Source: a bacterium UBP1_UBA4783 (GTDB lineage: Bacteria > Krumholzibacteriota > Krumholzibacteriia > Krumholzibacteriales > Krumholzibacteriaceae). From it: 64,000 nt of DNA. Positions within the stretch are counted from its first letter, which is position 1, and each line of letters opens with the position of its first letter. Shown here one piece after another: positions 1-64,000 of this stretch. The stretch spans positions 13,767 to 77,766 of the forward strand of contig DHHB01000012.1 of assembly GCA_002403075.1 (NCBI GenBank), written 5' to 3'. The translations under genes and the position numbers were made by a program. The notes under the pieces were generated by a model. The model had not been told where the DNA came from. It did not search any database and worked only from the letters and a program-made list of their open reading frames with translations.

Positions 1-12
1 TCCGAGGCGGCT

Positions 13-534
13 ATGGAGAGGCCGTCCGCACGAAGGAGGGGCGCAGTGGATTTCGGAGGGGATCTTTCCGTTCTGGAGCCGTCGCTCGTCTTTCAGGTCG
101 TCAATATGGCGGGGATCACGGGCGAGCTCAAGTTCGTGACTCCCGAGAACGTGGCGAGCTTCTATTTCAAGACGGGCGAGCTCATCTACGCGACGATCGA
201 CACGCGAAAGAAGAAACTCGGCGAGTTTCTCGTCGAGAAGGGCTGGATCACGCGAGGGCAGCTCGAAACCGTGCTGAGCGAGAGCCTCACCGCGAAGCGA
301 TGCGGCCGCATCGGCCACAGCCTCATCGCGCACAGCTATCTCGATTACGAGACGCTCGTGGCGGCCGTGAGCGAGCAGATCAAGGAAGTCGTGTACGAGG
401 TGCTCGCGTGGAAACGGGGCCAGTTTCTGCTCATGAAGGGCGTCCTGCCGAAAGACGAGGACATCCTTCTCGACGTCAAGCTCGATTACCTCATCCTCGA
501 GGGGCTCAAGCGCATCGATGAAGCCGATGAATGA
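13..534 (+). CDS. DUF4388 (PatA-like) domain protein
   Basis: 173-aa ORF with a good protein-like composition. The N-terminal LSVLEPSLVFQVVNMAGITGELKF segment is typical of the DUF4388 family. GAGG lies 5 nt upstream of the ATG. Confidence 0.6.
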   Translation: MERPSARRRGAVDFGGDLSVLEPSLVFQVVNMAGITGELKFVTPENVASFYFKTGELIYATIDTRKKKLGEFLVEKGWITRGQLETVLSESLTAKRCGRIGHSLIAHSYLDYETLVAAVSEQIKEVVYEVLAWKRGQFLLMKGVLPKDEDILLDVKLDYLILEGLKRIDEADE

Positions 535-1429
535 GGAACGCGCGTGCGCCGGCGCGCTCTCTCAAACGGCGGTCATCGCCGCGCTCGCCCTCGCGTTCGT
601 CTCGCACGCCGCTCCCGCTCACGGCCGCTTCGATCGGACGGCGCTCACCGCGCGGTCGGCCGCCGCCGGAGGAGCGACGGTTTCATGCGCGGACGGAATC
701 GACGCGATGTTCGTGAACCCCGCAGGTCTCGCATCCGTCGGCGGCCTCGAGGCCTACGCCGATTACGCCGAGGCCGGCCTGCCGGCGTTTTCCCGCGAAA
801 CGCGTCTCGCTCTCGGCGGCGGCGCCGGGTTCGCGAGCTTCGGCGTCGGCTGGTACCGGCTCGCCGGGGACGCCGCCGGAGAGGATTTCATCGCCGCGGG
901 CGCCGCGCGAACGGTCGTCTCGGGCACGCAGGGATCGTACATCGCGATCGGAGCCTCCGCCGTCGCCGGCAGGGCGGCCGCGTCGGCGCCGGAACCTCCA
1001 AGCGAAAACGAATGGACGCCGGTCGGGGCCGACATCGGCGTCATCGTCCGGCCGCTTCCCGTCGTCTCGTTCGGCTACGCGGCGGGAAACGTCTTCGACC
1101 GGGATGCGGATGCCGGGGATTCCGGGGGATGGGGGAGAACGGTCCGATGGGGCTTCTCCTATTACTGGGAGAACGCCGTCACGCTGTCGTTCGCGCGGAG
1201 CGCCTCCGGCGGAGAGACGGCGCAGCATTTTGGGATCGTCGCCCGCACCGCGGTTCCGGTCGAGCTCATCTTCGGCCTCTCGAACGGCAAGGCGTCGGGC
1301 GGCGTGCGCTGGACCGGCCGGCGGCTGCGGGCCTGCGTCGCCTTCGTCCCCGGAGAGGTTTCGGGCGCGACGTGGATGATTTCATGCGAGGGAACGCTCA
1401 AACCCTCGCGGGAGGCCGAATGGCGGTGA
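518..1429 (+). CDS. PorV/FadL-like outer-membrane beta-barrel protein
   Basis: Signal-peptide-like N-terminus (ALALAFVSHAAPAHG). ADG..AMFVNPAGLA motif matches the N-terminal signature of the PorV/FadL-like family. Gly/Ala-rich alternating pattern consistent with a beta-barrel. Overlaps the next gene by 10 nt. Confidence 0.55.
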   Translation: MKPMNEERACAGALSQTAVIAALALAFVSHAAPAHGRFDRTALTARSAAAGGATVSCADGIDAMFVNPAGLASVGGLEAYADYAEAGLPAFSRETRLALGGGAGFASFGVGWYRLAGDAAGEDFIAAGAARTVVSGTQGSYIAIGASAVAGRAAASAPEPPSENEWTPVGADIGVIVRPLPVVSFGYAAGNVFDRDADAGDSGGWGRTVRWGFSYYWENAVTLSFARSASGGETAQHFGIVARTAVPVELIFGLSNGKASGGVRWTGRRLRACVAFVPGEVSGATWMISCEGTLKPSREAEWR

Positions 1430-2946
1430 GGCGGCGCACGCGGAAGGTCGCACGGGATGCCGGCCGTCTCGCGGCCGCGTTTCTCGCGCTGAGCGCCGCT
1501 CCCGGCGCCGCGCGCGCCGGAGAGCCGGATTCGCTCGCCCGCTTCGTCTGGGGCGCCGCCTACGCGCCGAGGCTCGAGATCGTCCGGACGTCGGCCGCGT
1601 TCCCGTGGAACGACGAGGAGACCGTCTCGCACCTCGCCGACCGGCTCGCCGTGTTCGGAGAAGCGCGGGCCGGGTCGGGCATCGCCGTGTTTCTCAAGGG
1701 CGCGGCGGGAAGGCGTCTCGAGGGATGGGGGCGGGAAAACCGTTTCATGCTCGATCAGGGGCATGCCTCCTTCTCTCTTTTCGGAGAGTCGATCGCCGGA
1801 TGGCTCTTTCTGCGCGAGAGGCTCTTTCGAACCGATCACCGCCTCATGAAGATCGTCTCCGACGAGGCTCCGTTTCTCGAGGGGAGGGGGGATGGGTTGT
1901 CCCTGGGCGCCCGCGTCGGGCGGAGCGTGCGGATCCGATACCTCGAGACCGCCTTGAGAGACCACGCGGAGATCGAGCGGACGGGAGGGTTGCCCCTCCT
2001 TCGCCGCGGCTGCGACGTGTTCCGTTCGCTGCGCTTCGAAGCGGCTCGCCGCGGCCGTTTCCGCGCGGGAGCGCTTCTCTCGCAGGTTCGTTCTCTCTCG
2101 GCGGGGGACGCCGTCACGGTCGGCGTCGATGTCGAGGCGCGCTCCGGCGAGGTCGCTCTCGTCGCCGAGCTCTATCGATCGCAGCCCGGCGGATGGGACG
2201 ATCTCGGCGGCGCGTCGCTCTTCGACCTCGATTTCGGGAGGTTCGAGCTCGCCGCGCCTTCCCGCGTTCTCTCCGAGAACGGCGCCTTCCACGTCGAGAT
2301 CGAGGGGCTCGCGCTCGGCGGCGAGCGGCTCGGATCGGCCGGCGTCGTGCCGAGCTACCGGTTCGCGGGAGCCGCGTTCGCGAATCCGCAGGGCGAGATC
2401 GTTCCGGGCGCCGACGAGACGGGACTCCTCGTCTGGTGGCGGCCGCCTCGAAGCGACGCCCTTCTCTCGATCGATGCCGTCGACGGCAGCAGGGCCGGCG
2501 ACGCCTACCGGCGTATCGCCGGGGAGGCGAGACTGCGGTATCGCGGCGGCTTCGAGATCTCGAACCGCGTCATCGCGGCGGAAGGCGAGCGGCCCTCTCT
2601 CGTCGTATCGCTCGCGAGCGACGTCGGACTCTCGCGAACGCTTCTCGCCGCGCGGATCGACGATTTCGGAGACGTGAACGACGTCGCCTTGTTCGCCGAG
2701 AGCTCCATCAGGCTCACCGGAACCGTGACGGCGGGAGGTGCGCTGTATCTTTTCGAATCGCGCACGAGCCGGTACCGCGTCGGATTCGAGTTCCGGCCGC
2801 GCGGGCGATTCCTGCTGACCGTCGCGGGGGGCTCCTTCGCGCCCGGCTTCGAGGCCGCGGCGATGCGTTTCGGCGATGAGCCGCTCGCGCCTCCGGAAGA
2901 CCGGTCGATCGTCGTTTCCGGGCGTTTCGCGCTGGGAGGCATGTGA
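1420..2946 (+). CDS. secreted hypothetical protein
   Basis: ATG at 1420 overlaps the upstream stop (ATGGCGGTGA). Signal peptide MAVRRRTRKVARDAGRLAAAFLALSAAPGAARA. The downstream 508 aa have normal composition. The 5' part of the long ORF (544-1419) is Arg-rich junk overlapping the previous gene. Confidence 0.55.
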   Translation: MAVRRRTRKVARDAGRLAAAFLALSAAPGAARAGEPDSLARFVWGAAYAPRLEIVRTSAAFPWNDEETVSHLADRLAVFGEARAGSGIAVFLKGAAGRRLEGWGRENRFMLDQGHASFSLFGESIAGWLFLRERLFRTDHRLMKIVSDEAPFLEGRGDGLSLGARVGRSVRIRYLETALRDHAEIERTGGLPLLRRGCDVFRSLRFEAARRGRFRAGALLSQVRSLSAGDAVTVGVDVEARSGEVALVAELYRSQPGGWDDLGGASLFDLDFGRFELAAPSRVLSENGAFHVEIEGLALGGERLGSAGVVPSYRFAGAAFANPQGEIVPGADETGLLVWWRPPRSDALLSIDAVDGSRAGDAYRRIAGEARLRYRGGFEISNRVIAAEGERPSLVVSLASDVGLSRTLLAARIDDFGDVNDVALFAESSIRLTGTVTAGGALYLFESRTSRYRVGFEFRPRGRFLLTVAGGSFAPGFEAAAMRFGDEPLAPPEDRSIVVSGRFALGGM

Positions 2947-4880
2947 TGGCCGCGGGGGCGTTCCGCGCGTTTGCGATAGCGGCCGTTCTCGCCGCTCTCC
3001 GTCCGGTGCCGGCCGCCTCGTCGGTCGCCGTCGACGAGGAGGAGGTCGTCTTCCGTTTCTCGGCGTCAAGGGCGGAGCGGGTCTATCTCGTCGGGGACTT
3101 CAACGGATGGAATCCGACGATCGACCTTATGACGGAGAGCGGCGGACGCTTCGAGATCCGCCTCTACCTCGTGCCCGGTTCGTACCGCTACCGCTTCATC
3201 GCGGACGGCGTTTCGACGCGGGACCCCGAGAATCCGTGCGGCGACGCTGAGGGAAACTCGTGTTTCACGCTCGTCGAAATCCCGGACGGGCTCGAGGTGT
3301 ATCTCAGCGCCGACTCGCCGGCGGAGCGAGTCCGCAAGCGGGAGCGGATCGACGCGTCCGCGACGATCCGTGTCGACGTCCGCCCGGCCGAAACGGCCCT
3401 TCTCGGCGGCGCCCGGATCGCGGGAGCGGTCGACGAAAGAGCGAGGGTGGATTGGCTCGTCGGGCTCGAGGCCCGCGCGCGAAACGACGAGGATCCGCGC
3501 GGCGCTTCGTACCTCGCACGGGGAGAGGCGTCCTACGAACTCGGCGGCCGGACGATCAGTTTCTTCAATAGATCGGCGGGCGCGCTTATCGAGGACGGCG
3601 CGTCGTTTCCCCTCTTCGGTCTCGTTGGGCCCTACTCCTATCCTGTCGGCCTCATGAGCCGGGGCGCCGGCTTCGACGGGAAGCTCGTCGGCGGGCTCCT
3701 CGCGGGGATCGTGTACGCGAGCCGGATCGAAGGATACCGCTCGGGGCTCGAGGGAGGGATGTCGCCGGAAGACTCGACGGCGCGTCGGGATCGGCTCGAC
3801 GCGGATGCTCTCGGTCTTCGCATCGGAACGAAGATCGGCCCCGCGGTTCTGCACGCTCTCGCCCGGTACGACACGCGGCCGGTTTCGGGGCAGTGGCGCT
3901 CGCCCGAAAACGGCGGGATCGCGTATCTCGGCCACGAGAGGGTCGGGATGTGGGGCGGGCGGATGGAGCTGCGGGGAGGCGGCTATATCGTGGACGGCGC
4001 GTTTCTGCTCGGGCGCAGCGACCGGATCGCCTCGGCCGCGCGGCCCGCGTCGGTCGATACGTTCGAGGTTTCGACGTTCGAGCGCGAGTGGGAGCGCGGA
4101 TACCGGTTCGCCGCGGGCGTGTCCCGCAACGGCGCCCATGTGGGCGCGCGCGCGGCCGTCGAGAGAACGACGATCGACGAGCTCGCCGCCGCCGGCCCCG
4201 TTCATACGAAGGACGAGGTGTCCGCTCGGTTCTCGTACGACGAGGGGCCGTTCTCGGCGAGCCTCGCCGGGGCGATCGAGATCTACGGATCTTCCGGCGC
4301 GGGAGACCGCTTCCTGCTCTCGTCGGAGAACTTCTGGCTCGACGGAGACCGCGTGACGTTCGATCGCATTCCGTTTCTTTCCGCGCGCGAGGTGCGCGAG
4401 ATCCGGCTCGCCGTCGCGTGGCGGCGAGAGCCCGTCGACGGGCTCCCATGGGGCGCCGGATCGGCGTTCGAGCTCCTGAGACGGTCGGGCTCCGGCGACT
4501 ATTCTCCGCTCGTCTTCGAAGCGCGGTTTTCGAACGGGACGCGCATCCATTCCCGGGCCGCGCTGATCCTCGACATGCGCGGCGCGTCCTATCGCCACGG
4601 AGACGCGCGAGGGGAGTTCATCGAGGCGTTTCTCGGTGTGCACGCGGCGATCGCCCCCTCGTGCTGGTGTCTCGTCGGATGCGGCGTCAACCCGTACGCG
4701 TTCGACCGCTGGCTGTACGATTACGCCGAATGGGGACGCGAGCGCTATCTCGAGGATCGCAACGTTTTCGGCGTGCTGGCGGCGCGGGGCGAGCGGGCCG
4801 CCGTGAGAAGGCTGCTCGACGCCGAGGAGGCGCTCGCCGACGACTGGCTCGTAACGGTGCAAGCGGGTTTTACATTCTAG
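2943..4880 (+). CDS. CBM48 (AMPK-beta glycogen-binding-like) domain fused to large beta-barrel-like outer-membrane domain
   Basis: GTG/ATG start overlaps the upstream stop. Signal peptide. The N-terminal VFRFSASRAERVYLVGDFNGWNP...YRYRFIADG matches the CBM48/AMPK1_CBM fold motif. The following ~550 aa have Gly/Tyr/Arg-rich beta-strand character. Confidence 0.6.
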   Translation: MMAAGAFRAFAIAAVLAALRPVPAASSVAVDEEEVVFRFSASRAERVYLVGDFNGWNPTIDLMTESGGRFEIRLYLVPGSYRYRFIADGVSTRDPENPCGDAEGNSCFTLVEIPDGLEVYLSADSPAERVRKRERIDASATIRVDVRPAETALLGGARIAGAVDERARVDWLVGLEARARNDEDPRGASYLARGEASYELGGRTISFFNRSAGALIEDGASFPLFGLVGPYSYPVGLMSRGAGFDGKLVGGLLAGIVYASRIEGYRSGLEGGMSPEDSTARRDRLDADALGLRIGTKIGPAVLHALARYDTRPVSGQWRSPENGGIAYLGHERVGMWGGRMELRGGGYIVDGAFLLGRSDRIASAARPASVDTFEVSTFEREWERGYRFAAGVSRNGAHVGARAAVERTTIDELAAAGPVHTKDEVSARFSYDEGPFSASLAGAIEIYGSSGAGDRFLLSSENFWLDGDRVTFDRIPFLSAREVREIRLAVAWRREPVDGLPWGAGSAFELLRRSGSGDYSPLVFEARFSNGTRIHSRAALILDMRGASYRHGDARGEFIEAFLGVHAAIAPSCWCLVGCGVNPYAFDRWLYDYAEWGRERYLEDRNVFGVLAARGERAAVRRLLDAEEALADDWLVTVQAGFTF

Positions 4881-4903
4881 GCCCGCGGGAGTATTATCGC
4901 GCC

Positions 4904-5311
4904 ATGCGAAAGATCCTCTCGATCCCGTCGGCCGTCGGAGCGCTCGTCGCCGCTCTCGGGACGATAGCCTCGTGCGGCGGCCTGCTCGAGAACCGCGTCG
5001 CCTCGCCGGTCGTGTCGGGGGACGAAGTCACTTTTCGACTGAAGAGCCCGTCGGCGCGCACGGTCCAGATCGCCGGCGATTGGCCGGGCAACAACTGGGC
5101 GCGCGGCGACGCGGAAGCGGGAGAGGTGCTCGTCGGACTCATGCGGGGCGGGGCCGAGAGCGGCGTCTGGGAGGTGACGGTGCGTCTCGAGCCGGGACGT
5201 TACCGGTATCGATTTCTCGTGAACGAATCCGTTTGGCTTTTCGATCCGGACAATCCGCGGATCGTGGACGACGGGAGAGGGGGGAAGGCAAACCTGCTCA
5301 TCGTGCCGTAA
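4904..5311 (+). CDS. CBM48 domain lipoprotein
   Basis: ATG with a lipoprotein-type signal (LGTIASCGG). EVTFRLKSPSARTVQIAGDWPGNNW...YRYRFLVNESVWLFDPDNP matches the CBM48 motif. Confidence 0.65.
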   Translation: MRKILSIPSAVGALVAALGTIASCGGLLENRVASPVVSGDEVTFRLKSPSARTVQIAGDWPGNNWARGDAEAGEVLVGLMRGGAESGVWEVTVRLEPGRYRYRFLVNESVWLFDPDNPRIVDDGRGGKANLLIVP

Positions 5312-5314
5312 AGC

Positions 5315-5707
5315 ATGAAACACATGTGGACGAGATCGTTTCTCGCTTTCCTTTTTTGTGTCGCGGCGATCGTTCCCGCCTGCGGTCCCGGTTTCTCGGG
5401 GATCGAGGGCGGACGGGGGGCGGCGGGACCCGAGCGCGCGGAGGGCGGGATCCGTTTCAGCCTTCATCACCCTAAGGCGAAGAAAGTGGCTATCGCCGGA
5501 GATTTCAACGGGTGGTCGCCGACCGCCGATCGGCTCTTCGACCGCGAAGACAAGGGGCTCTGGTCGATCGTTCTTCCGCTTCCGCCCGGCCGGTACGAAT
5601 ACAAGTTCGTGGTCGACGGGGAAAAATGGATCCCGGATCCCGGGAATCCCGAGCGTGAGAAAGACGGCTTCGGGGGGTACAACTCCGTGGCGGTGATAGC
5701 TCCCTAA
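5315..5707 (+). CDS. CBM48 domain lipoprotein
   Basis: Starts 4 nt after the previous stop. Lipobox (IVPACGPG). IRFSLHHPKAKKVAIAGDFNGWSP...YEYKFVVDGEKWIPDPGNP matches the CBM48 motif. Confidence 0.7.
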   Translation: MKHMWTRSFLAFLFCVAAIVPACGPGFSGIEGGRGAAGPERAEGGIRFSLHHPKAKKVAIAGDFNGWSPTADRLFDREDKGLWSIVLPLPPGRYEYKFVVDGEKWIPDPGNPEREKDGFGGYNSVAVIAP

Positions 5708-5797
5708 CGGGCCCGAGCGGACTATCGTTCACAGTGGAACGGAGCCGCGGCGAAACGGGTATTGCAGATTGCTATGGAGTTTGCTATTTTCAGCTTG

Positions 5798-5803
5798 TAT
5801 AAT
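5798..5803 (+). promoter_or_regulatory. perfect -10 hexamer TATAAT inside a 380-bp AT-rich island upstream of the giant gene
   Basis: cttgTATAATaag. The -35 is poor. The surrounding 5708-6090 is the only strongly AT-rich stretch in the first 37 kb. Confidence 0.3.
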
Positions 5804-6090
5804 AAGTTACGCCAAGGCGCCGGCGGTCCTCGAATACCGTTCGCGGGTCAAGTCCCCGGAAATAGCGAGGGAACGACGCTCGAGCCGATCCAAAGAGAAT
5901 ATTGTAATCAATTAATTTAAAAGTCGTTACGTCACAAGAGGGGGGAGATTTTCGGCCGTCCGCCAATCGCCCGCTTGAGAGGAGCGGGAATTTGTCATAG
6001 CCTCTCGTGTGGCGGCGGTTGGTTGGCATGCACTTTGCGGTATTGATTCTGAACCATTTTCAGACCTCGGTCGGGAGCCGTATTCGAGAC

Positions 6091-9000
6091 ATGAACAAGC
6101 GATCGAACATTCGCCCCGCGGCGCTCGTATTCGGGCTTTTCATCTGCATGCTCGCGGCCGCCGGCGCCCAGGCGGGGCCGGGATCGGGCGCGGCTTCGAT
6201 CGCCCCTTCCGCCGCTGTCGCGGCGGGCTCGGCCGGCACATGGACGATCACATACACCGCCGCCGAGACCTTCGTCGCGGGAACGATCGAAATCGAGATT
6301 CCGGATGGCTGGAGCGCCCCGCAGTTATCGAACTCCTCCGCGCGCGGCTTCGTTACGGCGTCGTCGATGGGGACGCTCGGGACGCCGGCATTGTCGATCA
6401 GCGGAAGAAACATCGTCGTTTCCGTCGCCGCCCTCGAGGTGAACCAGACGGTCGATGTCGTGTACGGAGACGCGTCGATCCATCAGAGCGGCGCCGCGGT
6501 CGCGCAAAGCAACCCCCAAACCGGAGTCCAGTTTCTCGTGCGGTCGGATTCGAACGGCCCGGGCAGGATGCCGATCGCCTCGTCCCCCCGGATCGACATC
6601 GTCGCGATTATCGCGGCGCAACTTGTATTCGTCACGCCTCCGCGCGTCTTTCCCGCGGACGGCGAGAGCGGCGCGATCGGGCTCGCGACGCTCGACGAGT
6701 TCGGGAGCCCCTCGCCGGTCGAGGCGGATTTGCGCATTCACCTCGCTTCGAGCGCGCCGACCGGACGTTTCTCCGCCGCTCCCGGGGCGGGTTTTTCGGA
6801 GACGGATACGGTGACGATCCTGGCGGGGACCGATACGGCGTTCTTCTACTATCGTGACCCCGTCGCCGGAATAAAGACGATCACCGCGTCCGCGGTGGAA
6901 CAGGGCTGGATCGATCCGCAGCAGACGGTCACCGTCGAGCCGGGCGAGCCGTTCAGGCTCCGGGCGGTTCCGGCCGATACGCTCGCGATCGCCGGCGAAT
7001 ACGTCCGGTATCGCCTGCGGATCGAGGATTCTCTCGGCAACCCGAGCACAGCCTCGAGCAGCCAAACGATATCGCTCTTCGGACAGCCGGGGAGCTTCTA
7101 CGCGACCGCCGATCACTCGACCCCGATCTCGCAGATCGTCATCCCGGCCGGCGTATCCTCGATATCGCTCGATTACCGGAATACCGTCAAAGCGCTCAGC
7201 ACGCCGTATATTCTCGGTTTCTTCGATCAGGACGGGACGCCGCCGACGCTCGAGGCGGCTTCGGCCTCGATCTACATCGATCACGCCGCCTACAGTCCGG
7301 TCGCTTCGGACGTCGGTTCCGCCGATCCGCTCGCGGTCGCGGACGGCGCCGACCCGGTCCCCCTCGTCGCGTACGTCCGAGACGCGTTTTTCAACGGCGT
7401 CGACGGCGCGACGGTGGTGTTCATGGCGACGGGCTCGGGCAACTCGATCTCGCAGCCCGGCGGCGTGACCGGCTCCAACGGCCGCGCGAACGGTTCGATG
7501 ACGTCCACGGTCGCCGGGCAGAAGACGGTCACCGCGCACGTCGGCGGCGTGTATATCGATCATAGCGTCGTCGCGACCTTCGTCGCGGGTCCGTTCGATC
7601 CGTCGGTGTCGGACGTCGCGGTGGACAAGAGTGTCGCGGCGGCGGACGGAGCGGACTCGATCTCGGTGACGGTGACGGTTCGGGACGCCGAGGGGAACGC
7701 GATAACGGGGAGCGTGGTGACGCTCGAGTGCACGGGGAGCGGGAACGCGATCCGACAGCCGGTGGGTGCGACGGGTGCGGACGGGACGGCGAGGGGGAGC
7801 GTCGTATCGACGACGGCGGAGGCGAAGACGATCCGGGCGCGAGCGAACGGTCTGTACCTCGCGGAGCAGGCTGCGGTGACCTTCGTCGCGGGTCCGTTCG
7901 ATCCCGACAACTCCACGGTGGCGATCGACAAGACGACGATCGTCGCGAACGGAGTCGACGCGGGGATCGTGACGGTGACGGTTCGGGACGCGAGCGGCAA
8001 TCCGGTGTCCGGAAGGACCGTTACGATCGAATGTTCGGGCGGCGACAATGCGATTCAGCAGCCGGCCGTTCCGACGGGAGCCGACGGTCGCGCGGTCGGA
8101 AGCGTGGCGTCGACGCGAGCGGAGTCGAAAACGGTCGCGGCCCGCGTCGACGGGGTTCTTGTGACGGAAACGGCGCCGGCGATCTTCGTCGCCGGTCCGT
8201 TCGACGCGAACGTTTCGAATCTCGAGGTCGACAAGACGACGATCGTCGCGGACGGCGTCGATTCGGTTCTCGTGACGGCGACCGTCAGAGACGCCAACGG
8301 GAATCCGATCGCGGGCAGGGCCGTGACGATCGAATGCAACGGAACGGGAAACACGATCCGGCAGCCGGCCGGCGCGACGGACGCTCTCGGCCGGGCCGTG
8401 GGAAGCGTGAAATCCTCCGTCGCGGCGGGGAAGACGATCACGGCGCGGGTGGACGCTCTGTATCTCGCGGACGCGGTTCCGGTCGTTTTCGTCGCGGGTC
8501 CCTTCGATCCGTCGGTATCGGGTCTCGGCGTCGACAAAACGACGATAACGGCGGACGGCGCGGATTCCGTGCTCGTAACCGTCACCGCGAGGGACGCCCT
8601 CGGAAATCCGATTTCGGGAAGAACCGTGGCGATCGAGTGCACGGGGAGCGGGAACGCGATCCATCAGCCCGTCGGGTTCACCGGCGCCGACGGCCGCGCG
8701 GTCGGAAGCGTGAAATCGACCGTGGCCGAGGCGAAGACGATCCGAGGCCGCGTCGACGGGGCGCTCGTCGCGGCGGCGGCCGCGGTGAGCTTCGTGCCGG
8801 GGCCGTTCGATCCGGGCGTTTCAGAAATTCAAGTCGACAAGACGACCATCATCGCGGACGGGGTGGACGCGGTGTCCGTGACGGTGCGCGTGCGCGACGC
8901 CGACGCGAATCCGATCGCGGGCGCGCTCGTCGCCATAGAATGTTCGGGGAGCGGGAACGTGATTACGCAGCCCGTCGGCGTGACGGGCGCGGACGGCCGC

Positions 9001-12000
9001 GCGGTCGGAAACGTGAAATCGACCGTCGCCGAGATTAAGAGCGTCCGCGCCCGCGCGGGAGGCGTGCCGCTCGACGATATCGTCCCCGTCGCGTTCACCG
9101 CGGGGGCCCTTCATCATTTCATCGTCACGCACGCGGGATCGGCGACGGCGGGAGTTCCCGCGTCGGTGACCGTCGACGCGCGCGACGCGAACGGCAACAA
9201 GCTCACCTCCTTCGCCGGCGCGGTCAGGGTGTACCCGCTGAGGGCTTCGGCCGCCGACGAGGCGACGTGGGGGCTCGGCAACGCCGCCGGCTCGATCGTA
9301 TCGGAAACGCAGGACACGGTGACGTACCAGTTCGTGTTCGCTGACGCGGGCGACGCCGAGCTCCTCATCACGGACCGGAAGGTCGAATCGGTGACGATCG
9401 GAGCGTCGAGCGGCGGCGTGACCTCGCTCTCCGCGGCTCCGCTCATCGTGGGGCCCGCCGCGGCGGACAGCGTCTTCGTCGTGAGCGGGAACGGCCAGCG
9501 CGCCGTCGTCGACACGCCGGTGCCTCTGCCGCTCGTCGTGGCGGTGGAGGACCGGTTCGGCAACCGCGTGAGCGGCGTCACGGTGAGCTTCGCCGTGACC
9601 GCGGGCGGCGGATACGTCGACGCGAGCGTCGCGCTGCCAGGCCAGCAGACGACGGCGGTCACCGGGATTCAGGGGACCGCATCTTGCGAGCATTGGCGCC
9701 TCGGCACGGCGAGCGGCGCCGGCGTGAACGCCGTCACCGCCTCCATCTCCACGGGGGGGACGAGGGAAGCGTACTTCACGGCGATCGCCGATCACGGACC
9801 GATCGCCTCGATCGTGCTCGCGCCCGCGAGCAAGCCGGTGACGGTGAACACCGAGACGATCGTGACCGCGACGCTTCGGGACGCTTTCGGCAACCTCGTG
9901 TTCGGTCAGTACGTGACGATGTATATCAAGGATGCGCCGGACGGGTTCCTCGGCGCCGCTCCCGGCAGCGCGACGGAGGAACTCTCGCTCTGGATGCGCC
10001 GCGGCATGAGCGACAGCACCGGCACCGTCTCGGTCGCTTATGCGGCGCCGGCCACCGCGGGGGCGCAGGACGTCATCGACGCGTACCACAATTCTATCCC
10101 GGCCGCGGATGTCGTCGACGCCGTCTATTCGACCGTATCGAGCGGCGCGACCGATCTTCGTGCGACCCTCCTCTCCGGCCCGACGTCGCAGGCGGGGATC
10201 GCGTTTTCGTTCCTCGTCGAAGCGGTCGACGGGAACGGCAACCGCGATCTTTCGAACACGAGCCACATCGTTCTCGAGCCGCCCCCGGGAGGCGGCTTCG
10301 TTTTCAGTCTCGTCGATTTCGGCGCGCCGGCGACCGAAGCGGATCTCTCGGCCGGAGCCGTCGTCATCTATGGGCGCGGCACGCAGGCCGGCGCGTGGCA
10401 GATCGCAGCGCGCGACGCGGCCGAGTTTCTCGCCCCGGCGCAGTGCGCGGTGGAGATCGTCGCGAACGAAACCGTGAGCTCGTACGCCGTCGCCGCCCCG
10501 GCGAGCGCGACGGCAGGAGCCGATTTCACGCTCAGCGCGGAAGCGCGAGACGCCTACGGAAACCGAGTATTAACAGCTGGTTACAACATAGACTTTAGAG
10601 CGGTTCGAGCCTCCGACAGCACGCAGGCGGCTTCGCGCGCGCTTTCCGTGGCGAGCGGCACCCTGGCGAACGGGCTCTACAGCGGAGCGAATTTCCGGTA
10701 CGAAGCGGCGGAGCTGATCCGGATCGAAGTGACGAGCGCGAGCAACGCGGCCGCGGGGTACAGCGGCGCGATCGCCGTCGACAACGCCGCGGCGTACCTT
10801 CTCGCGAAGATCGGCGGCGACAGCGCGGGAGTGGCGGCGGGGGATTCACTGCGTCTTCGCGCGCGTGTCTTCGACGCGTTCGGAAACGCCGTCGACGGAC
10901 AGAACGTATTCTTCACGGTGCAGGAGGGGGACGGCCGGGTTTCCTCTCCGCTCGCCGTTACCGACGCTTCGGGCGCGGCGTGGGTCTGGTTCCGCACCGA
11001 TACGATTCGCGGAACGAACCGCGTGCGCGCGGCCATCCTCGACGCGAATCCCGAAGGGCTCGAGACGCAGAGCTACACGGTGGCCACGATCCCGAGGAGC
11101 GAGGTCGATCGCGTCGAGCTCGCTTTGTCCGGAACCTCCTTCCGGGCGGGAGAGATCTTCGCGGGGAACGTCGCCGCGTACGACGTCTACGGCAACCTCA
11201 TCGACACCGATTCGGGCACGCAGCTCCGTCCCGCGGCCCTTCGCGCGTCGGTCGATTTCAATCCCGAAATCATGACGCTGGAGGCGGGAAGATCGTCGTT
11301 CGCCGCGTTCGATTCGGTCGCCGGCGCGAACCGCATCGAGATCCTCTCGCTCGCGGGAGATACGCTCTCCGCTCCCGGCGCTTCTTATACGATCGCGCCG
11401 GCCCAGGCCTACCGGATCACCGAGATATCGGGCGACACGGCCGGCGTCACGGTCGGCGCCGGCGTCGAGCTCCGCGTCCGCGTGCGGGACCGTTACGGAA
11501 ACGCCGTCGCGGGAGAGATCGTGCGGTTCCAGATCACGAGCAATCTCGGCGGCGCGCCCGCGCTCTGGGACGGCACCGGCGCTCCGAACGACGGGATCGT
11601 GCTCACCGGAGCCGGCGGAGCGGCGAGCTGCTTCCTCGTGACGGATCCGAACGCCGGGCTCAACACCGTGACCGCCTCCATTCTCGACGCCGATCCGCCG
11701 GCCCTCGAGCGGGTCGTCTTCGAGGTCGGCACGATCGCCGGGACGATCGCCCGTTTCGACGTCGTACCGGACGGCTTCGCGAAAAAGGCCGGAGAGAGCT
11801 TCGCCGTCCAGATCGTCGCGTACGATCTCAACGGCAACGTGGCGGCGGACGACGATACGACGCGCGTCGATCTCGGAAGCGACGGATCGGCCGCCTACGC
11901 CGTCAATCCGGTCGTCCTTTCGGGAGGGCGCGCGACGGCGAACGCGAGCGACACCGTCGCGGAGCGGCTCGTGCTCCGCGCCCGCACGCTCGCGGGGGGC

Positions 12001-15000
12001 GCGACGAGCTACAGCGATACGATCGTCGTCTCTCCCGAGGCGCCGAGCGGCGTCATCGCGTTCGCGTCGGTGACCCCCGACACGATCACCGCGAACGGCA
12101 CGAGCGTGAGCTCGATCACCACTCGGCCGATCCGGGACATGTACGGCAACGTTGTTTCTCCGGGAACCCTCGTGCGCGTCACGCCGTCGCTCGGATCGGT
12201 CGGGAGCGACGACCAGGATCCGTCGACCCCGGATACGAAGGAGCGCCGGACGGAGGCGAGCGGCGCCGTCTCCGTGTTCATACGCTCGGCTTCGTCGCCG
12301 GGAGCGTCGAACGTGGTTTTCCAGAGCCTCTCGGGGAGCGCGGCCGGTACGGCGTCCGTGATCTTCGCTCCTCCTCCGTCGTGCTTCTACGCCGGATATC
12401 TCACGCCGCGCCACCTCGTGCCGACCGAAGCCGTCGAGCTGCGCTGTTCGGCCGCGAACGTGAGCGCGACGGGCGTTTCACTCGCGACTGCGACGACGAT
12501 CTCGTTCGCGGACAGCGCCGGCCACGCGTACGAAGCTCATCTCGCGGCGCCGATGTACCTCCGCGGTTCCTCGGCCGACACGCTCCGATTCGCCTCCGTC
12601 GCGGTTCCCACCGGCATGCTCGGAGGAACGTATACGCCCCGCGTCTCGCTCGTCGGAACCGATAGGTACGGGTACGCGTATCGCGGCGAGTTCGCCGCCG
12701 GATCGAATTCGATTTCGATTTCGGACGTCGCTATCGAGAGCGTCGTCGCGGAAAAGGCGATCCTGAGCAGAGGGGACACGTTCACGGTGGACGTGCGGGT
12801 GCACAACGGGGGCGGGTCCACGGTCGCGGTGAACGACATCACGCTGAACTATAGCAACGGGCTGTACGGTCTCGTCGGCTCGTGGGATCCTCCGCTCCCG
12901 AGCAACCTGGCCCCCGGGGGCGTGCGCGTGTTCCGGCGATCCATATTCGTTCTCGGGTATTCGCCGCTCGGTCCCGATACGATCGACGCCTCGGTAACCG
13001 CCCAGGCGAACGGCTCGCAGGTGCAGGATCCGTCCGCGTACCCGAACGTCGCGGCCGTCGTCATCCAGTCCGCCGCGTCGATCGGCTACGTCGCGGGAAC
13101 GCTCGCTCCTGACACGGTCTCGCAAGGGCAGACGCATTCGTTCGCGGTGTCGTTCCGTAACAGCGGGCAGGCGGCGGTCATACTCAACGCGGCGGACACG
13201 CGTCTCGGCTTCACCGACGGAGCCGACGCCGTATCGATCTCCCTCGGTTTCGAGGGCGCGCTGCCGGGCAACAGAACGACCGAGCTCGTCTTTCCTCCGG
13301 TCGAAGTGCCGGCGTCCGTGGACGCGGGAAGCTGGCCGGTGACGGTCAGGCTCCGAGGGACCGAGAACGGCGGACATCTCGACACGACGCTCGTTCTGTC
13401 CGACCAGATCCGTGTCGTGAGCCCCGCCGCTCTCTCGTACGGGAGCGGCACGCTCGCTCCGCCCGCGGTCAGCAAGCGGAGCACCGTCTCGTTCGAGGCG
13501 GGGATCGTGAACGCCGGCGGAGCGACGGTGATGTGCGATCCCGATTCGACCCGGTTCACCTTCACGGACGGATCTCTTGCCTACACGGCGACCCTCGACC
13601 CGGCGCGGGGCCGATCGATCGGCCCGGGCTCCTCCACGCTCTACTTCAGGGCGGTCGCGATTCCGGCCGGCATCGCCGTCGGAAGCTATCAGCCTTCGAT
13701 GCGGATTCGGGGTTTCGAGAACGGCCTTCCCTTCGCCGCCGACCTCGCGCTCTCCGATCCGGTCGGCGTGCAGGAGCCTTCCCAGCTCGCCATCACGAGC
13801 ACGACGGTGTTCCCGTCGCCGCTCGTCACGGCCGATCAGTCGGCGCCGTGGTTCGCCGCCGTGCAGGTCCAGAACAACGGCGGAGCCGCCGTCCGCCTCG
13901 AAAGCCTCTCCATGAGGCTCCTCGCGGGTCCCGTCGATGTGACGGGTCAATGCGTCCTCACTCCGATAGACTTCGTGCCGAACGTCGATTCGCTGCTCGG
14001 AGGCGAATCGCGGGCGATCGCCGTGCGGCTCGACGACAACCCCTCGAACGGGATGACGACGGGAACGATCGTCATCGAGTCGGCGATCGCCGGCCGCGAT
14101 CTCAACAGCGGCGCGGCGCTCCTCGCCACCACCGAGTACGGCGGCAAGGGGAGCTATCTCGTGCAGACCCCCGCGAGCCTGGTTTTCACGTCGATCTCGC
14201 CGTCGGTCGACACGGTCACGGCGCTTCAAACGAAGGATTGGATACTGGCCGTCGCGGTCCGGAACGCGGGCCAATCCGACATGCAAATCGATCTCTCTCC
14301 GGCCGCCACGTTCGTGTCGTTCTCGACGTCGGGCGATTTCGCGACGATTCCGCCCGCCGCGCTCGCGGGCGGCGGGACCCTGCTCGAAGGCGGGGCGACC
14401 GACACGCTCCTGTGGCGGGTGGACCGGACCGGCTCCGTCGCCGGGAGCTGCCTCATCGCAGCGACCGTGCGCGCCGTGGAATCGAACAGCGGACGGGCGT
14501 TCGTCGCCTCGAGCGGCGCGCAAGGGGTCCGCGGAAACGCGCTCGTGCAGACGCCCGCCGTGCTCGGCATCGTCGGCATCACGCCGCTCCAGAATCCTGT
14601 GACGATCTCGCAGGAGCGCTCGTGGAGCGTCGAGATGGAAGTGCGCAACACGGGCCAGTCGGATGTCGCCCTTCTCCTCGCGCGCGTCGATTCGACGCGG
14701 GTCGCGATTCCCGAAGGCAGCGGATTCGTCATCGGCAATCCGTCCTCGCTCGCGGGCGGCGGCACGGTTCTTCGCGGGGGCGCCGCCGGTCGGCTCGTCT
14801 TTGCCGTCTCGACGACGGGAACGGCCGCGCCGGGCGCCCGGGAGATCGTCGGATCGGTCCTCGCCGTGGAGTCGAACAGCGACCGGCGGGTGTTCGCGTC
14901 CCGCGCCGAGGGCGGGGACACGGTCACCTTGCAGCTTCGTCCCGAACCGGCGTATGCGGCGGGAAGCCTCGCCCCGACGGCCGCGAGCAGCGGAACGAGC

Positions 15001-18000
15001 GTGTCGTTCGAGGCGGCGGTCGAGACCGCCGCCGGGCTGTACGCCACGCTCGTCCTCGATCGCGGGGCGACGATCCTCAGCTTCGGCGACGCCGACGGCG
15101 ACACGTTTCGAACGGCTCTCTCCGCCGTTTCCACGAACGTTCTGCCGCCCGCGGCGCAGCGAACGCTCCTCTTCGACGCGAATACGATCGATCCCGCCGT
15201 CGCGCTCGGGAGACACTCCGCGTCGCTTCGGCTCGTCGGCGAGGAGAACGGCAATCCGTTTTCCCGCGTGCTGCCGCTCGCGCCCGATTCGATTCTCGTC
15301 GAGCGCGCGCCGCAGCTCAGCATCAGCCGTGTCGCGGTTCCCCCGTCGGTCACCCGATCGCAGACCGCGCCGTGGACCGTGAGGATGGTGCTCCGCAACA
15401 ACGGCGAAGCGTCCGTCGATCTCGACCTCTCCGAGGCCAAGACGTTCCTTTCCTTTACGATCATCGGCGCGGGCGACCGGACGTACGAGTACGCCGTCGC
15501 GAGGCCGGCGGCGCTCGCGGGGCGGGGCGGAACGGTGCTTCCGGGAGGAGCGATCGACAGCCTCGTCTTCACGATCACCGGGACCGGCTCGACTCCGGGG
15601 ATAGCGCTCGTGAACGGCACCGTGACGGGGACCGACGTCAACAGCAATCTCACCGTGTCGGACGATACGTATAACGGCGGATTCAGCCACGTCGCGGTCG
15701 AGCTGCCGGGCGAACCCGTCGTCGCCTCGAGCGCGCCCTCGCGGGCCACGGTGACGTCCGGACAGACGACCGCGTGGCAGATAGCCTGCGAAGTATGCAA
15801 CACCGGGGAGGCCGATCTCACTCTCGTGCCCGACAGCGCGCGCGTGTACCGCGACGACGGCGAACCTCTCGCGCACGAGCGCCCCGCCTCGTTCGTCGAG
15901 GGGGGGCTCGCCCTGCCGGGCGGCGCATGCCGCCATCTCCTGTTCTCGGTATCCCCGACGCCGGTGATTCCCGCGGGCGCCGACATCGTCCTCCACGCCC
16001 GCGTCGCGTTGGTCGAGAACAACAACGGAATACAGCGCTTCTTCGACACGCGCCTCGCCGGTTCGGGCTCGGGTTCGATCCGCGTGCAGTCGCCGGCGCT
16101 GCTTTCGATCGCTCTCGCCTCCTGCGTGTCGCCGCGCCGGCCCTACGTCAACGAGGGACAGCGGTTCTCCGTCGTCGTCGCGGCGGCGAACGGCGGCGAA
16201 GCGCGCGCCGAGAGCGTCCGTCTCGCGCTCGAGGGATCGGGCTCGTCGGCGATCGAGGATACGCTCGCCGTCATGGAGGCCGTCGCCGGCGGCGGCGCGG
16301 TTTCAGACACCTTTTTCGTCATCGCGGCCGGAGCGGGGGATGAGGTCTTCACGGCGCGCTTGCGCGGCGCCGTCGACGCGAACTCCGGGCAGGAGGATCT
16401 CGCGGCGTTCGCCTCAGCCACGGACGACACGGCGCTCGTCGTGATACAGGTTCCGGCCTCCCTCGCGGTGACCGCGGTCGCCCCGTCCCAGAGCGCCGTG
16501 AACGCGGGCCAGACGGTGGAGTGGACGGTCCGCGTGAGCCTTCGCAACTTCGGCGAGGCTCCCCTCGAGATCGATCCGCCCGCTCCGGCGGATGTGTCCT
16601 TTGCGATCGGCGGCGCCGCGGTCGGCGGGTATCTCGTCGTGGCGCCGGACGGGTTCGCGTCGGGAGTCACTCCGCTCGTCCTCGAGGGTGGCGCCTCGGA
16701 CAGCCTTATCTACCGGATCGCGGCGACCGGCCGGGATACGGGCACCGTCGACGTCGTCGCGGCATTCGATTGGCGCGACGGGAACGATCCGGCCGCGCCG
16801 CGCGTTCCCGCATCGGGGGGCTGCCAGGTGCGCGTGAAACCCCCGTCGGGGCTCAGGATACTCTCCGTGACGAGCGCCGCGCCGAACAACGCCGCGTTTC
16901 CGAATACCTCGATCGTCAACACCGGCCAGACGTTCACGGTCTCCGTGCGGGTCGAGAACACCGGCGGAGACGATCTCGACAGCGTGCTCGTGAGACTCGC
17001 GACGAACGGCGTCTCGGGCACCGTCGCCGCGGGCGATTCGATCGCCTACATGCCGTCGAGATCGGAGCGCGATTTCGTCTCTACGGTGACCGCCGCCCCG
17101 GCGCCCGCCGTCGAATATCTGCGCGCCTCGATCGTGAAAGCCGTTTCGGTCAACACCGGCGAGCGGGTGACGCCGGCGGAAGCCGTCGAATCGATCGAAA
17201 ACCTCCGCATCGAGCTTCCGGCGCTCCTCGCCTGTGTCGCGTCGGTCACGGCGCCCGCCGGCGCCGTCGACGACACGCTCTCGACCGGCCAGCGGTTCGT
17301 CGTGACGGCCGTCGTCGAAAACGAGGGGCAGGCGGGCATCGATACGACGGGGAGGATGACGCTCGTCCTGCCCGCCGGCATGGATCTCGCCGATCCGGGC
17401 GAGCCCCTCGCGAAGCGGTTCGCAGCGGGGGTTCCGCTCGCGTGGACGATCGTCGCGCCGGCGTCTCCTTCGCTCGATACCGTGCTCGCGGCGATCAGCT
17501 CGATCCCCGAGGACGCGAATATCGCTGCGCCGGCCGCGGTTCGAAACGCGGAGGCGCGCGTCGTCGTTTTCGTCGAGCCCGCGGCCCGCATCGAGAATTG
17601 CGCGGTGTCGCTCGCGGCGCCCCCGGGCGCGGTCGACGGCACGCTCTCCACGGATCAGGATTTCGTCGCCCGCTCGTCCTTCGTTCCGTCGGCGAACGCC
17701 GATTCCCTCTGGGTCGAGATCGATCCGCCGGCGGGCTTCTCCGTCGCGAGCGAGACCGCCAAGTACGTCGGGAGGGGAACTGGCGCCGCGGTCGCGCGCG
17801 ACTGGATCGTTCGCGCTCCGGTGAGCCCCGCGGCGGTCGATACGATCGCCGCCCGGGTCGTCGGCATCGACGTCAATTCGGGGGAACGCATCGCGCCGTG
17901 CCGGGCGGTCTTCGCGGTGCGGGTGGTCGAGAAAGCGGCGCTGTCCCTCGCCGGGGGGATCTCGGGGCCCCCCGAGGCGCTCGACGGAGTGGTCTCGGTG

Positions 18001-19128
18001 AATCAGGTTTTCACGGTCGAGGCGTCGGCGTCGAAGGCCGGCGAGGCCGGCGTCGATACGGCCGGCGCTCGGATCGAGCTCGTCCTGCCCGCCGGACAGG
18101 GGTACGCGCTCGACGGCGCTACCGAAACGTACCGGAAGCCGTTCTATCCGGGCGGGTCCGTCGCGTGGCGGATCCGCGCGCCGGGCGCTCCCACGGCTCC
18201 CGGCATCCTGCGGCTGCGGTTCGCCGAGCCGTACGCGAGGGACGTCAACACGAACCTCGCCTGCGCGATCTCGCAGGGCGAGGTCTTCCTGCCGGTGCAA
18301 ACGGAGGCCGGGGCCGTCCGCATGTCGAACGTGTCGGCCGCCGATTCCATCCCGCCGGTCGTCGTTCCCCAGGGAGCCTCCGGGGTGCCGGTTATGCGGG
18401 CGGCGCTGCGGAACGCGTCGAGCTACACGATCGGTCTCGACACGGTGTACGTCGCCGTCACGGACGGTCGCGGACGCCTCGTATCGCCGCCGTCGCGTCG
18501 CATCGCCGCTCTCGCGCTCGTCGCCGGAGGCGTCAGGTACGAGACGGCGGCTCCGGGGCACAACCCCGTTCCGATGGCGGTCGATCACGGTTTCGAGATC
18601 GGTCCCGGCGCCGCGGACACGATCCTCATCGTCGCAGACGTCGCGGAGGACGCCCCGCCCGGGGAGCTCCGATTCGAGATCGAGCGGAGCGCGGACGTGA
18701 TCGTTTCCATCACCCTCGACGGCGGGGGCGCGGGCGAACGAGTCGGCGTCGTGAACGAGCAGGGCGGCGATATCGCGGGCTCGTTCCTGAGCGGACCGCT
18801 CTCGGTCATGAGCGCGCGGTTCGAGGAGTACGTTCACAACTACCCGAATCCGTTCCGCGCCGGTTCCCAGGAAACGCGTATCTGCTATTTCCTGACGCGG
18901 AACGCGGGCGTATCGATACGCATCTACGATCTCGCCGGCAGCCTCGTCTGGACGAAGGAGATTGCAGCCGGCGCTCCGGGCGGCACCGGTTCCCCGGAAG
19001 GGATCATGCACGAGATTGCATGGGACGGTCGCAACGCCAGAGGCGAGATCGTCCGAAACGGCGTCTATCTCTGCAAGCTCGAGGCGGGCTCGCAATCGGC
19101 GCTCTTCAAGATCGCCGTCGCGAAGTGA
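6091..19128 (+). CDS. giant (4345 aa) secreted adhesin-like protein: signal peptide, tandem Big_1 Ig-like repeats, further Ig-like domains, ~17 CARDB-like repeats, T9SS-type C-terminal sorting domain
   Basis: ATG at 6091 gives the signal peptide MNKRSNIRPAALVFGLFICMLAAAGAQA. The table ORF starts at GTG 6007. Six 101-aa repeats (FVAGPFDP..VDKTTI.ADG.D...VTVRDA.GNP..G..V.IEC.G.GN) fall within a longer series of Ig-like domains. Later ~120-aa repeats carry RN.G.. motifs typical of CARDB. The last ~95 aa match the TIGR04183-like CTD: YPNPFRAGS...RIYDLAGSLVW...WDGRNARGEIVRNGVYLCKLEAGSQ. Confidence 0.85.
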   Translation: MNKRSNIRPAALVFGLFICMLAAAGAQAGPGSGAASIAPSAAVAAGSAGTWTITYTAAETFVAGTIEIEIPDGWSAPQLSNSSARGFVTASSMGTLGTPALSISGRNIVVSVAALEVNQTVDVVYGDASIHQSGAAVAQSNPQTGVQFLVRSDSNGPGRMPIASSPRIDIVAIIAAQLVFVTPPRVFPADGESGAIGLATLDEFGSPSPVEADLRIHLASSAPTGRFSAAPGAGFSETDTVTILAGTDTAFFYYRDPVAGIKTITASAVEQGWIDPQQTVTVEPGEPFRLRAVPADTLAIAGEYVRYRLRIEDSLGNPSTASSSQTISLFGQPGSFYATADHSTPISQIVIPAGVSSISLDYRNTVKALSTPYILGFFDQDGTPPTLEAASASIYIDHAAYSPVASDVGSADPLAVADGADPVPLVAYVRDAFFNGVDGATVVFMATGSGNSISQPGGVTGSNGRANGSMTSTVAGQKTVTAHVGGVYIDHSVVATFVAGPFDPSVSDVAVDKSVAAADGADSISVTVTVRDAEGNAITGSVVTLECTGSGNAIRQPVGATGADGTARGSVVSTTAEAKTIRARANGLYLAEQAAVTFVAGPFDPDNSTVAIDKTTIVANGVDAGIVTVTVRDASGNPVSGRTVTIECSGGDNAIQQPAVPTGADGRAVGSVASTRAESKTVAARVDGVLVTETAPAIFVAGPFDANVSNLEVDKTTIVADGVDSVLVTATVRDANGNPIAGRAVTIECNGTGNTIRQPAGATDALGRAVGSVKSSVAAGKTITARVDALYLADAVPVVFVAGPFDPSVSGLGVDKTTITADGADSVLVTVTARDALGNPISGRTVAIECTGSGNAIHQPVGFTGADGRAVGSVKSTVAEAKTIRGRVDGALVAAAAAVSFVPGPFDPGVSEIQVDKTTIIADGVDAVSVTVRVRDADANPIAGALVAIECSGSGNVITQPVGVTGADGRAVGNVKSTVAEIKSVRARAGGVPLDDIVPVAFTAGALHHFIVTHAGSATAGVPASVTVDARDANGNKLTSFAGAVRVYPLRASAADEATWGLGNAAGSIVSETQDTVTYQFVFADAGDAELLITDRKVESVTIGASSGGVTSLSAAPLIVGPAAADSVFVVSGNGQRAVVDTPVPLPLVVAVEDRFGNRVSGVTVSFAVTAGGGYVDASVALPGQQTTAVTGIQGTASCEHWRLGTASGAGVNAVTASISTGGTREAYFTAIADHGPIASIVLAPASKPVTVNTETIVTATLRDAFGNLVFGQYVTMYIKDAPDGFLGAAPGSATEELSLWMRRGMSDSTGTVSVAYAAPATAGAQDVIDAYHNSIPAADVVDAVYSTVSSGATDLRATLLSGPTSQAGIAFSFLVEAVDGNGNRDLSNTSHIVLEPPPGGGFVFSLVDFGAPATEADLSAGAVVIYGRGTQAGAWQIAARDAAEFLAPAQCAVEIVANETVSSYAVAAPASATAGADFTLSAEARDAYGNRVLTAGYNIDFRAVRASDSTQAASRALSVASGTLANGLYSGANFRYEAAELIRIEVTSASNAAAGYSGAIAVDNAAAYLLAKIGGDSAGVAAGDSLRLRARVFDAFGNAVDGQNVFFTVQEGDGRVSSPLAVTDASGAAWVWFRTDTIRGTNRVRAAILDANPEGLETQSYTVATIPRSEVDRVELALSGTSFRAGEIFAGNVAAYDVYGNLIDTDSGTQLRPAALRASVDFNPEIMTLEAGRSSFAAFDSVAGANRIEILSLAGDTLSAPGASYTIAPAQAYRITEISGDTAGVTVGAGVELRVRVRDRYGNAVAGEIVRFQITSNLGGAPALWDGTGAPNDGIVLTGAGGAASCFLVTDPNAGLNTVTASILDADPPALERVVFEVGTIAGTIARFDVVPDGFAKKAGESFAVQIVAYDLNGNVAADDDTTRVDLGSDGSAAYAVNPVVLSGGRATANASDTVAERLVLRARTLAGGATSYSDTIVVSPEAPSGVIAFASVTPDTITANGTSVSSITTRPIRDMYGNVVSPGTLVRVTPSLGSVGSDDQDPSTPDTKERRTEASGAVSVFIRSASSPGASNVVFQSLSGSAAGTASVIFAPPPSCFYAGYLTPRHLVPTEAVELRCSAANVSATGVSLATATTISFADSAGHAYEAHLAAPMYLRGSSADTLRFASVAVPTGMLGGTYTPRVSLVGTDRYGYAYRGEFAAGSNSISISDVAIESVVAEKAILSRGDTFTVDVRVHNGGGSTVAVNDITLNYSNGLYGLVGSWDPPLPSNLAPGGVRVFRRSIFVLGYSPLGPDTIDASVTAQANGSQVQDPSAYPNVAAVVIQSAASIGYVAGTLAPDTVSQGQTHSFAVSFRNSGQAAVILNAADTRLGFTDGADAVSISLGFEGALPGNRTTELVFPPVEVPASVDAGSWPVTVRLRGTENGGHLDTTLVLSDQIRVVSPAALSYGSGTLAPPAVSKRSTVSFEAGIVNAGGATVMCDPDSTRFTFTDGSLAYTATLDPARGRSIGPGSSTLYFRAVAIPAGIAVGSYQPSMRIRGFENGLPFAADLALSDPVGVQEPSQLAITSTTVFPSPLVTADQSAPWFAAVQVQNNGGAAVRLESLSMRLLAGPVDVTGQCVLTPIDFVPNVDSLLGGESRAIAVRLDDNPSNGMTTGTIVIESAIAGRDLNSGAALLATTEYGGKGSYLVQTPASLVFTSISPSVDTVTALQTKDWILAVAVRNAGQSDMQIDLSPAATFVSFSTSGDFATIPPAALAGGGTLLEGGATDTLLWRVDRTGSVAGSCLIAATVRAVESNSGRAFVASSGAQGVRGNALVQTPAVLGIVGITPLQNPVTISQERSWSVEMEVRNTGQSDVALLLARVDSTRVAIPEGSGFVIGNPSSLAGGGTVLRGGAAGRLVFAVSTTGTAAPGAREIVGSVLAVESNSDRRVFASRAEGGDTVTLQLRPEPAYAAGSLAPTAASSGTSVSFEAAVETAAGLYATLVLDRGATILSFGDADGDTFRTALSAVSTNVLPPAAQRTLLFDANTIDPAVALGRHSASLRLVGEENGNPFSRVLPLAPDSILVERAPQLSISRVAVPPSVTRSQTAPWTVRMVLRNNGEASVDLDLSEAKTFLSFTIIGAGDRTYEYAVARPAALAGRGGTVLPGGAIDSLVFTITGTGSTPGIALVNGTVTGTDVNSNLTVSDDTYNGGFSHVAVELPGEPVVASSAPSRATVTSGQTTAWQIACEVCNTGEADLTLVPDSARVYRDDGEPLAHERPASFVEGGLALPGGACRHLLFSVSPTPVIPAGADIVLHARVALVENNNGIQRFFDTRLAGSGSGSIRVQSPALLSIALASCVSPRRPYVNEGQRFSVVVAAANGGEARAESVRLALEGSGSSAIEDTLAVMEAVAGGGAVSDTFFVIAAGAGDEVFTARLRGAVDANSGQEDLAAFASATDDTALVVIQVPASLAVTAVAPSQSAVNAGQTVEWTVRVSLRNFGEAPLEIDPPAPADVSFAIGGAAVGGYLVVAPDGFASGVTPLVLEGGASDSLIYRIAATGRDTGTVDVVAAFDWRDGNDPAAPRVPASGGCQVRVKPPSGLRILSVTSAAPNNAAFPNTSIVNTGQTFTVSVRVENTGGDDLDSVLVRLATNGVSGTVAAGDSIAYMPSRSERDFVSTVTAAPAPAVEYLRASIVKAVSVNTGERVTPAEAVESIENLRIELPALLACVASVTAPAGAVDDTLSTGQRFVVTAVVENEGQAGIDTTGRMTLVLPAGMDLADPGEPLAKRFAAGVPLAWTIVAPASPSLDTVLAAISSIPEDANIAAPAAVRNAEARVVVFVEPAARIENCAVSLAAPPGAVDGTLSTDQDFVARSSFVPSANADSLWVEIDPPAGFSVASETAKYVGRGTGAAVARDWIVRAPVSPAAVDTIAARVVGIDVNSGERIAPCRAVFAVRVVEKAALSLAGGISGPPEALDGVVSVNQVFTVEASASKAGEAGVDTAGARIELVLPAGQGYALDGATETYRKPFYPGGSVAWRIRAPGAPTAPGILRLRFAEPYARDVNTNLACAISQGEVFLPVQTEAGAVRMSNVSAADSIPPVVVPQGASGVPVMRAALRNASSYTIGLDTVYVAVTDGRGRLVSPPSRRIAALALVAGGVRYETAAPGHNPVPMAVDHGFEIGPGAADTILIVADVAEDAPPGELRFEIERSADVIVSITLDGGGAGERVGVVNEQGGDIAGSFLSGPLSVMSARFEEYVHNYPNPFRAGSQETRICYFLTRNAGVSIRIYDLAGSLVWTKEIAAGAPGGTGSPEGIMHEIAWDGRNARGEIVRNGVYLCKLEAGSQSALFKIAVAK
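7276..9093 (+). repeat. six in-frame tandem copies of a 303-bp unit (Big_1 Ig-like domain) inside the giant gene
   Basis: The motif ttcgtcgcgggtccgttcgatcc recurs at 7579, 7882, 8185, 8488 and 8791 (303-bp period). The first and last copies are degenerate at DNA level. Confidence 0.8.
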
Positions 19129-21035
19129 TGAGCATGAGAACGAAACGACGCAGCACGGCTATCTGGATTCTCGCGCTCCTTCCGCTCCTCGCCGGGCCGG
19201 TCGCCGCGCAGGAAGGAACGGGGGGGACGCGCTCTATTTTCGCGCTCGGGGCGGGCTCGCGCGCCATCGCCATGGGGGGCGCCTTTTCCGCCGCCGGCGA
19301 CGACGCATCGGTCCTCCTCTACAATCCGGCGGCGCTCGCGCTCAACCGGTACACATCCGTTCTCGCGACCCACGCCCGGCTCTTCTCCGGCTGGAGCGAC
19401 GCGGGGTACGATTTCCTCGGATTCGTCTATCCGACCGTTTCGGCGGGCGCCTTCGGCGCGGGCTTCATGACGGCCGGGACGGACGGCATCCGGGGATTCG
19501 ACGAATGGAGCCGCGAGACCGGCGAGCTCACCTATCGCGAGAGTCAGGCGGTCATCGCCTACGCGTACACCCTTCCGTGGCGGTACGCGGGCGCGGTCAC
19601 CGCGGGATCCTCGGTCAAGATGCTCAGTCAGCGCGTCGGGGACTATTCGGATACGGGCACGGGCGTCGACGTCGGATTCGTGTTCCGGCCGCGCTGGGTC
19701 GAGGGGCTCAGCCTCGGCTGCAACCTTCAGGATATCGTCGGCGCCGAGATCAAGCTCGTTTCCGTGAGTGAACCCGTCGATCGCACGATCATGATCGGGG
19801 CGGGGTACGCCCGCGCCTTCGGAAACGGTTCGGCGATCCTTCTCGCGGCGCAGATGGACGCGCCCGAACGAGGCGACTCGCGGTTCCGCGCGGGGGTCGA
19901 GTACCGGTTCCGCGGCCTCTTCGCGGTCCGCGCCGGTTACGACGGCGAGGGCGTGACGGCGGGCGTCGGCGTCGGCTGGCGCGGCTTCGGCTTCGACTAC
20001 GGCTACATGAGCCGGGAGGACGCCGGCAGCACGCATCCCCTCTCGCTGTCCGCCCGCGTCGGCTCGTCGGTCGACGATCGGGTGCGGATACGCGAGGAAC
20101 GGCGGCTCGCGGAGCAGGAACGCCGGATCCAGCAGATACTCTCGAGCCGGATCGCGGGCCATATCGCCGAGGCGGAGCGGTTCCGGCTCGAGGGAGCGCC
20201 CGCGAAGGCGCTCGACGAGCTCAAGATCGCCCTCGAATACGATCCGACGAATCGGGCGGTCGCCGACACGATCGCCGTGGTCGAGCGCGCGATCCTCGCC
20301 GCCGAACAGGAGCGCACGCGAAACGCGGAGAAATCCGCGCTCATCAACCAGCACTTCCGGCTGGGTCTCGAATACTACGGCACGGGGGATTACATCAGGG
20401 CGCGCACCGAGTGGCGGAGCGCGCTCGAGATCGATCCGGAGAACGCGCAGGCCGCGGAGTACCTCGGCGCGACCGAGGACAAGCTCGGGAGTCTCGCGGA
20501 TCAGCACCGGACGCGCGCGCTCGATCTCGAGCAGCGCGGCCAGCTCGCCGCGGCGCTCGGCGAGTGGAACATGGTGCGGACGATCGCGCCCGAGTCCGCC
20601 GAAGCGAACGCCGCCGTGCAGCGTCTGACCGCGCGCGTCGACGAGCTGAGCCGCGATTACCTCACCGCCGCCAAACGTCTCCGTGTCGCCGAGCTCTACG
20701 AAGGCGCCGTGAAGGCGTTCGGCGAGGGGCGGTACCCCGACGCCGTGCGGCAGATCAGAGAGCTGCTCGGCATCGATCCGAACCACGCGGAGGCCCGCAC
20801 GCTGCTGCGCCGCGCGGAGCGGCGTATGACCCCGCTCGACGACGCCGAAAAGGCGGCGATCCGCGCGCTCTACCTCGAGGGCATGAGGCATTTCACGAAC
20901 GGCGATTACCTAAAGGCCGTCGAACGGTGGCAGCGCATCCTCGAGATCGATCCCGACAACGAGAGCGTGCTGAGGAATATCGATGAGGCCTCGAAGCGGC
21001 TCCGCAACAGCGGCGCGGCGGGAGGCGCACGATGA
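19128..21035 (+). CDS. PorV/FadL-like outer-membrane beta-barrel fused to C-terminal TPR repeats
   Basis: ATG overlaps the giant gene stop (TGATG). Signal peptide. IFALGAGSRAIAMGGAFSAAGDDASVLLYNPAALA is a PorV/FadL-like N-terminal motif. The C-terminal 300 aa are TPR-like helical repeats (LEYDP, LEIDPEN, LGIDPNH, LEIDPDN). Confidence 0.7.
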   Translation: MSMRTKRRSTAIWILALLPLLAGPVAAQEGTGGTRSIFALGAGSRAIAMGGAFSAAGDDASVLLYNPAALALNRYTSVLATHARLFSGWSDAGYDFLGFVYPTVSAGAFGAGFMTAGTDGIRGFDEWSRETGELTYRESQAVIAYAYTLPWRYAGAVTAGSSVKMLSQRVGDYSDTGTGVDVGFVFRPRWVEGLSLGCNLQDIVGAEIKLVSVSEPVDRTIMIGAGYARAFGNGSAILLAAQMDAPERGDSRFRAGVEYRFRGLFAVRAGYDGEGVTAGVGVGWRGFGFDYGYMSREDAGSTHPLSLSARVGSSVDDRVRIREERRLAEQERRIQQILSSRIAGHIAEAERFRLEGAPAKALDELKIALEYDPTNRAVADTIAVVERAILAAEQERTRNAEKSALINQHFRLGLEYYGTGDYIRARTEWRSALEIDPENAQAAEYLGATEDKLGSLADQHRTRALDLEQRGQLAAALGEWNMVRTIAPESAEANAAVQRLTARVDELSRDYLTAAKRLRVAELYEGAVKAFGEGRYPDAVRQIRELLGIDPNHAEARTLLRRAERRMTPLDDAEKAAIRALYLEGMRHFTNGDYLKAVERWQRILEIDPDNESVLRNIDEASKRLRNSGAAGGAR

Positions 21036-24000
21036 AGCGCCGGGAACGCATACGGGATCGGGAAACCTTCCACCTCGAGGTTCCGGCCGACGAGAACAAC
21101 CTCAGCGAGGTCCGGGACTTCATCGCCAAAATATGCGACCGCGCGGGGTTTTCGAAGAGCGAGACGAACAACACGAAGCTCGCCGTCGACGAAGCGTGCA
21201 CGAACATCATCAAACACGCGTACAAAGAAAAGGGCGGAGACATACGGATCGACGTTCAGGCGTCGCCCGGCACGGTCGAGATCAGCATCTTCGACCGGGG
21301 CGAGCCCTTCGACTGGTCCAAGGTGAAAGAGCCCGATCTCGACCACTACGTCGAGATCGGCAAGAAGGGCGGCCTCGGGATCTATCTGATGAACCGCCTC
21401 ATGGACAAGCTCAGCTATTCGGCGTCGCCGGCGGGAAACCGCCTCTCCATGACGAAGCGGGCCGCGGCCGCCGCGGCCTCGCATATGCCGCTCTTCGATT
21501 CGATCATACGGCCGAAATGGACCTCGACGCTGCGCTTCAAATTCGCGATGCGGGCCGCGCTCGGGTTCTTCGGCCTCATCATGTTTCTCTGGGTGATCCT
21601 CTTCTACCGGCAGACGCACGATCTTCGCGACCGGGTCGCGGACGCCTGGCTCCAGCGCAAGCGCATCGCCGAGATCATCGCGAGCTCGAGCGTCGGCGCG
21701 CTCACGAAGGACCCGTACGACGTGAGCGGTCTCGAGCTCAGCACCGACGCGATTCCGCGTCAGATGCGGCGCGCCCCCGAGGTGAAATACATCCGCGTCG
21801 TGCACGAGGACGGACGAATCTTCGCTTCGAACCGGCAGGAGGAGTTTCTCACGGCGTACGCCGTTCCCGCCGAGGTTCGCGAGCTCGAACGCGGCGCCGC
21901 CTTCCGCTCCGTGCGCGACGACAGCCTCGGATCGATCCGCGAGTTCCATCAAACGGTGTATCTCACCGATTCGGAGCGGGGCCAGACGACGGCGATCGGA
22001 CGCGTCGTCGTCGGCGTTTCCGAGCCCCTCGTGACGGAGGACATCATCGACCCGCGGCCCATGATGACGCTGCTCCTCGTCGGCGTCTTCGCCGCGGGGG
22101 TCGCGCTCCTCTACCTGCTCGTCGCCATATTCGTGCGGCCGATCCAGGCGCTCACCGACGGCGTCCGGGCGATCGGCGAGGGATCCCTCAACGACGAGAT
22201 TCAGATCACGGGACCGCAGGAGATCGGCGAGATCGCGCGCGCCTTCAACGAGATCACTTCGAAGTTCCGCGACGCGCAGAAGAACGTCGTCGAGCAGGAA
22301 CGTCTCCACAAGGAAATGCAGGTCGCCCAGGAGATCCAGCAGACCCTTCTTCCGAAACGCGTGCCGGCGATCGGCGGCTACGACATCGCGAGCCTGTACC
22401 GTGCCGCCAAGGAGGTCGGCGGGGACTATTACGACTTCGTGCGGGTCGACGACGACACGCTCGGCGTCGTCGTGGCGGACGTCTCCGGCAAGGGCGTGCC
22501 CGGTTCGCTCGTCATGACGATGATCCGCACGGCCCTCCGCATGGAGGCGCGCGGAAACCACTCCGCCGCGGAGGTCATGGCGCGCATGAACGACTTCGTG
22601 ACGGAAGACATGAAGAAGGGCATGTTCGTCACGATTTTCTACTCGATCCTCGATTCGAAGAACCGCATCATCTCCTACGCTTCGGCGGGTCACAATCCGA
22701 TGATCCTGTACCGCGCCGAGACGGACGAGACGTATTTTCTCAATCCCCGCGGTTTTCCCGTCGGCATCAAACTGCCCGACGACACGCTCTTCCGCCGCTC
22801 GATCGACGTCGAGAAGATCAAGCTCAAGAAAGACGACATGCTCGTCATCTACACGGACGGCGTGACCGAGGCGATGAACGGGGATCGGGATCAGTACGGC
22901 GAGGATCGCCTCATCCGGCTCATCAAGGACTGCGGACGCCTCTCGCCCCAGGAGTTCATCGACCGTCTCAACGCCGACATCAAGGGCTTCACCGGCGATC
23001 AGCCCCAGAACGACGACATCACCGTCGTCGCGATCAAGGAAAAGCTCATGGCGGACGAGGTGCTCTACGGGATCCGCCGGAAGCTGCTCGATCTCGTCGA
23101 GGTCCAGGGGGTTTCGGTCGCCGAGGCGTGCCGGATGATGAGGGTTTCCCCCTCGACCTACTACCGCTACAAGAAGCGCCTCGTGGAGCTCGGAGATCGC
23201 GGGCTCCAGGACAAGACCCTGCGCCGCGAAGTCGATATCAGGCGAGTCAGCGTCGAGCAGCGAAAGGGCATTCTCGAGATCATCCGCGCGAATCCGCGCT
23301 TCGGCGCGAAGAAAATAGCCGCTCTGTACAACGAGGGGAAGGAAGAGCGGGCGCACCTTTCCGCGGCGATCGTCTACGACGAGCTCAAGCGTATCCGGCT
23401 GAACACCTACGAGATGCGGCTCGAGTACCTGCGCCGCAACCGTCTCATCACCGACGACGAATTCAAGACGCTCATGGCCGCCCACGGCAGCCGGCCGCGC
23501 GAGTCCGTCGAGGCGCCGGCGGGCGGGGAGATCGTCCCCGCCGACGCGGCCGCGGAGACGGAACCGGAAGCGCACAAGGCGAAGCACGTCCCCCGTGCGC
23601 CGCGAGCCGCCGCCGCGCCGGCGCGCCGCCGTTTCGCCCGCGAGGCGTTCGAGACGGGCGAGGGAACAGCGATCGAGGTCACGTCCGAGGAGCTCGACGG
23701 CGGCGCCGTCGCGCTCCACGTGGCGGGACATCTCGATTCGTCTTCGGCGGGCGAGCTCGAGGGGATCCTCGAGAGCGTGCACGAGTACGGATACCGGAAC
23801 ATCATCGTCGATCTCGCCGCGGTGACCTATATTTCGAGCGGGGGCTGGGGCATCTTCACGGGGCGGGTGAAAACGCTCCGCGAAGCCGACGGCGACGTGG
23901 TGCTCGTCGGCATGTCCTCGGAGGTATACGACATCTACGAGCTGCTCGGCTTCCAGCAGATCATCATGCAGTTCCCGTCCGTCGAAGAGGCCGTCGCCTA

Positions 24001-25243
24001 CATCGGCCTGCCGCTGGCCGAACGCCGGAGCCGCTTCGAGAAAGCGTCCCGCGAGGCGGCTCCCCTCGAGCCGGCCGAAACGCCGGTCGCCTCTGGAGAA
24101 GCGGCGGCCGGAAGCGAAGTAATCGCCGAGCCGGAGTCGCCCTGGGCGGCGCTCAAGATCGAAGCGGGGACGGTCGGCGGCCAGGGAGAGATCACGGTGC
24201 TCTATCTCGACGGCGTCGTCGATACGGTAAGCTGCGTGAAGCTCCGCGGCGTTCTGGACGGGCTCGTCGACCGCGGCGCCGTGAAGATCGTTCTCGACAT
24301 GTCGCGGGTCGAGTACGTGAGCTCGAGCGGCTGGGGCGTGTTCGCCTCGCGCATACGGGATATCAGGCTGCGAGCGGGAGACATAAAGATATTCGGCATG
24401 GATCAGGAAGTCGACGGAATATTCCACATGCTCGGATTCGATTCGATCATGCGCTCCTTCGGAATTCTCACCGAAGCGATCGAGGATTTCAAGAACGACG
24501 CCACCGCCCTCGCGGCGGAGGACGAAACGTTCGACGAGGAATCGCCGGAGGCGGCGGTCGCGGCGTCGGAGCGCGCGCCTGAGCCTGCCGCCGCGGCGCT
24601 CGCGATCGCTTCCGCCGGCGGGACGGGACGCGAGGGAAGGACCGTCGTCGTGAGGATCGACGGCGCGATCGACTCGTCGACCTCGGAGGCGTTCGAAGCC
24701 GAGCTCGACGCGCGATCCGCCGAGCGTCCGAAGAACCTCGTGCTCGATCTCAGCAGGCTGGTTTACATATCGAGTGGCGGATGGGGTATCATCATCAGAT
24801 ACATGCAAAAGCTCGGCGAAACCGGCGGCCGCGTCGTCGTCGCCGGCATGAACTCGATCGTTCTCAAGATATTCCGCGATCTCGGCTTCGAGCCGCTGAT
24901 CCCGCAGTACGGAACGCTCGAAAAGGCGCTCGAGGAGCTCGCCCCCGGGATGCGGGAGACCGAAGCGACTCCGGAAGAGGAGGCGTCGGCGCCGGTCGCT
25001 GCGGCTCAGCCCGGGGCCGAGGTCCGGAAGCACGATCTCGCCGACGCGCTGCTCGGCGCTCCGGATATGGCGCCGCTCACGCCGCTCGAGCCGGTCAAGG
25101 ATACGGAGAAGGTCATCTTCATCGATTTCAAACGGCGCACGGACGTGCGCGAGGACAAGGACAAGCGCATTAAGCGGCTCGGCTGGGACGAGTACGGCAA
25201 ACGGCTGCTCGATTCCGGCCGGAAGCCCCGGCGCACGAAGTGA
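21032..25243 (+). CDS. 1403-aa fusion protein: RsbW-like anti-sigma-factor kinase (GHKL) domain, 2 TM, HAMP, PP2C SpoIIE/RsbU phosphatase, IS3-type HTH segment, three STAS (anti-sigma antagonist) domains
   Basis: Single uninterrupted ORF; the ATG overlaps the upstream stop. aa 10-140: DEACTNIIKHAY and GGLGIYLMNRLMDKL (N/G boxes of RsbW/SpoIIAB). Hydrophobic helices at aa 166-192 and 344-367. aa 368-420: HAMP-like. aa 425-672: GGDYYDF, DVSGKG, SAGHNP, YTDGVTEA, DDITVV (PP2C). aa 675-815: VSVAEACRMMRVSPSTYYRYKKR (IS3 OrfA-like HTH). Three repeats of ..DL..V.YISSGGWG.. (STAS) at aa ~880-990, 1040-1150 and 1205-1300. Confidence 0.8.
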   Translation: MKRRERIRDRETFHLEVPADENNLSEVRDFIAKICDRAGFSKSETNNTKLAVDEACTNIIKHAYKEKGGDIRIDVQASPGTVEISIFDRGEPFDWSKVKEPDLDHYVEIGKKGGLGIYLMNRLMDKLSYSASPAGNRLSMTKRAAAAAASHMPLFDSIIRPKWTSTLRFKFAMRAALGFFGLIMFLWVILFYRQTHDLRDRVADAWLQRKRIAEIIASSSVGALTKDPYDVSGLELSTDAIPRQMRRAPEVKYIRVVHEDGRIFASNRQEEFLTAYAVPAEVRELERGAAFRSVRDDSLGSIREFHQTVYLTDSERGQTTAIGRVVVGVSEPLVTEDIIDPRPMMTLLLVGVFAAGVALLYLLVAIFVRPIQALTDGVRAIGEGSLNDEIQITGPQEIGEIARAFNEITSKFRDAQKNVVEQERLHKEMQVAQEIQQTLLPKRVPAIGGYDIASLYRAAKEVGGDYYDFVRVDDDTLGVVVADVSGKGVPGSLVMTMIRTALRMEARGNHSAAEVMARMNDFVTEDMKKGMFVTIFYSILDSKNRIISYASAGHNPMILYRAETDETYFLNPRGFPVGIKLPDDTLFRRSIDVEKIKLKKDDMLVIYTDGVTEAMNGDRDQYGEDRLIRLIKDCGRLSPQEFIDRLNADIKGFTGDQPQNDDITVVAIKEKLMADEVLYGIRRKLLDLVEVQGVSVAEACRMMRVSPSTYYRYKKRLVELGDRGLQDKTLRREVDIRRVSVEQRKGILEIIRANPRFGAKKIAALYNEGKEERAHLSAAIVYDELKRIRLNTYEMRLEYLRRNRLITDDEFKTLMAAHGSRPRESVEAPAGGEIVPADAAAETEPEAHKAKHVPRAPRAAAAPARRRFAREAFETGEGTAIEVTSEELDGGAVALHVAGHLDSSSAGELEGILESVHEYGYRNIIVDLAAVTYISSGGWGIFTGRVKTLREADGDVVLVGMSSEVYDIYELLGFQQIIMQFPSVEEAVAYIGLPLAERRSRFEKASREAAPLEPAETPVASGEAAAGSEVIAEPESPWAALKIEAGTVGGQGEITVLYLDGVVDTVSCVKLRGVLDGLVDRGAVKIVLDMSRVEYVSSSGWGVFASRIRDIRLRAGDIKIFGMDQEVDGIFHMLGFDSIMRSFGILTEAIEDFKNDATALAAEDETFDEESPEAAVAASERAPEPAAAALAIASAGGTGREGRTVVVRIDGAIDSSTSEAFEAELDARSAERPKNLVLDLSRLVYISSGGWGIIIRYMQKLGETGGRVVVAGMNSIVLKIFRDLGFEPLIPQYGTLEKALEELAPGMRETEATPEEEASAPVAAAQPGAEVRKHDLADALLGAPDMAPLTPLEPVKDTEKVIFIDFKRRTDVREDKDKRIKRLGWDEYGKRLLDSGRKPRRTK

Positions 25244-25247
25244 GCGA

Positions 25248-26024
25248 ATGAAGAAGTACGCTGTCATGACGATGAAGGGCGGGACGGGAAAGACGACGAC
25301 CGCCGTCTGCCTTTCGCACGGCCTTTCGCTCGCGGGGAAGCGCGTCCTCCTCGTCGACTGCGATCCGCAGCGGAGCGCCGCGACGAGCTTCGGCGTCAAG
25401 GGAGAGCGCGGGCTCGCGGAGCTCCTGACCTCGGGCGAAGTCGACATCCTGCAGGTGCGCGACAACCTGTTCTTCATCGATTCGGGCGGCCGGCGTCTCG
25501 CCGAGGTCGAGCTCGTTCTCGGCTCGCACGAGAACCGCGAGCGCCGTCTCTCCGAGGCTCTCAAGCATCTGAAGGGATGCGATTACGTGATCTGCGATTG
25601 CTCGCCGTCGCTCAACCTCATCAACATCAACGCGCTCGTATACTGCGACGAAGTGATCATACCCGTTTCGATGGATTATCTCGCGGAGAGGGGGGCGACG
25701 GAGACGGCGGGGATCATCGAGGAGATCCACGCGTTCAACAGCCGGAAACCGATATCCTTCCGGCTGCTCCCGACGTTCTACGACTCGCGCACGCGGCTCG
25801 CGCACCGCGTCCTCGAGGATCTGCGAGAGAGGTTCGGCGACCGCCTTCTCACGACGGTCATACGCATGAACCAGGCGATCAAGGAAGCGCCCGGCCAGCA
25901 GAAGACGATTTTCGAACACGCGCCGCTCTCGCGCGGCGCGTTCGACTATTACCATCTCACCGAGGAGATTCTCGGCCGCGATCGTCCGGGCGAGAGCCGC
26001 GTCGGCGAGTCCCAGGGAAGCTGA
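25248..26024 (+). CDS. ParA/MinD-family P-loop ATPase (orphan, no parB)
   Basis: Deviant Walker A MKGGTGKTTTA, DCDPQ, CDCSPS motifs. Starts 5 nt after the partner-switching gene. Confidence 0.85.
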   Translation: MKKYAVMTMKGGTGKTTTAVCLSHGLSLAGKRVLLVDCDPQRSAATSFGVKGERGLAELLTSGEVDILQVRDNLFFIDSGGRRLAEVELVLGSHENRERRLSEALKHLKGCDYVICDCSPSLNLININALVYCDEVIIPVSMDYLAERGATETAGIIEEIHAFNSRKPISFRLLPTFYDSRTRLAHRVLEDLRERFGDRLLTTVIRMNQAIKEAPGQQKTIFEHAPLSRGAFDYYHLTEEILGRDRPGESRVGESQGS

Positions 26025-26079
26025 TCTGGCGCCGGCGGGCGCGTTGTGCTACCATCCGGCCCGTACGGAAGGAGAACCG

Positions 26080-27198
26080 GTGACGGGGTTCGAGCTGAGG
26101 GAAGAGATCGATCACGGCGGCCGGAAGTACTTCCTGCAGACGAGCCTGCTTCCCCAGCGGGGGATCGTCCAAAGCTCGTTCTTCAGGAACGGCGTGCTGT
26201 TCGACACGGCGCACGTCTCCGTCGACGGCAAAGCCCCCGCCGAAGATCTGCGCCGCGCGGCCAAGGAAGCGCATCTCGACAACAAGCGCCGGTTCCTCAT
26301 CGTGCTCGGCGTGAGCGAGCGCGTCCGGGCCGCCGACGATCCGAAACCGCACGTGCGCATCGCCCAGGCGCTCGCGAGGCGCCACCTCTGCGAGGAAGCC
26401 GTCCGGGAGGCTCGGAAAGCGGTCGACAAGGGAAACAAGGATTCCCTCCCCTATTTTATCATCGGATCCTGCAGCTTCGAATCGGGGGATTTCGACGAGG
26501 CGATGAAGGCCGTGCAGGCGGGCCTCGCCATCAACCCCGAATACCCCGATCTGCACAACCTGCTCGGCGCCGTTCACCTCAAGCAGCGCCGTTGCCGGCA
26601 AGCGATCGAATGCTTCAACCGCGCCATCGGGCTCAACCTCTATTACGGCGAGCCGTACTTCAACCTGGCGCGCGCCTTCCTCCTCAACACGATCGTCAAG
26701 GAGGATTACGAGCTCTCGCGCGACATCGAGACCGCTTTCATCGGCAATCTCGACCGCGCGTCGCAGCTCGATCCGTATCTCGTCGCCGAGCGCGTCGACG
26801 AGGCCAAGAGGCTCTTTCGCGAGGGGGATTACGCCCGGGCGTACGAGACGCTCGAGAGCGCCAAGGGCCGCCCGGAGCGGGGAGGGATCGACGATATCGT
26901 GCTCGATCTCTACATGATGCTGCTCTACGACGGCGAGGACCTGCGCGAAGAGGATATCGAGGCGTATCTCGACCGGGTGAGGGAAATCGTCGACCAGAAT
27001 CCGACCTTCGCCGACGGGCACAACAGTCTCGGTATTCTGTATACCGCAAAGTGCAAGATATTCATGGACCGGGCGAACAAGGCCTTCCGGAAAGCCCTTG
27101 AAATCAATAGCAATTACCAAAAAGCCCAGAAGAATTTGCGTTTATCCGAGAACGACCGGCAAGGAATATTTATCCTTTTAAAGGCACTATTGGACTGA
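26080..27198 (+). CDS. TPR-repeat protein
   Basis: The table ORF starts at TTG 26044. GTG 26080 is preferred because AGGAG lies 5 nt upstream. Repeated helical TPR-like units (AINPEYPDLHNLLGAVHLKQRRCRQAIECFNRAIGLN, FRKALEINSNYQKAQKNL). Confidence 0.55.
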   Translation: MTGFELREEIDHGGRKYFLQTSLLPQRGIVQSSFFRNGVLFDTAHVSVDGKAPAEDLRRAAKEAHLDNKRRFLIVLGVSERVRAADDPKPHVRIAQALARRHLCEEAVREARKAVDKGNKDSLPYFIIGSCSFESGDFDEAMKAVQAGLAINPEYPDLHNLLGAVHLKQRRCRQAIECFNRAIGLNLYYGEPYFNLARAFLLNTIVKEDYELSRDIETAFIGNLDRASQLDPYLVAERVDEAKRLFREGDYARAYETLESAKGRPERGGIDDIVLDLYMMLLYDGEDLREEDIEAYLDRVREIVDQNPTFADGHNSLGILYTAKCKIFMDRANKAFRKALEINSNYQKAQKNLRLSENDRQGIFILLKALLD

Positions 27199-27243
27199 AC
27201 CTTGCTATCTTTAACCTGGGCATAGGAGAGGACCGGTCACGTT

Positions 27244-27612
27244 ATGGACAAGCTCGCCATAGACGTAGAATACGTCGATAACGTCGTCGTCCTGAAGCTT
27301 CGCGGCATCGTCGACTCCGGAACCGCGCAGTTTCTCGAGGATACGTTCAACGAGCTCGTCGCGGCGAGCACGGTCCGCATCGTCGCCGATCTCGGCGATG
27401 TGAACTACATAAGCTCGGCCGGCTGGGGGATATTCGTGGGGGAGATCAAGGGGATACGCCAGCGCGGCGGAGACATCAAGCTCGCGGCAATGCCTCCCGA
27501 CGTGAGGGAGGTGTTCGAGCTCCTCGAGTTCAGCACGCTTTTGCGGCCGTACGGGACGCGCGAGGAGGCGATCGCCGCGTTTACCGCGCATCAGAATACG
27601 AAAACGTCATAG
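27244..27612 (+). CDS. STAS-domain anti-sigma-factor antagonist (SpoIIAA/RsbV-like)
   Basis: VNYISSAGWGIFVGEIK motif. 122 aa. GGAGAGGA RBS. Confidence 0.8.
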   Translation: MDKLAIDVEYVDNVVVLKLRGIVDSGTAQFLEDTFNELVAASTVRIVADLGDVNYISSAGWGIFVGEIKGIRQRGGDIKLAAMPPDVREVFELLEFSTLLRPYGTREEAIAAFTAHQNTKTS

Positions 27613-27634
27613 CGCCGGAAGAAGCGAGGTTGGA

Positions 27635-28072
27635 ATGGAAGGGATCAACGTATCGTTCTCGAAGCCCGAGGATAATCCGGACGTGTCGGTGCTGTCCGTT
27701 CAAGGGTACGTGGATACCACGACGTCGGCCGAGCTCGAGGAGAGTCTGAAGAGGCTGCTCAAGAAAAACCGATTCAACATCGTCATCGATCTCGCCGGCG
27801 TGAACTATATCTCATCGGCCGGATGGGGCATCTTCATCAGCGAAATCAAATCGATCCGGGAGACCGGCGGCGATCTCAAGCTCGCCTCGATGGTCGCTGA
27901 CGTGTACGAGGTGTTCGAGCTCCTCGAGTTTCAAACGATCCTCGAGAGCTACGATACCGTCGCCGAAGCGGTGAAATCGTTCGGCGCGCCGGGAGGAGAC
28001 GCCGGATCGGAGAAGCCGGAAAGCCGCGCCGGCGCCAAGGTCGGCAGCACGCACGGACCGAAGACCGACTAG
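27635..28072 (+). CDS. STAS-domain anti-sigma-factor antagonist (second copy)
   Basis: VNYISSAGWGIFISEIK motif. 145 aa. Paralog of the previous gene. Confidence 0.8.
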   Translation: MEGINVSFSKPEDNPDVSVLSVQGYVDTTTSAELEESLKRLLKKNRFNIVIDLAGVNYISSAGWGIFISEIKSIRETGGDLKLASMVADVYEVFELLEFQTILESYDTVAEAVKSFGAPGGDAGSEKPESRAGAKVGSTHGPKTD

Positions 28073-28105
28073 ATCCCGGCTCGTTTCTTCCCTCGGAGAC
28101 GGCAC

Positions 28106-28140
28106 GAGCGCCGGCGCCACAGCGCCGGCGCTCTTTCTCT
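28106..28140 (+). terminator. rho-independent terminator after the STAS genes
   Basis: Perfect 12-bp stem gagcgccggcgc / gcgccggcgctc with loop caca, then tttctct. Confidence 0.55.
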
Positions 28141-28204
28141 ATGACGCCGCTCCGCTTTCTGATAGCATGAGAACCCGCCGCCCGGCCCCGAGGGAGAACG
28201 AGAT

Positions 28205-30367
28205 ATGGACCTGGATATCGCTCTGCGGTTCACCATCTGGACGACGGCTCTCGCCGTGGGGCTCGTCGTTCTTTCCGTCGCCGCGTACCGCCGCACGGCC
28301 CCGCCTTTGCCCCCCGCGCGGCGCGCGCTGCTCCGGGCTCTTCGCGCCGCGAGCTTCGCGGTCCTCGCTCTCCTCGTCGTCAATCCGGCGATCGTCATGA
28401 CGCGTACGGAAACGCGCCGGCCGCTCGTGATCGTGCTTCTCGACCGGTCGCGCAGCATGGAAACGCGCGACGCCGGCGGCCTTCCGAGGCTCGACGCCGC
28501 CCTCGAGGACGCCGAGCGCCTGCGGCGCGAGATCTCGCGGAGACAAGCGGAGGTCGTCGTCCTCCCGTTCGCGGACGCCCTCGCGCCGGATGCCCTTCAG
28601 CCGGGCGGGACGGTGGCGCCCGATCGGGACGGCACCGATATCCGGGGCGCCCTCGACGGCGCGGGGGATCGATACCCCGGCGCGGTCGCCGCGGTCGTGC
28701 TGCTGAGCGACGGCCGGACGACGCGCGGAATGGTCGCGAGCGGGAAAGGCGCGTACGCCCCCGTTTTCGCGGTCGGATACGGAGACACCGCCCGAAGCGC
28801 CGACGTCGCCGTCGAGGAGGTCGTCGCGGATCGCGTCGCCTATCGGGGAACGACGGTTCCCGTGGAGGCGGTCATACGGGCCGAGGGCTTTCGCGGAAGC
28901 GTCGTCGAGGTGCGTCTCATCGAAGATGGAAAACGCGTCGCCGCCGTCGTGCTCGCGGTGCGCCGGGACAGCGAGCTTCTCGCCGCCGCTTTCGACTACC
29001 TTTTCGAGCGCGAGGGGGCGCGCCGTCTCACCGTCGAGGCGATTCCCGGCGGGCCCGAGCGCGACCGCGGCAACAACAGCGAATCGATCCGTATCGACGT
29101 GCGCAAGGAGAGGATTCGCCTGCTCTACGTGGACAATCTCGCGGATTGGAACTCGGCGTTCCTCCGCGATCTCGTCGGGCGGTCGGAGCGGCTCGAGGGG
29201 GAGATCGCGCTCGGGGCCGCCGGACGGGGATTCACCCTCGATCCGGGGGGAGCGCGTTGGACCTTTCCGCGGGCCTCATCCGGGCTCGCCCGCTACGATC
29301 TCGTTATCGTCTCGGACGACGCGCGTCTCTTCGCCGAGAGGGAGAACGTCGAAACGCTCGTTCGATATGTCGAGGAGGGGGGTAGCGCGCTCTTTCTCGC
29401 CGACGAGGGATCGCCGATGGCGCGGGGCGGGGAGTCTTTCGGATTGATCGAGCCCGCCCTTCCCGTCCGGCGTGCGGGAACGCCGCGCATCGAGTACGGC
29501 GAGCATTTCGTGAAAGTATCGGCCGAGGCGGCCGGGGAGCGGTTCGCCGCGATGCTCGGTTCGGAGCGCGCGCTCGCCGCGATGCCGCCGCTTCCCGCCG
29601 GCATCGCGGGGGTGGTTCCGAGCGCGGGCGCCGAGACGCCGTTCACCCTCGCGAGCGGTTCGAGCGCGAGGGCGTTCCTCGCGATCGAACGCCGGGGGAG
29701 CGGTCTCACGGCCGCCGTGCTCGGATTCCCCCTGTGGCGATGGAGGCTCGCGGGCGCCGAGGGAGCACGCGTGTACGAATCCTTTTTCGGCGGACTCGTT
29801 CAGTACCTCGCGGAGGGCGCGAAATCGCCCCCGCTCGCCCTCGACGCCGATCGCACGGTGTATCGAAGCGGCGACCGCGTGCGGCTCACCGCCTCGATCG
29901 GGGAGAGGGACGCGCCCGGGACGCTCCGCGGCGAGCTGCGCCGCGCCGGGGACGCGCCGGCGGATGTGGCCGCCACGTTCCTGTTCGAGCGCGACGCGCG
30001 CCGGCGGGGCGTCTATCGCGCGTCGATCGAGGGTCTCCCGCCGGGATCGTACAGCGCCGTCGCGGTCGAAGGGCCGGGGACCGCCGTCGCGTCGAGCCCC
30101 GTCGCGTTCGCCGTCGAACCGGCTTCTGTGGAGTTACTCGATCTCTCGAGGGACGGCTCGCTCCTCGCTCGAATCGCCGCCGAGTCGGGCGGCGTCTGCG
30201 TCGAGCGCGGCTCGATCGATTCGGTCGTCGCGGCGTTCGATCTCTCGGGCCGGAGCGTGGACCGGCGGAGCGCGCGCGAGCTGCGCGGAAGCGTGCCCGC
30301 CCTGATCGTTCTCGTCGCCCTTCTCGGAGCCGAGTGGATCGCCCGGAAAGCGTGGGGGCTCGTATGA
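28205..30367 (+). CDS. BatA-like membrane protein with N-terminal double-TM and von Willebrand A domain
   Basis: Two N-terminal hydrophobic helices. VIVLLDRSRSM (MIDAS DxSxS start of a vWA domain). C-terminal TM (ALIVLVALLGAEWIA). GGGAGAA RBS. Confidence 0.6.
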   Translation: MDLDIALRFTIWTTALAVGLVVLSVAAYRRTAPPLPPARRALLRALRAASFAVLALLVVNPAIVMTRTETRRPLVIVLLDRSRSMETRDAGGLPRLDAALEDAERLRREISRRQAEVVVLPFADALAPDALQPGGTVAPDRDGTDIRGALDGAGDRYPGAVAAVVLLSDGRTTRGMVASGKGAYAPVFAVGYGDTARSADVAVEEVVADRVAYRGTTVPVEAVIRAEGFRGSVVEVRLIEDGKRVAAVVLAVRRDSELLAAAFDYLFEREGARRLTVEAIPGGPERDRGNNSESIRIDVRKERIRLLYVDNLADWNSAFLRDLVGRSERLEGEIALGAAGRGFTLDPGGARWTFPRASSGLARYDLVIVSDDARLFAERENVETLVRYVEEGGSALFLADEGSPMARGGESFGLIEPALPVRRAGTPRIEYGEHFVKVSAEAAGERFAAMLGSERALAAMPPLPAGIAGVVPSAGAETPFTLASGSSARAFLAIERRGSGLTAAVLGFPLWRWRLAGAEGARVYESFFGGLVQYLAEGAKSPPLALDADRTVYRSGDRVRLTASIGERDAPGTLRGELRRAGDAPADVAATFLFERDARRRGVYRASIEGLPPGSYSAVAVEGPGTAVASSPVAFAVEPASVELLDLSRDGSLLARIAAESGGVCVERGSIDSVVAAFDLSGRSVDRRSARELRGSVPALIVLVALLGAEWIARKAWGLV

Positions 30368-31665
30368 CGGAGCAGTCCGCCTTCCGCGCGGGACCGGCGC
30401 GGCGTCGAGCGCGCGAGATCGTTCTCGCGGCCGTACTCGTCGCGCTGTCGTCGGCTACGGTCTCCGCCGGACGATCGCCGGACCGGGCGCGAAAAGGGGA
30501 TCCCGCGGCGTACGCTCTCTTCAGGAAGATGTACGGAGCGTTGCGGGACGCGAAGACCCTTTCCCTCGAGAGCGAGTTCGTGTGGGAGACGAACGGCGAG
30601 GAGATCGGCCGCTCGTCCTACGAGCTTCGTCTCGGAAGACCGAACCTCGCTCGACTCGAATCGCGCAGCGGCGACGGCTCGCGGACGGGTATCATCGTCG
30701 TCGACGGCCGGGATATGTGGGTATATTGGCCGACCGGCCGGCCCTCTATGCCGGGGATCGATTCGATTCGCGCCCCCGAGGGCGTGGAAAACACCTTTAT
30801 CCGGCAGCCCGCTCCCGCCGGATCGCGGTCGATCGGCGGCGAGACGAACACCCTCGGAACGGGGATGTCGGCCCCGATCCTCGATCCGAGCATCTTTCAC
30901 GGACTCGCGGATCCCATGGAGCCGTTTCTCGACGAGGTGCGAAGCATCGGGATCTCGACGGTCGACGGCGAAATCTGCGACATCGTCGTCGCCGAATACG
31001 ACGAGCGCAAACGCAGCCGCGCCTTCTGGATCGCGCGGAGCGACGGTCTCCCGCGGAGGCTTATCGAAACGGTGCGGCTCGATCGCGAGATCGTGAAGCG
31101 CGAGCACTGGCGGAAGGTTTCGGTGAACGCGGCGATGCCCCGCGATCTCTTTTCGTGGCGGCCGCCCGCCGGCTGGGAGGAATACCTTCCGCCCACGCTC
31201 CATCGCGGGCTGCTTCCGCCCGGAAGCGTCGCGCCGGATTTCACGGTCGCGCTCCTCGACGGCGCGAGCTTCACGCTATCCGAGCAGCGGGGCAAAACGG
31301 TCTGGCTCTGTTTCTGGCGCCTCGCGTGTCCGCCGTGCCGCGTGGAGCTTCCGCATCTCGAACGGCTGCGCAAACGGCACGGGAAGAACGGGCTCGTCGT
31401 CCTGGGCGTCAACTTCGCCGATGACCGCGGCCCGGCGCTCGAGTATCTGCGCAAGGAGTCGATCGGTTTCGCGAACGCCGTCGACACCTCCGCCGCCGTG
31501 CAGGATCTCTATTACCGCCGCTACCAGACGCTGAAGGGCCACAGCGCCGTTCCTCTCAACTACATCATCGATCCCGAAGGCCGCGTCGCCGACGCGTGGT
31601 ACGGATACGAGAAGGGCTCGGGCGCGGGCAACGCCGCGTTGAAACGGCTCGGGGTCATCCGCTGA
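30364..31665 (+). CDS. LolA-like / TlpA-family thioredoxin fusion (thiol:disulfide oxidoreductase, CPPC)
   Basis: ATGA overlap with the upstream stop. Signal peptide. The C-terminal domain has WLCFWRLACPPCRVELPHLERL (thioredoxin CxxC) plus the redoxin-like VVLGVNFADD. Confidence 0.6.
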   Translation: MTEQSAFRAGPARRRAREIVLAAVLVALSSATVSAGRSPDRARKGDPAAYALFRKMYGALRDAKTLSLESEFVWETNGEEIGRSSYELRLGRPNLARLESRSGDGSRTGIIVVDGRDMWVYWPTGRPSMPGIDSIRAPEGVENTFIRQPAPAGSRSIGGETNTLGTGMSAPILDPSIFHGLADPMEPFLDEVRSIGISTVDGEICDIVVAEYDERKRSRAFWIARSDGLPRRLIETVRLDREIVKREHWRKVSVNAAMPRDLFSWRPPAGWEEYLPPTLHRGLLPPGSVAPDFTVALLDGASFTLSEQRGKTVWLCFWRLACPPCRVELPHLERLRKRHGKNGLVVLGVNFADDRGPALEYLRKESIGFANAVDTSAAVQDLYYRRYQTLKGHSAVPLNYIIDPEGRVADAWYGYEKGSGAGNAALKRLGVIR

Positions 31666-31755
31666 TCCGCGGACATCCGCGAACATATTTCTCTTGAAAA
31701 CGCTCGGGCGATCTGCTTGAATCGATCCCGGCTCGTGTGAAGGGTGGTGGTCGTG

Positions 31756-33456
31756 ATGTGGTGGAGCCTTTTTTTATTTCCCGCCGTTATTCCCCCGTAT
31801 CCCCTCGACGAAATCCCGGCGACGCGCGAAGCGGCCGGACGGGTGGTCGTCAACGAAGTGTATTACGACCATCCGGGCAGAGACGACGGATGGGAGTTCG
31901 TCGAGCTGTACAACGCCTGCCGCGACACGGTCGATCTCTCGCTCTGGCGCATCGAATCCCTCGACGGCGCCTCGGGAAGGGCCCGGTGCGTTTGGACGGG
32001 GACGGCGCCGGCGCGCATCGGCCCCGGAGAGATCGTCTGCGTCGCCGGCGGGGCGCTCGGTCCGGCGAGCGGATATCTCCTCGCGGGCGAGCTCGAGAAC
32101 GGTCCCGACGCGGTCCGTCTCGTGTCGCCGGCTGGGATCGAGGACCTTCTCGGGTACGGCCCGCTCGCTCTCGAGGGGCTCTTCGAGGGAGGCCCCGCGC
32201 CGGACGTTCCGGCGGGGGCGAGCCTCGCGCGGAAGCCGGATGGAGCGGACCGCGATCGCAACGACGCCGATTTCACCGCGGCGACGCCGACGCCGGGTCG
32301 CAGGAATTTCTTCGAGCGCGACGTCGCGCTTTCGCACGCGCCGCCGGACGAGCTTCCCTGCCCCGGCGCTCCGTTCGCCTTCAAGCTGAAATTCGCGAAC
32401 GCGGGGCTCGAGCGGTTCGAAGACGCCGTGCGCGTGCGGGTCGTCGTCGAAAGCGGGCTCGCGGCCGATTCGGCGGCGGCGCGTAAGGAGCTTCGTCTCG
32501 ACCCGGGCGCGCACGACTCGATCGCGGTTACGGCGCGCGCTCCCTTCGCCGATCGGTTCGCCGTGCGGTCGTTCGTGGAAGGAGCTCCCGACGATTGGGC
32601 GGGCGACGATTCGCTTCGCTTCGAGCTTCGAACCTCGCCCGGCGACGTCGTCGTGAACGAGATCATGTACCGTCCCGGCGCCGGCGAGTGCGAGTGGGTC
32701 GAGATCGTCTGCGCCGGAGGCGCCTCCCGCGATCTCGCCGGCTGGACGATAGCCGACGCCACGGGATCGCGCCGCCTCATTTCGCGGGAACCGCTCGTCC
32801 TCGCGCCGTTCGGGTATCTCATCCTCGCGCGCGATTCGTCGGCCTTCGCCGCGAGGTACCCGCGCTGCGCCGCTCCCGTCCGAACCCCCGCCGGCGGATG
32901 GCCCTCGCTCAACGACACCGGGCGCGACGGCGTCGCCGACAGGGTTTCGCTCCACGACGACTCGGGCGCTCTCGTCGAGTCGGTCGCCTATCGCGACCTT
33001 CTCGGCGCGGAGCGCGGACGGAGCATCGAGCGCCTGTCGGAGACGGCGTGCAGCTCTCTTCCGGGAGGCGTCTGGCACCGCTCGGCCGCGCGCGACGGGG
33101 CGACCCCCGGCGCCGAGAATTCGACTCGCTCGAGCGCCTCGCCGAAAGGGACGCGTCCCTCGCTCGCCCCGAATCCGTTTTCGCCCGCGCGCCACGGCTC
33201 CGTGTCGATATCGGGCGTTCTCGCCGGTGGCGAGGTCGGATTCCGCGTGCGGATATTCAGCTTGGCCGGGATCGAGCTGCGGCGCCTCTTCGCCGAGACG
33301 GGCGGCGCGAGGACCTTTTCCTGCAGGTGGGACGGAGCGGACGACGGCGGAGCCGTTCTCCCGTCGGGCTTGTACGTGTGTCTCGTCGAGTACATCGGAG
33401 CGGGAGGTGGGGTGTGCAGAAGGGAAAAGCTCTGTGTCGTCGTGGCCGCCGGCTGA
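31756..33456 (+). CDS. secreted protein with two Lamin-tail (LTD) domains and T9SS-type C-terminal sorting domain
   Basis: VVNEVYYDHPGRDDGWEFVELYN and VVVNEIMYRPGAGECEWVEIVCAG are LTD signatures. The C-terminal APNPFSP...RIFSLAGIELRR...WDGADDGGAVLPSGLYVCLVEY matches the same CTD class as the giant protein. Confidence 0.7.
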   Translation: MWWSLFLFPAVIPPYPLDEIPATREAAGRVVVNEVYYDHPGRDDGWEFVELYNACRDTVDLSLWRIESLDGASGRARCVWTGTAPARIGPGEIVCVAGGALGPASGYLLAGELENGPDAVRLVSPAGIEDLLGYGPLALEGLFEGGPAPDVPAGASLARKPDGADRDRNDADFTAATPTPGRRNFFERDVALSHAPPDELPCPGAPFAFKLKFANAGLERFEDAVRVRVVVESGLAADSAAARKELRLDPGAHDSIAVTARAPFADRFAVRSFVEGAPDDWAGDDSLRFELRTSPGDVVVNEIMYRPGAGECEWVEIVCAGGASRDLAGWTIADATGSRRLISREPLVLAPFGYLILARDSSAFAARYPRCAAPVRTPAGGWPSLNDTGRDGVADRVSLHDDSGALVESVAYRDLLGAERGRSIERLSETACSSLPGGVWHRSAARDGATPGAENSTRSSASPKGTRPSLAPNPFSPARHGSVSISGVLAGGEVGFRVRIFSLAGIELRRLFAETGGARTFSCRWDGADDGGAVLPSGLYVCLVEYIGAGGGVCRREKLCVVVAAG

Positions 33457-34202
33457 TGCGATCGTGCGCGATCGCGGCCTCTTGCGCGCTGGGCGCGGCC
33501 GCCGGAGGCGCGGCCGGCGAGGCGCCGTTCAGCCGAATCTTCGGTCCGCTCGCCGTGACGGCGGCCGATACGGCGGGCGTCGCCTGCGTGAGCCTGTCGC
33601 TCGCGAACCCCCACTCGATCGACGGGCTCGTCTCGTCGCTCGCCGAGGCGGAGGCCGACGCCGGCGCCGCGGTGGCCTGCGTGCGCTATTTCCGGCTTTC
33701 CCACGCCCTCTACACCGAGGACCGGCTCTTCTGCGCGATCGCGTTCGGGACCCCCGTTACGGGCGTCATGATCGGCGGCGAGTCCGGTTTCCTGCGGCAA
33801 AGCGCGAAGGGATATCGAGGCGAGCGATCGTTTCCTGCGCGCGTCGTCGCCGTGTGGCGTCGCGCCCGCTCGGCGTCGATACGGCTCGCCGTGCCGGTGA
33901 TCGAGAGCGGGGCGGCGTCGCCTGCCGGGAGCGCATGGTCGTGCGACGTCTCATGTGGAGCCGTCGGTCTCGGCGTCGCCGTCTTTTCGCCGGACGGTCT
34001 CTCGACGGATCGCCGGCTCGAGGCGGCGGCCGCTCTCGGAGAGCGAACGACCGTCGGGGCGTCCTACGCCTGGCGTTCGGGCGAGCTTTCGACCCGCGTC
34101 CGCTTCGAAATCCGGCGCTGCATCTTCGGATTCGAATGGAGCGTTCACCCGCTGCTCGGCGTGAGCGCTTCGGCGGGCGCCGGGAGGAGGTGGGTCTGGT
34201 GA
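33456..34202 (+). CDS. hypothetical secreted/outer-membrane protein coupled to LTD cargo
   Basis: ATG overlaps the upstream stop (TGATG). Signal-peptide-like N-terminus. No recognisable domain. Confidence 0.4.
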   Translation: MRSCAIAASCALGAAAGGAAGEAPFSRIFGPLAVTAADTAGVACVSLSLANPHSIDGLVSSLAEAEADAGAAVACVRYFRLSHALYTEDRLFCAIAFGTPVTGVMIGGESGFLRQSAKGYRGERSFPARVVAVWRRARSASIRLAVPVIESGAASPAGSAWSCDVSCGAVGLGVAVFSPDGLSTDRRLEAAAALGERTTVGASYAWRSGELSTRVRFEIRRCIFGFEWSVHPLLGVSASAGAGRRWVW

Positions 34203-35776
34203 AAGCGCTTCATGCGGTCCTCCTCGCGGCGACGTTTTTCGAGGGCTGCGGTGGCATCGGCGCGTACAGCCCCGGATCTCCGCCCGGTCGGGCGGCCGGC
34301 GGCGTAATCGGCTCGGAACCGATCGCGCGGGACGGGGACCGCGACGATTCCGTGGATCCCACGATCTCGATCGAGGAGTTCGAAATCGACCGGGAGCTTT
34401 CTCCGTCGAGCGGCGCGGGCCGCGCGGCCGCGCGGGCGTCGGGCCGTCTCCGGTTCACCGTCGACGGGATCGCCGCCGGCGGGGGGAACCGAAAGGAGGG
34501 GCACGCCACGCTGTCTTCTCCTCGTTTTCGCATCGTCCTTCGGCGGAGGGAAACAGCCTCGTATACGTCGACCGCGGGCTTCGCGCGGCTCGAGACCATC
34601 GCCGGTTTCCTCGCGCTCGCCGTGGGGAGCTTCGTTCCCGATTTCGCGGAAGGGCTCATCGCGGGCGGCGCCGGCTCTCCGCACGTGTTCTCGGGAGCCT
34701 TTCCGATGGCGTCGAGGCGCCGGATAGCTCCGAACACATCATCCTACGGCCGGGCGCTGATCGGAGGCACGATCGAGATCGGCGGCGGGGCGTGCGGCGG
34801 AGTTCTCTTCGCGGGACGGGAGCGGATCGTCCGTTCCGGCCGGCTCGAGACGGGCCCGGCCCGGGTCGCGGGAGTACGCGTCGAGATGCGCGCCGGCGGG
34901 TTCAGCGGGGGGATGTCGCTCATAACCAAGGAAGGAGACGGCCGGAAGACGCTCGCGGGCGCGGACGCGCGCTTCGGGACGGGCTCCGCGAGAGCGGGCT
35001 TCGAGGCGGTGCATCTGCCCGGCGGGTTACCGGCCGCTCTCGCCGCGTTTTCGTTTCGCGGACGAAAAACGAGCGTCGGAGTTTCGTTGCATTCGTCTCC
35101 GTCGGGCGCCGGAGGGATTAGCGGTAGAGTGAACGGCGTGGACATAGGCTCCGCTCCGGCATACGGGGGGGCGATCGCCGCGGCCGAGCGGAAGGTCGCC
35201 CGCGGAACGGCGGTTCGGGCGGCGCTCGAGCGCGCCGCGCGGACCGGCGACCTGGAGAGGACGGAGCGCTGGACCATCAGAGCGGAGATCGAAAGAAAGT
35301 GGCGGCGCATCCGTCTCGTCCTGTCGGGAAACGCCGCCGAGTCCGGGGAGACGCCGCTCCTTCCGTTTCCCGGAGCGACTGAGACGAGCCGGGAGTCGGG
35401 CGGAGGAGCAGGCGCGCTGGTCGTCGTGAATCCGGCCTCCCGGGTATCGATCCGTTTCGCGGTAAAGAGCGTTGCGAAATCGCACGACGAGCGAGGCGTC
35501 CTCGTCTCGCCGATGCTGCGGGTGCGTTCCCCGGGGGGGCGTGTCGTGCTGACGGCTTTTCATGCGTCATACGGGGCGTCGAAAGGCGCGCCCGCCTGCT
35601 ACTACTATGAGCCCTGCCTCGACGGCGCATACCCGTGGCGCGGGGCATACCGGGATGTGAGCAGGAGCGCATTCATTATCTCTATTAAATACAACAAGTT
35701 TGAAGCATCGTGTAAGGTGGCGCATCAGGATAACGCCGCGGCGGAGGGGAGCGTACAGGCTGTGGCCGCTTTCTGA
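34199..35776 (+). CDS. hypothetical lipoprotein / outer-membrane protein
   Basis: GTG start overlapping the upstream stop (GTGA). N-terminus LLAATFFEGCGG (lipobox-like). Gly/Ala-rich beta-strand-like body. Confidence 0.4.
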   Translation: MKALHAVLLAATFFEGCGGIGAYSPGSPPGRAAGGVIGSEPIARDGDRDDSVDPTISIEEFEIDRELSPSSGAGRAAARASGRLRFTVDGIAAGGGNRKEGHATLSSPRFRIVLRRRETASYTSTAGFARLETIAGFLALAVGSFVPDFAEGLIAGGAGSPHVFSGAFPMASRRRIAPNTSSYGRALIGGTIEIGGGACGGVLFAGRERIVRSGRLETGPARVAGVRVEMRAGGFSGGMSLITKEGDGRKTLAGADARFGTGSARAGFEAVHLPGGLPAALAAFSFRGRKTSVGVSLHSSPSGAGGISGRVNGVDIGSAPAYGGAIAAAERKVARGTAVRAALERAARTGDLERTERWTIRAEIERKWRRIRLVLSGNAAESGETPLLPFPGATETSRESGGGAGALVVVNPASRVSIRFAVKSVAKSHDERGVLVSPMLRVRSPGGRVVLTAFHASYGASKGAPACYYYEPCLDGAYPWRGAYRDVSRSAFIISIKYNKFEASCKVAHQDNAAAEGSVQAVAAF

Positions 35777-35840
35777 TCGATGGAAGGGCCCCCGCCATCG
35801 CGGCTCGGCGGGGAATGCAGGTAGGGGGAATTGTCGATGA

Positions 35841-37445
35841 ATGCCGGTATACCGGCCGCGGAGCTCGGAATTGGAACCGTTCATGCTCATTGCCCGGGTG
35901 ATGGAATCCGTCCGTACACTGATATACGACGATAAAACCCACGGCAGGAGGGTGATCACCTTCCCGCCTCCGCTGCCGTTCGTCGAGCACTCGAACGAGC
36001 TGCTTTCTTCGCTTCCGTCCGGCGAAGCGAAGGACAACCTCCTCAAGATCGCGGGCGCCGACAACGTTTTCAAACGGGCGGGGCTGTTCGCAGAGTATCT
36101 CGGCACATCCGCGGAGCCCCACAAGGAGATCTTGCGCGCCGCGGCGCTCGCCGTTTCCGGGGAGACGGCCGGCCTCAAGCTCGTCTACGCGGCGCTCCTC
36201 GCCGTGCCTCCCGCGGAGCATCTCGTCATGGAGCTCGCCGAGTTCAGGAACGTCAGGCGAGCGATGGCGCGCGTCGCCGCGAGGGAGAAGGCGGGAACAC
36301 CGCTTCGGGAGAGCGAGGACTGGTTCAGGAAGAAGGCGCTGCTGCTCTCGATCTCCCACCCGCTGCCGGGAGTGTCGAACGCTCCGTCGGACGCCCCGTG
36401 GCTCGGTTGGAGCGAGGAGGTGCGGCGCGGCGTATCGGATCCGGATCGGCGCTGGGACAAGGCCGTGCTCGAGCGCGCCAAGGCGGAGCTCGAGGCGCGG
36501 GAGCTGCGCATCAAACTCCTCCTGACGAACATCGATTTCATGTCGAAGGGGCGCACGACGATCTACCTCATGACCACGGGCGAGGAGACGCGATGGCGCA
36601 TACAGGCGCTCGACGAGGCGTATCAGCGCTTCGGCGAGGCGACGCTCGTCATCCGCCACCGGCTCGGCGCCGCGTGGGAACCGGTGATGGAGGCGCTCCG
36701 GACGACGAGCTCGGGCCGCGCCCTCGCAGACCTCTTCGACGTCCAGGCGGCGAGGGCCCATTCGTATCCGTCGATGAAAACGGGGACCTCGGTCATCCGA
36801 GCCCTTCTCATGCATCCGCTGCTGCTGAGAGCGCAGCGCAAGCCGGATTTCCTGAGCTGCCTCTCGATATACGCGGGCGGGGCGGGGAACGGCGTCCTCG
36901 AGATCCTGCTCCAAAAGCTCGCCGCGGTGAACGTCCTCAAGATGCTCCTCGATCTTCCCGGATTCGATCTTCATGAGAGAATCCTGACGATCGATCTCTC
37001 AAAGGTGCCTCCGGCGCCGTTCGTCGACATCGAGGACATGCCCCGCGACGTCGACTGGGCGAACGTCCACAAGGAATCGGCCGTGAGCTGGCGCACGCTC
37101 GTCCTCACCTACATGGACAACGACAACTTCATCGTCGAGCTCATCAACAATCCGCGGGTCGCCGCCCAGCCCGGCATCATCCCGCTCATCGCGCAGAAAT
37201 CGAGATCGACGAGGGTGCTCAACATCATCGCGAACACGCGCTCGCTCTATTCGGGATTCTCGAACAAGGAGGTTCCCGTCAACCTTCTCATGAATCCCGC
37301 CAAAGCGCCCCTCTCGGCCCTCCGAAAGTTCATTCACGTGAGGTTCATGGACAAGGCGTCCCTCGCCCGCCTCGCGGGCAAGGGGAGCGCGATCCGCGAG
37401 GATATCCGGCGCGAGGTTCAGCATTACCTCTCGTCGCTCAAGTGA
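35841..37445 (+). CDS. hypothetical protein (534 aa)
   Basis: Long ORF with normal amino-acid composition. GGGGGAA lies 9 nt upstream of the ATG. No domain recognised. Confidence 0.5.
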   Translation: MPVYRPRSSELEPFMLIARVMESVRTLIYDDKTHGRRVITFPPPLPFVEHSNELLSSLPSGEAKDNLLKIAGADNVFKRAGLFAEYLGTSAEPHKEILRAAALAVSGETAGLKLVYAALLAVPPAEHLVMELAEFRNVRRAMARVAAREKAGTPLRESEDWFRKKALLLSISHPLPGVSNAPSDAPWLGWSEEVRRGVSDPDRRWDKAVLERAKAELEARELRIKLLLTNIDFMSKGRTTIYLMTTGEETRWRIQALDEAYQRFGEATLVIRHRLGAAWEPVMEALRTTSSGRALADLFDVQAARAHSYPSMKTGTSVIRALLMHPLLLRAQRKPDFLSCLSIYAGGAGNGVLEILLQKLAAVNVLKMLLDLPGFDLHERILTIDLSKVPPAPFVDIEDMPRDVDWANVHKESAVSWRTLVLTYMDNDNFIVELINNPRVAAQPGIIPLIAQKSRSTRVLNIIANTRSLYSGFSNKEVPVNLLMNPAKAPLSALRKFIHVRFMDKASLARLAGKGSAIREDIRREVQHYLSSLK

Positions 37446-37564
37446 CGGTTCCCGCGCCACGCTCCTCTCCGGCGCGGGTCTCTCCGCTCCGCCGCACGCC
37501 GGCGTTCCCCTCCGAAACGGCAACCTATCGCGCGGCAACTCGTTGCGCCGCTTCGCCTATTGAG

Positions 37565-37593
37565 TTGACAAAGCGTCCGCGCGCCCATAATAT
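37565..37593 (+). promoter_or_regulatory. sigma70-type promoter TTGACA-N17-TAATAT
   Basis: TTGACA at 37565-37570 and TAATAT at 37588-37593, ~60 nt upstream of the aminotransferase ATG. Confidence 0.5.
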
Positions 37594-37655
37594 AGATATT
37601 GCTTATTTTTTATGAGATGTGCCGTTTTCCCGACGAGGATCCACGAGGAGGAGAG

Positions 37656-38810
37656 ATGTTTGCGGAAAGAATGAGCAGGCTCGGCACGGAGACCGCCTTC
37701 GAGGTTCTGGCGCGTGCGAAGGCCATGGAGGCCGAGGGAAGGGATATGGTCCATCTCGAGATCGGGGAGCCCGATTTCGACACGCCGCCCAATATCGTGA
37801 AGGCCGCCATCAAGGCGCTCAAGGAGGGCTTTACCCACTACGGCCCGTCCGCCGGGATGCCCGCGGCGAAGAAGGTGTTCGCCGAGCACATCTCGAAGGA
37901 CCGCAAGATCGAGGTGCGGCCGGAGAACGTCGTCATCACCCCGGGCGCCAAGCCGATCCTTTTCTTCTCGATCATGGCCCTCGTCGACGAGGGGGACGAA
38001 GTCATCTATCCGAATCCCGGGTTTCCCATCTACGAGTCGGTGATCAACTTCGTCGGCGGCAAGCCCGTTCCCATCCCTCTGCGGGAGGAGAAGAACTTCT
38101 CGTTCGACGTCGACGAGCTGCGCGGACTCGTCAACGAGAAGACGAAGCTCATCATCGTCAATTCTCCGCAGAATCCGACGGGAGGCATCCTGACGAAGAA
38201 GGACATGAAAACCGTCGCCGAGCTTGCCGACAAGTACGACGCGTGGATCCTCAGCGACGAGGTGTACAGCAAGATCGTATACGAGGGGAAGCACGTCAGC
38301 ATATACGACTTCCCCGAGGTCAAGGATCGCACCATCCTCCTCGAAGGCCACTCGAAGACCTATGCGATGACGGGGTGGCGGCTCGGGTACGGGATCATGC
38401 CGCCGAAGCTCGCGGACGCGGTCGCCCGCCTTCAGACGAACTCGAACTCCTGCACGGCGAGCTTCACGCAGATGGCCGGCATCGAGGCCCTCACCGGTTC
38501 GCAGAGCAGGTCGCGAAAGATGGTCAAGGAGTTCAAGGCGCGCCGCGATCTCATCGTCGACGGCCTCAACGCGATCCCCGGCTTCACGTGTCTCAAGCCG
38601 AAAGGCGCCTTCTACGTCTTCCCGAACATCACCGGCACGGGGATGAAATCGAAGGAGCTCGAGACGTTCCTCCTCGAGAAGGCGGGCGTAGCCGCCCTCA
38701 GCGGCACGAGCTTCGGTGCGTACGGCGAGGGATACGTGCGGTTCTCCTACGCCAACTCGCAGGAGAATATCAAGAAGGCGCTCGAGAAGATCCGGAGCGC
38801 CCTCAAGTAA
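37656..38810 (+). CDS. class I/II pyridoxal-phosphate-dependent (aspartate) aminotransferase
   Basis: GGAGGAG RBS. 384 aa. Motifs NPGFP, NSPQNPTG, SKTYAMTGWRLGY (PLP-lysine region). Confidence 0.85.
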   Translation: MFAERMSRLGTETAFEVLARAKAMEAEGRDMVHLEIGEPDFDTPPNIVKAAIKALKEGFTHYGPSAGMPAAKKVFAEHISKDRKIEVRPENVVITPGAKPILFFSIMALVDEGDEVIYPNPGFPIYESVINFVGGKPVPIPLREEKNFSFDVDELRGLVNEKTKLIIVNSPQNPTGGILTKKDMKTVAELADKYDAWILSDEVYSKIVYEGKHVSIYDFPEVKDRTILLEGHSKTYAMTGWRLGYGIMPPKLADAVARLQTNSNSCTASFTQMAGIEALTGSQSRSRKMVKEFKARRDLIVDGLNAIPGFTCLKPKGAFYVFPNITGTGMKSKELETFLLEKAGVAALSGTSFGAYGEGYVRFSYANSQENIKKALEKIRSALK

Positions 38811-38832
38811 GCGGCGCCACGACGATTCGACT

Positions 38833-38874
38833 CCCCTGTCGAAAGCCGACGCTTTCGACAGGGGGTTCTTTTTC
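38833..38874 (+). terminator. rho-independent terminator
   Basis: Perfect 14-bp stem cccctgtcgaaagc / gctttcgacagggg, loop cgac, then gttcttttt. Confidence 0.6.
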
Positions 38875-38889
38875 CGGAGGTGTATTGCG

Positions 38890-39831
38890 GTGCGCGGCGT
38901 AGACGTCGTCGCCCTCGGCGGCAACGCGATCATACCGAACAAGGGAACCGGCACGATCGAGGAGCAGCGGCTTCTCACCGATACCTCGATGCGCCAGGTG
39001 GCCGATCTCATCGCGGCGGGCCGCAGGGTGATCGTCACGCACGGCAACGGACCGATCGTCGGCAACATCGTCGAGCGGAACGAAGCGGTGAAGGACCGCA
39101 TCCCGCCCATGCCGCTCGACGTCTGCGACGCCGATTCGCAGGGCGGCATCGGATACATGATCCAGCAGTCGCTGCGCAACGAGCTTCTCGCGAAGGGGTT
39201 CTCGCGCGACGTCGTCTCGCTCGTCTCGCAGGTCGTCGTTTCGAAGGAAGACGACGCGTTCAAGCATCCGACGAAGCCGATCGGGCTGTTCTACGGCGAG
39301 GAGGAGGCGCGCGCGCTCGAGCGCGAGAAGGGGTTCCGGATGGTTCTCGACGCGAACCGCGGGTGGCGGCGCGTCGTGCCCTCCCCGGATCCGCTCGAAA
39401 TCGTGGAGGCCGGCGTGATCTCGAAGCTTCTCGAGCTCGACGTCGTCGTGATCGCCGTGGGCGGCGGCGGCGTTCCGGTCGTGCGCGAGGGGAACCGCCT
39501 CGCCGGCGTCGAAGCGGTCATCGACAAGGATCTCGCGGCGGCCGTTCTCGCGCGGATGGTGGGAGCCGAGCGGCTCATCATCCTCACGAGCGTGCCTGAA
39601 GTGTACGTGGGCTTCGGGACCGCGGCGCAGAAGGCGCTCCGCCGGGTGAAGCTCGCCGAAGTGCGCCGCCACCGAGACGCGGGCGAGTTTCACGCGGGAA
39701 GCATGGGCCCCAAGATCGAAGCCGCGATCCGGTTCATCGAATGGGGCGGCACGCGCGTCATCATATCCGAGGCGACGAAGCTCCTCGAAGCCTGCGCGGG
39801 CGCGGCGGGAACGCACATACTGCCGGACTGA
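38890..39831 (+). CDS. arcC: carbamate kinase
   Basis: GGAGGTG RBS then GTG. VVALGGNAI, THGNGPIVGN, GGGGVPVV, AVIDKDLAAA motifs. Confidence 0.8.
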   Translation: MRGVDVVALGGNAIIPNKGTGTIEEQRLLTDTSMRQVADLIAAGRRVIVTHGNGPIVGNIVERNEAVKDRIPPMPLDVCDADSQGGIGYMIQQSLRNELLAKGFSRDVVSLVSQVVVSKEDDAFKHPTKPIGLFYGEEEARALEREKGFRMVLDANRGWRRVVPSPDPLEIVEAGVISKLLELDVVVIAVGGGGVPVVREGNRLAGVEAVIDKDLAAAVLARMVGAERLIILTSVPEVYVGFGTAAQKALRRVKLAEVRRHRDAGEFHAGSMGPKIEAAIRFIEWGGTRVIISEATKLLEACAGAAGTHILPD

Positions 39832-39910
39832 TCTCCTCCTTCATCCTTCGCGGGCGGCGTTCGATCGAAACGGGGCGGAGGGCGCGCGGGGACGCTTCGC
39901 GGAGGGACTC

Positions 39911-41209
39911 ATGCGAGTCACCCTTTCATACGGAACGGGCTCGTTCGACGTCGAGATGCCCGGTCGCTCCGCCGTCAAGAAGGCGGGCGACGCCGGGATC
40001 GCGCCGGTTCCGGACGAGCGCGCCTCCCTCGCGGCAGCCCTCGAGCGTCCCGTCGCCTCGCCTCCCCTCGAACGTCTCCTCCCGCGGACCGGGTCCGTCG
40101 CCGTTCTCATATCCGATCTCACGCGCGGGGCCGCCGCCGCGAGACTTCTCCGCCCGCTCCTCGAGGAGCTCGAGAGGCTCGGCGCCGGTCCGGAGCGCGT
40201 CATCGTCATCCTCGCTCTCGGTCTGCACCGGGGGAGAGGGGGAGCCGCGCTCGAGGCGCACCTCGGCGCCGATATACTCTCGCGCTGGACGGTGGTGGAG
40301 CACGACGCTCGAGACGGCGGCTCGCTCGTCGACGTCGGCGCGACGGCGGCCGGCACGCCGTGCGCGCTGAACCGCGCGGCGGTCGACTCGTCGCTCGTCA
40401 TCACGCTCGGCGCCGTGGCGTTTCATTACTTCGCGGGGTACGGGGGCGCTCGAAAACTCATCCTTCCCGGCATCGCCTCCGAGAGCGCGATACTCGCCAA
40501 TCATCGACTGTCGCTCCGCGCGGACGCCGGCGCGGGCCTCTCCGCGGGATGCCGTCCCGGAGTTCTTGACGGCAACCCCGTTCACGAGGACATGCTCGCG
40601 GGGGCGCGGCTGTTGGAGACCCGCGTTTTCTCGGTGAACGTCGTGGCCGGAGCCCGCGGCGAAGCGCTCTTTATAAACGCCGGCGATCTCGACGCGTCCC
40701 ACCGCGCGGCCTGCGGTTTCCTCTCGGCCCACATGCGGATTCCCCTGGCGCGGCTCTACCGCGCGGTCGTTTTCTCCGCGGGAGGTTTTCCGAAGGATAT
40801 CGATCTCCTGCAGAGCCACAAGGCGATCCGCCACGCCTCGTACGCGCTCGAGGAAGGCGGTCTCATGCTCGCCGCGGCCGAATGCGGCGAGGGCGTCGGA
40901 TCGGAATCGTACGCCGGAGCGTTCGAGCAGGGCCGCCTGGCCGTTCCCGGGCGGGTGCGCGCGAGCTACACGGCGAACGCGCAGGCCGCCATCTCCACGT
41001 GCGAGCTCGCCGCGCGCTTTTCGATCTATCTCAAATCGGCGATGGACGACGCCCTCGTCGGCCGTTTCGGGTTCTGCTCGTGGAAGCCCGGGTACGAGGA
41101 CTATCTGCTCGCGAGTCTCGCGGACGACGAGATCCTCGTCATCGAGAACGCGTCGCTGTTCCTTCCCGGGATCGAGGCCGCCGCCGGCCCCGGCCCCGCG
41201 CGCGGCTAG
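39911..41209 (+). CDS. LarA-like (lactate racemase N-terminal domain, DUF2088) protein
   Basis: GGAGGGA RBS. 432 aa. VLISDLTRG...LALGLHRG pattern consistent with the LarA family. Confidence 0.55.
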   Translation: MRVTLSYGTGSFDVEMPGRSAVKKAGDAGIAPVPDERASLAAALERPVASPPLERLLPRTGSVAVLISDLTRGAAAARLLRPLLEELERLGAGPERVIVILALGLHRGRGGAALEAHLGADILSRWTVVEHDARDGGSLVDVGATAAGTPCALNRAAVDSSLVITLGAVAFHYFAGYGGARKLILPGIASESAILANHRLSLRADAGAGLSAGCRPGVLDGNPVHEDMLAGARLLETRVFSVNVVAGARGEALFINAGDLDASHRAACGFLSAHMRIPLARLYRAVVFSAGGFPKDIDLLQSHKAIRHASYALEEGGLMLAAAECGEGVGSESYAGAFEQGRLAVPGRVRASYTANAQAAISTCELAARFSIYLKSAMDDALVGRFGFCSWKPGYEDYLLASLADDEILVIENASLFLPGIEAAAGPGPARG

Positions 41210-41267
41210 CGGCGGACGTTATCCCCCGTCGCGGCGGAATCGGGTTTTCGCTCGGGCCGTTCGGTAG

Positions 41268-41273
41268 TATAAT
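41268..41273 (+). promoter_or_regulatory. -10 hexamer TATAAT upstream of purD
   Basis: ggtagTATAATggcg, ~60 nt before purD. Weak -35. Confidence 0.3.
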
Positions 41274-41330
41274 GGCGAGTGCCGCGGCGCGGAGGTAGAG
41301 CCGTGCCCCGGCCGCACGGGAGAAAAGGAC

Positions 41331-42632
41331 ATGAAAGGAACCATGAAGGTGCTCATCGTCGGCGGCGGCGGACGGGAACACGCCATCGCGTGGAAGATCG
41401 CGCAGTCTCCGGAGCTCGGAGAGCTCTACGCCGCCCCGGGCAACGCGGGCATCGCCGCCGTCGCCGAGTGCGTCGGCGTTCGGTCGGACGATAGCGCGGG
41501 GCTTCTCGCCTTCGCGGAGGAGAAAGGGGTCGATCTCACGATCGTCGGCCCCGAGGCGCCGCTCGTGGCGGGGATAGTCGATCTCTTCTCCGCGCGCGGT
41601 CTCGAGGTTTTCGGATTCCGCCGGGACGGCGCGCGGCTCGAGGGAAGCAAGGTTTGGGCGAAGGAGTTCATGCGGCGCCACGGGATTCCGACGGCCGGCT
41701 TCGCCGCATGCGACGACGCGGCGTCCGCGCTCGCGGCGATCGAGCGGGGGACGCCTCCGTTCGTCGTGAAGGCGGACGGGCTCGCCGCGGGCAAAGGCGT
41801 CATCGTCGCGGCGACGCGCGAGGAAGCGCGCGAGGCGATCGAGCTCTTGATGCTGAAGAAGGAGTTCGGCGCGGCGGGGAACCGGCTCGTCGTCGAGGAG
41901 TTCCTCGAGGGGCCCGAGGTGTCGATCCTCTCGCTGTTCGACGGCGCGGCGTACCGTCTCTTCGCTCCGTCGCAGGATCACAAGCGCGCGCTCGACGGCG
42001 ACCGGGGACCCAACACCGGGGGGATGGGGGCCTATGCGCCGGTTCCCGCGCTCTCGCCCGCCATGCTCGAGTGGATCCGCGCCTCGATCATCGAGCCGAC
42101 GTTCGAGGGGATGCGGGCCGACGGGATCGCGGGCGCCGGAATTCTCTACTTCGGCCTCATGCTCACCGCGGACGGGCCGAAGGTGCTCGAGTACAACTGC
42201 CGGTTCGGCGATCCGGAGACGCAGGCGGTTCTTCCTCTCTTCGACGGGGATCTTCTCGCGGCTATCGACGCCGCCGCGAGGGGCGAGCTCGACGGCGCCG
42301 CCTTCTCGAACAGCCCTCTCTCGGCGGCGTGCGTCGTCGTCGCCTCGGGAGGCTATCCGGGACCGTACCGGACGGGGTTCGAGATCGCGGGGCTCGACGA
42401 GGCGGAGTGCCGCGGGTGCGTCGTTTTTCACGCCGGCACGGCGCTGCGGGACGGCGCGATCGTCACCGCGGGCGGCCGCGTGCTCGGCGTGACCGCGGTC
42501 GCGCCCGGGCTCGGCGAGGCGATCGCGAAGGCGTACCGCGGCGTCGACGCAGTCCGGTTCGAGGGGGCGTTCACGAGGGGCGACATCGGCGCGCGGGCGC
42601 TCGTCGCGGGCGAAAGAAAGGAGCAGCGGTGA
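41331..42632 (+). CDS. purD: phosphoribosylamine--glycine ligase
   Basis: MKVLIVGGGGREHAIAWK N-terminus and an ATP-grasp body. Confidence 0.9.
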   Translation: MKGTMKVLIVGGGGREHAIAWKIAQSPELGELYAAPGNAGIAAVAECVGVRSDDSAGLLAFAEEKGVDLTIVGPEAPLVAGIVDLFSARGLEVFGFRRDGARLEGSKVWAKEFMRRHGIPTAGFAACDDAASALAAIERGTPPFVVKADGLAAGKGVIVAATREEAREAIELLMLKKEFGAAGNRLVVEEFLEGPEVSILSLFDGAAYRLFAPSQDHKRALDGDRGPNTGGMGAYAPVPALSPAMLEWIRASIIEPTFEGMRADGIAGAGILYFGLMLTADGPKVLEYNCRFGDPETQAVLPLFDGDLLAAIDAAARGELDGAAFSNSPLSAACVVVASGGYPGPYRTGFEIAGLDEAECRGCVVFHAGTALRDGAIVTAGGRVLGVTAVAPGLGEAIAKAYRGVDAVRFEGAFTRGDIGARALVAGERKEQR

Positions 42633-43096
42633 AAGGGGAAATTCAGGTGGCCGTGGTCATGGGGAGCGAATCCGACCGGGAGACGATGCAGGCGTGCGTC
42701 GAGGAGCTCGGGCGGCTGCACATCGCGTGCGAGCTGCGCGTCTCGTCGGCGCATCGGCAGCCGAAGGCGACGGTCGAATACGTCGAGGAGGCGCTCGCGC
42801 GCGGCGTGCAGGTATTCGTCGCAGGCGCGGGGATGGCCGCGGCGCTCCCCGGATACATCGCGTCCCTCACGACGCGCCCCGTCATCGGCGTGCCGCTTGC
42901 GAGCGGCTTGCCCGGCGGCATCGACGCGCTGTACGCCATCGCGCAGATGCCCCCCGGCGTCCCCGTCGCGACGGTCGCCGTCGGCGCTCCCGGCGCCCGC
43001 AACGCGGCCATACTCGCCGCCGAGATTCTCGCGCTCTCGGACGACAGGATCGCGGAGGCGCTGCAGGAGATGCGCAACCGGTGGCACCGGAGCTGA
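42629..43096 (+). CDS. purE: N5-carboxyaminoimidazole ribonucleotide mutase
   Basis: GTG overlapping the purD stop (GTGA). VAVVMGSESD, VFVAGAGMAAALPG motifs. Confidence 0.8.
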   Translation: MKGEIQVAVVMGSESDRETMQACVEELGRLHIACELRVSSAHRQPKATVEYVEEALARGVQVFVAGAGMAAALPGYIASLTTRPVIGVPLASGLPGGIDALYAIAQMPPGVPVATVAVGAPGARNAAILAAEILALSDDRIAEALQEMRNRWHRS

Positions 43097-43764
43097 GGGG
43101 CCTTCTCACGCGCTCGCTCGCGGCGCGCGTCGCCGCCGCCCTCGCGGCGGGCGGCGTGGCCGTTCTCCCGACCGATACGATATACGGATTCCACTGCGCC
43201 GCCTCCAGCGCCGGCGCCGTGAAGCGGATCCGCGCGCTCAAGCGACGCGCTTCCCGCAGCGGCTTCGTGCTGCTCGCGGCCGACGCCGCGATGGCCGAGC
43301 GGATCGTGGCGCGGTGGCCCGGCGGAGCGAGAGCGATCCTCGCGCGCATCTGGCCGGGACCGCTCACGGCGCTCCTTCCCGCCCGAAAGGGCGTGCCTCC
43401 GGCGCTCGCGCCCCGCGGCGTCGTCGCCGTGCGCGTGCCGGGTCGCGCGGATCTCCGCGCGCTCGTCGCCGCGATCGGCGAACCGCTCGTCTCGACGAGC
43501 GTCAACGTTTCGGGCGGGAGACCTCTCGCGCGGATCGCCGACATCGAGCGGTCGTTTCCGGGCCTCGACGCGTACGTCTCGAAGCGGGGCCGCACGTCCA
43601 GGATCCCTTCGACGATCGTCGATTTCACGGGAGACGCGCCGGCGCTCGTCCGGAGCGGCGCGATTCGATGGCGCGAGGGCGTCTTCGGAGGATTGCGCGC
43701 GCCGCGGAGGAGGGAAGGCTCGGGCGGTCAGTCGGGGAACCCCTCGAAGCGGCGGTCCCGGTAG
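43081..43764 (+). CDS. tsaC: L-threonylcarbamoyladenylate synthase (YrdC/TsaC family)
   Basis: GTG start overlapping the purE end. VLPTDTIYG, LKRRASRSGFVLL, STSVNVSGG motifs. Confidence 0.7.
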   Translation: MAPELRGLLTRSLAARVAAALAAGGVAVLPTDTIYGFHCAASSAGAVKRIRALKRRASRSGFVLLAADAAMAERIVARWPGGARAILARIWPGPLTALLPARKGVPPALAPRGVVAVRVPGRADLRALVAAIGEPLVSTSVNVSGGRPLARIADIERSFPGLDAYVSKRGRTSRIPSTIVDFTGDAPALVRSGAIRWREGVFGGLRAPRRREGSGGQSGNPSKRRSR

Positions 43765-44588
43765 GCGTCGCAGCGCGAGCAGAGGAGTATCCGTTCCCTC
43801 TCGCCGCGCGCGAGATGCGCCGCGTAACCGAGACGGACGGGTCCGTTCCAGATATCGAGGACGCTCTCCGCGCCGACGTCGCCGATCACGGCGCGCCCGG
43901 CGATATCCCAGCAGCACAGCACCGCGCGGCCGTCGGTGTAGAAGAACATCTCCTCGCGCATCTTGAGACACGGTTTCCGCACCATCTCCACGCCCTCGTC
44001 CCACGGCCAGTTGTAGAGCGGCACGATGAGCGCCCTGTCCGCGCGCGCCCCCCAGTACTCGACGAACGCCTCCTGCTCGCCGCGGTTGAGATCCATGTCG
44101 ATCATCCGGACCTCCGTCGCGACGCGGCCGCCGTGCCCGCGGGCGAGCGAAATGAAGCGCTCGACGTTGTCGACGACCTTACCGTAATCGAGGCCGACGC
44201 GGCAGCGCGCGTAGGTTTCCCGCGAGAACGCGTCGACGCTGAAGCGCACGAGATCGATCCCCGCGTCGATGAGCTCCCGGCCCCTGCGCTCGTCGAGGAG
44301 GCTCCCGTTCGTGTTGATTTCGGCGCGCGCCGTCGGATCCTGCTTGATGTACGCGACGATCTTCGCGAGCCGCTTGTCGATGAGCGCCTCGTTCTGGAGG
44401 AACGGACGGTACGTGACGCCGAGCCCGCGCGTGTCGTCGACGATCTTTTTCCAGATCGCGTCCGGCATGACGACCGGACCGCGGTCGATCTTCTTCTGCG
44501 GACAAAACGGACAATCGGCGTCGCAGCCGAGGATCGTCTCGATCTGTATGAAACGGGGTTGGGGAGGGGTCCTGATCTCGTGTTCCAC
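43728..44588 (-). CDS. radical SAM protein
   Basis: CDADCPFC (CxxxCxxC) 4Fe-4S/SAM motif near the N-terminus. 286 aa. Starts 4 nt after the waaA stop on the minus strand. Confidence 0.75.
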   Translation of the reverse strand: MEHEIRTPPQPRFIQIETILGCDADCPFCPQKKIDRGPVVMPDAIWKKIVDDTRGLGVTYRPFLQNEALIDKRLAKIVAYIKQDPTARAEINTNGSLLDERRGRELIDAGIDLVRFSVDAFSRETYARCRVGLDYGKVVDNVERFISLARGHGGRVATEVRMIDMDLNRGEQEAFVEYWGARADRALIVPLYNWPWDEGVEMVRKPCLKMREEMFFYTDGRAVLCCWDIAGRAVIGDVGAESVLDIWNGPVRLGYAAHLARGERERILLCSRCDAYRDRRFEGFPD

Positions 44589-44591
44589 GGG

Positions 44592-45902
44592 TCACCTTTT
44601 TCCGGCGAGAAGCGTTTCCAGCAAATCTACGCAACGGGGGGCCGCTCCGCAATGTTTTCGTATGAAGCGCGATCCCGTCTCTCCCGTCCGTGCGAGGAGA
44701 TCCGGATCGGCGAGCAGCGCGAGCGCCTCGCGCGCGAAATCGGCTCCCGTCCGCACGATCTTCGCGGCGCCGAGATCGACGAGGCGGCGCGCCTCGTACG
44801 AGTTGTCGATGCGCGGTCCGAACAAGACGGGGAGCGAGAGCACCGCGGGCTCCATCACGTTGTGAACGCCCGTCGTGAAGCTGCCGCCGACGTAAGCGAT
44901 TCGCCCGGCGCGATAGAGCTCGGCGAGATAACCGACGCCGTCGGCGACGACGACCTCATCCTCGCCGGGAGGATCGTCGCCGAGGCTCGAGAGCGGGCGG
45001 AAGGGGAGTCCGGCGGAGGCGAGCGTCCGGCGGATCTCGGCGAGCCGCTCGACCGAGGGCTCGTGCGGAACGAGTATGAGACCGGTTCCGCGGCGTTCCT
45101 TCCGGAGCGCGCGGAATCCCGATACGACGAGCGCCTCGTCCTTCGGCCACGTGCTGCCGGCGATGATCCACGCCCTGCCGGCGGCGGCGACGGCCCCCGG
45201 CAGCTTTGCCGTCGAGGCATCGATTCTGCGGCACACCTGGTCGAAGCGCGTATCACCCGCGACCGTGATATCGACGCCGCCGCGGACGCCGCGGCGAAAA
45301 CGTTCTGCGTCCTCCTCCGAGATCGCCGCGATGGCGCCGAGCCGCGAGTAGAGGCCGCCGTAGAAGCCCCTCGCGATCCGCGAGAGGCGCAGCGAGCCGG
45401 GGGAGAGCGTTCCGGCGACGAGCGCCTGCGGCACGCCCCGCTTCGCCGCCTCGAGGACGAGGTTCGGCCAGATATCGAACTTGACGTACACGAGGAGGTC
45501 GGGACGCAGCGCGTCGAGACAGAAGCGCGCGTTGCCCGGAGTGTCGACGGGGAGGTATTCGACGAACGAGATCGCCTCGATCCGCTTCGAGCGGTCGAAC
45601 CGCTCGTAGTAGCTCATACCCGACGGCGAGAAGAACGTGAGCGCGATCTCGATACCGCCGGGGCGTTCCGCGAGCAGACTCATGACCGGCTTCGCCTGCT
45701 CGAACTCGCCGACGGACGAAACGTGAAACCACGCGAGCGGGGATCTCCGCTCGAGCCTCGACGCGCCAGCGAGCCAGCGTTCCCGAAGACCGCGCCGTCC
45801 CGCGAGCCCCTCCGCTATCTTTCCGTTCCAGGCGGCCGCGGCCCGCGCGGCGAGGGCCGCGGCGGGGAGAAGAGCGTTGTAGACGGCGAGTTCGATCTTC
45901 AC
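44592..45902 (-). CDS. waaA: 3-deoxy-D-manno-octulosonic acid (Kdo) transferase
   Basis: GTG start overlapping the upstream stop (GTGA on the minus strand). WFHVSSVGEFEQAKPV signature of the KdtA family. The longer table ORF has Arg-rich junk at its N-terminus. Confidence 0.75.
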   Translation of the reverse strand: MKIELAVYNALLPAAALAARAAAAWNGKIAEGLAGRRGLRERWLAGASRLERRSPLAWFHVSSVGEFEQAKPVMSLLAERPGGIEIALTFFSPSGMSYYERFDRSKRIEAISFVEYLPVDTPGNARFCLDALRPDLLVYVKFDIWPNLVLEAAKRGVPQALVAGTLSPGSLRLSRIARGFYGGLYSRLGAIAAISEEDAERFRRGVRGGVDITVAGDTRFDQVCRRIDASTAKLPGAVAAAGRAWIIAGSTWPKDEALVVSGFRALRKERRGTGLILVPHEPSVERLAEIRRTLASAGLPFRPLSSLGDDPPGEDEVVVADGVGYLAELYRAGRIAYVGGSFTTGVHNVMEPAVLSLPVLFGPRIDNSYEARRLVDLGAAKIVRTGADFAREALALLADPDLLARTGETGSRFIRKHCGAAPRCVDLLETLLAGKR

Positions 45903-46945
45903 GCTCGGACCTTCCGTTCGGCGAGAAGCGCGGCGAGGGCATCCATTGCCCGCCGCGGAGATATCGCCGTGAGGCATTCCTTCGTGCCGTACGGACACCG
46001 GCGGGCGCCGTTGCGAGAGCATGGTCTGCAGCGCAGCTCCGTCTCGAGGGCGACGCTTCGCGGCAGCCGCGGAAAATATCCGAACTCGCGAACGGTCGGA
46101 CCGTAGAAGGCGACGACCGGCGTGCCGACCGATTCGGCGAGATGGAGCGGCGCCGAGTCGTTCGTCACGAGCGCTTCGCATCGTTCGAGCACGGCCGCCG
46201 ATTCGAGGATCGAGAGCCTGCCCGTGAGATCGAGAGGCGCGGGGAAGACCTCCGCCGCGATTTCGGCGTTCGTCTCGGCGTCAGCGGAGCCGCCGATGAG
46301 GATCGTCGAGCGTCCCCGGGCGGCAGCGAGCCGCATGAGATCGATGTAGCGCTCCCGCGGCCAGCGCTTCGTCTCCCACCGGGCGCCGGGAGCGAACGCG
46401 ACGGGTCCGGGGGCGCCCGGCGCCGCGGGCGGCGCGACGGCGTCCGCGGCGGCCCGCGCGGAGGCAGGCAGCGGCAGGTCGACGCGGCCGCCCGCCGCCG
46501 AAACGCCGAGCTCTTCGAAGAGTCTCGCGTACCGCTCGGTTTGCCGGACGACGCCGCGGTACAGGTTCGTTTTGCCGGCGATGAGCGCGAACTTCGCGAT
46601 TTCGTTCTTGTCGATCATGACCTTTCTCGGCGCGCGCAGCGAATGGTACAGGGCGAGGCTTCGCAGGACGCCGTGCGCGTCGACGACGGCGTCGTAGCGT
46701 TCGCGCGCGAGCCGGCCTCGAAGCCGCGCGAGCTCTCCGAGACCGCCCCGGTCGACCGTCAGCACCTCGTCGAGATACGCGTTTTCGGCGAAGAGCTCCG
46801 CGAAACGCTTCCTCGTGAGGAGATGGATGACCGCGTCCGGCGCGGCCCTTCGCAGCCGGATGAGCTCCGGAACGAGCAGGACGATATCGCCGAGGGAGCT
46901 GAGCCTTATAACGAGAATTTTGGCGTAGGATAAGGGCATCGACAC
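45899..46945 (-). CDS. ADP-heptose:LPS heptosyltransferase (GT9)
   Basis: KILVIRLSSLGDIVL at the N-terminus and LIGGSADAE...SAPLHLAESVGTPVVAFYGPT at the C-terminus, typical of WaaC/WaaF. Confidence 0.75.
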   Translation of the reverse strand: MSMPLSYAKILVIRLSSLGDIVLLVPELIRLRRAAPDAVIHLLTRKRFAELFAENAYLDEVLTVDRGGLGELARLRGRLARERYDAVVDAHGVLRSLALYHSLRAPRKVMIDKNEIAKFALIAGKTNLYRGVVRQTERYARLFEELGVSAAGGRVDLPLPASARAAADAVAPPAAPGAPGPVAFAPGARWETKRWPRERYIDLMRLAAARGRSTILIGGSADAETNAEIAAEVFPAPLDLTGRLSILESAAVLERCEALVTNDSAPLHLAESVGTPVVAFYGPTVREFGYFPRLPRSVALETELRCRPCSRNGARRCPYGTKECLTAISPRRAMDALAALLAERKVRA

Positions 46946-47116
46946 GCTCCGAGTGTTGCGATCGAATATACCGGAAGATGCGAATCAAGTCCAGATAAAC
47001 GAATGAGATAAGGAAATTGGGGCGGCCGCGCCGCGGCTGCGGCCCCTTTCCTTAATTCATTTAATGAAATCGAATTGCATTAATCAGCAATATTTGCAGA
47101 ATGATAAAAATCAATC

Positions 47117-47145
47117 TTGAAAATAATCGCTCTATATCTTAATAT
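47117..47145 (+). promoter_or_regulatory. sigma70-type promoter TTGAAA-N17-TAATAT
   Basis: In the AT-rich divergent intergenic region between the LPS operon and the XRE regulator. Confidence 0.45.
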
Positions 47146-47204
47146 GTAGTTTAACAAGCGTTTTGCGGGGTTTTTATCCCATACGGCACAGCGGGGGACT
47201 TGCG

Positions 47205-47765
47205 ATGGACGACAAAGACGAAATCGGTTTGAGAATCAAGCAATTCCGCCTTTCGAAAGGGCTTACGCTCAAGGACATCGAGATAAAGGCGAGGGTTTCG
47301 GCGACCCACGTCTCCGAAATCGAACGCGGTATGACCTCGCCGACCGTGGGAGCGCTCGCGAAGATCGCCGAGGCCATGGGAACGGACGTGGCCTATTTCG
47401 TGGAAAAGCAAAACGTCGCGAAGGTCTCCATCATCAACAAGACGAAGCGCAAGAGGATGCAGTTCAAGGATTGGGGAGCGACCTACTACAGTCTCGCCAA
47501 GGATATCCCGAATCCGCGGTTCTCCTTTCTCGAGGTCGAGCTCGAGCCGGGGATCAAACGCCCCGAGGAGACGAGCACGCACGGCGGGGAGGAGTTCGCC
47601 ATCGTGACGAAGGGCGTCATGGAGATCATCATCGGCGACCAGAAATACATTCTCAAGGAAGGGGACAGCATCCATTACAAAGCGGCGAAGCCCCACGCGA
47701 TGCGAAACATCGGCGACGCGAAATGCCGCGCGATCTGGGTCACCCTTCCGCCGTACAGCCTCTAG
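47205..47765 (+). CDS. XRE-family HTH regulator with C-terminal cupin domain
   Basis: GGGGGA RBS. LRIKQFRLSKGLTLKDIEIKARVSATHVSEIERG (HTH_3). The C-terminal HGGEEFAIV...GDSIHY is cupin-like. Confidence 0.75.
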   Translation: MDDKDEIGLRIKQFRLSKGLTLKDIEIKARVSATHVSEIERGMTSPTVGALAKIAEAMGTDVAYFVEKQNVAKVSIINKTKRKRMQFKDWGATYYSLAKDIPNPRFSFLEVELEPGIKRPEETSTHGGEEFAIVTKGVMEIIIGDQKYILKEGDSIHYKAAKPHAMRNIGDAKCRAIWVTLPPYSL

Positions 47766-47799
47766 ACGGCGCCGGCGTGGCATGGAGGAGCATGAATCG

Positions 47800-48363
47800 A
47801 TGATATCGAAGGAAGAGATCGGAAAACGCATCAAGAAGGTGCGCGAGGAGCAGCATCTGACGCTCAAGAACGTCGAGGCGAAGGCGGGGATTTCGGCGAC
47901 CCACATCTCCGAGATCGAGCGCGGCAAGACGTCCCCGACGATCGGCGCGCTCATCCGCATCGCCGAGGCCCTCGGTCGCGATCCCGCGTACTTCATCGAG
48001 GACGCGGAGCTCGACGACGTTTCCTGCGTTTCGTTCGAGGACCGCAAGCCCTGCGCGCTCGAGCGGTGCCCCGGCACGCGCGAGATGCTAACGAAGTCGA
48101 TCCCGAGCGGCAAGATCAACGCGCAGCTCATCACGCTCGCGCCGTCGAAAGGGGCGGATGTCAGGCTCCACGCTCACGAAGGGGACGAGGCCGCCCTCGT
48201 GCTCCAGGGCGCCGTGCGATTCTCCGTCGACGGCGAGCCTCACGATCTCGTCGAGGGCGACAGCATCTACTTCGTCGCGAGCCAGGATCACGGCTACGCG
48301 AACGCGTCCGGAACCGAGCACGCGAAGATGATCTGGTTCGCTTCCGAGCGAAAGGCGGATTGA
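47800..48363 (+). CDS. XRE-family HTH regulator with cupin domain (paralog)
   Basis: GGAGGAG lies 9 nt upstream of the ATG. The table ORF starts at 47782. Same architecture as the previous gene. Confidence 0.75.
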   Translation: MISKEEIGKRIKKVREEQHLTLKNVEAKAGISATHISEIERGKTSPTIGALIRIAEALGRDPAYFIEDAELDDVSCVSFEDRKPCALERCPGTREMLTKSIPSGKINAQLITLAPSKGADVRLHAHEGDEAALVLQGAVRFSVDGEPHDLVEGDSIYFVASQDHGYANASGTEHAKMIWFASERKAD

Positions 48364-48394
48364 GATCCGCCGCCGTCCGCCGTCCCGGTTTTCG

Positions 48395-48427
48395 AGCCGC
48401 CCGCCGCGCGGGCGGCTTTTTTATTTT
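48395..48427 (+). terminator. rho-independent terminator
   Basis: 10-bp stem agccgcccgc / gcgggcggct, 3-nt loop, then tttttatttt. Confidence 0.55.
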
Positions 48428-48430
48428 GTA

Positions 48431-48460
48431 TTGACGGTGCCGGGGAGGCGTTCCTATAGT
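48431..48460 (+). promoter_or_regulatory. promoter TTGACG-N17/18-(C)TATAGT
   Basis: Directly after the terminator and 30 nt before the DUF1844 gene. GGAGG RBS at the start. Confidence 0.45.
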
Positions 48461-48489
48461 CGGAGACGAACCGCGAGGAGGGACCGCCG

Positions 48490-48852
48490 ATGGTATCTGA
48501 AAACGGAGACGAACGAACCGAATTCCTCTTTCACAATCTCATCGCCATGTTCGCGACGCTCGCGCTCCAGCAGCTCGGCAAGCTCGTGAATCCGCTGACC
48601 GGCGCCGTCGAACGCGACCTGCGCCAGGCGCGCATCACTATCGACATGCTCGAGATGATCGGCGAGAAAACGGCCGGGAACCTCTCGGCCGAGGAGCAGC
48701 GCCACCTCGACACCGTGCTCACGGAGCTGCGGATGAACTGGGTGGACGAGGCGAACCGCGGCGGGATCGAAGCGGAAACGACGGGGACGAACACGGACTC
48801 CGCCGCCGGCGGAGCGGACGATGGCACGAAACGTGATACGACGAAAGGATAA
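48490..48852 (+). CDS. DUF1844 domain protein
   Basis: LALQQLGKLVNPLTGAVERDLRQARITIDMLEMIGEKTAGNLSAEE matches the conserved DUF1844 core. Confidence 0.7.
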   Translation: MVSENGDERTEFLFHNLIAMFATLALQQLGKLVNPLTGAVERDLRQARITIDMLEMIGEKTAGNLSAEEQRHLDTVLTELRMNWVDEANRGGIEAETTGTNTDSAAGGADDGTKRDTTKG

Positions 48853-48892
48853 TCCGAACGGCGACACGGGGAACGAGACAGGAGGCAACGGT

Positions 48893-50770
48893 ATGAAACG
48901 AACGGTATGCGCGATCGCCCTGGTTGCGGTGCTCGCCGCATCCGGCGCCGCGTGGGGGCAGGACGGCTGGAAGGGCACCTCCGGTCTGCTCCACGTGGAG
49001 CGAGCCGGCACGGTCGGAAGAGGCGTGCTCCTCTTCTCCCTCGGCACGTCGTACTATACAGCGGACGCGACGCTCACGAAAGGTCCGCGCAGCATGCTCA
49101 ATCCGACCGATTTCGACGAAGCGGACGTCGATTACCATTTCTTCGGTTCCCGCGCGGTTCTCACCTTCGGGCTCAGCGACTACGTCGAATTCGCCGCGGG
49201 TCTCAACGTCCGCAACTGGATCATGCAGGTGCCGGAGGAGTTCGAGGTGAACGACGTGTTCGAGACCCGCACGCGCGGCGGTCTCGGAGACACGGATCTG
49301 CTCCTCAAGCTCTGTCCGCCCGTGCCGTCGAAGTACGTCGCCGTCGGCGTGCTCGGCCACGCGAGCTTTCCGACGGGGCGCGAGGAGGCGGGCTTCACGA
49401 CCGGCTCGACCGATTTCGGCGTGAAGGGGCTTCTCTCGCTGAGCCTTCCCGAGAGCAGAAAGTTCGTTCCGATGAGGCTGCATCTCAACGCCGGGTATCG
49501 CTTCAATAAGAACGAGGACGACGGCTACGGGATCCTCTACGCGAACAACCCCGATTCGACCGGTTTCTACCCGCCCGGCTATCCGAAATCGCCCGACGGG
49601 GAGAGCGACGGATTCAACGACGTCTTTCAGTTCGGCGCCGGGATCGAGTTCCTCGCGAAGGGCTCGAGCCTGTTCGCCGAGTTCACGTGGGATAAATTCC
49701 TGAACGCCGACTTCGAGGAAGGGGACGCCTACTACCTGCCGGGGAACGCGAACGTCTACACGATCACGCCCGGCATAAAGCTGCTCTCCGAGAAAGGCGG
49801 CGGCGTCACCTTCGCCGCGGATATCAACCTCAATCCCGAGGACGACAAGTCCTTCGCCGCCGTTCCCGACTGGGCGCTCTACTTCACGCTCTCGTTCGGC
49901 GGGAACGTACTCCCGCAGGACCGCGACGACGACGGCATCGAGGACAAGGTCGACAAGTGTCCGGACGATCCCGAAGACTTCGACGGGTTCGAGGACACGG
50001 ACGGTTGCCCCGATCTCGACAACGACGGCGACCGGATAAAGGACGCCGTCGACAAGTGCCCCGATCTCGCCGAGGACTTCGACGGGTTCGAGGACGAGGA
50101 CGGGTGCCCTGATCTCGACAACGACGGAGACGGCATCCCCGACCTCCGCGACAAATGTCCGAACGAACCGGAGGATTTCGACGGGGTTCAGGACGACGAC
50201 GGCTGTCCCGACATCGTCGTCGACAGCGACGGCGACGGCATCCCCGACGACGTCGACAAGTGCCCGACGAAGCCGGAAGACATCGACGGCTTCCAGGACG
50301 AGGACGGCTGTCCGGATCCCGACAACGATCTCGACGGGATTCCCGATACGGCCGACCGGTGTCCGAACGAGATGGAGACCTTCAACGGCTACGAGGACGA
50401 GGACGGGTGTCCGGACGAGCGTCCCATCGAGGAGCGCTTCATCCTCCGCGGCGTCAATTTCGAGACCGCCTCGGCGTCGATCACGCCCGATTCCTACACG
50501 ATCCTCGATCAGGTCGTCCGATCGCTCAAGGCGTATCCCGACGTTCGGGTCGAGATCGCCGGTTTCACGGACGACGTGGGCAAGGACGATTACAACATGA
50601 GCCTCTCGCAGAAGCGCGCGGATTCGGTCAAGCAGTACCTCGTGAACGCCGGCGTCGCGGCCGAGCGGATCGAGGCGCGCGGCTACGGAGAAACCAACCC
50701 CATCGCTTCGAACAAGACGGCCGCCGGGAGGGCCGAGAACCGGCGCATCGAGTTCAAGCGGCTGAACTAG
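48893..50770 (+). CDS. OmpA-family outer-membrane protein with N-terminal beta-barrel, ~7 thrombospondin type-3 (TSP3) repeats and C-terminal OmpA domain
   Basis: AGGAGG lies 7 nt upstream of the ATG. Signal peptide. Repeated DxDxDGxxDxxDKCP units. C-terminus ILRGVNFETASASITPDS...NRRIEF (OmpA_C). Confidence 0.8.
   Translation: MKRTVCAIALVAVLAASGAAWGQDGWKGTSGLLHVERAGTVGRGVLLFSLGTSYYTADATLTKGPRSMLNPTDFDEADVDYHFFGSRAVLTFGLSDYVEFAAGLNVRNWIMQVPEEFEVNDVFETRTRGGLGDTDLLLKLCPPVPSKYVAVGVLGHASFPTGREEAGFTTGSTDFGVKGLLSLSLPESRKFVPMRLHLNAGYRFNKNEDDGYGILYANNPDSTGFYPPGYPKSPDGESDGFNDVFQFGAGIEFLAKGSSLFAEFTWDKFLNADFEEGDAYYLPGNANVYTITPGIKLLSEKGGGVTFAADINLNPEDDKSFAAVPDWALYFTLSFGGNVLPQDRDDDGIEDKVDKCPDDPEDFDGFEDTDGCPDLDNDGDRIKDAVDKCPDLAEDFDGFEDEDGCPDLDNDGDGIPDLRDKCPNEPEDFDGVQDDDGCPDIVVDSDGDGIPDDVDKCPTKPEDIDGFQDEDGCPDPDNDLDGIPDTADRCPNEMETFNGYEDEDGCPDERPIEERFILRGVNFETASASITPDSYTILDQVVRSLKAYPDVRVEIAGFTDDVGKDDYNMSLSQKRADSVKQYLVNAGVAAERIEARGYGETNPIASNKTAAGRAENRRIEFKRLN
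49921..50420 (+). repeat. degenerate tandem DNA repeats encoding TSP3 calcium-binding motifs
   Basis: gacgacgacggctg(c/t)ccgga(tc) units recur ~7 times. Confidence 0.6.
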
Positions 50771-50799
50771 CGCGGGGCGGCGGGCGCGCGGAACGCGAC

Positions 50800-50832
50800 G
50801 GGGGGGCGAGCGATCGCCCCCCCGTTTTTTAT
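50800..50832. terminator. bidirectional rho-independent terminator between convergent ompA-like and mazG genes
   Basis: gggggggcg / cgccccccc 9-bp stem, 6-nt loop, followed by tttttt on the + strand. Confidence 0.55.
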
Positions 50833-50860
50833 TCGCGCGCCGGCCGCGGTACGCCGCGTT

Positions 50861-51727
50861 TCAAGAACGCCCGCGGGGCCGGGCCGCGCCCTTCGCCCGC
50901 GCGGAGCGCTTCGACGGCGCCGCCGCGGGGCGGCGTCTCTTGCTCTTCCTCCACAGCGCTTCCATCTCGTCGAGGGTCATCGAAGAGAGATCCGCCCCCG
51001 CGCGGCTCGCGCGGCGCTCGACGTCGTTGAAGCGCCGGATGAACTTCGCCGTCGTCCGCTCGAGAGCGCTCTCGGAATCGATCCCGAACCGTCGCGCGAG
51101 GTTCACGACGGTGAAAAAGAGATCGCCGATCTCGTCCTTGGTCGCCTCGCGCCTTCCGCGGCGAAGCTCGCGCCGCACCTCCGCGATCTCCTCGTCGAGC
51201 TTATCGAGGATATCCGCGCCGTCGGACCAGTCGAAACCGACCTCCGCCGCCTTCCTCTGAACCGCGGCCGCCCGGCGAAGAGGCGGAAGCTTCTCCGGAA
51301 CCGCGTCGAGGAGCGCGGGGGATCGTCTCGTCCTCCGCTCGGCGCGCTTCACGCGTTCCCACTCGGCGAGGCTTTCGGCGCTCGTCCGCGCTTTCGTCGG
51401 GCCGAAGACGTGCGGATGGCGCCGCACGATCTTCCGGTGCGCGCGCGCCACGATGTCCGCCAGCGCGGTCCGCCGCCGCTCGAGGAGGAGCTCGTGGATG
51501 AATACGACGATGAAGAGCACGTCGCCGAGCTCGTCCTCGGCGTCGCGCGGCGTTCCGCTCTTCTCGGCGCGCAGGAGCTCGTACGCCTCCTCGATGAGAT
51601 AGGAGATGATGTCGTCGAGCGTCTGCTCGCGGTCCCACGGGCAGCCGTTCTCGCCGCGGAGCGTGCGGAGGGTTCGCCGCAGCGCGGAGATTTCGGCGCC
51701 GAGTCTCGCATCCGGGTCGCGCGCCAT
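50861..51727 (-). CDS. mazG: nucleoside triphosphate pyrophosphohydrolase MazG
   Basis: [34 protein letters not shown] motifs. 288 aa. The table ORF upstream of this start is antisense to uvrA and was rejected. Confidence 0.8.
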
Positions 51728-51934
51728 CGCCGTCCTCCATGATGAACAGCCGCGGTCCATCCTACGCGATGCGCGGGCGGAATACAAGCCCGGGCGCGGG
51801 ATGCGCGGCCCGATGCGCGGCCGAGGGGCGGCGCTCCGAGGCGCCGCGTCGGAAATGAGCCGCGGAAATGCCCGTTGCGGGGGCGCTCGCGAGCTGATAC
51901 ACTGAACGTTTGACCTTTTTGCGGGGGCGAAGCG

Positions 51935-54712
51935 ATGGGCACGGACCGGATCGTCATACGCGGCGCGCGGCAGCACAACCTCAAGAACATCGATCTCGAG
52001 CTCCCGAGACGGCGCATCATCGTCGTCACGGGGGTCTCCGGTTCCGGGAAGTCCTCGCTCGCGTTCGATACGATCTACGCGGAGGGGCAGCGGCGGTACA
52101 TCGAATCCCTCTCGACGTACGCGCGGCAGTTCATCGAGAAGCTCGAGCGCCCCGACGTGGACGACATCGCCGGCATCAGCCCGACGATCGCGATCCGGCA
52201 GAAGAACACGGTGACGAGCGCGCGCTCGACCGTCGGAACGGCGACCGAGATATACGACTATCTCCGGCTGCTCTTCGCCCGCGTGGGGAGGATCGTCTGC
52301 CCGAAGTGCGGCGTCGAGGTGCGGTCGCATACGCCGAGCGAGGCGGCGCTCGAGACCGTCCGGATCTTCGACGGTCGGCTCGTGAACTGCGCGGCGCCGA
52401 TCGGCGCGACGAGCCCCGCCGAGTGGAAGGCCCGGCGGAGCTACCACCTCTCGCGCGGCTTCACGAGGCTCCTCGTCGGAGACGACGTCGTCCGCGTCGA
52501 CGAGTTCTCCCCGGCGGGCTCCGCGAAGCTCGAGCTCGCCGTTCTGCTCGACCGGCTCGAGGCGACGGAGGCGAACCGCTCGCGGATCGCGGAAGCGGTC
52601 GAGCTCGCCTATCGCGAGTCGGGAGCCGTCGACGTTTCGGAGGCGTCCGGCGGCATGCGCCGCCGGTTCACCCAGACCCCCGTCTGCTCGACGTGCGCCG
52701 CCGCCTTCGAGGCGCCGACGCCGCTCCTCTTCTCGTTCAACAGCCCTTCGGGGGCCTGTCCCGATTGCCACGGCTTCGGCGACCGCATGGAGTTTTCGGA
52801 GGATCTCATCGTTCCGGACAAGCGGCGCACGCTCGAGGATCGCGCGATCGATCCATGGTCGCGCGAGCGGTTCATGTATTTCCACCACAAGATGCTCGAT
52901 TTCTGCCGAGGCAAACGCATCCCGGTGAACGTTCCGTGGGTCGATCTTCCGGCGCGCTCGCGCGCGCTCGTGCTCGAAGGAGAGGGGCGCTACCTCGGCG
53001 TCATGCGCTTTCTCGAGAAGCTGCGGGAGAAGAGCTATAAAAAGGGGCACCGGTTTTTCACGAGGAGATACATGGCCTTCACCACGTGCCGCACCTGCCT
53101 CGGCGGACGCCTCAGGCGCGAGGCCTACGACGTCCGTATCGGCGACCGGACGATCCGGGACCTCGGCCGCATGATTCCGGCGAGGATTCTCGACGAGCTC
53201 TCCCGCGTCAGGTTCACGGAGGAGGAGGCCTTCGTCGCGCGCGACGTCATCGCCGAGCTCTCGGCGCGTCTCCGGTTCATGGTCGACGTCGGCTTGGGGT
53301 ACCTCACGCTCGACCGTCTCACGCGCACGCTCTCGGGGGGCGAGGCGCAGCGGATAAACCTCGCGAACTCGCTCGGCGCGAACCTCGTCGACGCCCTGTA
53401 CGTTCTCGACGAGCCCTCGATCGGCCTTCACGCCGCCGACAACGAGCGGCTCGTCTCCGTGCTCCGGCGACTGCGCGAGCTCGGCAACACCGTGATCGTC
53501 GTGGAGCACGATCCGGATATCGTCGCCTCCGCCGACTGGCTCGTCGACCTCGGCCCCGGCCCGGGAAGCCGCGGCGGCGAAGTGCTGTTCAGCGGACCGG
53601 TCGAGGAGGCGCGGACGGCGGACGCGCCGCTCTCCAAAACGATCGCGTGGCTCTTCCGCGGAGGCGCGGGCGGCCGGCGGCGCGGGAAAAAGCGCCCGAG
53701 CGCCGGAGCGATCGAGCTCTCGGGGGTCGCCGAGCATAACCTCAAGGGGATCGACGTCCGGTTTCCGCTCGGCGCCGTGACGTGCGTGACGGGCGTTTCG
53801 GGATCCGGCAAGAGCACCCTCGTCGTCGACGTGCTGCACGGCGTCGTATCGAAGGATCCGCTATCGGCGGCTCACCTGAAGCTCCGCGGCTGGAAGGTCA
53901 CGGGACGCCTCGACCGGGTGATGCTCGTCGACCAGAGCCCGATCGGCGTCTCCCCGCGGTCAAATCCCGTCACCTATATCAAGGCGTTCAGCTTCATCCG
54001 CGACATCTTCGCCGCGGAGCCCCTCTCCCGAAGGCGAGGATACGATCCGGGACGATTCAGCTTCAACAAGGCGGGCGGGCGGTGTTCCCGCTGCCAGGGC
54101 GCCGGATTCCGCAAGGTCGAGATGCATTTCATGGCGGACGTGTTCGTGCCGTGCGAGGAGTGCGAGGGGCGCCGGTTCAACGCGGAGACCCTGGACGTGC
54201 GCTACAAGGGAAAGACGATCGCGGAAACGCTCGACATGACGATCGACGACGCGATCCTCTTCTTCGACGGATCGCCGCAGCTCGGCGAGAGGCTCTGGAT
54301 TCTCTCGAAGGTCGGACTCGGATATCTGACGCTCGGCCAGCCGTCGAACACCCTCTCCGGCGGGGAAGCGCAGCGGATCAAGATCGCCCGCGAGCTCGTC
54401 GATTCCCCCGGCCAGCGCAACCTCTACATAATGGACGAGCCGACGACGGGGCTGCACATGAGCGACGTCGACCGGCTCCTCGCCGTTCTCGACGATCTCG
54501 CCGCGGCGGGGCACACGATCGTCCTCATCGAGCACAACATGGAAGTGATCCGATGGGCCGACATGATCGTCGACCTCGGACCCGGCGGCGGAGACGACGG
54601 CGGGGAGGTTATCGCTTGTGGTCCGCCCGGGAGCATCGTACAATCGGAGCGTTCGATAACCGGCAAACACCTGGCCGCGTACCTCGGGAAGTACGGAGGT
54701 GCTCCCTCATGA
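51935..54712 (+). CDS. uvrA: excinuclease ABC subunit A
   Basis: Two ABC cassettes ([14 protein letters not shown] and [11 protein letters not shown]), Zn-finger cysteines and LSGGEAQRI signatures. Confidence 0.9.
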
Positions 54713-55683
54713 GAATCCTCGTGACGGGCGGAGCGGGATACATCGGAAGCGTCGTCACCGAGCATCTCCTCGGCGCGAAACACGACGTCGTCGTCGTCGA
54801 CAACCTCTCGACGGGCCACCGCGGGGCCGTCGATCCGCGCGTCGCCTTCCGCGAGGGGGATCTGCTCGACGGCGGATTTCTCGAGCCGGCGCTCGACGGC
54901 GTCGACGCGGTGTGCCATTTCGCGGCCTTTTCGCAGGTCGCCGAGTCGGTCGCCGACCCGATCAAGTATTACCGCAACAACGTCTCGGGCGCCATCTCGC
55001 TGCTCGCCGCCATGAGGGCGAAGGGCGTGAAGTACTTCCTCTTTTCGTCCTCCGCCGCCGTCTACGGGGAGCCGGATTCGACCCCCATCCCCGAGGATGC
55101 CCCGGCGCGGCCGCTCAACGCGTACGGCAACACGAAGCTCGGCATCGAGCGGCTTCTCGCCGATTGCTCCGCGGCGTGGGAGCTTCGATCGCTGGCGCTG
55201 CGCTACTTCAACGCCGCCGGAGCGGGGGAGCGCTGCGGCGAGGATCATCGTCCCGAAACGCACCTCATCCCGCTCGTTCTCGACGTCGCGATGGGAAGGC
55301 GGGACGAGCTCGTCGTCTACGGCAACGACTATCCGACCCCGGACGGAACCTGCGTGAGGGATTACATCCACGTCAAGGATCTCGCGACGGCGCATCTCGT
55401 CGGCCTCGAAAAGCTCGTCGCCGGCCACGCCGGCGTTCTCAACCTCGGAAACGGGACGGGGTTCAGCGTGCTCGAAGTCATCAGGGCCGCCGAACGCGTG
55501 ACGAAGCGCACGGTGCACTACCGGATCGGCGAGCGCCGGCCGGGCGATCCGGCCGTTCTCGTCGCCTCTTCCGCGGAGGCCGAGCGGGTGCTCGGCTGGA
55601 AGCGGTTTCATCCGGGGATCGAGGAGATCATACGGGACGCCTTCGCGTGGAAGAAGCGCCATCCCGACGGCTACGAGTCCTAG
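54709..55683 (+). CDS. galE: UDP-glucose 4-epimerase
   Basis: ATGA overlap with uvr[15 protein letters not shown] Rossmann motif, YGNTK catalytic motif. Confidence 0.85.
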   Translation: MRILVTGGAGYIGSVVTEHLLGAKHDVVVVDNLSTGHRGAVDPRVAFREGDLLDGGFLEPALDGVDAVCHFAAFSQVAESVADPIKYYRNNVSGAISLLAAMRAKGVKYFLFSSSAAVYGEPDSTPIPEDAPARPLNAYGNTKLGIERLLADCSAAWELRSLALRYFNAAGAGERCGEDHRPETHLIPLVLDVAMGRRDELVVYGNDYPTPDGTCVRDYIHVKDLATAHLVGLEKLVAGHAGVLNLGNGTGFSVLEVIRAAERVTKRTVHYRIGERRPGDPAVLVASSAEAERVLGWKRFHPGIEEIIRDAFAWKKRHPDGYES

Positions 55684-55689
55684 AAACCT

Positions 55690-55704
55690 CTGGAAAATTT
55701 CCAG
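55690..55704. other. perfect 15-bp palindrome CTGGAAAATTTCCAG
   Basis: Seen directly in the sequence 7 nt after the galE stop. Confidence 0.5.
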
Positions 55705-55989
55705 CCAGCTCATAATCCGCGCATCCATCGCCGCCGTTTCCGCGTCGATCAGGCCTTCCCCCCGCAGCGGCGGGGTGTGCCATCTAACTGACTTTATAGC
55801 AACGCGTTGAATAGCGCGCTCGCCTTCCCGGCGGGGCGAGCCGAGAGAGGACGGGGGGTGTCGCTCCGTGGCATGTAAGTTGCGTTTTGGCATGGCGAAA
55901 GACGCCTCGCGGGGCCGCATACCCGGCCGGCGCGAACGACGGAACGGGATCGATTCGGAGCGGAGCCGGCCCGCTCGCCCGCTCATGAT

Positions 55990-57960
55990 ATGGAAGAGAC
56001 GCTCAAGATACGGATCCTCAAGGCGGTCGGAAACGACGCCGCCATGCGCGACGTTCTCGTCGAGCTCATGGAGCGCGCGCAGGCGGAGTACTGCGCCTAC
56101 TGCACCTCGCGCGACCGGGAGCTCGTGTATATCCTGTGCGAGAACCGCGAGCTCGGCGGCCGGATTCCGGAAATCCGCGAAAAGGTCCGGGCGAGCTTCC
56201 GCATGTTCACGAACGGATTCGAACCCGAAAGCGACCCGCTCGAGCGGATCATGTATCGAAAGAACGGGCCGAGCGTCGCGTATCTCCTCGGGAATCCGCG
56301 CGTCGAGAGCTATTTTCTCGTGCCGCTCGCGTTCGGCTCGAAGGTGCGCGGCGTGCTCTTTCTCGGAAGCGTTCGGAAAGAGGCGTTCGGCAGGAACGAC
56401 ATCGCCTCGCTCCGCGGGCTCGCCGAGGAGGACGGGGAGCGCTCGCCGCTCGCCTTCCGCATGGGAGGAGAACGCGATCTGCTGCGGCGGCTTCTCGCGG
56501 CGATACCCTCCGGCGCAGCGCTCGTTTCGACCGGCGGCGACATCGTCGCCTCGAACGCGGCGTTCGCCGATACGCTCGGGGTCCGCGACGAACTACCGGA
56601 CACCGTCGGCCGGCTCGGCTCGCTCGCCGCGTTCAACCTGCAGGGCGTGTGGGACGAGCACGAAATACTCCAGCGCGACGTCGTCGACCGCGAGATCAAG
56701 AGGTCGGCCGCGCCGGAGCGCCATCTATCCGTCTCCGTCGTGCGCGTCGACGGTTTCACGGAGGAAGCGGGCTCCCTCTTTCTCGTCAGGGACGTGACGC
56801 GCGCGCGAGAGCAGGCCGAGATGCGCGAGGAGATGATCGCCATGGTGGCGCACGAGCTTCGCACGCCTCTCACCGCCCTCAAGAGCTCGCTGACGATCCT
56901 GGCGGAGGAGGGAGGGTGCGGAATCGGCGAAGAAAGCGCCGCCTCCGGAGATCCGGCCCGGCGCTTCCTCGCGAACGCGGTCCGAACCGCCGAGCGGCTC
57001 GGGATGCTCGTCGACGGGCTCATCGATTCCTCGGCCGCGCGGATCGACGAGCGGCCGCTGCGCATCGAGCGCCGGGACACCGGGGCTTTCATCGAAGACG
57101 CGTCGTCTATCTTCGTGGAGCCGATGAAAAAGAAAGGCATCGATTTCAGGGTGTTCGTCGATCCCGATACGAGCCGTCTCGCCTTCGATCGCGACCGGCT
57201 CGAACAGGTTCTTCAGAACCTCCTCTCGAACAGCGTCAAACACGTGCCTTCGGGCGGCGCTGTATCGATCACCGTCATACCCTGCGCCGGCTGTCCGTCG
57301 CTTCTGCTGCCTCAACCCCTCGTCGGCCGCGTCGGCCCGCTGTCGTTCGCCGATCTCTGCGTCCGCGATACGGGAGGCGGAATGCCCGAAGAAGCGGTGC
57401 GCCGCATGAACCGTTCAATCGAGACGGTCGACCGGCCCGTCCGGGCGTCGCTCGGGCTCGGACTCCGCGTCGCGCAGCGGCTCATCCGCCTTCACGGCGG
57501 ATCGCTCGCCGTCGACGAGGGAACGGTCGGCGGCAGCGCCGTCCATCTCTACCTGCCCGCGGACGAGGCGACGGCGCGCGTCGTCCAGCAATACCGGGCC
57601 GCCGAGATGAGGCTCGAAGAGATGCTGAGCCTCGGCCTCATGCCGGAAGTCTTCTGCATCGAGAACGCCGGCGGAGAGCCGTGGGAGAACGCTCTCTCGT
57701 CCGTGAGAGGCGGAGCGCGGATCGATCCCCGACGGAGCGAACCGCGCGAGGACGGGCTCCTCGTCTGGCCGCTCGACGCCTCCTTCGCCGTCGGCATCGG
57801 CCCTCGGGAGAGCGGGGCTATCGCCCTGCCGGCCGGGATCCGGGCCGGACGATCGATAGCTCGCAGAGACGGAATGAACCTGCGGGAGCTCGTTCGCGCG
57901 TCGTGCGAGGCGCTCGACGCCCACGAGCTCGTTCCCGCCCTGAAAGGAGTGACCGAATGA
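55990..57960 (+). CDS. sensor histidine kinase (GAF/PAS-like N-terminus, HisKA, HATPase_c)
   Basis: H-box MVAHELRTPL, N-box NLLSNSVKH, DTGGGM and GLGLGLRVAQ. Confidence 0.75.
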   Translation: MEETLKIRILKAVGNDAAMRDVLVELMERAQAEYCAYCTSRDRELVYILCENRELGGRIPEIREKVRASFRMFTNGFEPESDPLERIMYRKNGPSVAYLLGNPRVESYFLVPLAFGSKVRGVLFLGSVRKEAFGRNDIASLRGLAEEDGERSPLAFRMGGERDLLRRLLAAIPSGAALVSTGGDIVASNAAFADTLGVRDELPDTVGRLGSLAAFNLQGVWDEHEILQRDVVDREIKRSAAPERHLSVSVVRVDGFTEEAGSLFLVRDVTRAREQAEMREEMIAMVAHELRTPLTALKSSLTILAEEGGCGIGEESAASGDPARRFLANAVRTAERLGMLVDGLIDSSAARIDERPLRIERRDTGAFIEDASSIFVEPMKKKGIDFRVFVDPDTSRLAFDRDRLEQVLQNLLSNSVKHVPSGGAVSITVIPCAGCPSLLLPQPLVGRVGPLSFADLCVRDTGGGMPEEAVRRMNRSIETVDRPVRASLGLGLRVAQRLIRLHGGSLAVDEGTVGGSAVHLYLPADEATARVVQQYRAAEMRLEEMLSLGLMPEVFCIENAGGEPWENALSSVRGGARIDPRRSEPREDGLLVWPLDASFAVGIGPRESGAIALPAGIRAGRSIARRDGMNLRELVRASCEALDAHELVPALKGVTE

Positions 57961-58373
57961 AAGGCTACCGGATCCTCATCGTGGAGGACGACGTCGACAT
58001 CGTGGAAACCGTGAAATACAGCCTCGAGGTCAAGGGCTTCACGGTCGACGTGGCGCACGACGGGCTGCATGCGCTGCGCAAAGCGAGGATGGAGCCCGTC
58101 GATCTCATGCTGCTCGACATCATGCTGCCGGGCAAGAACGGATACGAGGTTTCGCGCATCCTCAAGGAAGAGATGGATCAGGGGAAGGTCGAGCCGTTTC
58201 CGATCCTCGTCCTCACCGCGCGAAAGGTCGCGAGCCCCGAGCGCGAGGACTTCCTCAAGACGTGGTCGAAGGCGGACGAGTTCATGTACAAGCCGTTCGA
58301 TATGAAACGTCTGCTGGCGCGGATCGCGGTTCACATGGAAGGAAGCGGCGCCGCCGCCGAGGCGGGGCGCTGA
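57957..58373 (+). CDS. response regulator receiver domain protein (CheY-like, no output domain)
   Basis: ATGA overlap with the HK stop. ILIVEDD, LMLLDIMLPG, KP motifs. Confidence 0.8.
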   Translation: MKGYRILIVEDDVDIVETVKYSLEVKGFTVDVAHDGLHALRKARMEPVDLMLLDIMLPGKNGYEVSRILKEEMDQGKVEPFPILVLTARKVASPEREDFLKTWSKADEFMYKPFDMKRLLARIAVHMEGSGAAAEAGR

Positions 58374-58421
58374 AGGCGTCCCAGGCGGTCGGGCCGCGAC
58401 GGAGAAAGGTCGCGTGCGTAC

Positions 58422-59144
58422 ATGGAGCCGGCGGTGAAGGATAAACCGCGACGACGGGAATCCCGCGATCACCTCGCGAAGGTGTTCGAGAGCTTTCCCG
58501 AGGCGCTTCTTTCCCTCGACACCGGACTGCGCATCGTCATGATGAACGCTGCGGCCGAGGAGCTTACCGGCTTCAGACGCCAGGAGATCGCGCGCCGCCG
58601 CGTGAACGCCGTCATCGGCGTGGCCCAGCTCCGCTACATGACGGGGATCCTGCGGGAGCGCGGCAGTTTCACGACCGCGAGCTTCATAACGAAGATACGC
58701 TCGAAGGAAGGCGGGGAGATCCCGGTCAGGCTCGTCGTTTCGCCCCTGCGCCGCGGCCGGCGAGGTCTCTCCGGCATCCTCTGCGTCGTTTCCGATCTCC
58801 GGGACGTGAAACGGATTCAGGGGAAGCTTCTCGAGGCCGAGCGGCTTGCCGCCCTCTCCGAGATAGCCGCCGGCCTGAGTCACGCCATAAACAACCCCCT
58901 CTGCGCGATCCTCGGGAACACGCAGCTCCTCCTCATGGAGAGCGACCGGCTCGACGCGGGGGCCGTCAAGAAGCTTCGGAGCATCGAGAGGGAGATCTCC
59001 CGCATACAGCGCGTCGCCGAGCGCCTTCCCCGCATCACGCGCCCGGCGTCGAGCGAGTACGTCGGAGGCAGGCGCATGCTCGACATCGAGGCATCGGGCC
59101 ACGCTCGCCGCCGCTCCCCCCGCGGAAGGCCCGCAAAGCAATAA
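58422..59144 (+). CDS. PAS plus HisKA protein lacking an ATP-binding catalytic domain
   Basis: FESFPEALLSLDTGLRIVMMNAAAEELTGF (PAS). H-box LSEIAAGLSHAINNPL. The protein ends ~60 aa later without N/G boxes. Confidence 0.6.
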   Translation: MEPAVKDKPRRRESRDHLAKVFESFPEALLSLDTGLRIVMMNAAAEELTGFRRQEIARRRVNAVIGVAQLRYMTGILRERGSFTTASFITKIRSKEGGEIPVRLVVSPLRRGRRGLSGILCVVSDLRDVKRIQGKLLEAERLAALSEIAAGLSHAINNPLCAILGNTQLLLMESDRLDAGAVKKLRSIEREISRIQRVAERLPRITRPASSEYVGGRRMLDIEASGHARRRSPRGRPAKQ

Positions 59145-59148
59145 TCAA

Positions 59149-59177
59149 TTGACAAATGACGTTTATTGAATAAGATT
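59149..59177 (+). promoter_or_regulatory. candidate tRNA promoter TTGACA-N16/17-TAAGAT
   Basis: TTGACA at 59149-59154 overlaps the last codons of the upstream CDS. The -10-like taagat lies ~10 nt before the tRNA 5' end. Confidence 0.4.
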
Positions 59178-59186
59178 TACGCCCGT

Positions 59187-59262
<76 letters not shown>

Positions 59263-59443
59263 TTTCAAGCCGCTCCGCGCCCGCAGGCGCGTCCCCGGGA
59301 TCAGCCCTCCGTTTTGGCCATAAGCCTATATATAATAATATGTTGGACGGCACGGCAGGCGGGAGCGAGGTCATTTTTCATATTGACACCCGCGAAACCC
59401 GGGGAGTATCTTTCGCGGTATAGGTGAAAGTGGGAGGTTGAGG

Positions 59444-59644
59444 ATGCTGGATGAGAAGACGCTGGCCGTCATTGCGGCGGCCGTGAACGCATATCTTGAA
59501 TCCGACAATAACGACGAGAAAAGGTTCGGCCAGAAGCTGAGCCCCTGGAAGATGGCCGGTCGCCGCGAAACGATGTCGAAGCGGGCGCTGACCGTTCGGG
59601 CGAATCCGACGAGGACGAGCCTGAGGAGATTCTCGATCATATAA
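59444..59644 (+). CDS. small ORF with OadG-like (decarboxylase gamma-subunit C-terminal) motif
   Basis: GGGAGG RBS lies 6 nt upstream of the ATG. LAVIAAAVNAYL resembles the conserved OadG tail. Lies directly upstream of oadA. No clear TM helix. Confidence 0.35.
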   Translation: MLDEKTLAVIAAAVNAYLESDNNDEKRFGQKLSPWKMAGRRETMSKRALTVRANPTRTSLRRFSII

Positions 59645-59684
59645 ATCCGGGGTGCCGCCGAAACCGTTCCAAAGGGCTTGCTGT

Positions 59685-61664
59685 ATGCCGACTCGGCCCA
59701 AAATCCTCAAGGCCTTTACATCCGTGAAGATCACCGATACCACGTTGCGGGACGGCCACCAGTCGATCCTCGCCACGCGGATGCGGACCGAGGATATGCT
59801 CCCGATCGCGGAGCGGCTCGATCGCATCGGGTTTCATTCGCTCGAGGTGTGGGGCGGGGCGACGTTCGACGTCGCGACGCGTTTCCTCAACGAGGATCCG
59901 TGGGATCGTCTCGTCGAGCTCAAGAAGCGCGTGAAGAAAACCCCCCTTCAGATGCTGCTCCGCGGCCAGAACCTCGTCGGCTACCGCAACTACGCCGACG
60001 ACGTCGTGGAGGCATTCGTAGCGGAGGCGGCCGAGGCCGGCGTCGACATCTTCCGCGTGTTCGACGCTCTGAACGACGAGCGCAACTTCGTCGCCTCGTT
60101 CAAGGCGATCAGAAAGACCAAGAAGCACATTCAGGGCACCATCTCCTTCTCGCTCACCGGTTCGAAGATCGGGGGCAAGGTCTACAACCTCCGCTACTTC
60201 GTGGACAAGGCGAGAGCGCTCAAGGAGATGGGGGCCGATTCGATCTGCATCAAGGACATGGCCGGGTTGCTCAACCCGTACGACGCCTACGAGCTCATCC
60301 AGGCGCTCAAGCGCGTCGTGAGGGTCCCGCTGCAGCTTCACTGCCATTACACGAGCGGCATGGCGTCGATGACCTATCTCAAGGCGATCGAGGCGGGGGT
60401 CGACGTCGTCGATTGCGCCGTGGCGCCGTTCGGGCTCCGCACGGGGGAGCCGGCGGTCGAGCCGATCGTCGCCGCTCTCAGGGGCAAGATGCGGGATCCG
60501 GGGCTCGATCTCGAGAAGCTCTACGAGATCGCCCAGTATCTCGAAACGATCGCTCCGAAGTACCGCCAATTCCTCGACTCGACGAAGATGTCGATCATCG
60601 ACACGGGCGTGCTCGAACATCAGATACCGGGCGGCATGCTGACGAACCTCATGAGCCAGCTCAAGGAGGCCGACGCCCTCGACCGCCTTCAGGAGGTCTA
60701 CGAGGAGCTGCCGCGCACGCGCAAGGAGCTCGGCTACCCGCCGCTCGTGACGCCGACGAGCCAGATCGTGGGGACGCAGGCCGTTCAGAACGTGCTCTTC
60801 GGCCGCTACAAGATGATTTCGAGCCAGGTGAAGGACTACGTGTACGGCCTCTACGGCAAGCCGCCGGCGCCCATCGACCCGAGGATCCAGCGGATCGTTC
60901 TCCACGGCTATCCGAGGGGCGACAAGCCGATCACCTGCCGCGCCGCCGACACCCTCGAGCCCGAAATGGACAAGGCGCGGGAGGCGACGAAGGATCTCGC
61001 GCTGAACGGGCGCGACGTTCTCATCTACGCGATGTATCCGACGACGGGGCTCCGTTTCCTGCGATGGAAGTACGGCAAGGAGCAGGCCCCGCCCGAGACG
61101 AAACCGAAGACGCTCGAGGACGTGAAGCGCGAGAACGATCTCGTCGAGAAGGCGCTCAAGGGCAACCTCGTCGAGAGGGCGCCGGCCGCGGGAGGTTCCG
61201 GCGGCGCGGCGATGCGCACGTTCAGCGTGTCGATCGGCGGAGAGCGTTTCAGCGTGGACGTCGAGGAGGTCGGCGGCAGGCCGCGCGTGGTAGCGGTCGG
61301 CGAGACGCAGCCGATCGTCCGGAAGGACCCGCCGGCCGCGGCCGACACGGACAAGAAGGAAGCGGAAAAGAAAGAGGAGCCGAGGGCGCCGAAAGAAGAG
61401 GCGAAGCCGAAGGCCGCGAGGAACGAAACCCCGGCGGCGTCGAACGGCGAGTATTCGGTCATCGCTCCCATGCCCGGCATGGTCGTGCAGTTCGAGGTGA
61501 AGGTGGGCGACCTGGTGAAGGAAGGGGACGTTCTCGTCATTCTCGAGGCGATGAAGATGCAGAACAATCTCACCTCCAGCATGAACGGCACCGTCAAGGC
61601 GCTCAAGGTCTCGCCCGGCTCTTCGGTCGAGAAGGATCAGGTGCTTCTGACGATCGCCCCGTGA
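59685..61664 (+). CDS. oadA: oxaloacetate decarboxylase alpha subunit / pyruvate carboxylase subunit B (carboxyltransferase plus biotinyl domain)
   Basis: ITDTTLRDGHQS (HMGL-like carboxyltransferase). C-terminal biotin attachment EAMKMQN. Confidence 0.85.
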   Translation: MPTRPKILKAFTSVKITDTTLRDGHQSILATRMRTEDMLPIAERLDRIGFHSLEVWGGATFDVATRFLNEDPWDRLVELKKRVKKTPLQMLLRGQNLVGYRNYADDVVEAFVAEAAEAGVDIFRVFDALNDERNFVASFKAIRKTKKHIQGTISFSLTGSKIGGKVYNLRYFVDKARALKEMGADSICIKDMAGLLNPYDAYELIQALKRVVRVPLQLHCHYTSGMASMTYLKAIEAGVDVVDCAVAPFGLRTGEPAVEPIVAALRGKMRDPGLDLEKLYEIAQYLETIAPKYRQFLDSTKMSIIDTGVLEHQIPGGMLTNLMSQLKEADALDRLQEVYEELPRTRKELGYPPLVTPTSQIVGTQAVQNVLFGRYKMISSQVKDYVYGLYGKPPAPIDPRIQRIVLHGYPRGDKPITCRAADTLEPEMDKAREATKDLALNGRDVLIYAMYPTTGLRFLRWKYGKEQAPPETKPKTLEDVKRENDLVEKALKGNLVERAPAAGGSGGAAMRTFSVSIGGERFSVDVEEVGGRPRVVAVGETQPIVRKDPPAAADTDKKEAEKKEEPRAPKEEAKPKAARNETPAASNGEYSVIAPMPGMVVQFEVKVGDLVKEGDVLVILEAMKMQNNLTSSMNGTVKALKVSPGSSVEKDQVLLTIAP

Positions 61665-61758
61665 TTCTTTCAGCGGAGCGAGGAACCGCTCCGAGAAAGA
61701 GCTTTATCTTATTGCCGGCAAAGTAATTGAAAAATTTGTGCGGGCCGAGCCGCAGCCC

Positions 61759-61787
61759 TTGACACCGTCAGGGATTTCTTATTAATT
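61759..61787 (+). promoter_or_regulatory. candidate promoter TTGACA-N17-TTAATT
   Basis: cccTTGACAccgtcagggatttcttaTTAATTcag, ~35 nt upstream of the nuoF-like ORF. Confidence 0.35.
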
Positions 61788-61820
61788 CAGTTCATATCTG
61801 TCGCGCATATCGGCCGGAGG

Positions 61821-63704
61821 TTGTCTCTGAAACTCTCGAAGCTTCGTTCGTATAAGAGCCTTGACAGATTCAAGAAGCAGATCGTCGATCAGCGTCCGGT
61901 GGACGCCGTCACCGTCGGCATCTGCACGGACACCGGCTGCCGTGCGTGCGGCTCGGCCGCGGTCTACGAGGCGCTGAAGAACGAGGTTGCGAAGGCCCGT
62001 CTGCGGAACGTCGAGGTCAAGGCCACGGGGTGCCACGGGTTCTGCGAGAAGGGCGGCCTCGTCGTCATCCATCCCCGCCGCATACTCTATACGCAGGTGC
62101 AGCCGTCCGACGTGCCCGAGATCGTCGAGAGAACGCTCGGACGGGGAGAGGTCGTGGAGCGTCTTCTCTACCTCGATCCGTCGAACGGGCGGCGAATCGA
62201 GCTCGAAGAAGAGGTTCCGTACTACGCGAAACAGCTTCGTCTCGTTCTCGGCGACAACTCGAAGATCGACCCCACGGACATCCGCGACTACGTCGCGCTC
62301 GACGGATATCAGGCGCTGCGGCGCGCGCTCGAGAGCATGAAGCCGCAGGCCGTGATTGACGTCGTGACGCGCTCGGGGCTCCGCGGGCGGGGCGGCGGAG
62401 GGTTTCCGGCCGGCGTCAAGTGGAACACGGCGCGGCGCGCGCCGGGAGACCGGAAGTTCGTTCTCTGCAACGCGGACGAAGGCGATCCGGGCGCCTTCAT
62501 GGACAGAAGCGTCTGCGAGGGCAACCCCCACAGCGTCATAGAGGGGATGATCATCGGCGCCTACGCGGTCGGGGCGCGCGAGGGCTGGATATACGTCCGC
62601 CACGAATACCCGCTCGCTCTCGAGGCGCTCACGATCGCGCTCGATCAGGCGCGCGCGTGCGGGTTTCTCGGCGAGCGGATCCTCGGGAGCGGTTTTTCGT
62701 TCGATATCGGTATATCGCGGGGAGGGGGCGCGTTCGTCTGCGGCGAATCGACGGCGCTCATGGCTTCCCTCGAGGGAAAGCCCGGCGAGCCGCGCGCGAA
62801 ATACGTTCATACGGTCGAAAAGGGACTCTTCGACATGCCGACCGTCCTCAACAACGTCGAGACGTGGGCGAACGTGCCGAAGATCATCCTCGGAGGCGCC
62901 GGCTGGTACTCCTCGATCGGGATCGGGGACGTGAGCGCCGATCCGTGGGGCGGGAGCACGGGGACCAAGATATTCTCGCTCGTCGGCAAGGTCGTGAACA
63001 CCGGTCTCGTCGAAGTGCCCATGGGAACGACGCTGCGCGAGATCATCTTCGATATCGGCGGCGGCGTTCCGAACGGAAAGAAATTCAAAGCGGTGCAGAC
63101 GGGCGGGCCGTCGGGAGGCGTGCTTCCAGAGTCGCTGCTCGATCTGCCGGTCGATTTCGACCGGCTGGCCGGGGCGGGCTCGATGATGGGATCGGGCGGC
63201 ATGATCGTCATGGACGAGGACACCTGCATGGTGGACGTCGCCCGCTATTTCATCGATTTTCTGAAGGACGAGTCGTGCGGCAAATGCCTTCCGTGCCGCG
63301 AGGGGCTGCGCGCGCTTCTCGAGATACTGAACCGGATCGTCGAGGGAAAGGGCCGGCGCGGGGACGTCGCGCTCCTCGAGGAGGTCGCCGGGAGCGTCGC
63401 CGAAACCTCCCTCTGCGCGCTCGGCGGATCCGCCCCGAATCCGGTGCTGACGGCGATACGGTATTTTCGGGACGAGATCGAGGCGCACATACGGGACAAG
63501 CGGTGCCCGGCGGGCGTCTGCAAGCCGCTCCTGCATTACCGGATCGTTCCGGAGCGCTGCACGGGCTGCCACGCCTGCGTCAAGCCGTGTCCGGCCTCGT
63601 GCATCAGCGGCGCGGCGAAGAAGGTTCACGTGATCGACGAGGCGAAGTGCGTCACATGCGGCGCCTGCCTCGACGTCTGCACATTCGACGCGATCGAGAG
63701 GTGA
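61821..63704 (+). CDS. NuoF-like NAD(P)H-binding flavoprotein with N-terminal thioredoxin-like [2Fe-2S] domain and C-terminal 2x[4Fe-4S] ferredoxin domain (HndC/HydB-like)
   Basis: GGGGFPAG, CNADEGDPGAF, ESCGKCLPCREG, and C-terminal CTGCHACVKPCP / CVTCGACLDVC. The exact start is uncertain: TTG at 61821 directly abuts GGAGG, and a later GTG is possible. Confidence 0.8.
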   Translation: MSLKLSKLRSYKSLDRFKKQIVDQRPVDAVTVGICTDTGCRACGSAAVYEALKNEVAKARLRNVEVKATGCHGFCEKGGLVVIHPRRILYTQVQPSDVPEIVERTLGRGEVVERLLYLDPSNGRRIELEEEVPYYAKQLRLVLGDNSKIDPTDIRDYVALDGYQALRRALESMKPQAVIDVVTRSGLRGRGGGGFPAGVKWNTARRAPGDRKFVLCNADEGDPGAFMDRSVCEGNPHSVIEGMIIGAYAVGAREGWIYVRHEYPLALEALTIALDQARACGFLGERILGSGFSFDIGISRGGGAFVCGESTALMASLEGKPGEPRAKYVHTVEKGLFDMPTVLNNVETWANVPKIILGGAGWYSSIGIGDVSADPWGGSTGTKIFSLVGKVVNTGLVEVPMGTTLREIIFDIGGGVPNGKKFKAVQTGGPSGGVLPESLLDLPVDFDRLAGAGSMMGSGGMIVMDEDTCMVDVARYFIDFLKDESCGKCLPCREGLRALLEILNRIVEGKGRRGDVALLEEVAGSVAETSLCALGGSAPNPVLTAIRYFRDEIEAHIRDKRCPAGVCKPLLHYRIVPERCTGCHACVKPCPASCISGAAKKVHVIDEAKCVTCGACLDVCTFDAIER

Positions 63705-63745
63705 CGGCCGGGATCGGGCGCGAGCGAGCGCGGCCGGCCGGGATC

Positions 63746-64000
63746 ATGAGCAGGATCGACACGATACGGAAGATCGAGCGTTCGCTCGTTGAGCGGCGGG
63801 TCGCCGCGGGGCTCGCGACGCCGGCCGCGGCGCCGGACGCCGCGGCGGTCGAGGCGATTCTCGACCGGCACGGCCGCGCGAGCGAGCAGATCATCGCCAT
63901 TCTCCAGGATCTCCAGGAGAAGCGCCGCTATCTGCCCGAACCGGAGCTGCGGTACATCTCGCGCGAGCTCGATATCCCGATGACGCGCATCTACGCGATC
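63746..64000 (+). CDS. NuoE-like [2Fe-2S] thioredoxin-like subunit (partial, runs off the window end)
   Basis: ATG at 63746. IIAILQDLQEKRRYLPEPELRYISRELDIPMTRIYAI matches the NuoE/HndA N-terminus. No stop before position 64000. Confidence 0.55.
   Translation, partial: MSRIDTIRKIERSLVERRVAAGLATPAAAPDAAAVEAILDRHGRASEQIIAILQDLQEKRRYLPEPELRYISRELDIPMTRIYAI

Follow-up and report, generated by a model that had tools for sequence, protein, structure and literature searches.

A conserved 4345-residue modular protein with a predicted T9SS-type C-terminal sorting domain in a bacterium of the Krumholzibacteriota/UBP1 type

We analyzed a 64-kb stretch of DNA (the window) that contains a giant gene and, directly after it, a gene for a PorV/PorQ-family protein. 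The features of the locus are summarized in Table 1. The open reading frame 6007..19128 (+) is open across 4373 codons, which is expected by chance with a probability of ~1e-45 at the local base composition, and a start at the ATG of position 6091 yields a product of exactly 4345 aa with the N-terminus MNKRSNIRPAALVFGLFICMLAAAGAQA followed by GPG. The third-position GC of the giant gene was 0.85, matching the other genes of the window. The GC contents of the window and the giant gene were 67.0 and 68.8%, respectively, rather than the 70% stated in an earlier sequence-only reading of this DNA. The protein is acidic and enriched in A, V, G, S, and T. The same 4345-aa product was obtained by independent gene calling in assemblies from ENA, JGI, Logan, and NCBI; public records name it only a "hypothetical" or "Ig-like domain-containing" protein. 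A 303-nt DNA tandem repeat in the Big_1 part of the gene was only 69% matched, and the Big_1-coding array is therefore no assembly collapse. An assembly artefact was rejected on this basis and on the basis of the several independent assemblies and the colinear orthologues. These results indicate that the 13-kb gene is, as first read, one intact frame and a single real gene of a bacterium of the Krumholzibacteriota/UBP1 type.

Table 1. Features of the giant-gene locus (positions in the window).
Feature	Position	Strand	Basis or remark
Upstream 303-aa predicted outer-membrane barrel	518..1429	+	PorV-like by predicted fold only
Non-coding gap, 383 nt	5708..6090	+	Before giant gene; locally AT-rich
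Giant gene	6091..19128	+	4345 aa, 440 kDa, pI 4.7
Sec-type signal peptide, aa 1-28	6091..6174	+	Read by eye from translation
N-terminal region, aa 29-410	6175..7320	+	Without significant Pfam family
Big_1 / invasin-D3-type Ig array	7321..12336	+	Pfam and self-built HMM
17 tandem beta-sandwich repeats, aa 2093-4236	12367..18798	+	Self-built HMM, predicted fold
CTD, T9SS type A / FlgD-Ig type, aa 4237-4345	18799..19125	+	TIGR04183, family profile
PorV/PorQ-family barrel + TPR	19128..21035	+	NCBIfam PorV_fam, TPR families
Five tightly spaced co-oriented genes	21032..28072	+	Pfam, NCBIfam
Terminator-like hairpin	28106..28133	+	Consensus match only
LTD protein: two lamin-tail domains + CTD	31744..33456	+	LTD 90 bits, FlgD_ig 22 bits

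The predicted leader of the giant protein comprises a basic n-region, a hydrophobic core, and an AQA/G cleavage motif, and a hydrophobic leader also starts the full-length orthologues P0148, P0155, and P0158. The earlier description of a secreted modular giant protein is supported. The region at aa 29-410 gave a sub-threshold match to BslA (16 bits, Pfam) and weak internal similarity to the later Ig-like modules. It is kept in the full-length orthologues and would be the distal tip, provided that the C-terminus is cell-proximal. Six regular 101-aa Big_1-type units follow at aa 411-994, after which diverged Big_1 units are mixed with other ~100-aa modules up to aa 2082. The Pfam model Big_1 (PF02369) matched the protein with 347.8 bits in 9 stretches, above the gathering score of 34.9, and Invasin_D3 matched with 238.6 bits in 7 stretches. 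Self-BLAST of the whole protein returned the identity match alone, and the repeats were instead determined by windowed BLAST and self-built HMMs, which gave 12 significant Big_1 copies at aa 411-1867 and 2 marginal copies up to aa 2082. The Big_1 Ig domains of invasin/intimin type that the sequence-only reading had named are thus present in at least 12 copies. The idea that this array varies strongly in copy number arose from orthologue calls of 3429 and 3680 aa and has mostly been withdrawn; the full-length orthologues (4171-4532 aa) differ by 1-2 units. The 3429-aa orthologue begins inside a Big_1 domain, without the leader, and is therefore probably a truncated gene call.

The second array consists of units of 114-168 aa (typically ~125 aa), 14 of which were significant by the self-built HMM and 3 of which were added by eye. 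Pfam CARDB (PF07705) scored 20.3 bits on the whole protein, with no significant stretch and below the gathering score of 22.7, and at E<=1 its model matched 2 of the 17 units (best 0.0075). The top match of the repeat profile among 1.84 billion proteins was aa 3236-3348 of P0146, which coincides with a Pfam CARDB match at aa 3240-3324 (143.9 bits); a search of PDB sequences with this repeat profile gave nothing significant. Structure prediction had been proposed as a check, and the AF2 model of the unit at aa 2819-2946 is an eight-stranded beta-sandwich (pLDDT 88). A Foldseek search with this model returned generic Ig-like sandwiches, with the CARDB structure 3idu at rank 46 (E 8e-3, TM 0.44), and did not single out CARDB. 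The CARDB domain is a beta-sandwich of similar size, and a CARDB-like start (PxxLxI..P..V..GQ...V.V.V.N.G) and a D/E-x-N-x-x-N-like end are readable in the repeat alignment, whereas the units are longer than the 101-position CARDB model. In regards to the "about 17 CARDB-like repeats" claimed earlier, the count therefore stands and the CARDB assignment does not reach the Pfam threshold; the label is only loosely right for repeats that are probably divergent relatives of the CARDB domain.

The C-terminal sorting domain (CTD) contains the motifs NYPNPF, IYDLAG, WDGRN..G..VRNGVY, and the terminal FKIAVAK. TIGR04183 scored 29.1 bits on the isolated 116-aa C-terminus (cutoff 23), in a comparison that had been set beforehand as a refuting test of the Por-secretion/FlgD-Ig-like assignment, and 21.4 bits, just under the cutoff, in the full 4345-aa context. 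On the full-length protein, Pfam FlgD_ig was also just under its cutoff and Pfam Por_Secre_tail gave no match; no match of the TIGR04131 type (type B) appeared on the CTD. TIGR04183 matched 24 of the 26 members of the CTD family at E<=6e-5. The best PDB matches of the family profile were the CTD of PorU (6za2, 9e-7) and PorZ (5m11, 1e-4), followed by 8glj_D, a "Por secretion system C-terminal sorting domain" (3e-4), with FlgD behind at 5e-4; Ig domains of FlgD and C5a peptidase are both among the matches. Across the 26 aligned CTDs, Gly54 of the IYDxxG loop is invariant and the Lys of the terminal strand (FKIAVAK) is conserved. The functional motifs of T9SS CTDs are a glycine of the beta3-beta4 loop and a lysine of the C-terminal strand (PMC11285876), and alignment to PorU and PorZ suggests that Gly54 and the terminal Lys correspond to both of them. 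Within 79 kb, this CTD invariably forms the very end of the four unrelated proteins that have it, namely the giant protein, the LTD protein, a 421-aa protein, and an S8 peptidase; extrapolated to the genome, this density would give >100 such proteins. Because the LTD protein, whose C-terminus aligns with the CTD family, has the same kind of CTD, we regard the domain as a shared sorting tag. At the level of sequence, these comparisons confirm the CTD of the giant protein as a member of the T9SS type A / FlgD-Ig CTD family.

The start codon of the gene that follows overlaps the stop of the giant gene by 1 nt. Its product, referred to here as the barrel-TPR protein, joins an outer-membrane barrel (approximately aa 30-310) to a stretch of ~320 aa with helical/TPR repeats. 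It passed the PorV_fam model (NF033709) with 96 bits over aa 39-308 (cutoff 90) and was below the equivalog cutoffs of PorV, or LptO (NF033710, 19.8/250 bits), and PorQ (NF033711, 60/220 bits). NCBI uses the name "PorV/PorQ family protein [Ca. Krumholzibacteria]" for its ~630-aa orthologues, which are 50-97% identical. Several of them match Pfam PorP_SprF, and the copy in the window reached 14 bits on the PorP family model. The gene is directly 3' of the giant gene in every relative seen carrying the giant gene. A 24%-identical relative, which may be split into two ORFs, occurs in a Spirochaetes-labelled MAG (L008) without a giant gene upstream. Against PDB sequences, the barrel profile found no solved PorV, and the full protein found designed TPR proteins alone. 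The C-terminal TPR extension is absent from the solved ~345-residue PorV chain 6h3i_F, and we know of no such extension in Bacteroidota PorV proteins in general. PorV/FadL-like barrels are also found in bacteria without T9SS, which counts against a T9SS reading of the locus.

In regards to the upstream barrel, its gene is 4.7 kb from the giant gene, with four genes between them, and it scored 17.1 bits on PorV_fam (cutoff 90), with only a 32-residue N-terminal motif matching. The AF2 model, calculated with 16 homologues, has 14 strands and an N-terminal plug-like segment (pLDDT 72.6). Its best Foldseek match was 6h3i_F (E 6.7e-8, TM 0.62), the barrel chain of the SprA-PorV-PPI complex (PMC7463736). 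The statement that the giant gene is flanked by PorV-like barrels is thus correct for the adjacent downstream gene; the upstream gene is not adjacent, and its product resembles PorV in predicted fold only.

The gap before the giant gene likely serves as the promoter region for a new transcription unit. The distant relative L015 has retained a comparable gap (~390 nt), and a sigma-70 consensus scan gave no site. A 4-nt overlap at 21032-21035 joins the barrel-TPR gene to the five following genes, which encode a 1403-aa RsbW-HAMP-SpoIIE-HTH-3xSTAS protein, a ParA/MinD-like ATPase, a TPR protein, and two single-STAS proteins and occur in the same order in L005, L013, and L014. These five genes make up a partner-switching regulatory module, and their co-transcription with the giant gene is probable. 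The hairpin after the last STAS gene has a 12-bp stem with 11 G-C pairs and a T-rich tail, and it is a possible end of a 7-gene, 22-kb operon. A c-di-GMP-binding DUF4388 protein is encoded nearby, and genes for LPS core synthesis (Kdo transferase and heptosyltransferase) are present within the window. Pfam and NCBIfam scans for the T9SS core (PorK/L/M/N, Sov/SprA, PorU, PorT, and PorW) found none in ~79 kb, comprising the genes called in the window and four genes in 10 kb of the 14 kb by which the contig extends upstream; of the T9SS parts, PorV-family barrels alone were found.

The close relatives of the source organism are labelled UBP1, Krumholzibacteriota, or Latescibacterota and have GC contents of 67-71%; all belong to the FCB superphylum, the published placement of the lineage (PMC10936416, PMC6143742), and the non-Bacteroidetes FCB origin deduced earlier was correct. 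Colinear orthologues of the giant gene were found at 72%, 47%, and 43-46% identity. The giant gene, all 17 repeats, and a gene order of ~45 kb persist down to ~47% identity, and the closed genome of a relative, CP070727.1 (GCA_020350885.1), has the same locus. T9SS and CTD proteins have been reported in the FCB superphylum only (PMC12398890, PMC11285876), and Krumholzibacteriota are absent from the phyla listed as possibly having T9SS (PMC11285876). Our literature search found no paper tying Krumholzibacteriota or Latescibacterota to T9SS and no account of the cell surface of Krumholzibacteriota/UBP1.

We consider it probable that the giant protein is a cell-surface fibre of a diderm, LPS-bearing bacterium of the Krumholzibacteriota/UBP1 type, exported by a T9SS-like route. 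The T9SS type A cargo proteins, such as RgpB and HBP35 of P. gingivalis, combine an N-terminal Sec signal with a C-terminal Ig-like CTD of ~80-110 aa, as is the case here. The CTD of the giant protein also has the type A traits of a YPNP start, a loop with a conserved Gly, and a last strand that contains Lys (PMC11285876), and a PorV-family barrel is encoded nearby. The giant protein differs from these proteins of Bacteroidota in that it is 5-10 times the typical size of type A cargo, its host is of the Krumholzibacteriota/UBP1 type, and its gene is translationally coupled to a TPR-fused PorV-family gene. PorV is the shuttle of type A cargo, and SprB has its anchor in the neighbouring SprF barrel (PMC7463736, PMC12618676).

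On the proposed route, the signal peptide would direct the protein through Sec to the periplasm, and the 109-aa CTD, by virtue of its family, would target it to a type IX-like outer-membrane translocon. A PorV-family barrel would collect it at the outer membrane; gene linkage and the precedents of PorV and SprF make the coupled barrel-TPR protein a candidate cognate shuttle or anchor. The CTD may then be cleaved with linkage to LPS, as in the type A cargo of Porphyromonas, or may be kept bound to the barrel. In its mature form, the protein would consist of about 35-38 beta-sandwich domains in a row; the CARDB-like units would be closest to the cell, the Big_1 array would lie beyond them, and the 380-aa region would form the tip. 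Its length would be on the order of 100-150 nm if extended. The adjacent partner-switching module probably regulates the protein. Because all domains and the operon are strictly conserved one-to-one across the phylum, we infer that the protein is a core appendage of the envelope with a structural or adhesive role; such strict conservation agrees less well with a strain-variable adhesin.

The same export route could alternatively deliver a subunit of an S-layer-like coat or sheath, with no protruding adhesive fibre. The TfsA/TfsB S-layer of Tannerella is secreted by T9SS. The retention of each domain throughout the phylum at 43-47% identity, the conserved genomic context, and the acidic, A/V/G/S/T-rich composition are all consistent with such a coat. 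However, a 4345-aa linear string of ~35 small beta-sandwiches is typical of fibrillar adhesins and less so of lattice formers, and no self-assembly domain was recognised in the Pfam comparison. We regard a coat subunit as unlikely.

The protein could also be a motility adhesin of the kind of SprB of Flavobacterium johnsoniae, held by the downstream barrel and moved along the surface under the control of the ParA/MinD-like ATPase and the partner-switching proteins. SprB likewise is a giant, repetitive protein of the cell surface whose gene directly precedes that of its barrel, and the order of the giant gene and the PorV/PorP-like barrel mirrors that of sprB-sprF (PMC7463736, PMC12618676). The PorP_SprF matches of several barrel orthologues, the conserved regulatory module, and the nearby DUF4388 protein point in the same direction. 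SprB, however, has a type B CTD and a partner of the PorP/SprF type, whereas the giant protein has a type A-like CTD with no type B match and a partner of the PorV/PorQ family, and the repeat types differ. The PorP score of the barrel in the window is low, and no gld genes were found in 79 kb. We consider a motility adhesin quite improbable.

It was also considered that the CTD is a mere FlgD-type Ig fold without a sorting function, that the protein is periplasmic or reaches the surface by another route, and that the barrels are unrelated FadL-like transporters. The near-threshold CTD scores in the full-length protein, the FlgD and C5a-peptidase matches of the CTD profile, and the result of the scan for T9SS core genes in ~79 kb would agree with this explanation. 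However, each of the four unrelated secreted proteins with this CTD ends in it, and its terminal motif is conserved; moreover, the T9SS CTD models outscore the FlgD models, and the coupling to the PorV-family gene is conserved. We consider this explanation very unlikely.

The tandem Big_1 / invasin-D3 stalk is shared with invasin/intimin and the Big_1 fibrillar adhesins, whereas the giant protein has no inverse-autotransporter barrel, ends in a C-terminal sorting signal, and consists by half of the CARDB-like repeat. An intimin/invasin-type inverse autotransporter (type Ve secretion), in spite of the strong Big_1 and Invasin_D3 matches and partial intimin matches confined to the Ig-repeat region, is already refuted by the domain order and has practically no probability, since Pfam showed neither an N-terminal beta-barrel nor a LysM region, the NCBIfam intimin model scored 63 bits against a cutoff of 1400 at repeat positions 560-750 only, and the anchoring signal is found at the other end of the protein, the C-terminus.

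Within the export reading that we favour, a more specific arrangement is conceivable, and we propose it only tentatively: the giant protein, the barrel-TPR protein, and the partner-switching/ParA-like module may form a phylum-wide, signal-regulated surface-fibre apparatus in which a type A-like cargo has a dedicated PorV-type shuttle or anchor. So far, type B cargo with PorP/SprF partners is the only cargo for which a dedicated barrel has been described. If this arrangement were true, the apparatus would become the first T9SS-dependent organelle to be defined beyond the phyla in which T9SS has been discussed.

The giant protein would add another conserved case to a known kind of surface fibre, and its function as a fibre, adhesin, or S-layer is putative; the locus leaves the understanding of T9SS cargo or of Ig-repeat adhesins unchanged. 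It presents a variant in which genetic coupling links a type A-like cargo with a PorV-family-TPR protein of its own and with a regulatory module, and it is evidence for the use of a T9SS-style CTD tag and PorV-family barrels in the phylum. Krumholzibacteriota/UBP1 have no cultured member, and the giant protein, conserved across the phylum, offers a concrete candidate for the main appendage of their surface.

The giant gene is intact: nucleotides 6007..19128 of the window (+) form one open frame of 4373 codons, a stop-free run with a chance of about 1e-45 at the base composition of the window, and its third-position GC (0.85) is similar to that of the other genes in the window. Translation from the ATG at 6091 gave 4345 aa, and gene calls on separate assemblies from ENA, JGI, Logan and NCBI agree on this product; the coordinates and length given in the sequence-only reading are therefore exact. 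The N-terminus (MNKRSNIRPAALVFGLFICMLAAAGAQA/GPG) is, by inspection, a classical Sec-type leader. The mature protein (437 kDa, pI 4.65) is rich in A/V/G/S/T and is labelled "hypothetical" or "Ig-like domain-containing" in public records. Long ORFs of up to 1172 aa on the minus strand and in other frames at 6325-19095 were dismissed as spurious, being expected at 67-69% GC.

Two Ig-like arrays make up most of the protein. Pfam Big_1 matched nine stretches (347.8 bits) and Invasin_D3 seven (238.6 bits), and a self-built Big_1 HMM resolved six regular 101-aa units at aa 411-994, six diverged units up to aa 1867 and two marginal units up to aa 2082. Repeat collapse in the assembly is no concern because the 303-nt DNA tandem repeat beneath this array is only 69% matched. 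The second repeat family spans aa 2093 to 4236 in 17 units of 114-168 aa, 14 of which were significant in an iterated self-HMM and three of which were recognised by eye, in agreement with the previous count of about 17. Against Pfam CARDB, the whole protein scored 20.3 bits, below the threshold of 22.7, and only two of the 17 single units reached E<=1. The AlphaFold model of the unit at aa 2819-2946 is a confident (pLDDT 88) eight-strand sandwich, which in a Foldseek search of the PDB retrieved generic Ig-like sandwiches, the first being TRAP-beta (E 2e-4, TM about 0.5), with CARDB 3idu ranking only 46th. The 17-unit profile matched 999 proteins among 1.84 billion representatives, most of them of 2-6 kaa with 10-30 copies each, and its top stretch was aa 3236-3348 of the database protein P0146, where Pfam places a CARDB domain (aa 3240-3324, 143.9 bits). 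We read the repeats as a divergent CARDB-family branch, for which the earlier label "CARDB-like" is fair, although they are not CARDB at the Pfam threshold. P0146 (3857 aa), the best outside match, contains about 30 copies of the repeat alongside true CARDB domains, and carries NHL repeats at its C-terminus in place of a sorting domain; these repeats thus also serve a giant protein whose anchoring differs.

We scanned the C-terminal sorting domain (CTD, aa 4237-4345) both within the full protein and in isolation. Within the full protein it fell just under the cutoffs of TIGR04183 (21.4 vs 23) and FlgD_ig (23.3 vs 27); the last 116 aa alone reached 29.1 bits on TIGR04183, which places the domain in the T9SS type A family, and also matched the CTD ends of PorU, PorZ and T9SS-dependent protease models. 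A search returned 25 close homologues, many with precomputed PF13860 and/or PF18962 and one carrying the NCBI name [quoted passage not shown]; of the 26 CTDs aligned, 24 matched TIGR04183 at E<=6e-5. The best PDB match of the family profile was the PorU CTD (6za2, 9e-7), followed by C5a peptidase Ig domains (~4e-5), PorZ (5m11, 1e-4), 8glj_D, a "Por secretion system C-terminal sorting domain" (3e-4), and FlgD (5e-4). The alignment contains the motifs NYPNPF, IYDxxG with an invariant Gly, WDG..N..G..V.NGVY and a terminal FKIAVAK. Two CTD motifs matter for secretion in P. gingivalis, and the Gly loop and Lys-containing last strand of the present CTD correspond to both (PMC11285876). Similar tails end three other, unrelated proteins in the 79-kb contig, giving four CTD proteins in total; a tail common to unrelated secreted proteins looks like a sorting signal.

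The downstream gene is coupled to the giant gene, its ATG overlapping the TGA by one base. Its 635-aa product matched NCBIfam PorV_fam at aa 39-308 (96 bits, cutoff 90) and is extended by about 320 aa of TPR repeats, a fusion whose ~630-aa layout is constant across over 100 database clusters (50-97% identity). It scored far below both the PorV and PorQ equivalog cutoffs of NCBIfam, its barrel profile matched no solved PorV among PDB sequences, and some orthologues also matched Pfam PorP_SprF. By these profiles the protein is a PorV/PorQ family member and an orthologue of neither. In regards to the upstream barrel, it has in common with PorV_fam by sequence a 32-residue N-terminal motif and nothing more. 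Its AlphaFold model (16 homologues, pLDDT 72.6) comprises a plug-like segment and 14 strands, and the best PDB match was chain F of 6h3i (E 6.7e-8, TM 0.62), the SprA-PorV-PPI complex (PMC7463736); by our own reasoning this 345-residue barrel must be PorV. The earlier description of flanking PorV-like barrels thus holds in substance, though only loosely in geometry, since the upstream barrel lies 4.7 kb from the giant gene with four genes between.

Five tightly spaced genes follow the PorV-TPR gene. The first encodes an RsbW-like kinase, a Cache-like sensor, HAMP, a SpoIIE/PP2C phosphatase, an HTH and three STAS domains in one 1403-aa polypeptide, by domain content an entire partner-switching circuit on one chain. 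The tight spacing and a strong terminator-like hairpin at 28106-28133 suggest a 7-gene operon running from the giant gene through the second STAS gene. Further downstream, 31744-35776 might be a second cargo-plus-outer-membrane-partner set. A glycogen-binding-type module (CBM48) occurs in predicted envelope proteins of the conserved upstream block, which counts six genes at 13-5707.

Features of the giant-gene locus (window positions unless stated; the L009 positions lie upstream of the window on the same contig)
Feature	Position	Strand	Remark
421-aa protein	L009 150-1415		CTD-tailed
S8 subtilisin-like peptidase	L009 4758-6494		CTD-tailed
DUF4388/PatA_N protein	within 13-5707		c-di-GMP-binding MshEN-type motif; 41.2 bits, cutoff 38
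PorV-like 303-aa barrel	518-1429		within 13-5707 block
508-aa protein	within 13-5707		no family
645-aa protein	within 13-5707		N-terminal CBM48/AMPK-CBM domain
Two small CBM48 proteins	within 13-5707		lipoprotein-like
Giant gene	6091-19128	+	4345 aa
PorV-TPR gene	19128-21035
RsbW-HAMP-SpoIIE-HTH-3xSTAS protein	21032-25243		1403 aa
ParA/MinD-like ATPase, TPR protein, two single-STAS proteins	after the 1403-aa gene		conserved beside giant gene
720-aa conserved protein	28205-30367		no Pfam or NCBIfam family
LTD-CTD protein	from 31744		CTD-tailed
~250-aa protein	start near 33450		after LTD-CTD protein; no Pfam or NCBIfam match
~525-aa protein	start near 34200		lipoprotein-like; no Pfam or NCBIfam match
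534-aa conserved protein	35841-37445		no Pfam or NCBIfam family
Kdo transferase and heptosyltransferase genes	44592-46945	-

Colinear orthologues of the giant gene were 72% identical in one relative (L005) and 47% in two others (L013, which is CP070727.1, and L014); full-length orthologues of 4171-4532 aa shared 43-46% identity across their longest segments, the weakest (P0148) aligning at 33-36% in three segments. Since the full-length alignments are colinear, all 17 repeats can be paired one to one between orthologues. The proteins differ in length by one or two Big_1 units, and all full-length orthologues compared end in IAVAK. In the CP070727.1 record the orthologue (P0150, 3429 aa) lacks a leader, its called start being a Met within a Big_1 domain, which probably reflects a frameshift or a wrongly set start in the record. 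The order giant gene, PorV-TPR, regulator, ParA-like, TPR, STAS, STAS, 720-aa protein and LTD-CTD protein was read in the closed 4.13-Mb genome CP070727.1 and in GCA_004196295.1, and in distant relatives the 720-aa protein still follows the STAS genes. The upstream block (S8-CTD peptidase, PPDK, DUF4388, barrel, 508-aa protein and three CBM48 proteins) is also conserved. Gene order over ~45 kb around the giant gene (window 1-33456) is conserved across Krumholzibacteria (L013, L014 and L015) and persists to 44-57% marker-protein identity, closed CP070727.1 included. From these comparisons, the giant gene belongs to the core gene set of the group and is not a strain-specific adhesin.

The PorV-TPR relatives among GTDB species genomes were MAG DeMMO6_31 (97%), "bacterium UBP1_UBA4771" (86%) and a Microflora Danica MAG (80%); more distant orthologues carry NCBI names in Candidatus Krumholzibacteria/-ota, and some are labelled Latescibacterota, an overlap of labels noted previously (PMC10936416). 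Krumholzibacteriota belong to the FCB superphylum with 69-71% GC (PMC10936416), and UBP1 is among the FCB neighbours of Marinimicrobia (PMC6143742). These labels and reports support the proposed non-Bacteroidetes FCB lineage.

T9SS core genes were found neither in the 64-kb window nor in the 10 kb read out of the 14 kb of contig that precede it; what supports the T9SS assignment is thus the family of the CTD, the neighbouring PorV-family genes and the phylogenetic position. Krumholzibacteriota are absent from the FCB phyla with possible T9SS listed in PMC11285876, and our literature search found no paper connecting them with T9SS. The giant protein would be exported via a T9SS-like translocon and collected by a PorV-family barrel, the coupled PorV-TPR protein being the most economical candidate; we infer such collection because PorV serves type A cargo and SprF serves SprB (PMC7463736, PMC12618676). 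The C-terminus would be cell-proximal, with an inner stalk of CARDB-like units, an outer stalk of Big_1 units and, at the tip, the 380 unclassified N-terminal residues, in a fibre perhaps on the order of 100-150 nm. The Kdo transferase and heptosyltransferase genes show, as gene content, that the organism makes an LPS core, which bears on whether LPS might anchor CTD cargo.

The giant modular gene first seen in the sequence, with 4345 aa, Big_1, 17 repeats and a CTD, is confirmed, and its interpretation was largely right, though not closed. Adhesion, coat or motility are candidate roles, among which sequence does not decide. Judged from sequence, the product is a new, unannotated member of a type already known, the giant surface proteins built of Ig repeats, and bears a T9SS type A-like tag; mildly unusual is the conserved coupling of its gene with both a PorV-family-TPR fusion and a partner-switching module.

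Follow-up and report, generated by a model that had tools for sequence, protein, structure and literature searches.

Does a single open reading frame in this window (the whole analysed stretch of DNA, 64 kb, from an uncultured Krumholzibacteriota/Latescibacterota bacterium) encode a serine kinase, a PP2C phosphatase and three STAS domains as one membrane protein, and what might such a protein control? The initial annotation had described this frame as an entire partner-switching module in an arrangement that it believed to be undescribed. We analyzed the integrity of the frame, the conservation of its domains, its relatives and its gene neighborhood.

Integrity of the fused reading frame

The target frame starts with ATG and continues to residue 1403 without an internal stop codon. 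Its GC3 value is 0.81-0.90, in a single phase from end to end. Thus, the claim of one uninterrupted frame was confirmed. A search for the same domain order in assemblies from NCBI, JGI, ENA and Logan found at least 114 full-length homologues of matching architecture (45-97% identity; metagenome-assembled genomes of Krumholzibacteriota/Latescibacterota), and each keeps a single frame of 1377-1575 amino acids. The linkers vary in length among these homologues and the reading frame is always preserved.

Long spurious frames are plentiful in high-GC DNA and the HTH region of the protein is similar to the N-termini of IS transposases. Therefore, a frameshift, an assembly error or read-through might have merged what are really individual genes for a kinase, a phosphatase, an IS-derived HTH and STAS domains. 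However, the same frame occurs in at least 114 independent assemblies, the GC3 phase is constant and the variable linkers stay in frame. Furthermore, the HTH region has invariant residues and lacks a transposase catalytic domain. Because the homologues share the full-length architecture, the frame is not a frameshift artefact; this explanation has a negligible probability and is effectively refuted. The kinase/phosphatase/STAS fusion is real and conserved.

From the N-terminus, the protein consists of an RsbW-type serine kinase, a transmembrane (TM) helix, a periplasmic domain, a second TM helix, HAMP, a SpoIIE-type PP2C phosphatase, an HTH region, three STAS domains and a basic C-terminal motif (Table 1). 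Pfam matched the kinase (HATPase_c_2, 17-142, E 4e-31), HAMP (364-407), the phosphatase (SpoIIE/PP2C, 473-669, E 2e-51) and the three STAS domains (E 2e-52). The kinase, TM sensor, HAMP, PP2C and three STAS domains listed in the initial annotation were all present, but the HTH region had been overlooked.

Table 1. Positions in the window of the fused protein, its parts and the neighboring genes.
Feature	Position	Strand	Residues	Remarks and evidence
Giant 4373-aa Big_1/Invasin_D3 repeat protein	6007..19128	+		T9SS type A C-terminal sorting domain; upstream gene
PorV/PorQ-family outer-membrane barrel, C-terminal TPR repeats	19128..21035	+		NF033709, 96 bits vs cut-off 90; upstream gene
Fused partner-switching protein, whole ORF	21032..25243	+	1403 aa plus stop	ORF, coding signal, homologues
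RsbW-type GHKL serine kinase domain	21059..21469	+	10-146	Profiles, RsbW structure match, alignment
TM helix 1	21548..21604	+	173-191	Hydropathy 2.15; AF2 continuous helix 167-225
Periplasmic sensor domain, PAS/Cache-like	21605..22072	+	192-347	AF2, weak profile match
TM helix 2	22073..22129	+	348-366	Hydropathy 2.74
HAMP and long helical linker into phosphatase	22130..22351	+	367-440	Profile, alignment, AF2 helix 396-436
SpoIIE-family PP2C/PPM phosphatase	22352..23047	+	441-672	Profile, 3ke6 match, alignment
Bipartite paired/transposase-type HTH region	23054..23449	+	675-806 (~130 aa)	Profiles, alignment
STAS1	23669..24007	+	880-992	YISSGGWG at 933; net charge -14; profile, alignments
STAS2	24143..24487	+	1038-1152	YVSSSGWG at 1095; S1098 invariant
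STAS3	24623..24937	+	1198-1302	YISSGGWG at 1245; S1248 invariant
Conserved basic C-terminal motif	25145..25240	+	1372-1403	Net charge +7; alignment
ParA/MinD/BcsQ-like P-loop ATPase	25248..26024	+		KGGTGKT; downstream gene
TPR protein	26044..27198	+	384 aa	Downstream gene
Free single-domain STAS protein	27244..27612	+	122 aa	NYISSAGWG
Free single-domain STAS protein	27635..28072	+	145 aa	NYISSAGWG

Conserved features of the domains

The catalytic residues that the initial annotation had proposed to check, namely the PP2C aspartate ligands and the GHKL N and G boxes, are invariant in the alignment. In the kinase, residues E54, N58 and H62 of the N box, D88xG90 of G1, G113-G116 of G2 and R28 are invariant in 114 sequences. 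Its best alignment is with RsbW (6m36, E 2.4e-18), in which the N and G boxes are matched; RsbT was absent among the kinase matches. R28 aligns with R20 of SpoIIAB, a residue that serves both sigma and antagonist binding. The NCBIfam anti-sigma B and anti-sigma F models match the target partially, and the RsbW models score 82-89 bits, a long way short of their equivalog cut-offs of 145-155. The phosphatase is the most conserved part of the protein (~0.9). Residues D465, D468, D483, G486, D541, D609, G610, D661 and D662 are invariant and its best PDB match is Rv1364c (3ke6, E 4.6e-15), with matched GGDxxD, DVxGxG, YTDG and NDDxT motifs.

The two hydrophobic segments enclose a 156-residue loop, in agreement with the predicted two TM helices around an extracytoplasmic loop of about 150 residues. 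In the AF2 model, this loop folds into a long helix and a five-stranded sheet (pLDDT ~88-92). The sCache_3_2 profile matched it below the cut-off (E 2.4e-4), and no other folded part is as poorly conserved (conservation 0.26-0.37). The HAMP and helical linker region contains an invariant E..VA..IQ..LLP motif. Individual domains were modelled confidently and the linkers had pLDDT values below 35. Because the model of residues 1-1200 had a pTM of 0.35 and a PP2C pLDDT of just 50-60, it is silent on kinase-STAS and PP2C-STAS docking and on action in cis or in trans.

The HTH region (pLDDT 83.9) matches HTH_28/23/29/32 and positions 2-113 of the IS481 transposase profile (E 2.2e-15). It has a net charge of +11 and many invariant Arg and Lys residues. 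The top-ranked folds were the Pax5/Pax6 paired domain, TnsB and the SETMAR DNA-binding domain, at non-significant scores (best E 0.099, TM ~0.3); the PDB gave no significant structural or sequence match for this region. Thus, in its bipartite HTH match and top-ranked folds, the region resembles paired domains and the N-terminal DNA-binding region of IS481/IS630 transposases. In contrast to these transposases, no DDE/rve catalytic domain is present in the protein, and a wide family of signalling proteins retains the region as an integral part.

When STAS1 was aligned with SpoIIAA, the second Ser of YISS (S936) fell on S58 and D902 fell on D23. The Ser aligned with SpoIIAA Ser58 is invariant in the STAS domains, as is the aspartate corresponding to D23 (D902/D1064). 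All three domains had been said to carry YISSGGWG; this holds for STAS1 and STAS3 but not for STAS2. They sit on disordered linkers of 45-80 residues rich in Ala, Glu and Pro, and score as SpoIIAA/RsbV-type anti-sigma antagonists (TIGR00377, TIGR02886) rather than as RsbS/RsbR. Because conservation is much lower in STAS3 than in the other two domains, the three may be non-equivalent. The low mutual identity of the STAS paralogues (30-39%) suggests specialised roles. The C-terminal motif, DKDxxI(K/R)xxGWxEYGxKL, is followed by a K/R-rich tail, and W1385 and G1389 are invariant.

Comparison with relatives and known systems

The conserved unit of the wider family is the ~800-residue core from the kinase to the HTH region. 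This core carries zero, one, two or three fused STAS copies, or TPR repeats at its C-terminus instead. In the split relatives L006 and L007, the STAS gene or genes are separate, and the 145-residue free STAS protein of our locus is the nearest match to their sole STAS gene. Therefore, we regard the triple-STAS fusion as the elaboration of one lineage, and as domain accretion within a known scheme rather than a new principle. By Rosetta-stone logic, the split and fused relatives indicate joint action of the core with the STAS proteins and the TPR protein.

Among known systems, Rv1364c (MursiF) of Mycobacterium tuberculosis also combines a sensor, PP2C, a GHKL serine kinase and a STAS antagonist in one polypeptide. 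According to PMC7693655, which cites Greenstein 2009, it autophosphorylates and autodephosphorylates its own STAS domain. However, Rv1364c is soluble, has an N-terminal PAS domain, the order PAS-PP2C-kinase-STAS and one STAS domain, and lacks an HTH. In the target, the kinase is N-terminal, a periplasmic sensor lies between two TM helices and is followed by HAMP, the HTH follows PP2C, three STAS domains and a basic tail complete the chain, and two more STAS proteins are encoded in trans. Thus, "not described" holds only in part, since a complete fusion was already known in Rv1364c (PMC7693655).

SypE of Vibrio fischeri, a kinase-REC-PP2C protein, acts on the downstream STAS protein SypA, and this pair controls a surface/biofilm function without a sigma factor (PMC10120452). 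Like the target, SypE has an N-terminal RsbW-like serine kinase, a central regulatory module and a C-terminal PP2C, and in its STAS-protein substrate the conserved Ser is the site of phosphorylation. In contrast, a cytoplasmic receiver domain, which gets its input from a histidine kinase, takes the place of TM-periplasmic-TM-HAMP as the central module, SypA is not part of the same chain, and neither an HTH nor tethered STAS domains occur in SypE. SiaABCD of Pseudomonas aeruginosa controls biofilm formation or aggregation, and its SiaC is described as a STAS protein (PMC9239204). Its phosphatase SiaA is a HAMP-PP2C membrane protein, SiaB is the kinase and SiaC is the switch protein that becomes phosphorylated; these roles have counterparts in the target. 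However, all Sia components are separate, and their output, a diguanylate cyclase, has no counterpart at the target locus. Because the SiaA model aligned to residues 334-668 with 81 bits, where the cut-off is 700, the target is not a SiaA orthologue. The canonical RsbU/RsbV/RsbW and SpoIIE/SpoIIAA/SpoIIAB switches use the same three domain families, with conserved catalytic residues, acceptor Ser and interface. They consist of separate polypeptides with a sigma output, whereas the target is fused, membrane-anchored and without an associated sigma factor gene. Thus, the target is a variant of a known signalling scheme and not a new kind of system.

Gene cluster, output and proposed mechanism

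The stop codon of the adhesin gene overlaps the start of the PorV/PorQ gene (TGATG), the stop codon of the latter overlaps the target ATG (ATGA), and the ParA-like ATPase gene starts 4 nt past the target stop. The nine-gene synteny of the cluster is kept in L001, L003, L004 and L005 at 47-69% identity; the distant TPR-fused relative L085 lacks the adhesin-cluster context. Neither the window nor the conserved nine-gene cluster contains a sigma factor or another recognised output gene. The word "entire" was therefore too strong for this module: two STAS domains are encoded separately, the HTH had been missed, and a sigma output partner is neither in the protein nor nearby.

The output may lie with the HTH, the ParA-like ATPase or the adhesin cluster. 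The protein could be mainly a membrane-tethered transcription factor, in which the HTH binds DNA, for example the promoter of its own operon, the kinase, phosphatase and sensor serve only to gate this binding, and acidic STAS1 masks or unmasks the basic HTH according to phosphorylation state. The conservation of the HTH even where STAS is unfused, its charge and invariant Arg/Lys residues, its likeness to the DNA-binding N-terminus of IS481/IS630 transposases and its top-ranked folds are consistent with this idea. However, the fold matches fall short of significance, the sequence upstream of the operon showed no conspicuous operator-like repeat, relatives of ~670 residues (kinase-TM-HAMP-PP2C) lack the HTH, the region might serve protein contacts, and charge masking is conjecture; we consider this explanation rather unlikely. 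An anti-sigma function, in which the RsbW-like domain sequesters at the membrane an alternative sigma factor encoded elsewhere until it is displaced by the tethered STAS domains in their dephosphorylated state, as in RsbW/RsbV/sigmaB and SpoIIAB/SpoIIAA/sigmaF, is a little less probable still. The kinase is nearest to RsbW and SpoIIAB, retains the R20 equivalent and partially matches the anti-sigma models, and in vitro binding of SigF has been reported for Rv1364c (PMC7693655). This view is countered by the missing sigma factor gene, the low RsbW scores and the non-sigma outputs of several characterised partner switches such as SypE/SypA and SiaABC (PMC10120452, PMC9239204).

It is also conceivable that the three tethered and two free STAS domains together form a higher-order complex that holds the kinase, and that phosphorylation releases a component instead of driving one-to-one partner switching. 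In stressosomes, RsbR/RsbS hold RsbT. Several STAS domains per kinase, their divergence, and a ParA-like ATPase and TPR proteins that would suit a localised assembly fit such a complex. Nevertheless, it is very improbable: the STAS domains are of the SpoIIAA/RsbV type, the kinase is nearest to RsbW rather than RsbT, and PP2C is fused in the same chain, not recruited.

We therefore favor, with moderate confidence, a membrane-anchored bifunctional partner-switching sensor. Judged from sequence, the most economical reading is that the kinase and phosphatase act on the protein's own STAS domains, and most likely a periplasmic signal shifts the balance of the two activities on tethered and free STAS domains. 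The kinase, held close to the inner face of the membrane, would phosphorylate S936, S1098, S1248 and the equivalent Ser of both free STAS proteins. Dimerisation via crossing helical linkers has been predicted for HAMP-, PAS-, GAF- and REC-linked PPM phosphatases (PMC12143880). By analogy with proposals for other N-terminally regulated PPM phosphatases, the extracytoplasmic signal may pass through HAMP and the helical linker and activate or inactivate a dimeric PP2C. What the STAS domains or the kinase bind would then depend on the ratio of phosphorylated STAS to its unphosphorylated form.

Because the target is translationally coupled within the conserved adhesin/PorV-PorQ-TPR/ParA/TPR/two-STAS cluster, we propose that it may control the production, secretion or placement of the surface adhesin; this is the weakest step and is based on synteny. 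The HTH might act on DNA, or the signal might reach the TPR or ParA-like partners through binding that depends on the STAS domains, much as SypE/SypA and SiaABC steer biofilm functions independently of a sigma factor. With tethered STAS domains, the substrate would be supplied locally and in stoichiometric amounts, and a graded or thresholded response could arise from the five acceptor domains available to each enzyme pair.

The two free STAS genes are located 2 kb downstream of the target; they and the basic C-terminal motif are additions to the initial annotation.

Integrity and domain architecture of the target ORF

The target ORF starts with ATG, and an ORF scan of the window found 1403 codons with no internal stop. 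The window has a G+C content of 67% and contains many spurious long ORFs, one of which (1552 aa) lies on the opposite strand. Over the whole target ORF the third-position G+C content was 0.81-0.90 in a single phase, and the phase shifted exactly at both ORF ends. A homologue search of 5.8 billion proteins gave more than 120 clusters; 113 full-length homologues (1377-1575 aa) were 45-97% identical and possessed the same Pfam set. These homologues come from NCBI, JGI, ENA and Logan assemblies. Those that are named belong to Candidatus Krumholzibacteriota/Krumholzibacteriaceae or Latescibacterota MAGs, and their public labels are only "anti-sigma factor antagonist" or "STAS domain-containing protein". 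Interdomain linker length differs among the 114 aligned sequences (for example, 51-131 and 47-223 residues), but the reading frame is kept throughout. Because the linkers are in frame and many independent full-length homologues exist, a frameshift or assembly artefact, against which the constant GC3 phase also speaks, is ruled out for practical purposes. Thus, the initial annotation was correct in describing one uninterrupted ORF, and the same domain order was found elsewhere in single-ORF homologues.

As shown in the table, Pfam, NCBIfam and hydropathy searches recovered the kinase, the two TM helices with their loop (estimated initially at about 150 aa), HAMP, PP2C and the three STAS domains. 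The architecture described from the sequence was therefore confirmed; the HTH region, the basic C-terminal motif and two downstream STAS genes had been overlooked. In addition, all three STAS domains had been assigned the motif YISSGGWG. An acceptor Ser is present in each of them, but the motif of STAS2 is YVSSSGWG. The C-terminal motif is conserved, with W1385 and G1389 invariant, and its tail has a net charge of +7. The motif may bind the membrane as an amphipathic helix, or it may serve as a contact peptide for the ParA-like ATPase encoded next to the target.

Domains of the target protein (aa positions) and genes of the surrounding cluster (window positions)
Feature	Position	Strand	Evidence or remark
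HATPase_c_2	aa 17-142		Pfam, E 4e-31
TM segments	aa 173-191 and 348-366		Hydropathy; around 156-aa loop
sCache_3_2	aa 208-338		Pfam, weak, E 2.4e-4, below cut-off
HAMP	aa 364-407		Pfam
SpoIIE/PP2C	aa 473-669		Pfam, E 2e-51
HTH region	aa ~675-806		Between PP2C and STAS1; HTH_28, HTH_23, HTH_29, HTH_32
Three STAS domains			Pfam, E 2e-52 in all
Basic C-terminal motif	aa 1372-1403 (window 25145-25240)		DKDxxI[KR]xxGWxEYGx[KR]L, then K/R-rich tail
Giant Big_1/Invasin_D3 repeat protein, 4373 aa	6007..19128	+	First gene of conserved cluster
PorV/PorQ-family outer-membrane barrel, C-terminal TPRs	19128..21035	+	NF033709
Target ORF, 1403 aa	21032..25243	+
ParA/MinD/BcsQ-like ATPase	25248..26024	+	Deviant Walker A KGGTGKT; starts 4 nt past target stop
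TPR protein	26044..27198	+
Free STAS protein	27244..27612	+	Same motif as target STAS
Free STAS protein	27635..28072	+	Same motif as target STAS
720-aa membrane protein	28205..30367	+	Weak VWA_2 match only
DUF2092/thioredoxin-like gene	~30400-31665		Inserted between membrane protein and lamin-tail gene in window
Lamin-tail-domain protein	31744..33456	+

The catalytic residues are invariant in all 114 sequences. In the kinase these are E54, N58 and H62 of the N box, D88 and G90 of G1 and G113-G116 of G2; in PP2C they are D465, D468, D483, G486, D541, D609, G610, D661 and D662. The kinase aligned best with B. subtilis RsbW (6m36, E 2.4e-18), followed by SpoIIAB, with the motifs in register, and its invariant R28 occupies the position of SpoIIAB Arg20. 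The best alignment of PP2C was with M. tuberculosis Rv1364c (3ke6, E 4.6e-15): GGDYYD, ADVSGKG, YTDG and NDDIT of the target align with Rv1364c, matching the patterns GGDxxD, DVxGxG, YTDG and NDDxT. Judged by residue conservation, both the kinase and the phosphatase are predicted to be catalytically competent.

The acceptor serines (S935/S936, S1097/S1098 and S1248) are likewise invariant (114/114). In STAS1, the second Ser of YISS falls on SpoIIAA Ser58 and D902 on Asp23, and the second Ser of Y[IV]SS occupies the Ser58 position in all three fused domains. The five STAS domains of the locus (three fused, two free) are 30-39% identical to one another (51% between the two free ones), and all five keep the Ser58- and Asp23-equivalent positions. 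R20 of SpoIIAB and D23 of SpoIIAA act in the SpoIIAB-SpoIIAA complex (1TH8/1TID structures). Equivalent contacts have been discussed for SypA-SypE (PMC10120452). The target thus combines an RsbW/SpoIIAB-type kinase, STAS domains with Ser at the Ser58 position and a SpoIIE-family PP2C, a set that points to a partner switch.

An AF2 model was built for residues 1-1200 with the family alignment as input. The pLDDT was about 90 for the kinase, 88-92 for the periplasmic domain, 80-88 for the HTH region and 85-90 for STAS1 and STAS2, and fell below 35 in the linkers 820-878, 1010-1036 and 1159-1200. The modelled periplasmic domain has a PAS/Cache-like arrangement, with a sheet of five strands and two helices, one of them long and continuous with TM1. 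Another long helix (396-436) forms the HAMP-PP2C junction. PP2C (residues 440-670) reached only 50-60 although it is the most conserved part and its flanking domains have values of 85-92; this may reflect an input alignment that is shallow and made up of close relatives, or the lack of a dimer partner in the model. Because of this low value and a pTM of 0.35, the geometry between domains in the model is unreliable.

A separate model of aa 672-822 (pLDDT 83.9) is all-helical with two three-helix units. In a Foldseek search of this model against the PDB, no match had E < 0.001; the top ranks, which are not significant, were the Pax5 and Pax6 paired domains, TnsB and the DNA-binding domain of SETMAR (mariner). 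A phmmer search against PDB sequences gave nothing meaningful. The fold ranking agrees with a likeness of the predicted HTH to transposase N-termini: the region matches positions 2-113 of 284 in the IS481 transposase model NF033577 (E 2.2e-15). The likeness to IS481/IS630 transposases is confined to the N-terminal bipartite HTH. The target scores 57 bits where the cut-off is 224, and Pfam found no rve/DDE catalytic domain in it. The idea that the HTH is the remnant of an IS insertion was rejected on the basis of the homologue alignment and the conserved HTH residues.

Gene cluster and relatives of the target

The target and the genes around it form a tight, co-directional cluster, with the junctions TGATG, ATGA and a 4-nt gap, and the PorV/PorQ-TPR gene is translationally coupled to both of its neighbours. 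Nine cluster genes keep their order around 47-69% identical homologues of the target in four loci from other MAGs (L001, L003, L004 and L005). The giant protein contains at least seven Big_1 and at least seven Invasin_D3 repeats, and the T9SS type A sorting-domain model TIGR04183 matches its last 199 aa with 26.8 bits (cut-off 23). Its homologues (3500-4550 aa) precede the relatives of the target in other MAGs. The barrel protein matches NF033709 over aa 39-308 (96 bits against a cut-off of 90), and about 330 aa of TPR repeats follow. In L001, L003, L004, L005 and L007 a ParA-like ATPase of 54-80% identity accompanies the close relatives of the target, and L084 has one of 39% identity; the ATPase is absent from the contexts of L006 and of the relative P0141. 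The syntenic block of L001 and L003-L006 also includes the 720-aa membrane protein and the lamin-tail protein.

Upstream of the giant gene, about 1.1 kb (window 4880-6007) has no convincing coding signal and is presumably the regulatory region of the operon. Promoter, terminator and repeat scans of this segment gave weak matches and short repeats, and no convincing operator. PADLOC found no match to a defence system in the window. The window opens with a gene for a DUF4388 (PatA-N-like) protein (13-534, +). Farther along, a histidine kinase with HisKA and HATPase_c (55990-57960, +) is followed by a PAS-HisKA ORF without an ATPase domain (58422-59144, +), perhaps a sensor kinase that has been split or truncated.

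We searched 1.84 billion cluster representatives with residues 1-1200 of the target and then applied Pfam and per-domain HMMs made from the family alignment. Comparison of the relatives shows that the conserved unit is the core of about 800 aa (kinase-TM-sensor-TM-HAMP-PP2C-HTH), and that the C-terminus is variable. The core is followed by three STAS domains and the tail, by two STAS domains, by one, by no extension, or by a linker and TPR; versions of about 670 aa without the HTH were also found. For example, P0128 has two fused STAS domains in the same giant-protein/TPR/ParA context, and P0134, P0141, P0149, P0152, P0198 and P0211 carry a long linker ending in TPR repeats. The P0141 gene comes after genes for a giant protein and a TPR protein and precedes a separate STAS gene. 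In L006 and L007, the core (44-48% identical) ends after the HTH and is followed by one or more free STAS genes in the same adhesin/PorV-TPR context. Because the core occurs with no, one or two STAS domains or with TPR, and because STAS is free in L006 and L007, we interpret the triple-STAS fusion as having arisen in one lineage, by addition of STAS domains to an older membrane kinase/phosphatase/HTH protein. The alternative fusion of STAS or TPR to the core argues that the separately encoded STAS and TPR proteins work with it. With this range of forms (core alone; one, two or three STAS; TPR), the family lends itself to comparative work on why signalling components become fused.

Proposed mechanism and output

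The mechanism that we infer builds on what was established for the target, namely its domains, conserved catalytic residues, membrane topology, disordered tethers and gene order. A periplasmic signal would pass through HAMP and the helical linker to a dimeric PP2C. For HAMP-, PAS-, GAF- and REC-linked PPM phosphatases, transmission of an N-terminal signal through a linker to the dimeric phosphatase is a proposed model (PMC12143880). Both tethered and free STAS domains would be phosphorylated by the kinase on their conserved Ser, and their phosphorylation state would set their binding partners. With disordered linkers of 45-80 residues, each STAS domain could reach either catalytic domain of the same or a neighbouring protomer, in cis or in trans. 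If this mechanism holds, the family would be a compact and complete natural phospho-switch with sensor, kinase, phosphatase, multiple substrates and possibly an effector in one chain, and a useful model for how tethering and substrate multiplicity shape a partner-switch response.

Because the cluster is conserved and translationally coupled, we favour the idea that the target may control how the giant adhesin is produced, secreted or placed. Analogous cases are SypE/SypA (PMC10120452) and SiaABCD (PMC9239204), which govern surface or biofilm functions independently of a sigma factor. Candidate outputs are the target's own HTH, the ParA-like ATPase and the TPR protein; the adhesin would be controlled via the HTH, or via the TPR or ParA-like partners. 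Control of this kind would offer a first way into the regulation of the giant T9SS-type adhesin clusters found in uncultured Krumholzibacteriota/Latescibacterota.

Other readings were weighed against adhesin control by a partner switch. The likeness of the kinase to RsbW would suit classical sigma-factor sequestration; no sigma factor gene is present in the 64-kb window or in the conserved nine-gene cluster, and we consider this quite unlikely. Among the folded domains, only the HTH is strongly basic (net +11, with many invariant Arg and Lys residues); STAS1 is strongly acidic (net -14). That the target is mainly an HTH-based, membrane-tethered transcription factor is doubtful, although it has some chance of being correct. 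A stressosome-like scaffold, for which the several STAS domains of the locus might speak, is highly improbable. A further idea is that phosphorylation of the target's own tethered STAS domains gates the paired-type HTH and/or the recruitment of the ParA-like ATPase through the C-terminal motif. We regard this built-in output as speculative, with a small but real chance. If true, an extracytoplasmic cue would directly control transcription or placement of the giant T9SS adhesin apparatus, and sensor, writer, eraser, substrate and effector would reside in one protein without a sigma factor.

Comparison with known systems

The initial annotation regarded the complete fusion as undescribed. This was not borne out: M. 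tuberculosis Rv1364c is described as a sensor-PP2C-GHKL kinase-STAS protein in one chain (PMC7693655; PMC12143880), and PMC7693655, with reference to Sachdeva 2008, Greenstein 2009 and Misra 2019, states that it autophosphorylates and autodephosphorylates its STAS domain. The observation itself was confirmed and its interpretation was supported in part. Both Rv1364c and the target unite sensor, PP2C, kinase and STAS in one polypeptide. However, Rv1364c is soluble, with the order PAS-PP2C-kinase-STAS and one STAS domain, whereas the order in the target is kinase-TM-periplasmic-TM-HAMP-PP2C-HTH-STASx3. Because the order, membrane anchor, HAMP, HTH, three STAS domains and tail differ, the target is an independent fusion event and not an Rv1364c orthologue.

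Like SypE, the target has an N-terminal Ser kinase (aa 10-146), a central regulatory module (173-418) and PP2C (441-672) C-terminal to both. The central module of SypE is a receiver (REC) domain; in contrast, that of the target is TM-sensor-TM-HAMP, and Pfam found no Response_reg match in the target. The SiaA model NF038263 scored 81.3 bits, below its equivalog cut-off of 700. In a limited literature collection we found no description of tandem antagonist-type STAS domains or of the target's architecture, which is absence of evidence; only SLC26 transporter papers turned up for tandem or multiple STAS antagonist domains. Because the fused Rv1364c and the sigma-independent outputs of SypA and SiaC are already known, no current concept is overturned. 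The target implies no new principle; it is a well-conserved signalling fusion of unusual completeness, with an HTH that was not expected and a genomic association that is clear.

A contig scan with PP2C-derived patterns gave, among the matches listed, mostly PP2C-only relatives and canonical split operons, such as L047 and L031 with separate small genes. Other fusions occur in unrelated MAGs: L009 (9925-11241) encodes STAS and then an RsbW-like kinase in one ORF, and in L043, L050, L055 and L056 PP2C-kinase fusions adjoin free STAS genes.

Follow-up and report, generated by a model that had tools for sequence, protein, structure and literature searches.

The 64-kb window, that is, the whole stretch of DNA analysed here, carries on its plus strand a run of genes in the order giant adhesin, PorV/PorQ-TPR barrel, sensor, ParA, TPR protein, STAS_A and STAS_B (Table 1). 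Third-position GC of 0.81–0.86 backs the flagged plus-strand genes as coding, and the gene content originally predicted at 21032–28072 is borne out. The predicted genes do exist, but as the regulatory end of an operon that is longer than first described. At its start, the sensor gene shares 4 nt (ATGA) with the stop of the barrel gene, and the barrel gene start in turn overlaps the adhesin stop by 1 nt, which contradicts the earlier view of a unit beginning at 21032. Between the sensor stop and the ParA start there is a 4-nt gap in the window, and in relatives' loci L002, L084 and L085 these two genes overlap by 4 nt. All genes of the locus are under purifying selection, as judged by dN/dS.

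The terminator proposed after STAS_B corresponds to a strong hairpin at 28106–28133, where the intergenic fold has z = −4.4. Similar hairpins with T-runs were observed 3′ of STAS_B in L008, L012, L032, L073 and L081, and the hairpin was not detected in every relative examined. The gene downstream of it, whose product matches VWA_2 weakly (E 0.0098), is syntenic in 31 of 48 loci, Eisenbacteria among them, and probably belongs to a separate transcription unit. The lamin-tail-domain gene further on is also syntenic in relatives, and its product matches FlgD_ig at E 1.5e-4.

Table 1 Features of the locus and its downstream neighbours (window coordinates).
Feature	Position	Strand	Evidence or remarks
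Giant surface adhesin, 4373-aa ORF	6091..19128	+	ORF opens at 6007; Met at 6091, followed by signal peptide
PorV/PorQ-family outer-membrane beta-barrel with C-terminal TPR	19128..21035	+	PorV_fam profile, TPR Pfam matches
Bifunctional membrane sensor, 1403 aa	21032..25243	+	Pfam/NCBIfam domain matches
RsbW/SpoIIAB-type GHKL serine kinase, cytoplasmic, sensor residues 17-142	21080..21457	+	HATPase_c_2, 108 bits
TM1, variable periplasmic domain of ~150 aa, TM2; sensor residues 171-368	21542..22135	+	Hydrophobicity
HAMP (sensor residues 364-407) and PP2C/SpoIIE phosphatase (473-669)	22121..23038	+	Pfam
Bipartite HTH, transposase/paired-domain type, sensor residues 682-800	23075..23431	+	HTH_28, HTH_23, HTH_29, HTH_32
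Fused STAS 1, sensor residues 889-986	23696..23989	+	TIGR00377; YISSGGWGIF at nt 23828; S936 invariant
Fused STAS 2, sensor residues ~1040-1150	24149..24481	+	STAS stretch; YVSSSGWGVF at nt 24314; S1098 invariant
Fused STAS 3, sensor residues 1202-1299	24635..24928	+	PF01740; YISSGGWGII at nt 24764; S1248 invariant
Sensor C-terminal tail, residues 1379-1403	25166..25240	+	[KR][IL][RK]x[LMI]GWxxYGxxL, then poly-K/R
Soj-like ParA/MinD-family ATPase, 258 aa	25248..26024	+	AAA_31, 121 bits; AAA_31/CbiA matches
Cytoplasmic TPR scaffold, 372 aa	26080..27198	+	TPR Pfam; ORF 26044-27198
STAS_A, stand-alone, 122 aa	27244..27612	+	STAS, 64 bits; clade-specific STAS_B paralogue
STAS_B, stand-alone, 145 aa	27635..28072	+	STAS, 71 bits
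Terminator-like hairpin	28106..28133	+	12-bp perfect stem, 11 GC pairs, 4-nt loop, then TTTCTCT
Downstream neighbour, 720 aa	28205..30367	+	Two N-terminal TM helices, VWA-like DRSRS motif, C-terminal TM helix
Lamin-tail-domain protein with FlgD_ig-type (T9SS-like) C-terminal domain	31744..33456	+	LTD, 90 bits

Domains of the encoded proteins

The adhesin has a signal peptide, read off the translation, and Ig-like repeats (Pfam Big_1, 348 bits in 7 stretches; Invasin_D3, 239 bits). Its residues 4286–4362 match FlgD_ig in Pfam, and it scores 23.2 bits with the T9SS type A sorting domain model TIGR04183 (Por_Secre_tail), a margin of 0.2 bits over the cutoff of 23. The barrel protein also has a signal peptide, followed by the barrel (residues ~39–308) and the TPR region (~390–620). 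It matches NCBIfam NF033709 (PorV_fam; cutoff 90 bits) with 96 bits; in the KSB1-like locus L061, the orthologue reaches 137.5 bits. The C-terminal domain and the PorV_fam matches suggest that the adhesin is a putative T9SS-type secreted protein; the TPR domain of the barrel protein would be periplasmic.

The full-length architecture of the sensor is kept in >100 protein clusters, down to 45% identity. Its kinase domain also matches RsbW (NF003144, 89 bits) and contains the N box DEACTN (residue 53), the G1 box DRGEPF (88) and the G2 box GKKGGLG (110), with N58, D88, G90, G110, G113, G114 and G116 invariant in 17 sequences. Hydrophobic segments at residues 171–194 and 341–368 (Kyte-Doolittle) bound a periplasmic domain whose match to sCache_3_2 (E 2.4e-4) is below that model's cutoff, and conservation is low throughout residues 171–368. 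HAMP (40.7 bits) and SpoIIE/PP2C (175 bits) come after these segments, and the PP2C metal-site motifs GGDYYD (463), ADVSGKG (482), YTDGV (607) and NDDIT (660) are invariant. With the N/G1/G2 boxes and the metal-binding aspartates unchanged, kinase and PP2C are both putatively competent for catalysis. The original prediction had missed a conserved HTH inside the sensor, a candidate output domain, in which the stretch SPSTYYRYKKR is nearly invariant.

Five STAS domains had been counted for one kinase and one PP2C domain, and all of them were found; the three fused domains score 176 bits. The pattern Y[IV]SS[AGS]GWG occurs in exactly five copies in the window, all at the sensor/STAS locus. The claim that the five domains share the same motif is exact for the two stand-alone proteins, in which VNYISSAGWGIF is identical. 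It is approximate for the fused domains, since these hold the close variants VTYISSGGWGIF, VEYVSSSGWGVF and LVYISSGGWGII. In an alignment, the second serine of the motif falls on the residue that is phosphorylated in SpoIIAA and RsbV, also a serine, and this position is serine in 150 of 150 STAS motifs. STAS_A and STAS_B are 50% identical as proteins, with 153 nt at 74% DNA identity, and the fused domains are 30–39% identical to STAS_B.

ParA has Soj of T. thermophilus as its best solved relative (1wcv; E 5e-41), and its Walker motifs are intact, Walker A being the deviant form KGGTGKT. It falls below all curated cutoffs of the NCBIfam ParA, BcsQ and MinD models. Orthologues are 57–85% identical (dN/dS 0.17–0.18). 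The description of this ATPase as lacking a ParB holds for the window, in which neither a ParB or adaptor gene beside ParA nor centromere-like repeats near it were found. It does not extend to the sister clade, where ParA is directly followed by a 90-aa ORF whose product begins with a basic tail (KRSLGRD) and has a core of the RHH-like kind. ParA partners generally have a positively charged, disordered N-terminus, and ParA genes adjoin cargo genes (PMC10241942); the 90-aa ORF fits this rule.

Because orthologues of the TPR protein are 372 aa long, its start is likely the GTG at 26080 and not that of the ORF at 26044. The AF2 model (pLDDT 91.7, pTM 0.86) comprises an N-terminal 4-stranded beta-sheet, a long helix and a TPR superhelix, for which a Foldseek search returned generic TPR matches alone. 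KSB1-like sensors carry a fused TPR domain, but it is not significantly similar to the TPR protein encoded separately here, and thus there is no Rosetta-stone link between them.

Distribution across lineages

Relatives of the sensor, 537 in all, were found in GTDB species genomes of Krumholzibacteriota, Latescibacterota, Eisenbacteria, KSB1, Calditrichota and Cloacimonadota. Neighbours were counted upstream in the 63 loci with enough upstream sequence, which come from Krumholzibacteriota, Latescibacterota, Eisenbacteria, KSB1 and other lineages, and downstream in the 48 with enough downstream sequence. An adhesin homologue and the barrel gene lie upstream of the sensor in 62 of the 63, and a STAS_B-type gene follows it in 45 of the 48. 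The operon is conserved in several phyla of uncultured bacteria. The original prediction had named lack of synteny in relatives as one finding that would speak against it; synteny is in fact strong. The adhesin and PorV/PorQ-TPR genes, as the most constant neighbours of the sensor, are at odds with the idea of a self-contained unit. It is their conserved position next to the sensor gene, together with the codon overlaps, that suggests a link between these two gene products and the sensor.

ParA and the TPR protein are found less widely (20/48 and 21/48 loci, respectively) and occur in one clade, where the fused STAS domains and STAS_A were gained as well. In every ParA-bearing locus (20/20, spanning 45–98% sensor identity), ParA overlaps or abuts the sensor stop and is accompanied by the TPR gene; L049 is the one locus that has a TPR384-like gene but no ParA. 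Loci without ParA (28/48) or without the TPR protein (27/48) include all those of the Eisenbacteria and KSB1 types, which does not agree with a role for ParA as the organising core. Its distribution instead indicates that ParA is a later, lineage-specific addition to the operon.

The Eisenbacteria version is minimal, with an 825-aa sensor that has no fused STAS domain and is followed by one STAS gene, and in the KSB1-like version the sensor and one STAS gene are followed by housekeeping genes. STAS_A is present in neither type of locus. The single STAS protein that recurs in every lineage with the system is orthologous to STAS_B. STAS_B shares 63% identity with the Eisenbacteria and 58% with the KSB1-like protein, compared with 41–48% for the sensor in the same comparison, and its dN/dS is 0.08–0.19. 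It is likely to be the primary substrate.

Relation to known systems

SypE of Vibrio fischeri has a central receiver domain and is cytoplasmic, whereas the catalytic domains of the sensor flank two TM segments, a periplasmic domain and HAMP, and an HTH and three cis STAS domains are added. The loci also differ, as syp serves a polysaccharide and the one described here encodes an adhesin and a PorV-like protein, with ParA and TPR accessories. What they share is an RsbW-like kinase and a PP2C domain on one polypeptide, a single-domain STAS protein with a conserved serine as the (here predicted) substrate, and a position inside a locus for a cell-surface structure; SypA, when unphosphorylated, acts on a non-sigma target (PMC8256260, PMC4517449).

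In Rv1364c of Mycobacterium tuberculosis, sensor, PP2C, GHKL kinase and anti-sigma-antagonist (STAS) domains are likewise combined in one polypeptide, and its kinase and phosphatase act on its own STAS domain; in vitro binding of SigF has been reported for this protein (PMC7693655), a sigma link of a kind not seen in the 64-kb window. The domain order differs, the kinase here being N-terminal and PP2C following HAMP, and the present sensor sits in the membrane, senses through a periplasmic domain and has an added HTH. Against the one STAS domain of Rv1364c, there are three fused and two in trans here.

The chlamydial RsbU phosphatase is a transmembrane protein of the HAMP-PP2C type. The Chlamydia kinase is separate and soluble, whereas here the kinase is the N-terminal part of the membrane protein that also carries the phosphatase. 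The presumed target of the chlamydial Rsb system is a sigma factor, and the system has no adhesin, PorV or ParA context. The RsbU-RsbW-RsbV1/V2 system of Chlamydia trachomatis resembles this one in that its phosphatase has a periplasmic sensor domain and its one kinase serves more than one STAS substrate (works cited in PMC8256260). BtrU, BtrV and BtrW of Bordetella also provide an Rsb-type phosphatase, STAS protein and kinase, and they control the T3SS, not purely via a sigma factor (PMC8256260). They are, however, three separate soluble proteins with no fused domains and no ParA, and their secretion system is the T3SS, not the T9SS.

As with PorV/PorQ and T9SS type A cargo in Bacteroidota, a gene for cargo with a sorting domain adjoins a PorV/PorQ-family barrel gene. 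Unlike PorV/PorQ, this barrel carries a C-terminal TPR domain of roughly 300 aa; in addition, the lineages are uncultured FCB-group candidate phyla, with the T9SS link drawn entirely from the adhesin and barrel genes. In P. gingivalis, the T9SS cargo PorA is a ligand of the PorXY system, which has an inner-membrane sensor (PMC12152298). This would be a conceptual precedent for reporting outer-membrane secretion status to the cytoplasm, although the sensor here is a partner-switching enzyme and not a histidine kinase.

ParA resembles the orphan ParA/MinD ATPases (PpfA, ParC, McdA, BcsQ, FlhG) in its deviant Walker A and Soj-like character. Like ParA-family genes usually, it is encoded beside putative protein cargo, and a transmembrane partner-switching sensor with an adhesin is not among the ParA cargoes in the literature covered (PMC10241942, PMC11407121). 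The small partner in the sister clade, with its basic disordered N-terminus and RHH-like core, recalls the type Ib ParA-RHH systems (ParF-ParG, delta-omega), from which the window differs in lacking an adaptor or centromere.

Interpretation of the locus

The absence of an encoded sigma factor, a central point of the original prediction, was confirmed as far as the searches reached. A scan of the GC3-supported ORFs throughout the window gave no Sigma70 domain, and no sigma factor was found in precomputed Pfam lists within +/-10 kb of the loci of four relatives or among the scanned genes after L061. The partner-switching system is apparently a non-sigma one.

The explanation that we favour, with somewhat better than even confidence, is a bifunctional partner-switching system, similar to SypE and Rv1364c, that is tied to a T9SS adhesin and has ParA added for positioning, and in which 21032–28072 is the signalling half of one conserved operon of roughly 6.0–28.1 kb. 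The sensor would be a single-polypeptide partner-switching enzyme whose cytoplasmic kinase and PP2C domains, placed on either side of the periplasmic sensor domain and HAMP, set the phosphorylation of the conserved serine (Y-I-S-S*-x-G-W-G) in the STAS proteins. STAS_B would be the ancestral and principal substrate, and the three fused domains and STAS_A would be later duplicates, probably serving as cis pseudo-substrates or buffers, a role that the fused STAS domain has in Rv1364c. Whereas gene content, catalytic motifs, operon coupling and phyletic pattern are shown by the data, what follows on the input, the output and the part played by ParA is inferred. The input would be a periplasmic cue, most likely the state of the adhesin/PorV-like complex, with the TPR domain of the barrel reaching the periplasmic domain of the sensor. 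A neighbouring sigma factor is unlikely to be the output; unphosphorylated STAS protein may act on another partner, as with SypA or BtrV, and the candidates for this partner are the kinase domain of the sensor itself, the HTH that the sensor contains, and the TPR/ParA pair. One clade would have acquired ParA and the cytoplasmic TPR protein as an add-on, probably from a partition-type ParA-RHH cassette of which the sister clade still keeps the RHH adaptor, and ParA would most plausibly position or space the sensor/adhesin complex.

Two alternatives concern the output, and we consider both unlikely. In a classical anti-sigma arrangement in trans, the RsbW-like kinase would sequester a sigma factor encoded elsewhere, which unphosphorylated STAS protein would free, and the missing adjacent sigma gene would be incidental. 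The best named matches of the kinase domain, RsbW and SpoIIAB, point this way, as does the chlamydial Rsb system, for which a transmembrane RsbU and a target sigma factor are described. The sigma-factor searches described above argue against it, together with the membrane tethering of the kinase, the three STAS domains in cis, and the fact that the genes constantly found with the sensor encode an adhesin and an outer-membrane protein and not the master regulator of a regulon. The HTH could instead be the output, making the sensor a membrane-tethered regulator like ToxR/CadC that controls the adhesin operon itself, with the paired-like HTH masked or unmasked by the kinase/STAS phosphorylation state. 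This domain is among the most conserved parts of the sensor and is present in every lineage, including the KSB1-like and the short Eisenbacteria sensors, the latter with a weak Sigma70_r4_2 match (E 8.9e-5, below cutoff). Its AF2 model has two confident helical bundles and a linker (pLDDT 82.5), resembling a bipartite paired/transposase DNA-binding domain. However, the best Foldseek match (Pax5 paired domain, E 0.41) is not significant, and the sequence upstream of the adhesin gene showed no operator-like repeats. Access to DNA is also uncertain for a domain mid-way in a large membrane protein, and HTH folds can mediate protein contacts too.

The other two alternatives concern ParA. That 21032–28072 is a self-contained, ParA-organised, non-sigma circuit, as first proposed on the grounds that orphan ParA proteins position cytoplasmic cargo, now seems quite improbable. 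The tight coupling of ParA to the sensor is consistent with it, as are the joint conservation of ParA, the TPR protein and the extra STAS domains wherever ParA occurs (20/20 loci), the purifying selection on ParA, the hairpin 3′ of STAS_B and the usual adjacency of ParA and cargo genes (PMC10241942). Yet the translationally coupled upstream genes are far more constant (62/63 loci versus 20/48 for ParA), systems of the Eisenbacteria and KSB1 types have neither ParA nor the stand-alone TPR protein, and the sensor is an integral membrane protein, not cytoplasmic cargo. It is very improbable that ParA is merely an unrelated passenger, left by a decayed plasmid- or chromosome-type partition cassette and without a functional tie to the signalling genes. 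The ParA and RHH pair of the sister clade is typical of type Ib partition cassettes, the RHH gene has been lost from the window, and the closest solved relative is the chromosomal Soj, but a passenger would not readily account for the fixed position at the sensor stop, the constraint on ParA (dN/dS as given above), the intact Walker motifs and the constant pairing with the TPR gene.

One further conserved element is the C-terminal tail of the sensor, in which G1384, W1385, G1389 and L1392 are invariant. The KSB1-like STAS protein has a sequence resembling the tail motif, IGWFGLRRALKRL, in its own C-terminal extension.

The operon, its sensor and its STAS domains

Long spurious ORFs are frequent in the window because its GC content is ~67%, and genes were accepted on the basis of high third-position GC (0.81–0.89). 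Long antisense ORFs, such as one of 1552 aa opposite the sensor gene (20906-25564, minus strand), lack this coding signal and were rejected as high-GC artefacts. The accepted ORFs form an unbroken plus-strand series that runs from a giant adhesin gene to STAS_B, the second of two stand-alone STAS genes. The gene for PorV-TPR, a barrel protein with TPR repeats, overlaps the stop of the giant gene by 1 nt, the sensor ATG overlaps the PorV-TPR stop by 4 nt, and ParA starts 4 nt past the sensor stop. RNA folding of the intergenic region around the hairpin that follows STAS_B was better than for every shuffle (z = -4.4). Thus, the sensor, ParA, TPR and two STAS genes of the original prediction were all recovered at 21032-28072 as GC3-supported ORFs, with the hairpin just after them.

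Features of the operon, of the sensor and of the related sister-clade ORF (window nucleotides unless residues or another locus are named)
Feature	Position	Strand	Remarks
Giant adhesin ORF	6007-19128	+	4373 aa; signal peptide after Met at 6091
PorV-TPR gene	19128-21035	+	635 aa
Sensor	21032-25243	+	1403 aa
Kinase, HATPase_c_2, RsbW/SpoIIAB-type	sensor residues 17-142	+	108 bits
Hydrophobic segments	sensor residues 171-194, 341-368	+	by hydrophobicity
HAMP	sensor residues 364-407	+	Pfam
SpoIIE/PP2C	sensor residues 473-669	+	175 bits
Transposase/paired-type HTH	sensor residues 682-800	+	HTH_28, HTH_23, HTH_29, HTH_32
Sensor C-terminal tail	25166-25240, residues 1379-1403	+	[KR][IL][RK]x[LMI]GWxxYGxxL, then poly-K/R; conserved
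ParA	25248-26024	+	deviant Walker A
TPR protein	ORF from 26044; likely start GTG 26080	+	start likely because orthologues are 372 aa
STAS_A	27244-27612	+	stand-alone STAS
STAS_B	27635-28072	+	stand-alone STAS
Hairpin	28106-28133	+	perfect 12-bp stem, 11 GC pairs, then TTTCTCT
RHH-like 90-aa ORF (sister clade)	L084:15134-15406; L085:15287-15559; same position in L019-L023, L028, L032, L053		overlaps the ParA stop, before the TPR gene

The two genes upstream of the sensor point to a possible link with type IX secretion (T9SS). The giant protein is composed of Big_1/Invasin_D3 Ig-like repeats and ends in a FlgD_ig-like domain. Its C-terminus scores marginally against the T9SS type A sorting domain TIGR04183 (23.2 bits, cutoff 23.0), and this marginal score is accompanied by FlgD_ig, PorU, PorZ and M6i tail matches. 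The 635-aa PorV-TPR protein has a signal peptide, an N-terminal PorV/PorQ-family domain (NF033709, 96 bits, cutoff 90; 137.5 bits for the orthologue in the KSB1-like locus L061) and ~250 aa of C-terminal TPR repeats. It falls below the PorV, PorQ and PorV2 equivalog cutoffs, and is thus a member of the PorV/PorQ family outside its named orthologue groups. We infer that its TPR domain is periplasmic. Through these gene overlaps, translation of the sensor is coupled to that of a T9SS-type cargo and of a dedicated PorV/PorQ-like outer-membrane protein.

In Rsb/SpoIIA-type systems, the kinase sequesters a cognate alternative sigma factor, usually encoded in the same operon. The sensor carries a putative GHKL serine kinase and a putative PP2C phosphatase of the kind found in these systems. 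Across 17 diverse orthologues, the N, G1 and G2 boxes of the kinase are intact and invariant, as are the PP2C metal-binding residues D465, D483, D609, D661 and D662. Because HAMP comes after the second transmembrane segment, the N terminus and everything after that segment must be cytoplasmic, which places kinase and phosphatase on the same side of the membrane, either side of a periplasmic domain. The ~150 aa of this domain are poorly conserved, with a Cache-like match below threshold. In databases, the protein clusters that share the full-length architecture are annotated solely as "anti-sigma factor antagonist".

Few parts of the sensor are as well conserved as the HTH region, which occurs in every lineage carrying the system. 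A structural model of residues 668-832 (pLDDT 82.5) contains two helical bundles with a flexible linker between them. Foldseek comparison with the PDB gave no significant match, the best being the Pax5 paired domain (E 0.41). A mimic of sigma region 4 was considered and rejected, as Foldseek gave no significant support for it. On this model, the region is best described as a bipartite HTH and nothing beyond, and it is a candidate output that may bind DNA or a protein.

Pfam and NCBIfam place three STAS domains C-terminal to the HTH, which with STAS_A and STAS_B make five. Exactly five Y[IV]SS[AGS]GWG motifs occur in the window, all within this locus, so that the predicted count of five STAS domains for one kinase and one phosphatase stands. 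The same motif had been expected in the fused and the stand-alone domains; STAS_A and STAS_B do both carry VNYISSAGWGIF, but the fused domains have only close variants of it. The second Ser of the motif aligns with the phospho-serine of SpoIIAA/RsbV (the DSSG-equivalent loop), and this position is Ser in 150/150 STAS motifs from 81 loci.

Conservation of the locus and its ParA cassette

When each GTDB species was represented by one genome and scanned with a profile, 537 relatives of the sensor were identified. The best 80 of these come from MAGs labelled as Krumholzibacteriota, Latescibacterota, Eisenbacteria, KSB1, Calditrichota, Cloacimonadota and others. The full-length architecture occurs in >100 protein clusters, down to 45% identity. 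Synteny was assessed by mapping the window proteins with tblastn, and loci were counted when at least 2.5 kb upstream or at least 6.5 kb downstream was available. The PorV-TPR gene and a giant adhesin lie directly 5' of the sensor in 62/63 loci. Downstream, a STAS gene is present in 45 of 48 loci and a 720-aa membrane protein in 31, but the TPR protein is present in only 21 and ParA in only 20. The gene-neighbourhood conservation proposed as a check on the original prediction is strong for the adhesin, PorV-TPR and STAS genes and extends to fewer than half of the counted loci for the ParA and TPR genes. No mapped locus has ParA without the TPR protein, and precomputed Pfam annotation of four relatives gave the same gene order as in the window.

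The minimal versions of the locus are found in Eisenbacteria and KSB1-like genomes. In Eisenbacteria, the sensor is 825 aa long (kinase, TM, HAMP, PP2C and HTH, with no fused STAS), and one stand-alone STAS gene overlaps its stop. KSB1-like sensors (1500-1665 aa; L061:9986-14983 and similar loci L052-L072, L080) end in a TPR domain, and their single stand-alone STAS gene is followed by the housekeeping genes for Obg, DprA and GltX. Between the HTH and the TPR domain, these sensors have a linker of ~650 aa that is highly acidic and probably disordered. A Rosetta-stone link through the C-terminal TPR domain was rejected, since in L061 this domain and the stand-alone TPR protein are not significantly similar. 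STAS motifs number one per locus in both minimal versions, four to five in clade B (the sister clade, whose sensors are 45-49% identical to the window's) and five in the window's own clade.

STAS_B shares 63% identity with the lone STAS protein of Eisenbacteria and 58% with that of KSB1-like loci, while the sensor reaches only 41-48%. Within the window, identity to STAS_B is 50% for STAS_A and 30-39% for the fused domains. The greater conservation of STAS_B across lineages and its orthology to the single STAS protein mark it as the ancestral putative substrate. The locus was later elaborated by STAS_A, ParA, the TPR protein and the three STAS domains fused to the sensor. Purifying selection acts on all locus genes. 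In comparisons with two relatives, dN/dS is 0.17-0.18 for ParA, 0.08-0.19 for STAS_B and 0.18-0.27 for the sensor, and the TPR gene gives 0.23 against L004. A TPR value of 2.16 against L018 was discarded as an alignment artefact in which the HSP crossed an upstream stop codon. By phyletic pattern, the sensor and STAS_B are shown to be tied to the adhesin and PorV-TPR protein, whereas ParA, the TPR protein and the additional STAS domains are accessory.

ParA has a deviant Walker A motif (KGGTGKT, residues 10-16). Its closest solved relative is Thermus thermophilus Soj (1wcv, E 5e-41), and it scores below every curated NCBIfam cutoff for ParA, BcsQ and MinD. In clade B, and in that clade only, 10/10 loci keep a 90-aa ORF between ParA and the TPR gene. 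Its core, VxVRLTPxxLKHLD...SRxELIRIAITLL, reads as a ribbon-helix-helix (RHH), although Pfam RHH_1 matches only at E 0.011. ParA partners in general have a positively charged, disordered N-terminus (PMC10241942), and the basic N-terminal tail of the 90-aa ORF, K[RK]S[LIM]GRDxFED (e.g. KRSLGRD), agrees with this rule. The ORF thus has the look of a ParG/omega-type ParA adaptor, and the ParA cassette probably began as a ParA-RHH pair. In the window, the spacing between ParA and the TPR gene is only 55 nt and tblastn with the RHH-like protein gave no match, so ParA without a ParB, as predicted, is correct for this genome, with an RHH-like partner present in the sister clade. No iterons or parS-like or centromere-like repeats were found in 25000-28300 or 4800-6200, and no operator repeats upstream of the adhesin gene. 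The TPR protein, which lacks a signal peptide and would therefore be a cytoplasmic scaffold, was modelled with a pLDDT of 91.7: a small beta-sheet at the N-terminus leads into a long helix and then a TPR superhelix. Its Foldseek neighbours are generic TPR structures only.

Neither end of the sensor has a feature that is tied to ParA. The sensor begins with a short basic peptide, MKRRERIRDRETF (21032-21070, plus strand; VKKKGLL... in relatives from the window's clade, which have ParA and no RHH gene), whereas sister-clade sensors, with the RHH gene present, have a longer, neutral N-terminus. The peptide was considered as a ParA-stimulating stand-in for a lost RHH adaptor, but the pattern does not discriminate, because Eisenbacteria, which lack ParA, also have basic residues there. 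The GW motif of the C-terminal tail closes the sensor in both ParA-bearing clades. It is not ParA-specific either, because a comparable motif, IGWFGLRRALKRL, lies in the extension at the C-terminus of the KSB1-like STAS protein (C-terminal part of L061:15110-15787).

Proposed mechanism and related systems

A composite mechanism that accommodates these findings is, in our judgement, slightly favoured. The periplasmic domain would sense a cue linked to the adhesin/PorV-like complex, and HAMP would tip the balance towards kinase or PP2C. Whether STAS_B is phosphorylated would then control its binding to a non-sigma partner, with the cis STAS domains and STAS_A buffering STAS_B phosphorylation, and ParA and the TPR scaffold would position the sensor/adhesin complex. 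Least secure in this scheme are the kind of signal, the output and the role of ParA. A more specific form is speculative and unlikely to hold as a whole: the operon would be a surface-contact or adhesin-load sensor, in which the putatively periplasmic TPR domain of the dedicated PorV/PorQ-like barrel reports adhesin secretion or tension to the sensor and so to STAS phosphorylation, and ParA positions the signalling/adhesin complex along the cell in the Krumholzibacteriota/Latescibacterota clade. If true, it would be the first case of a partner switch devoted to type IX secretion or adhesion, and of a ParA with a membrane sensor-adhesin assembly as cargo.

The original prediction saw a self-contained, spatially organized circuit centred on ParA. 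This reading is weakened by the real extent of the operon upstream and by the absence of ParA from most lineages, and we regard it as improbable as the point of the locus. The opposite extreme, in which ParA is an unrelated passenger, is scarcely credible given its fixed position among ParA-bearing loci, its intact motifs and its purifying selection. The predicted absence of a sigma factor was confirmed for the 64-kb window, where no ORF has a Sigma70 domain; nor did one appear in the Pfam lists covering ±10 kb in four relatives, or among the genes scanned downstream of the sensor locus in L061. We judge a sigma factor encoded in trans, elsewhere in the genome, to be an unlikely kinase target. 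The HTH domain as the output is compatible with the composite mechanism, and we consider it a doubtful possibility of about the same order.

Most known partner-switching modules act as sigma-factor switches. In the few non-sigma cases (SypA, BtrV, HsbA and SiaC), outputs have been hard to connect. The locus resembles Rsb/SpoIIA systems in its putative STAS phospho-acceptor Ser, GHKL kinase and PP2C phosphatase, and differs in having no sigma gene in the window. SypE has a central REC domain, whereas the sensor has no Response_reg match and receives its input through TM, periplasmic domain, TM and HAMP. Stressosomes combine an RsbR-type sensor-STAS with an RsbS scaffold, and together these sequester a free RsbT kinase. 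This analogy was rejected, as the kinase here is fused to a membrane protein and neither an RsbR-like N-terminal domain nor a separate RsbT is present; the sole resemblance is several STAS domains per kinase. The deviant Walker A ParA recalls ParABS systems, from which the window differs in having no adjacent ParB/RHH partner and no centromere-like repeats.

Each element of the composite mechanism has a precedent. SypE combines kinase and phosphatase, and the STAS protein SypA acts on a non-sigma target (PMC8256260, PMC4517449); here, similarly, kinase and PP2C share one 1403-aa chain with two stand-alone STAS genes downstream. Rv1364c unites sensor, PP2C, kinase and STAS domains in a single polypeptide, which acts on the STAS domain that it carries itself (PMC7693655). 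Here, too, one ORF encodes all four types of domain, although order and copy number differ. The BtrUVW partner switchers control a secretion process (PMC8256260), and in PorA-PorXY a T9SS cargo is reported to be the ligand of an inner-membrane sensor (PMC12152298).

All parts of the locus come from known families, and only their combination was not found described in text searches: the kinase-TM-sensor-HAMP-PP2C-HTH-STAS(x3) protein, its fixed coupling to a T9SS-type adhesin and PorV/PorQ-TPR protein, and the ParA add-on. These literature searches found no paper linking partner switching or STAS with type IX secretion, or Krumholzibacteriota with T9SS. In hundreds of genomes from at least six uncultured FCB-group phyla, a single-chain kinase/phosphatase sensor and a highly conserved STAS protein are tied to a giant T9SS-type adhesin and a PorV/PorQ-like protein, and the adhesin linkage is a testable candidate for what the partner switch senses or controls. 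Among the best 120 matches listed in a STAS_B homologue search, only Krumholzibacteriota-type proteins and no cultured tractable host were present. The evolutionary series from one STAS, to five STAS with ParA/TPR, to ParA with an RHH adaptor offers a way to study what drives the multiplication of STAS domains and the role of an orphan ParA next to a membrane complex. In widespread lineages of sediment and soil, surface adhesion may be subject to a conserved layer of regulation that has escaped annotation.

Genes flanking the operon

Upstream of the adhesin operon, a 173-aa DUF4388 protein (13-534, plus strand) has an MshE-related cyclic-di-GMP-binding motif (NCBIfam, 41.2 bits against a cutoff of 38). 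No homologue was seen in related loci, whose flanks seldom extend that far. It is followed by an 800-aa ORF with no family match (544-2946) and, just 5' of the adhesin gene, by two CBM48/AMPK1_CBM glycogen-binding-type proteins (2943-4880 and 4910-5311, plus strand). Further downstream in the window, two tandem HTH_3-cupin regulators (47163-48363, plus strand) and a GAF-HisKA-HATPase histidine kinase with a stand-alone receiver and a PAS-HisKA fragment (55990-59144, plus strand) are ordinary signalling genes unrelated to the locus.

After the hairpin, a plus-strand block at 28205-37445 consists of genes without family matches. The 720-aa protein has two N-terminal TM helices, a VWA-like DRSRS motif and a C-terminal TM helix, and an LTD protein (31744-33456, plus strand) has a T9SS-like C-terminal domain. 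The block also holds ORFs of 207 aa, 534 aa and 505 aa, the last with a lipoprotein-like signal (34259-35776). An AhpC/TSA-like gene at 30517-31665 is inserted in the closest relatives only. Synteny of the 720-aa and LTD genes with the system extends across Krumholzibacteriota, Latescibacterota and Eisenbacteria and is absent from KSB1-like loci.
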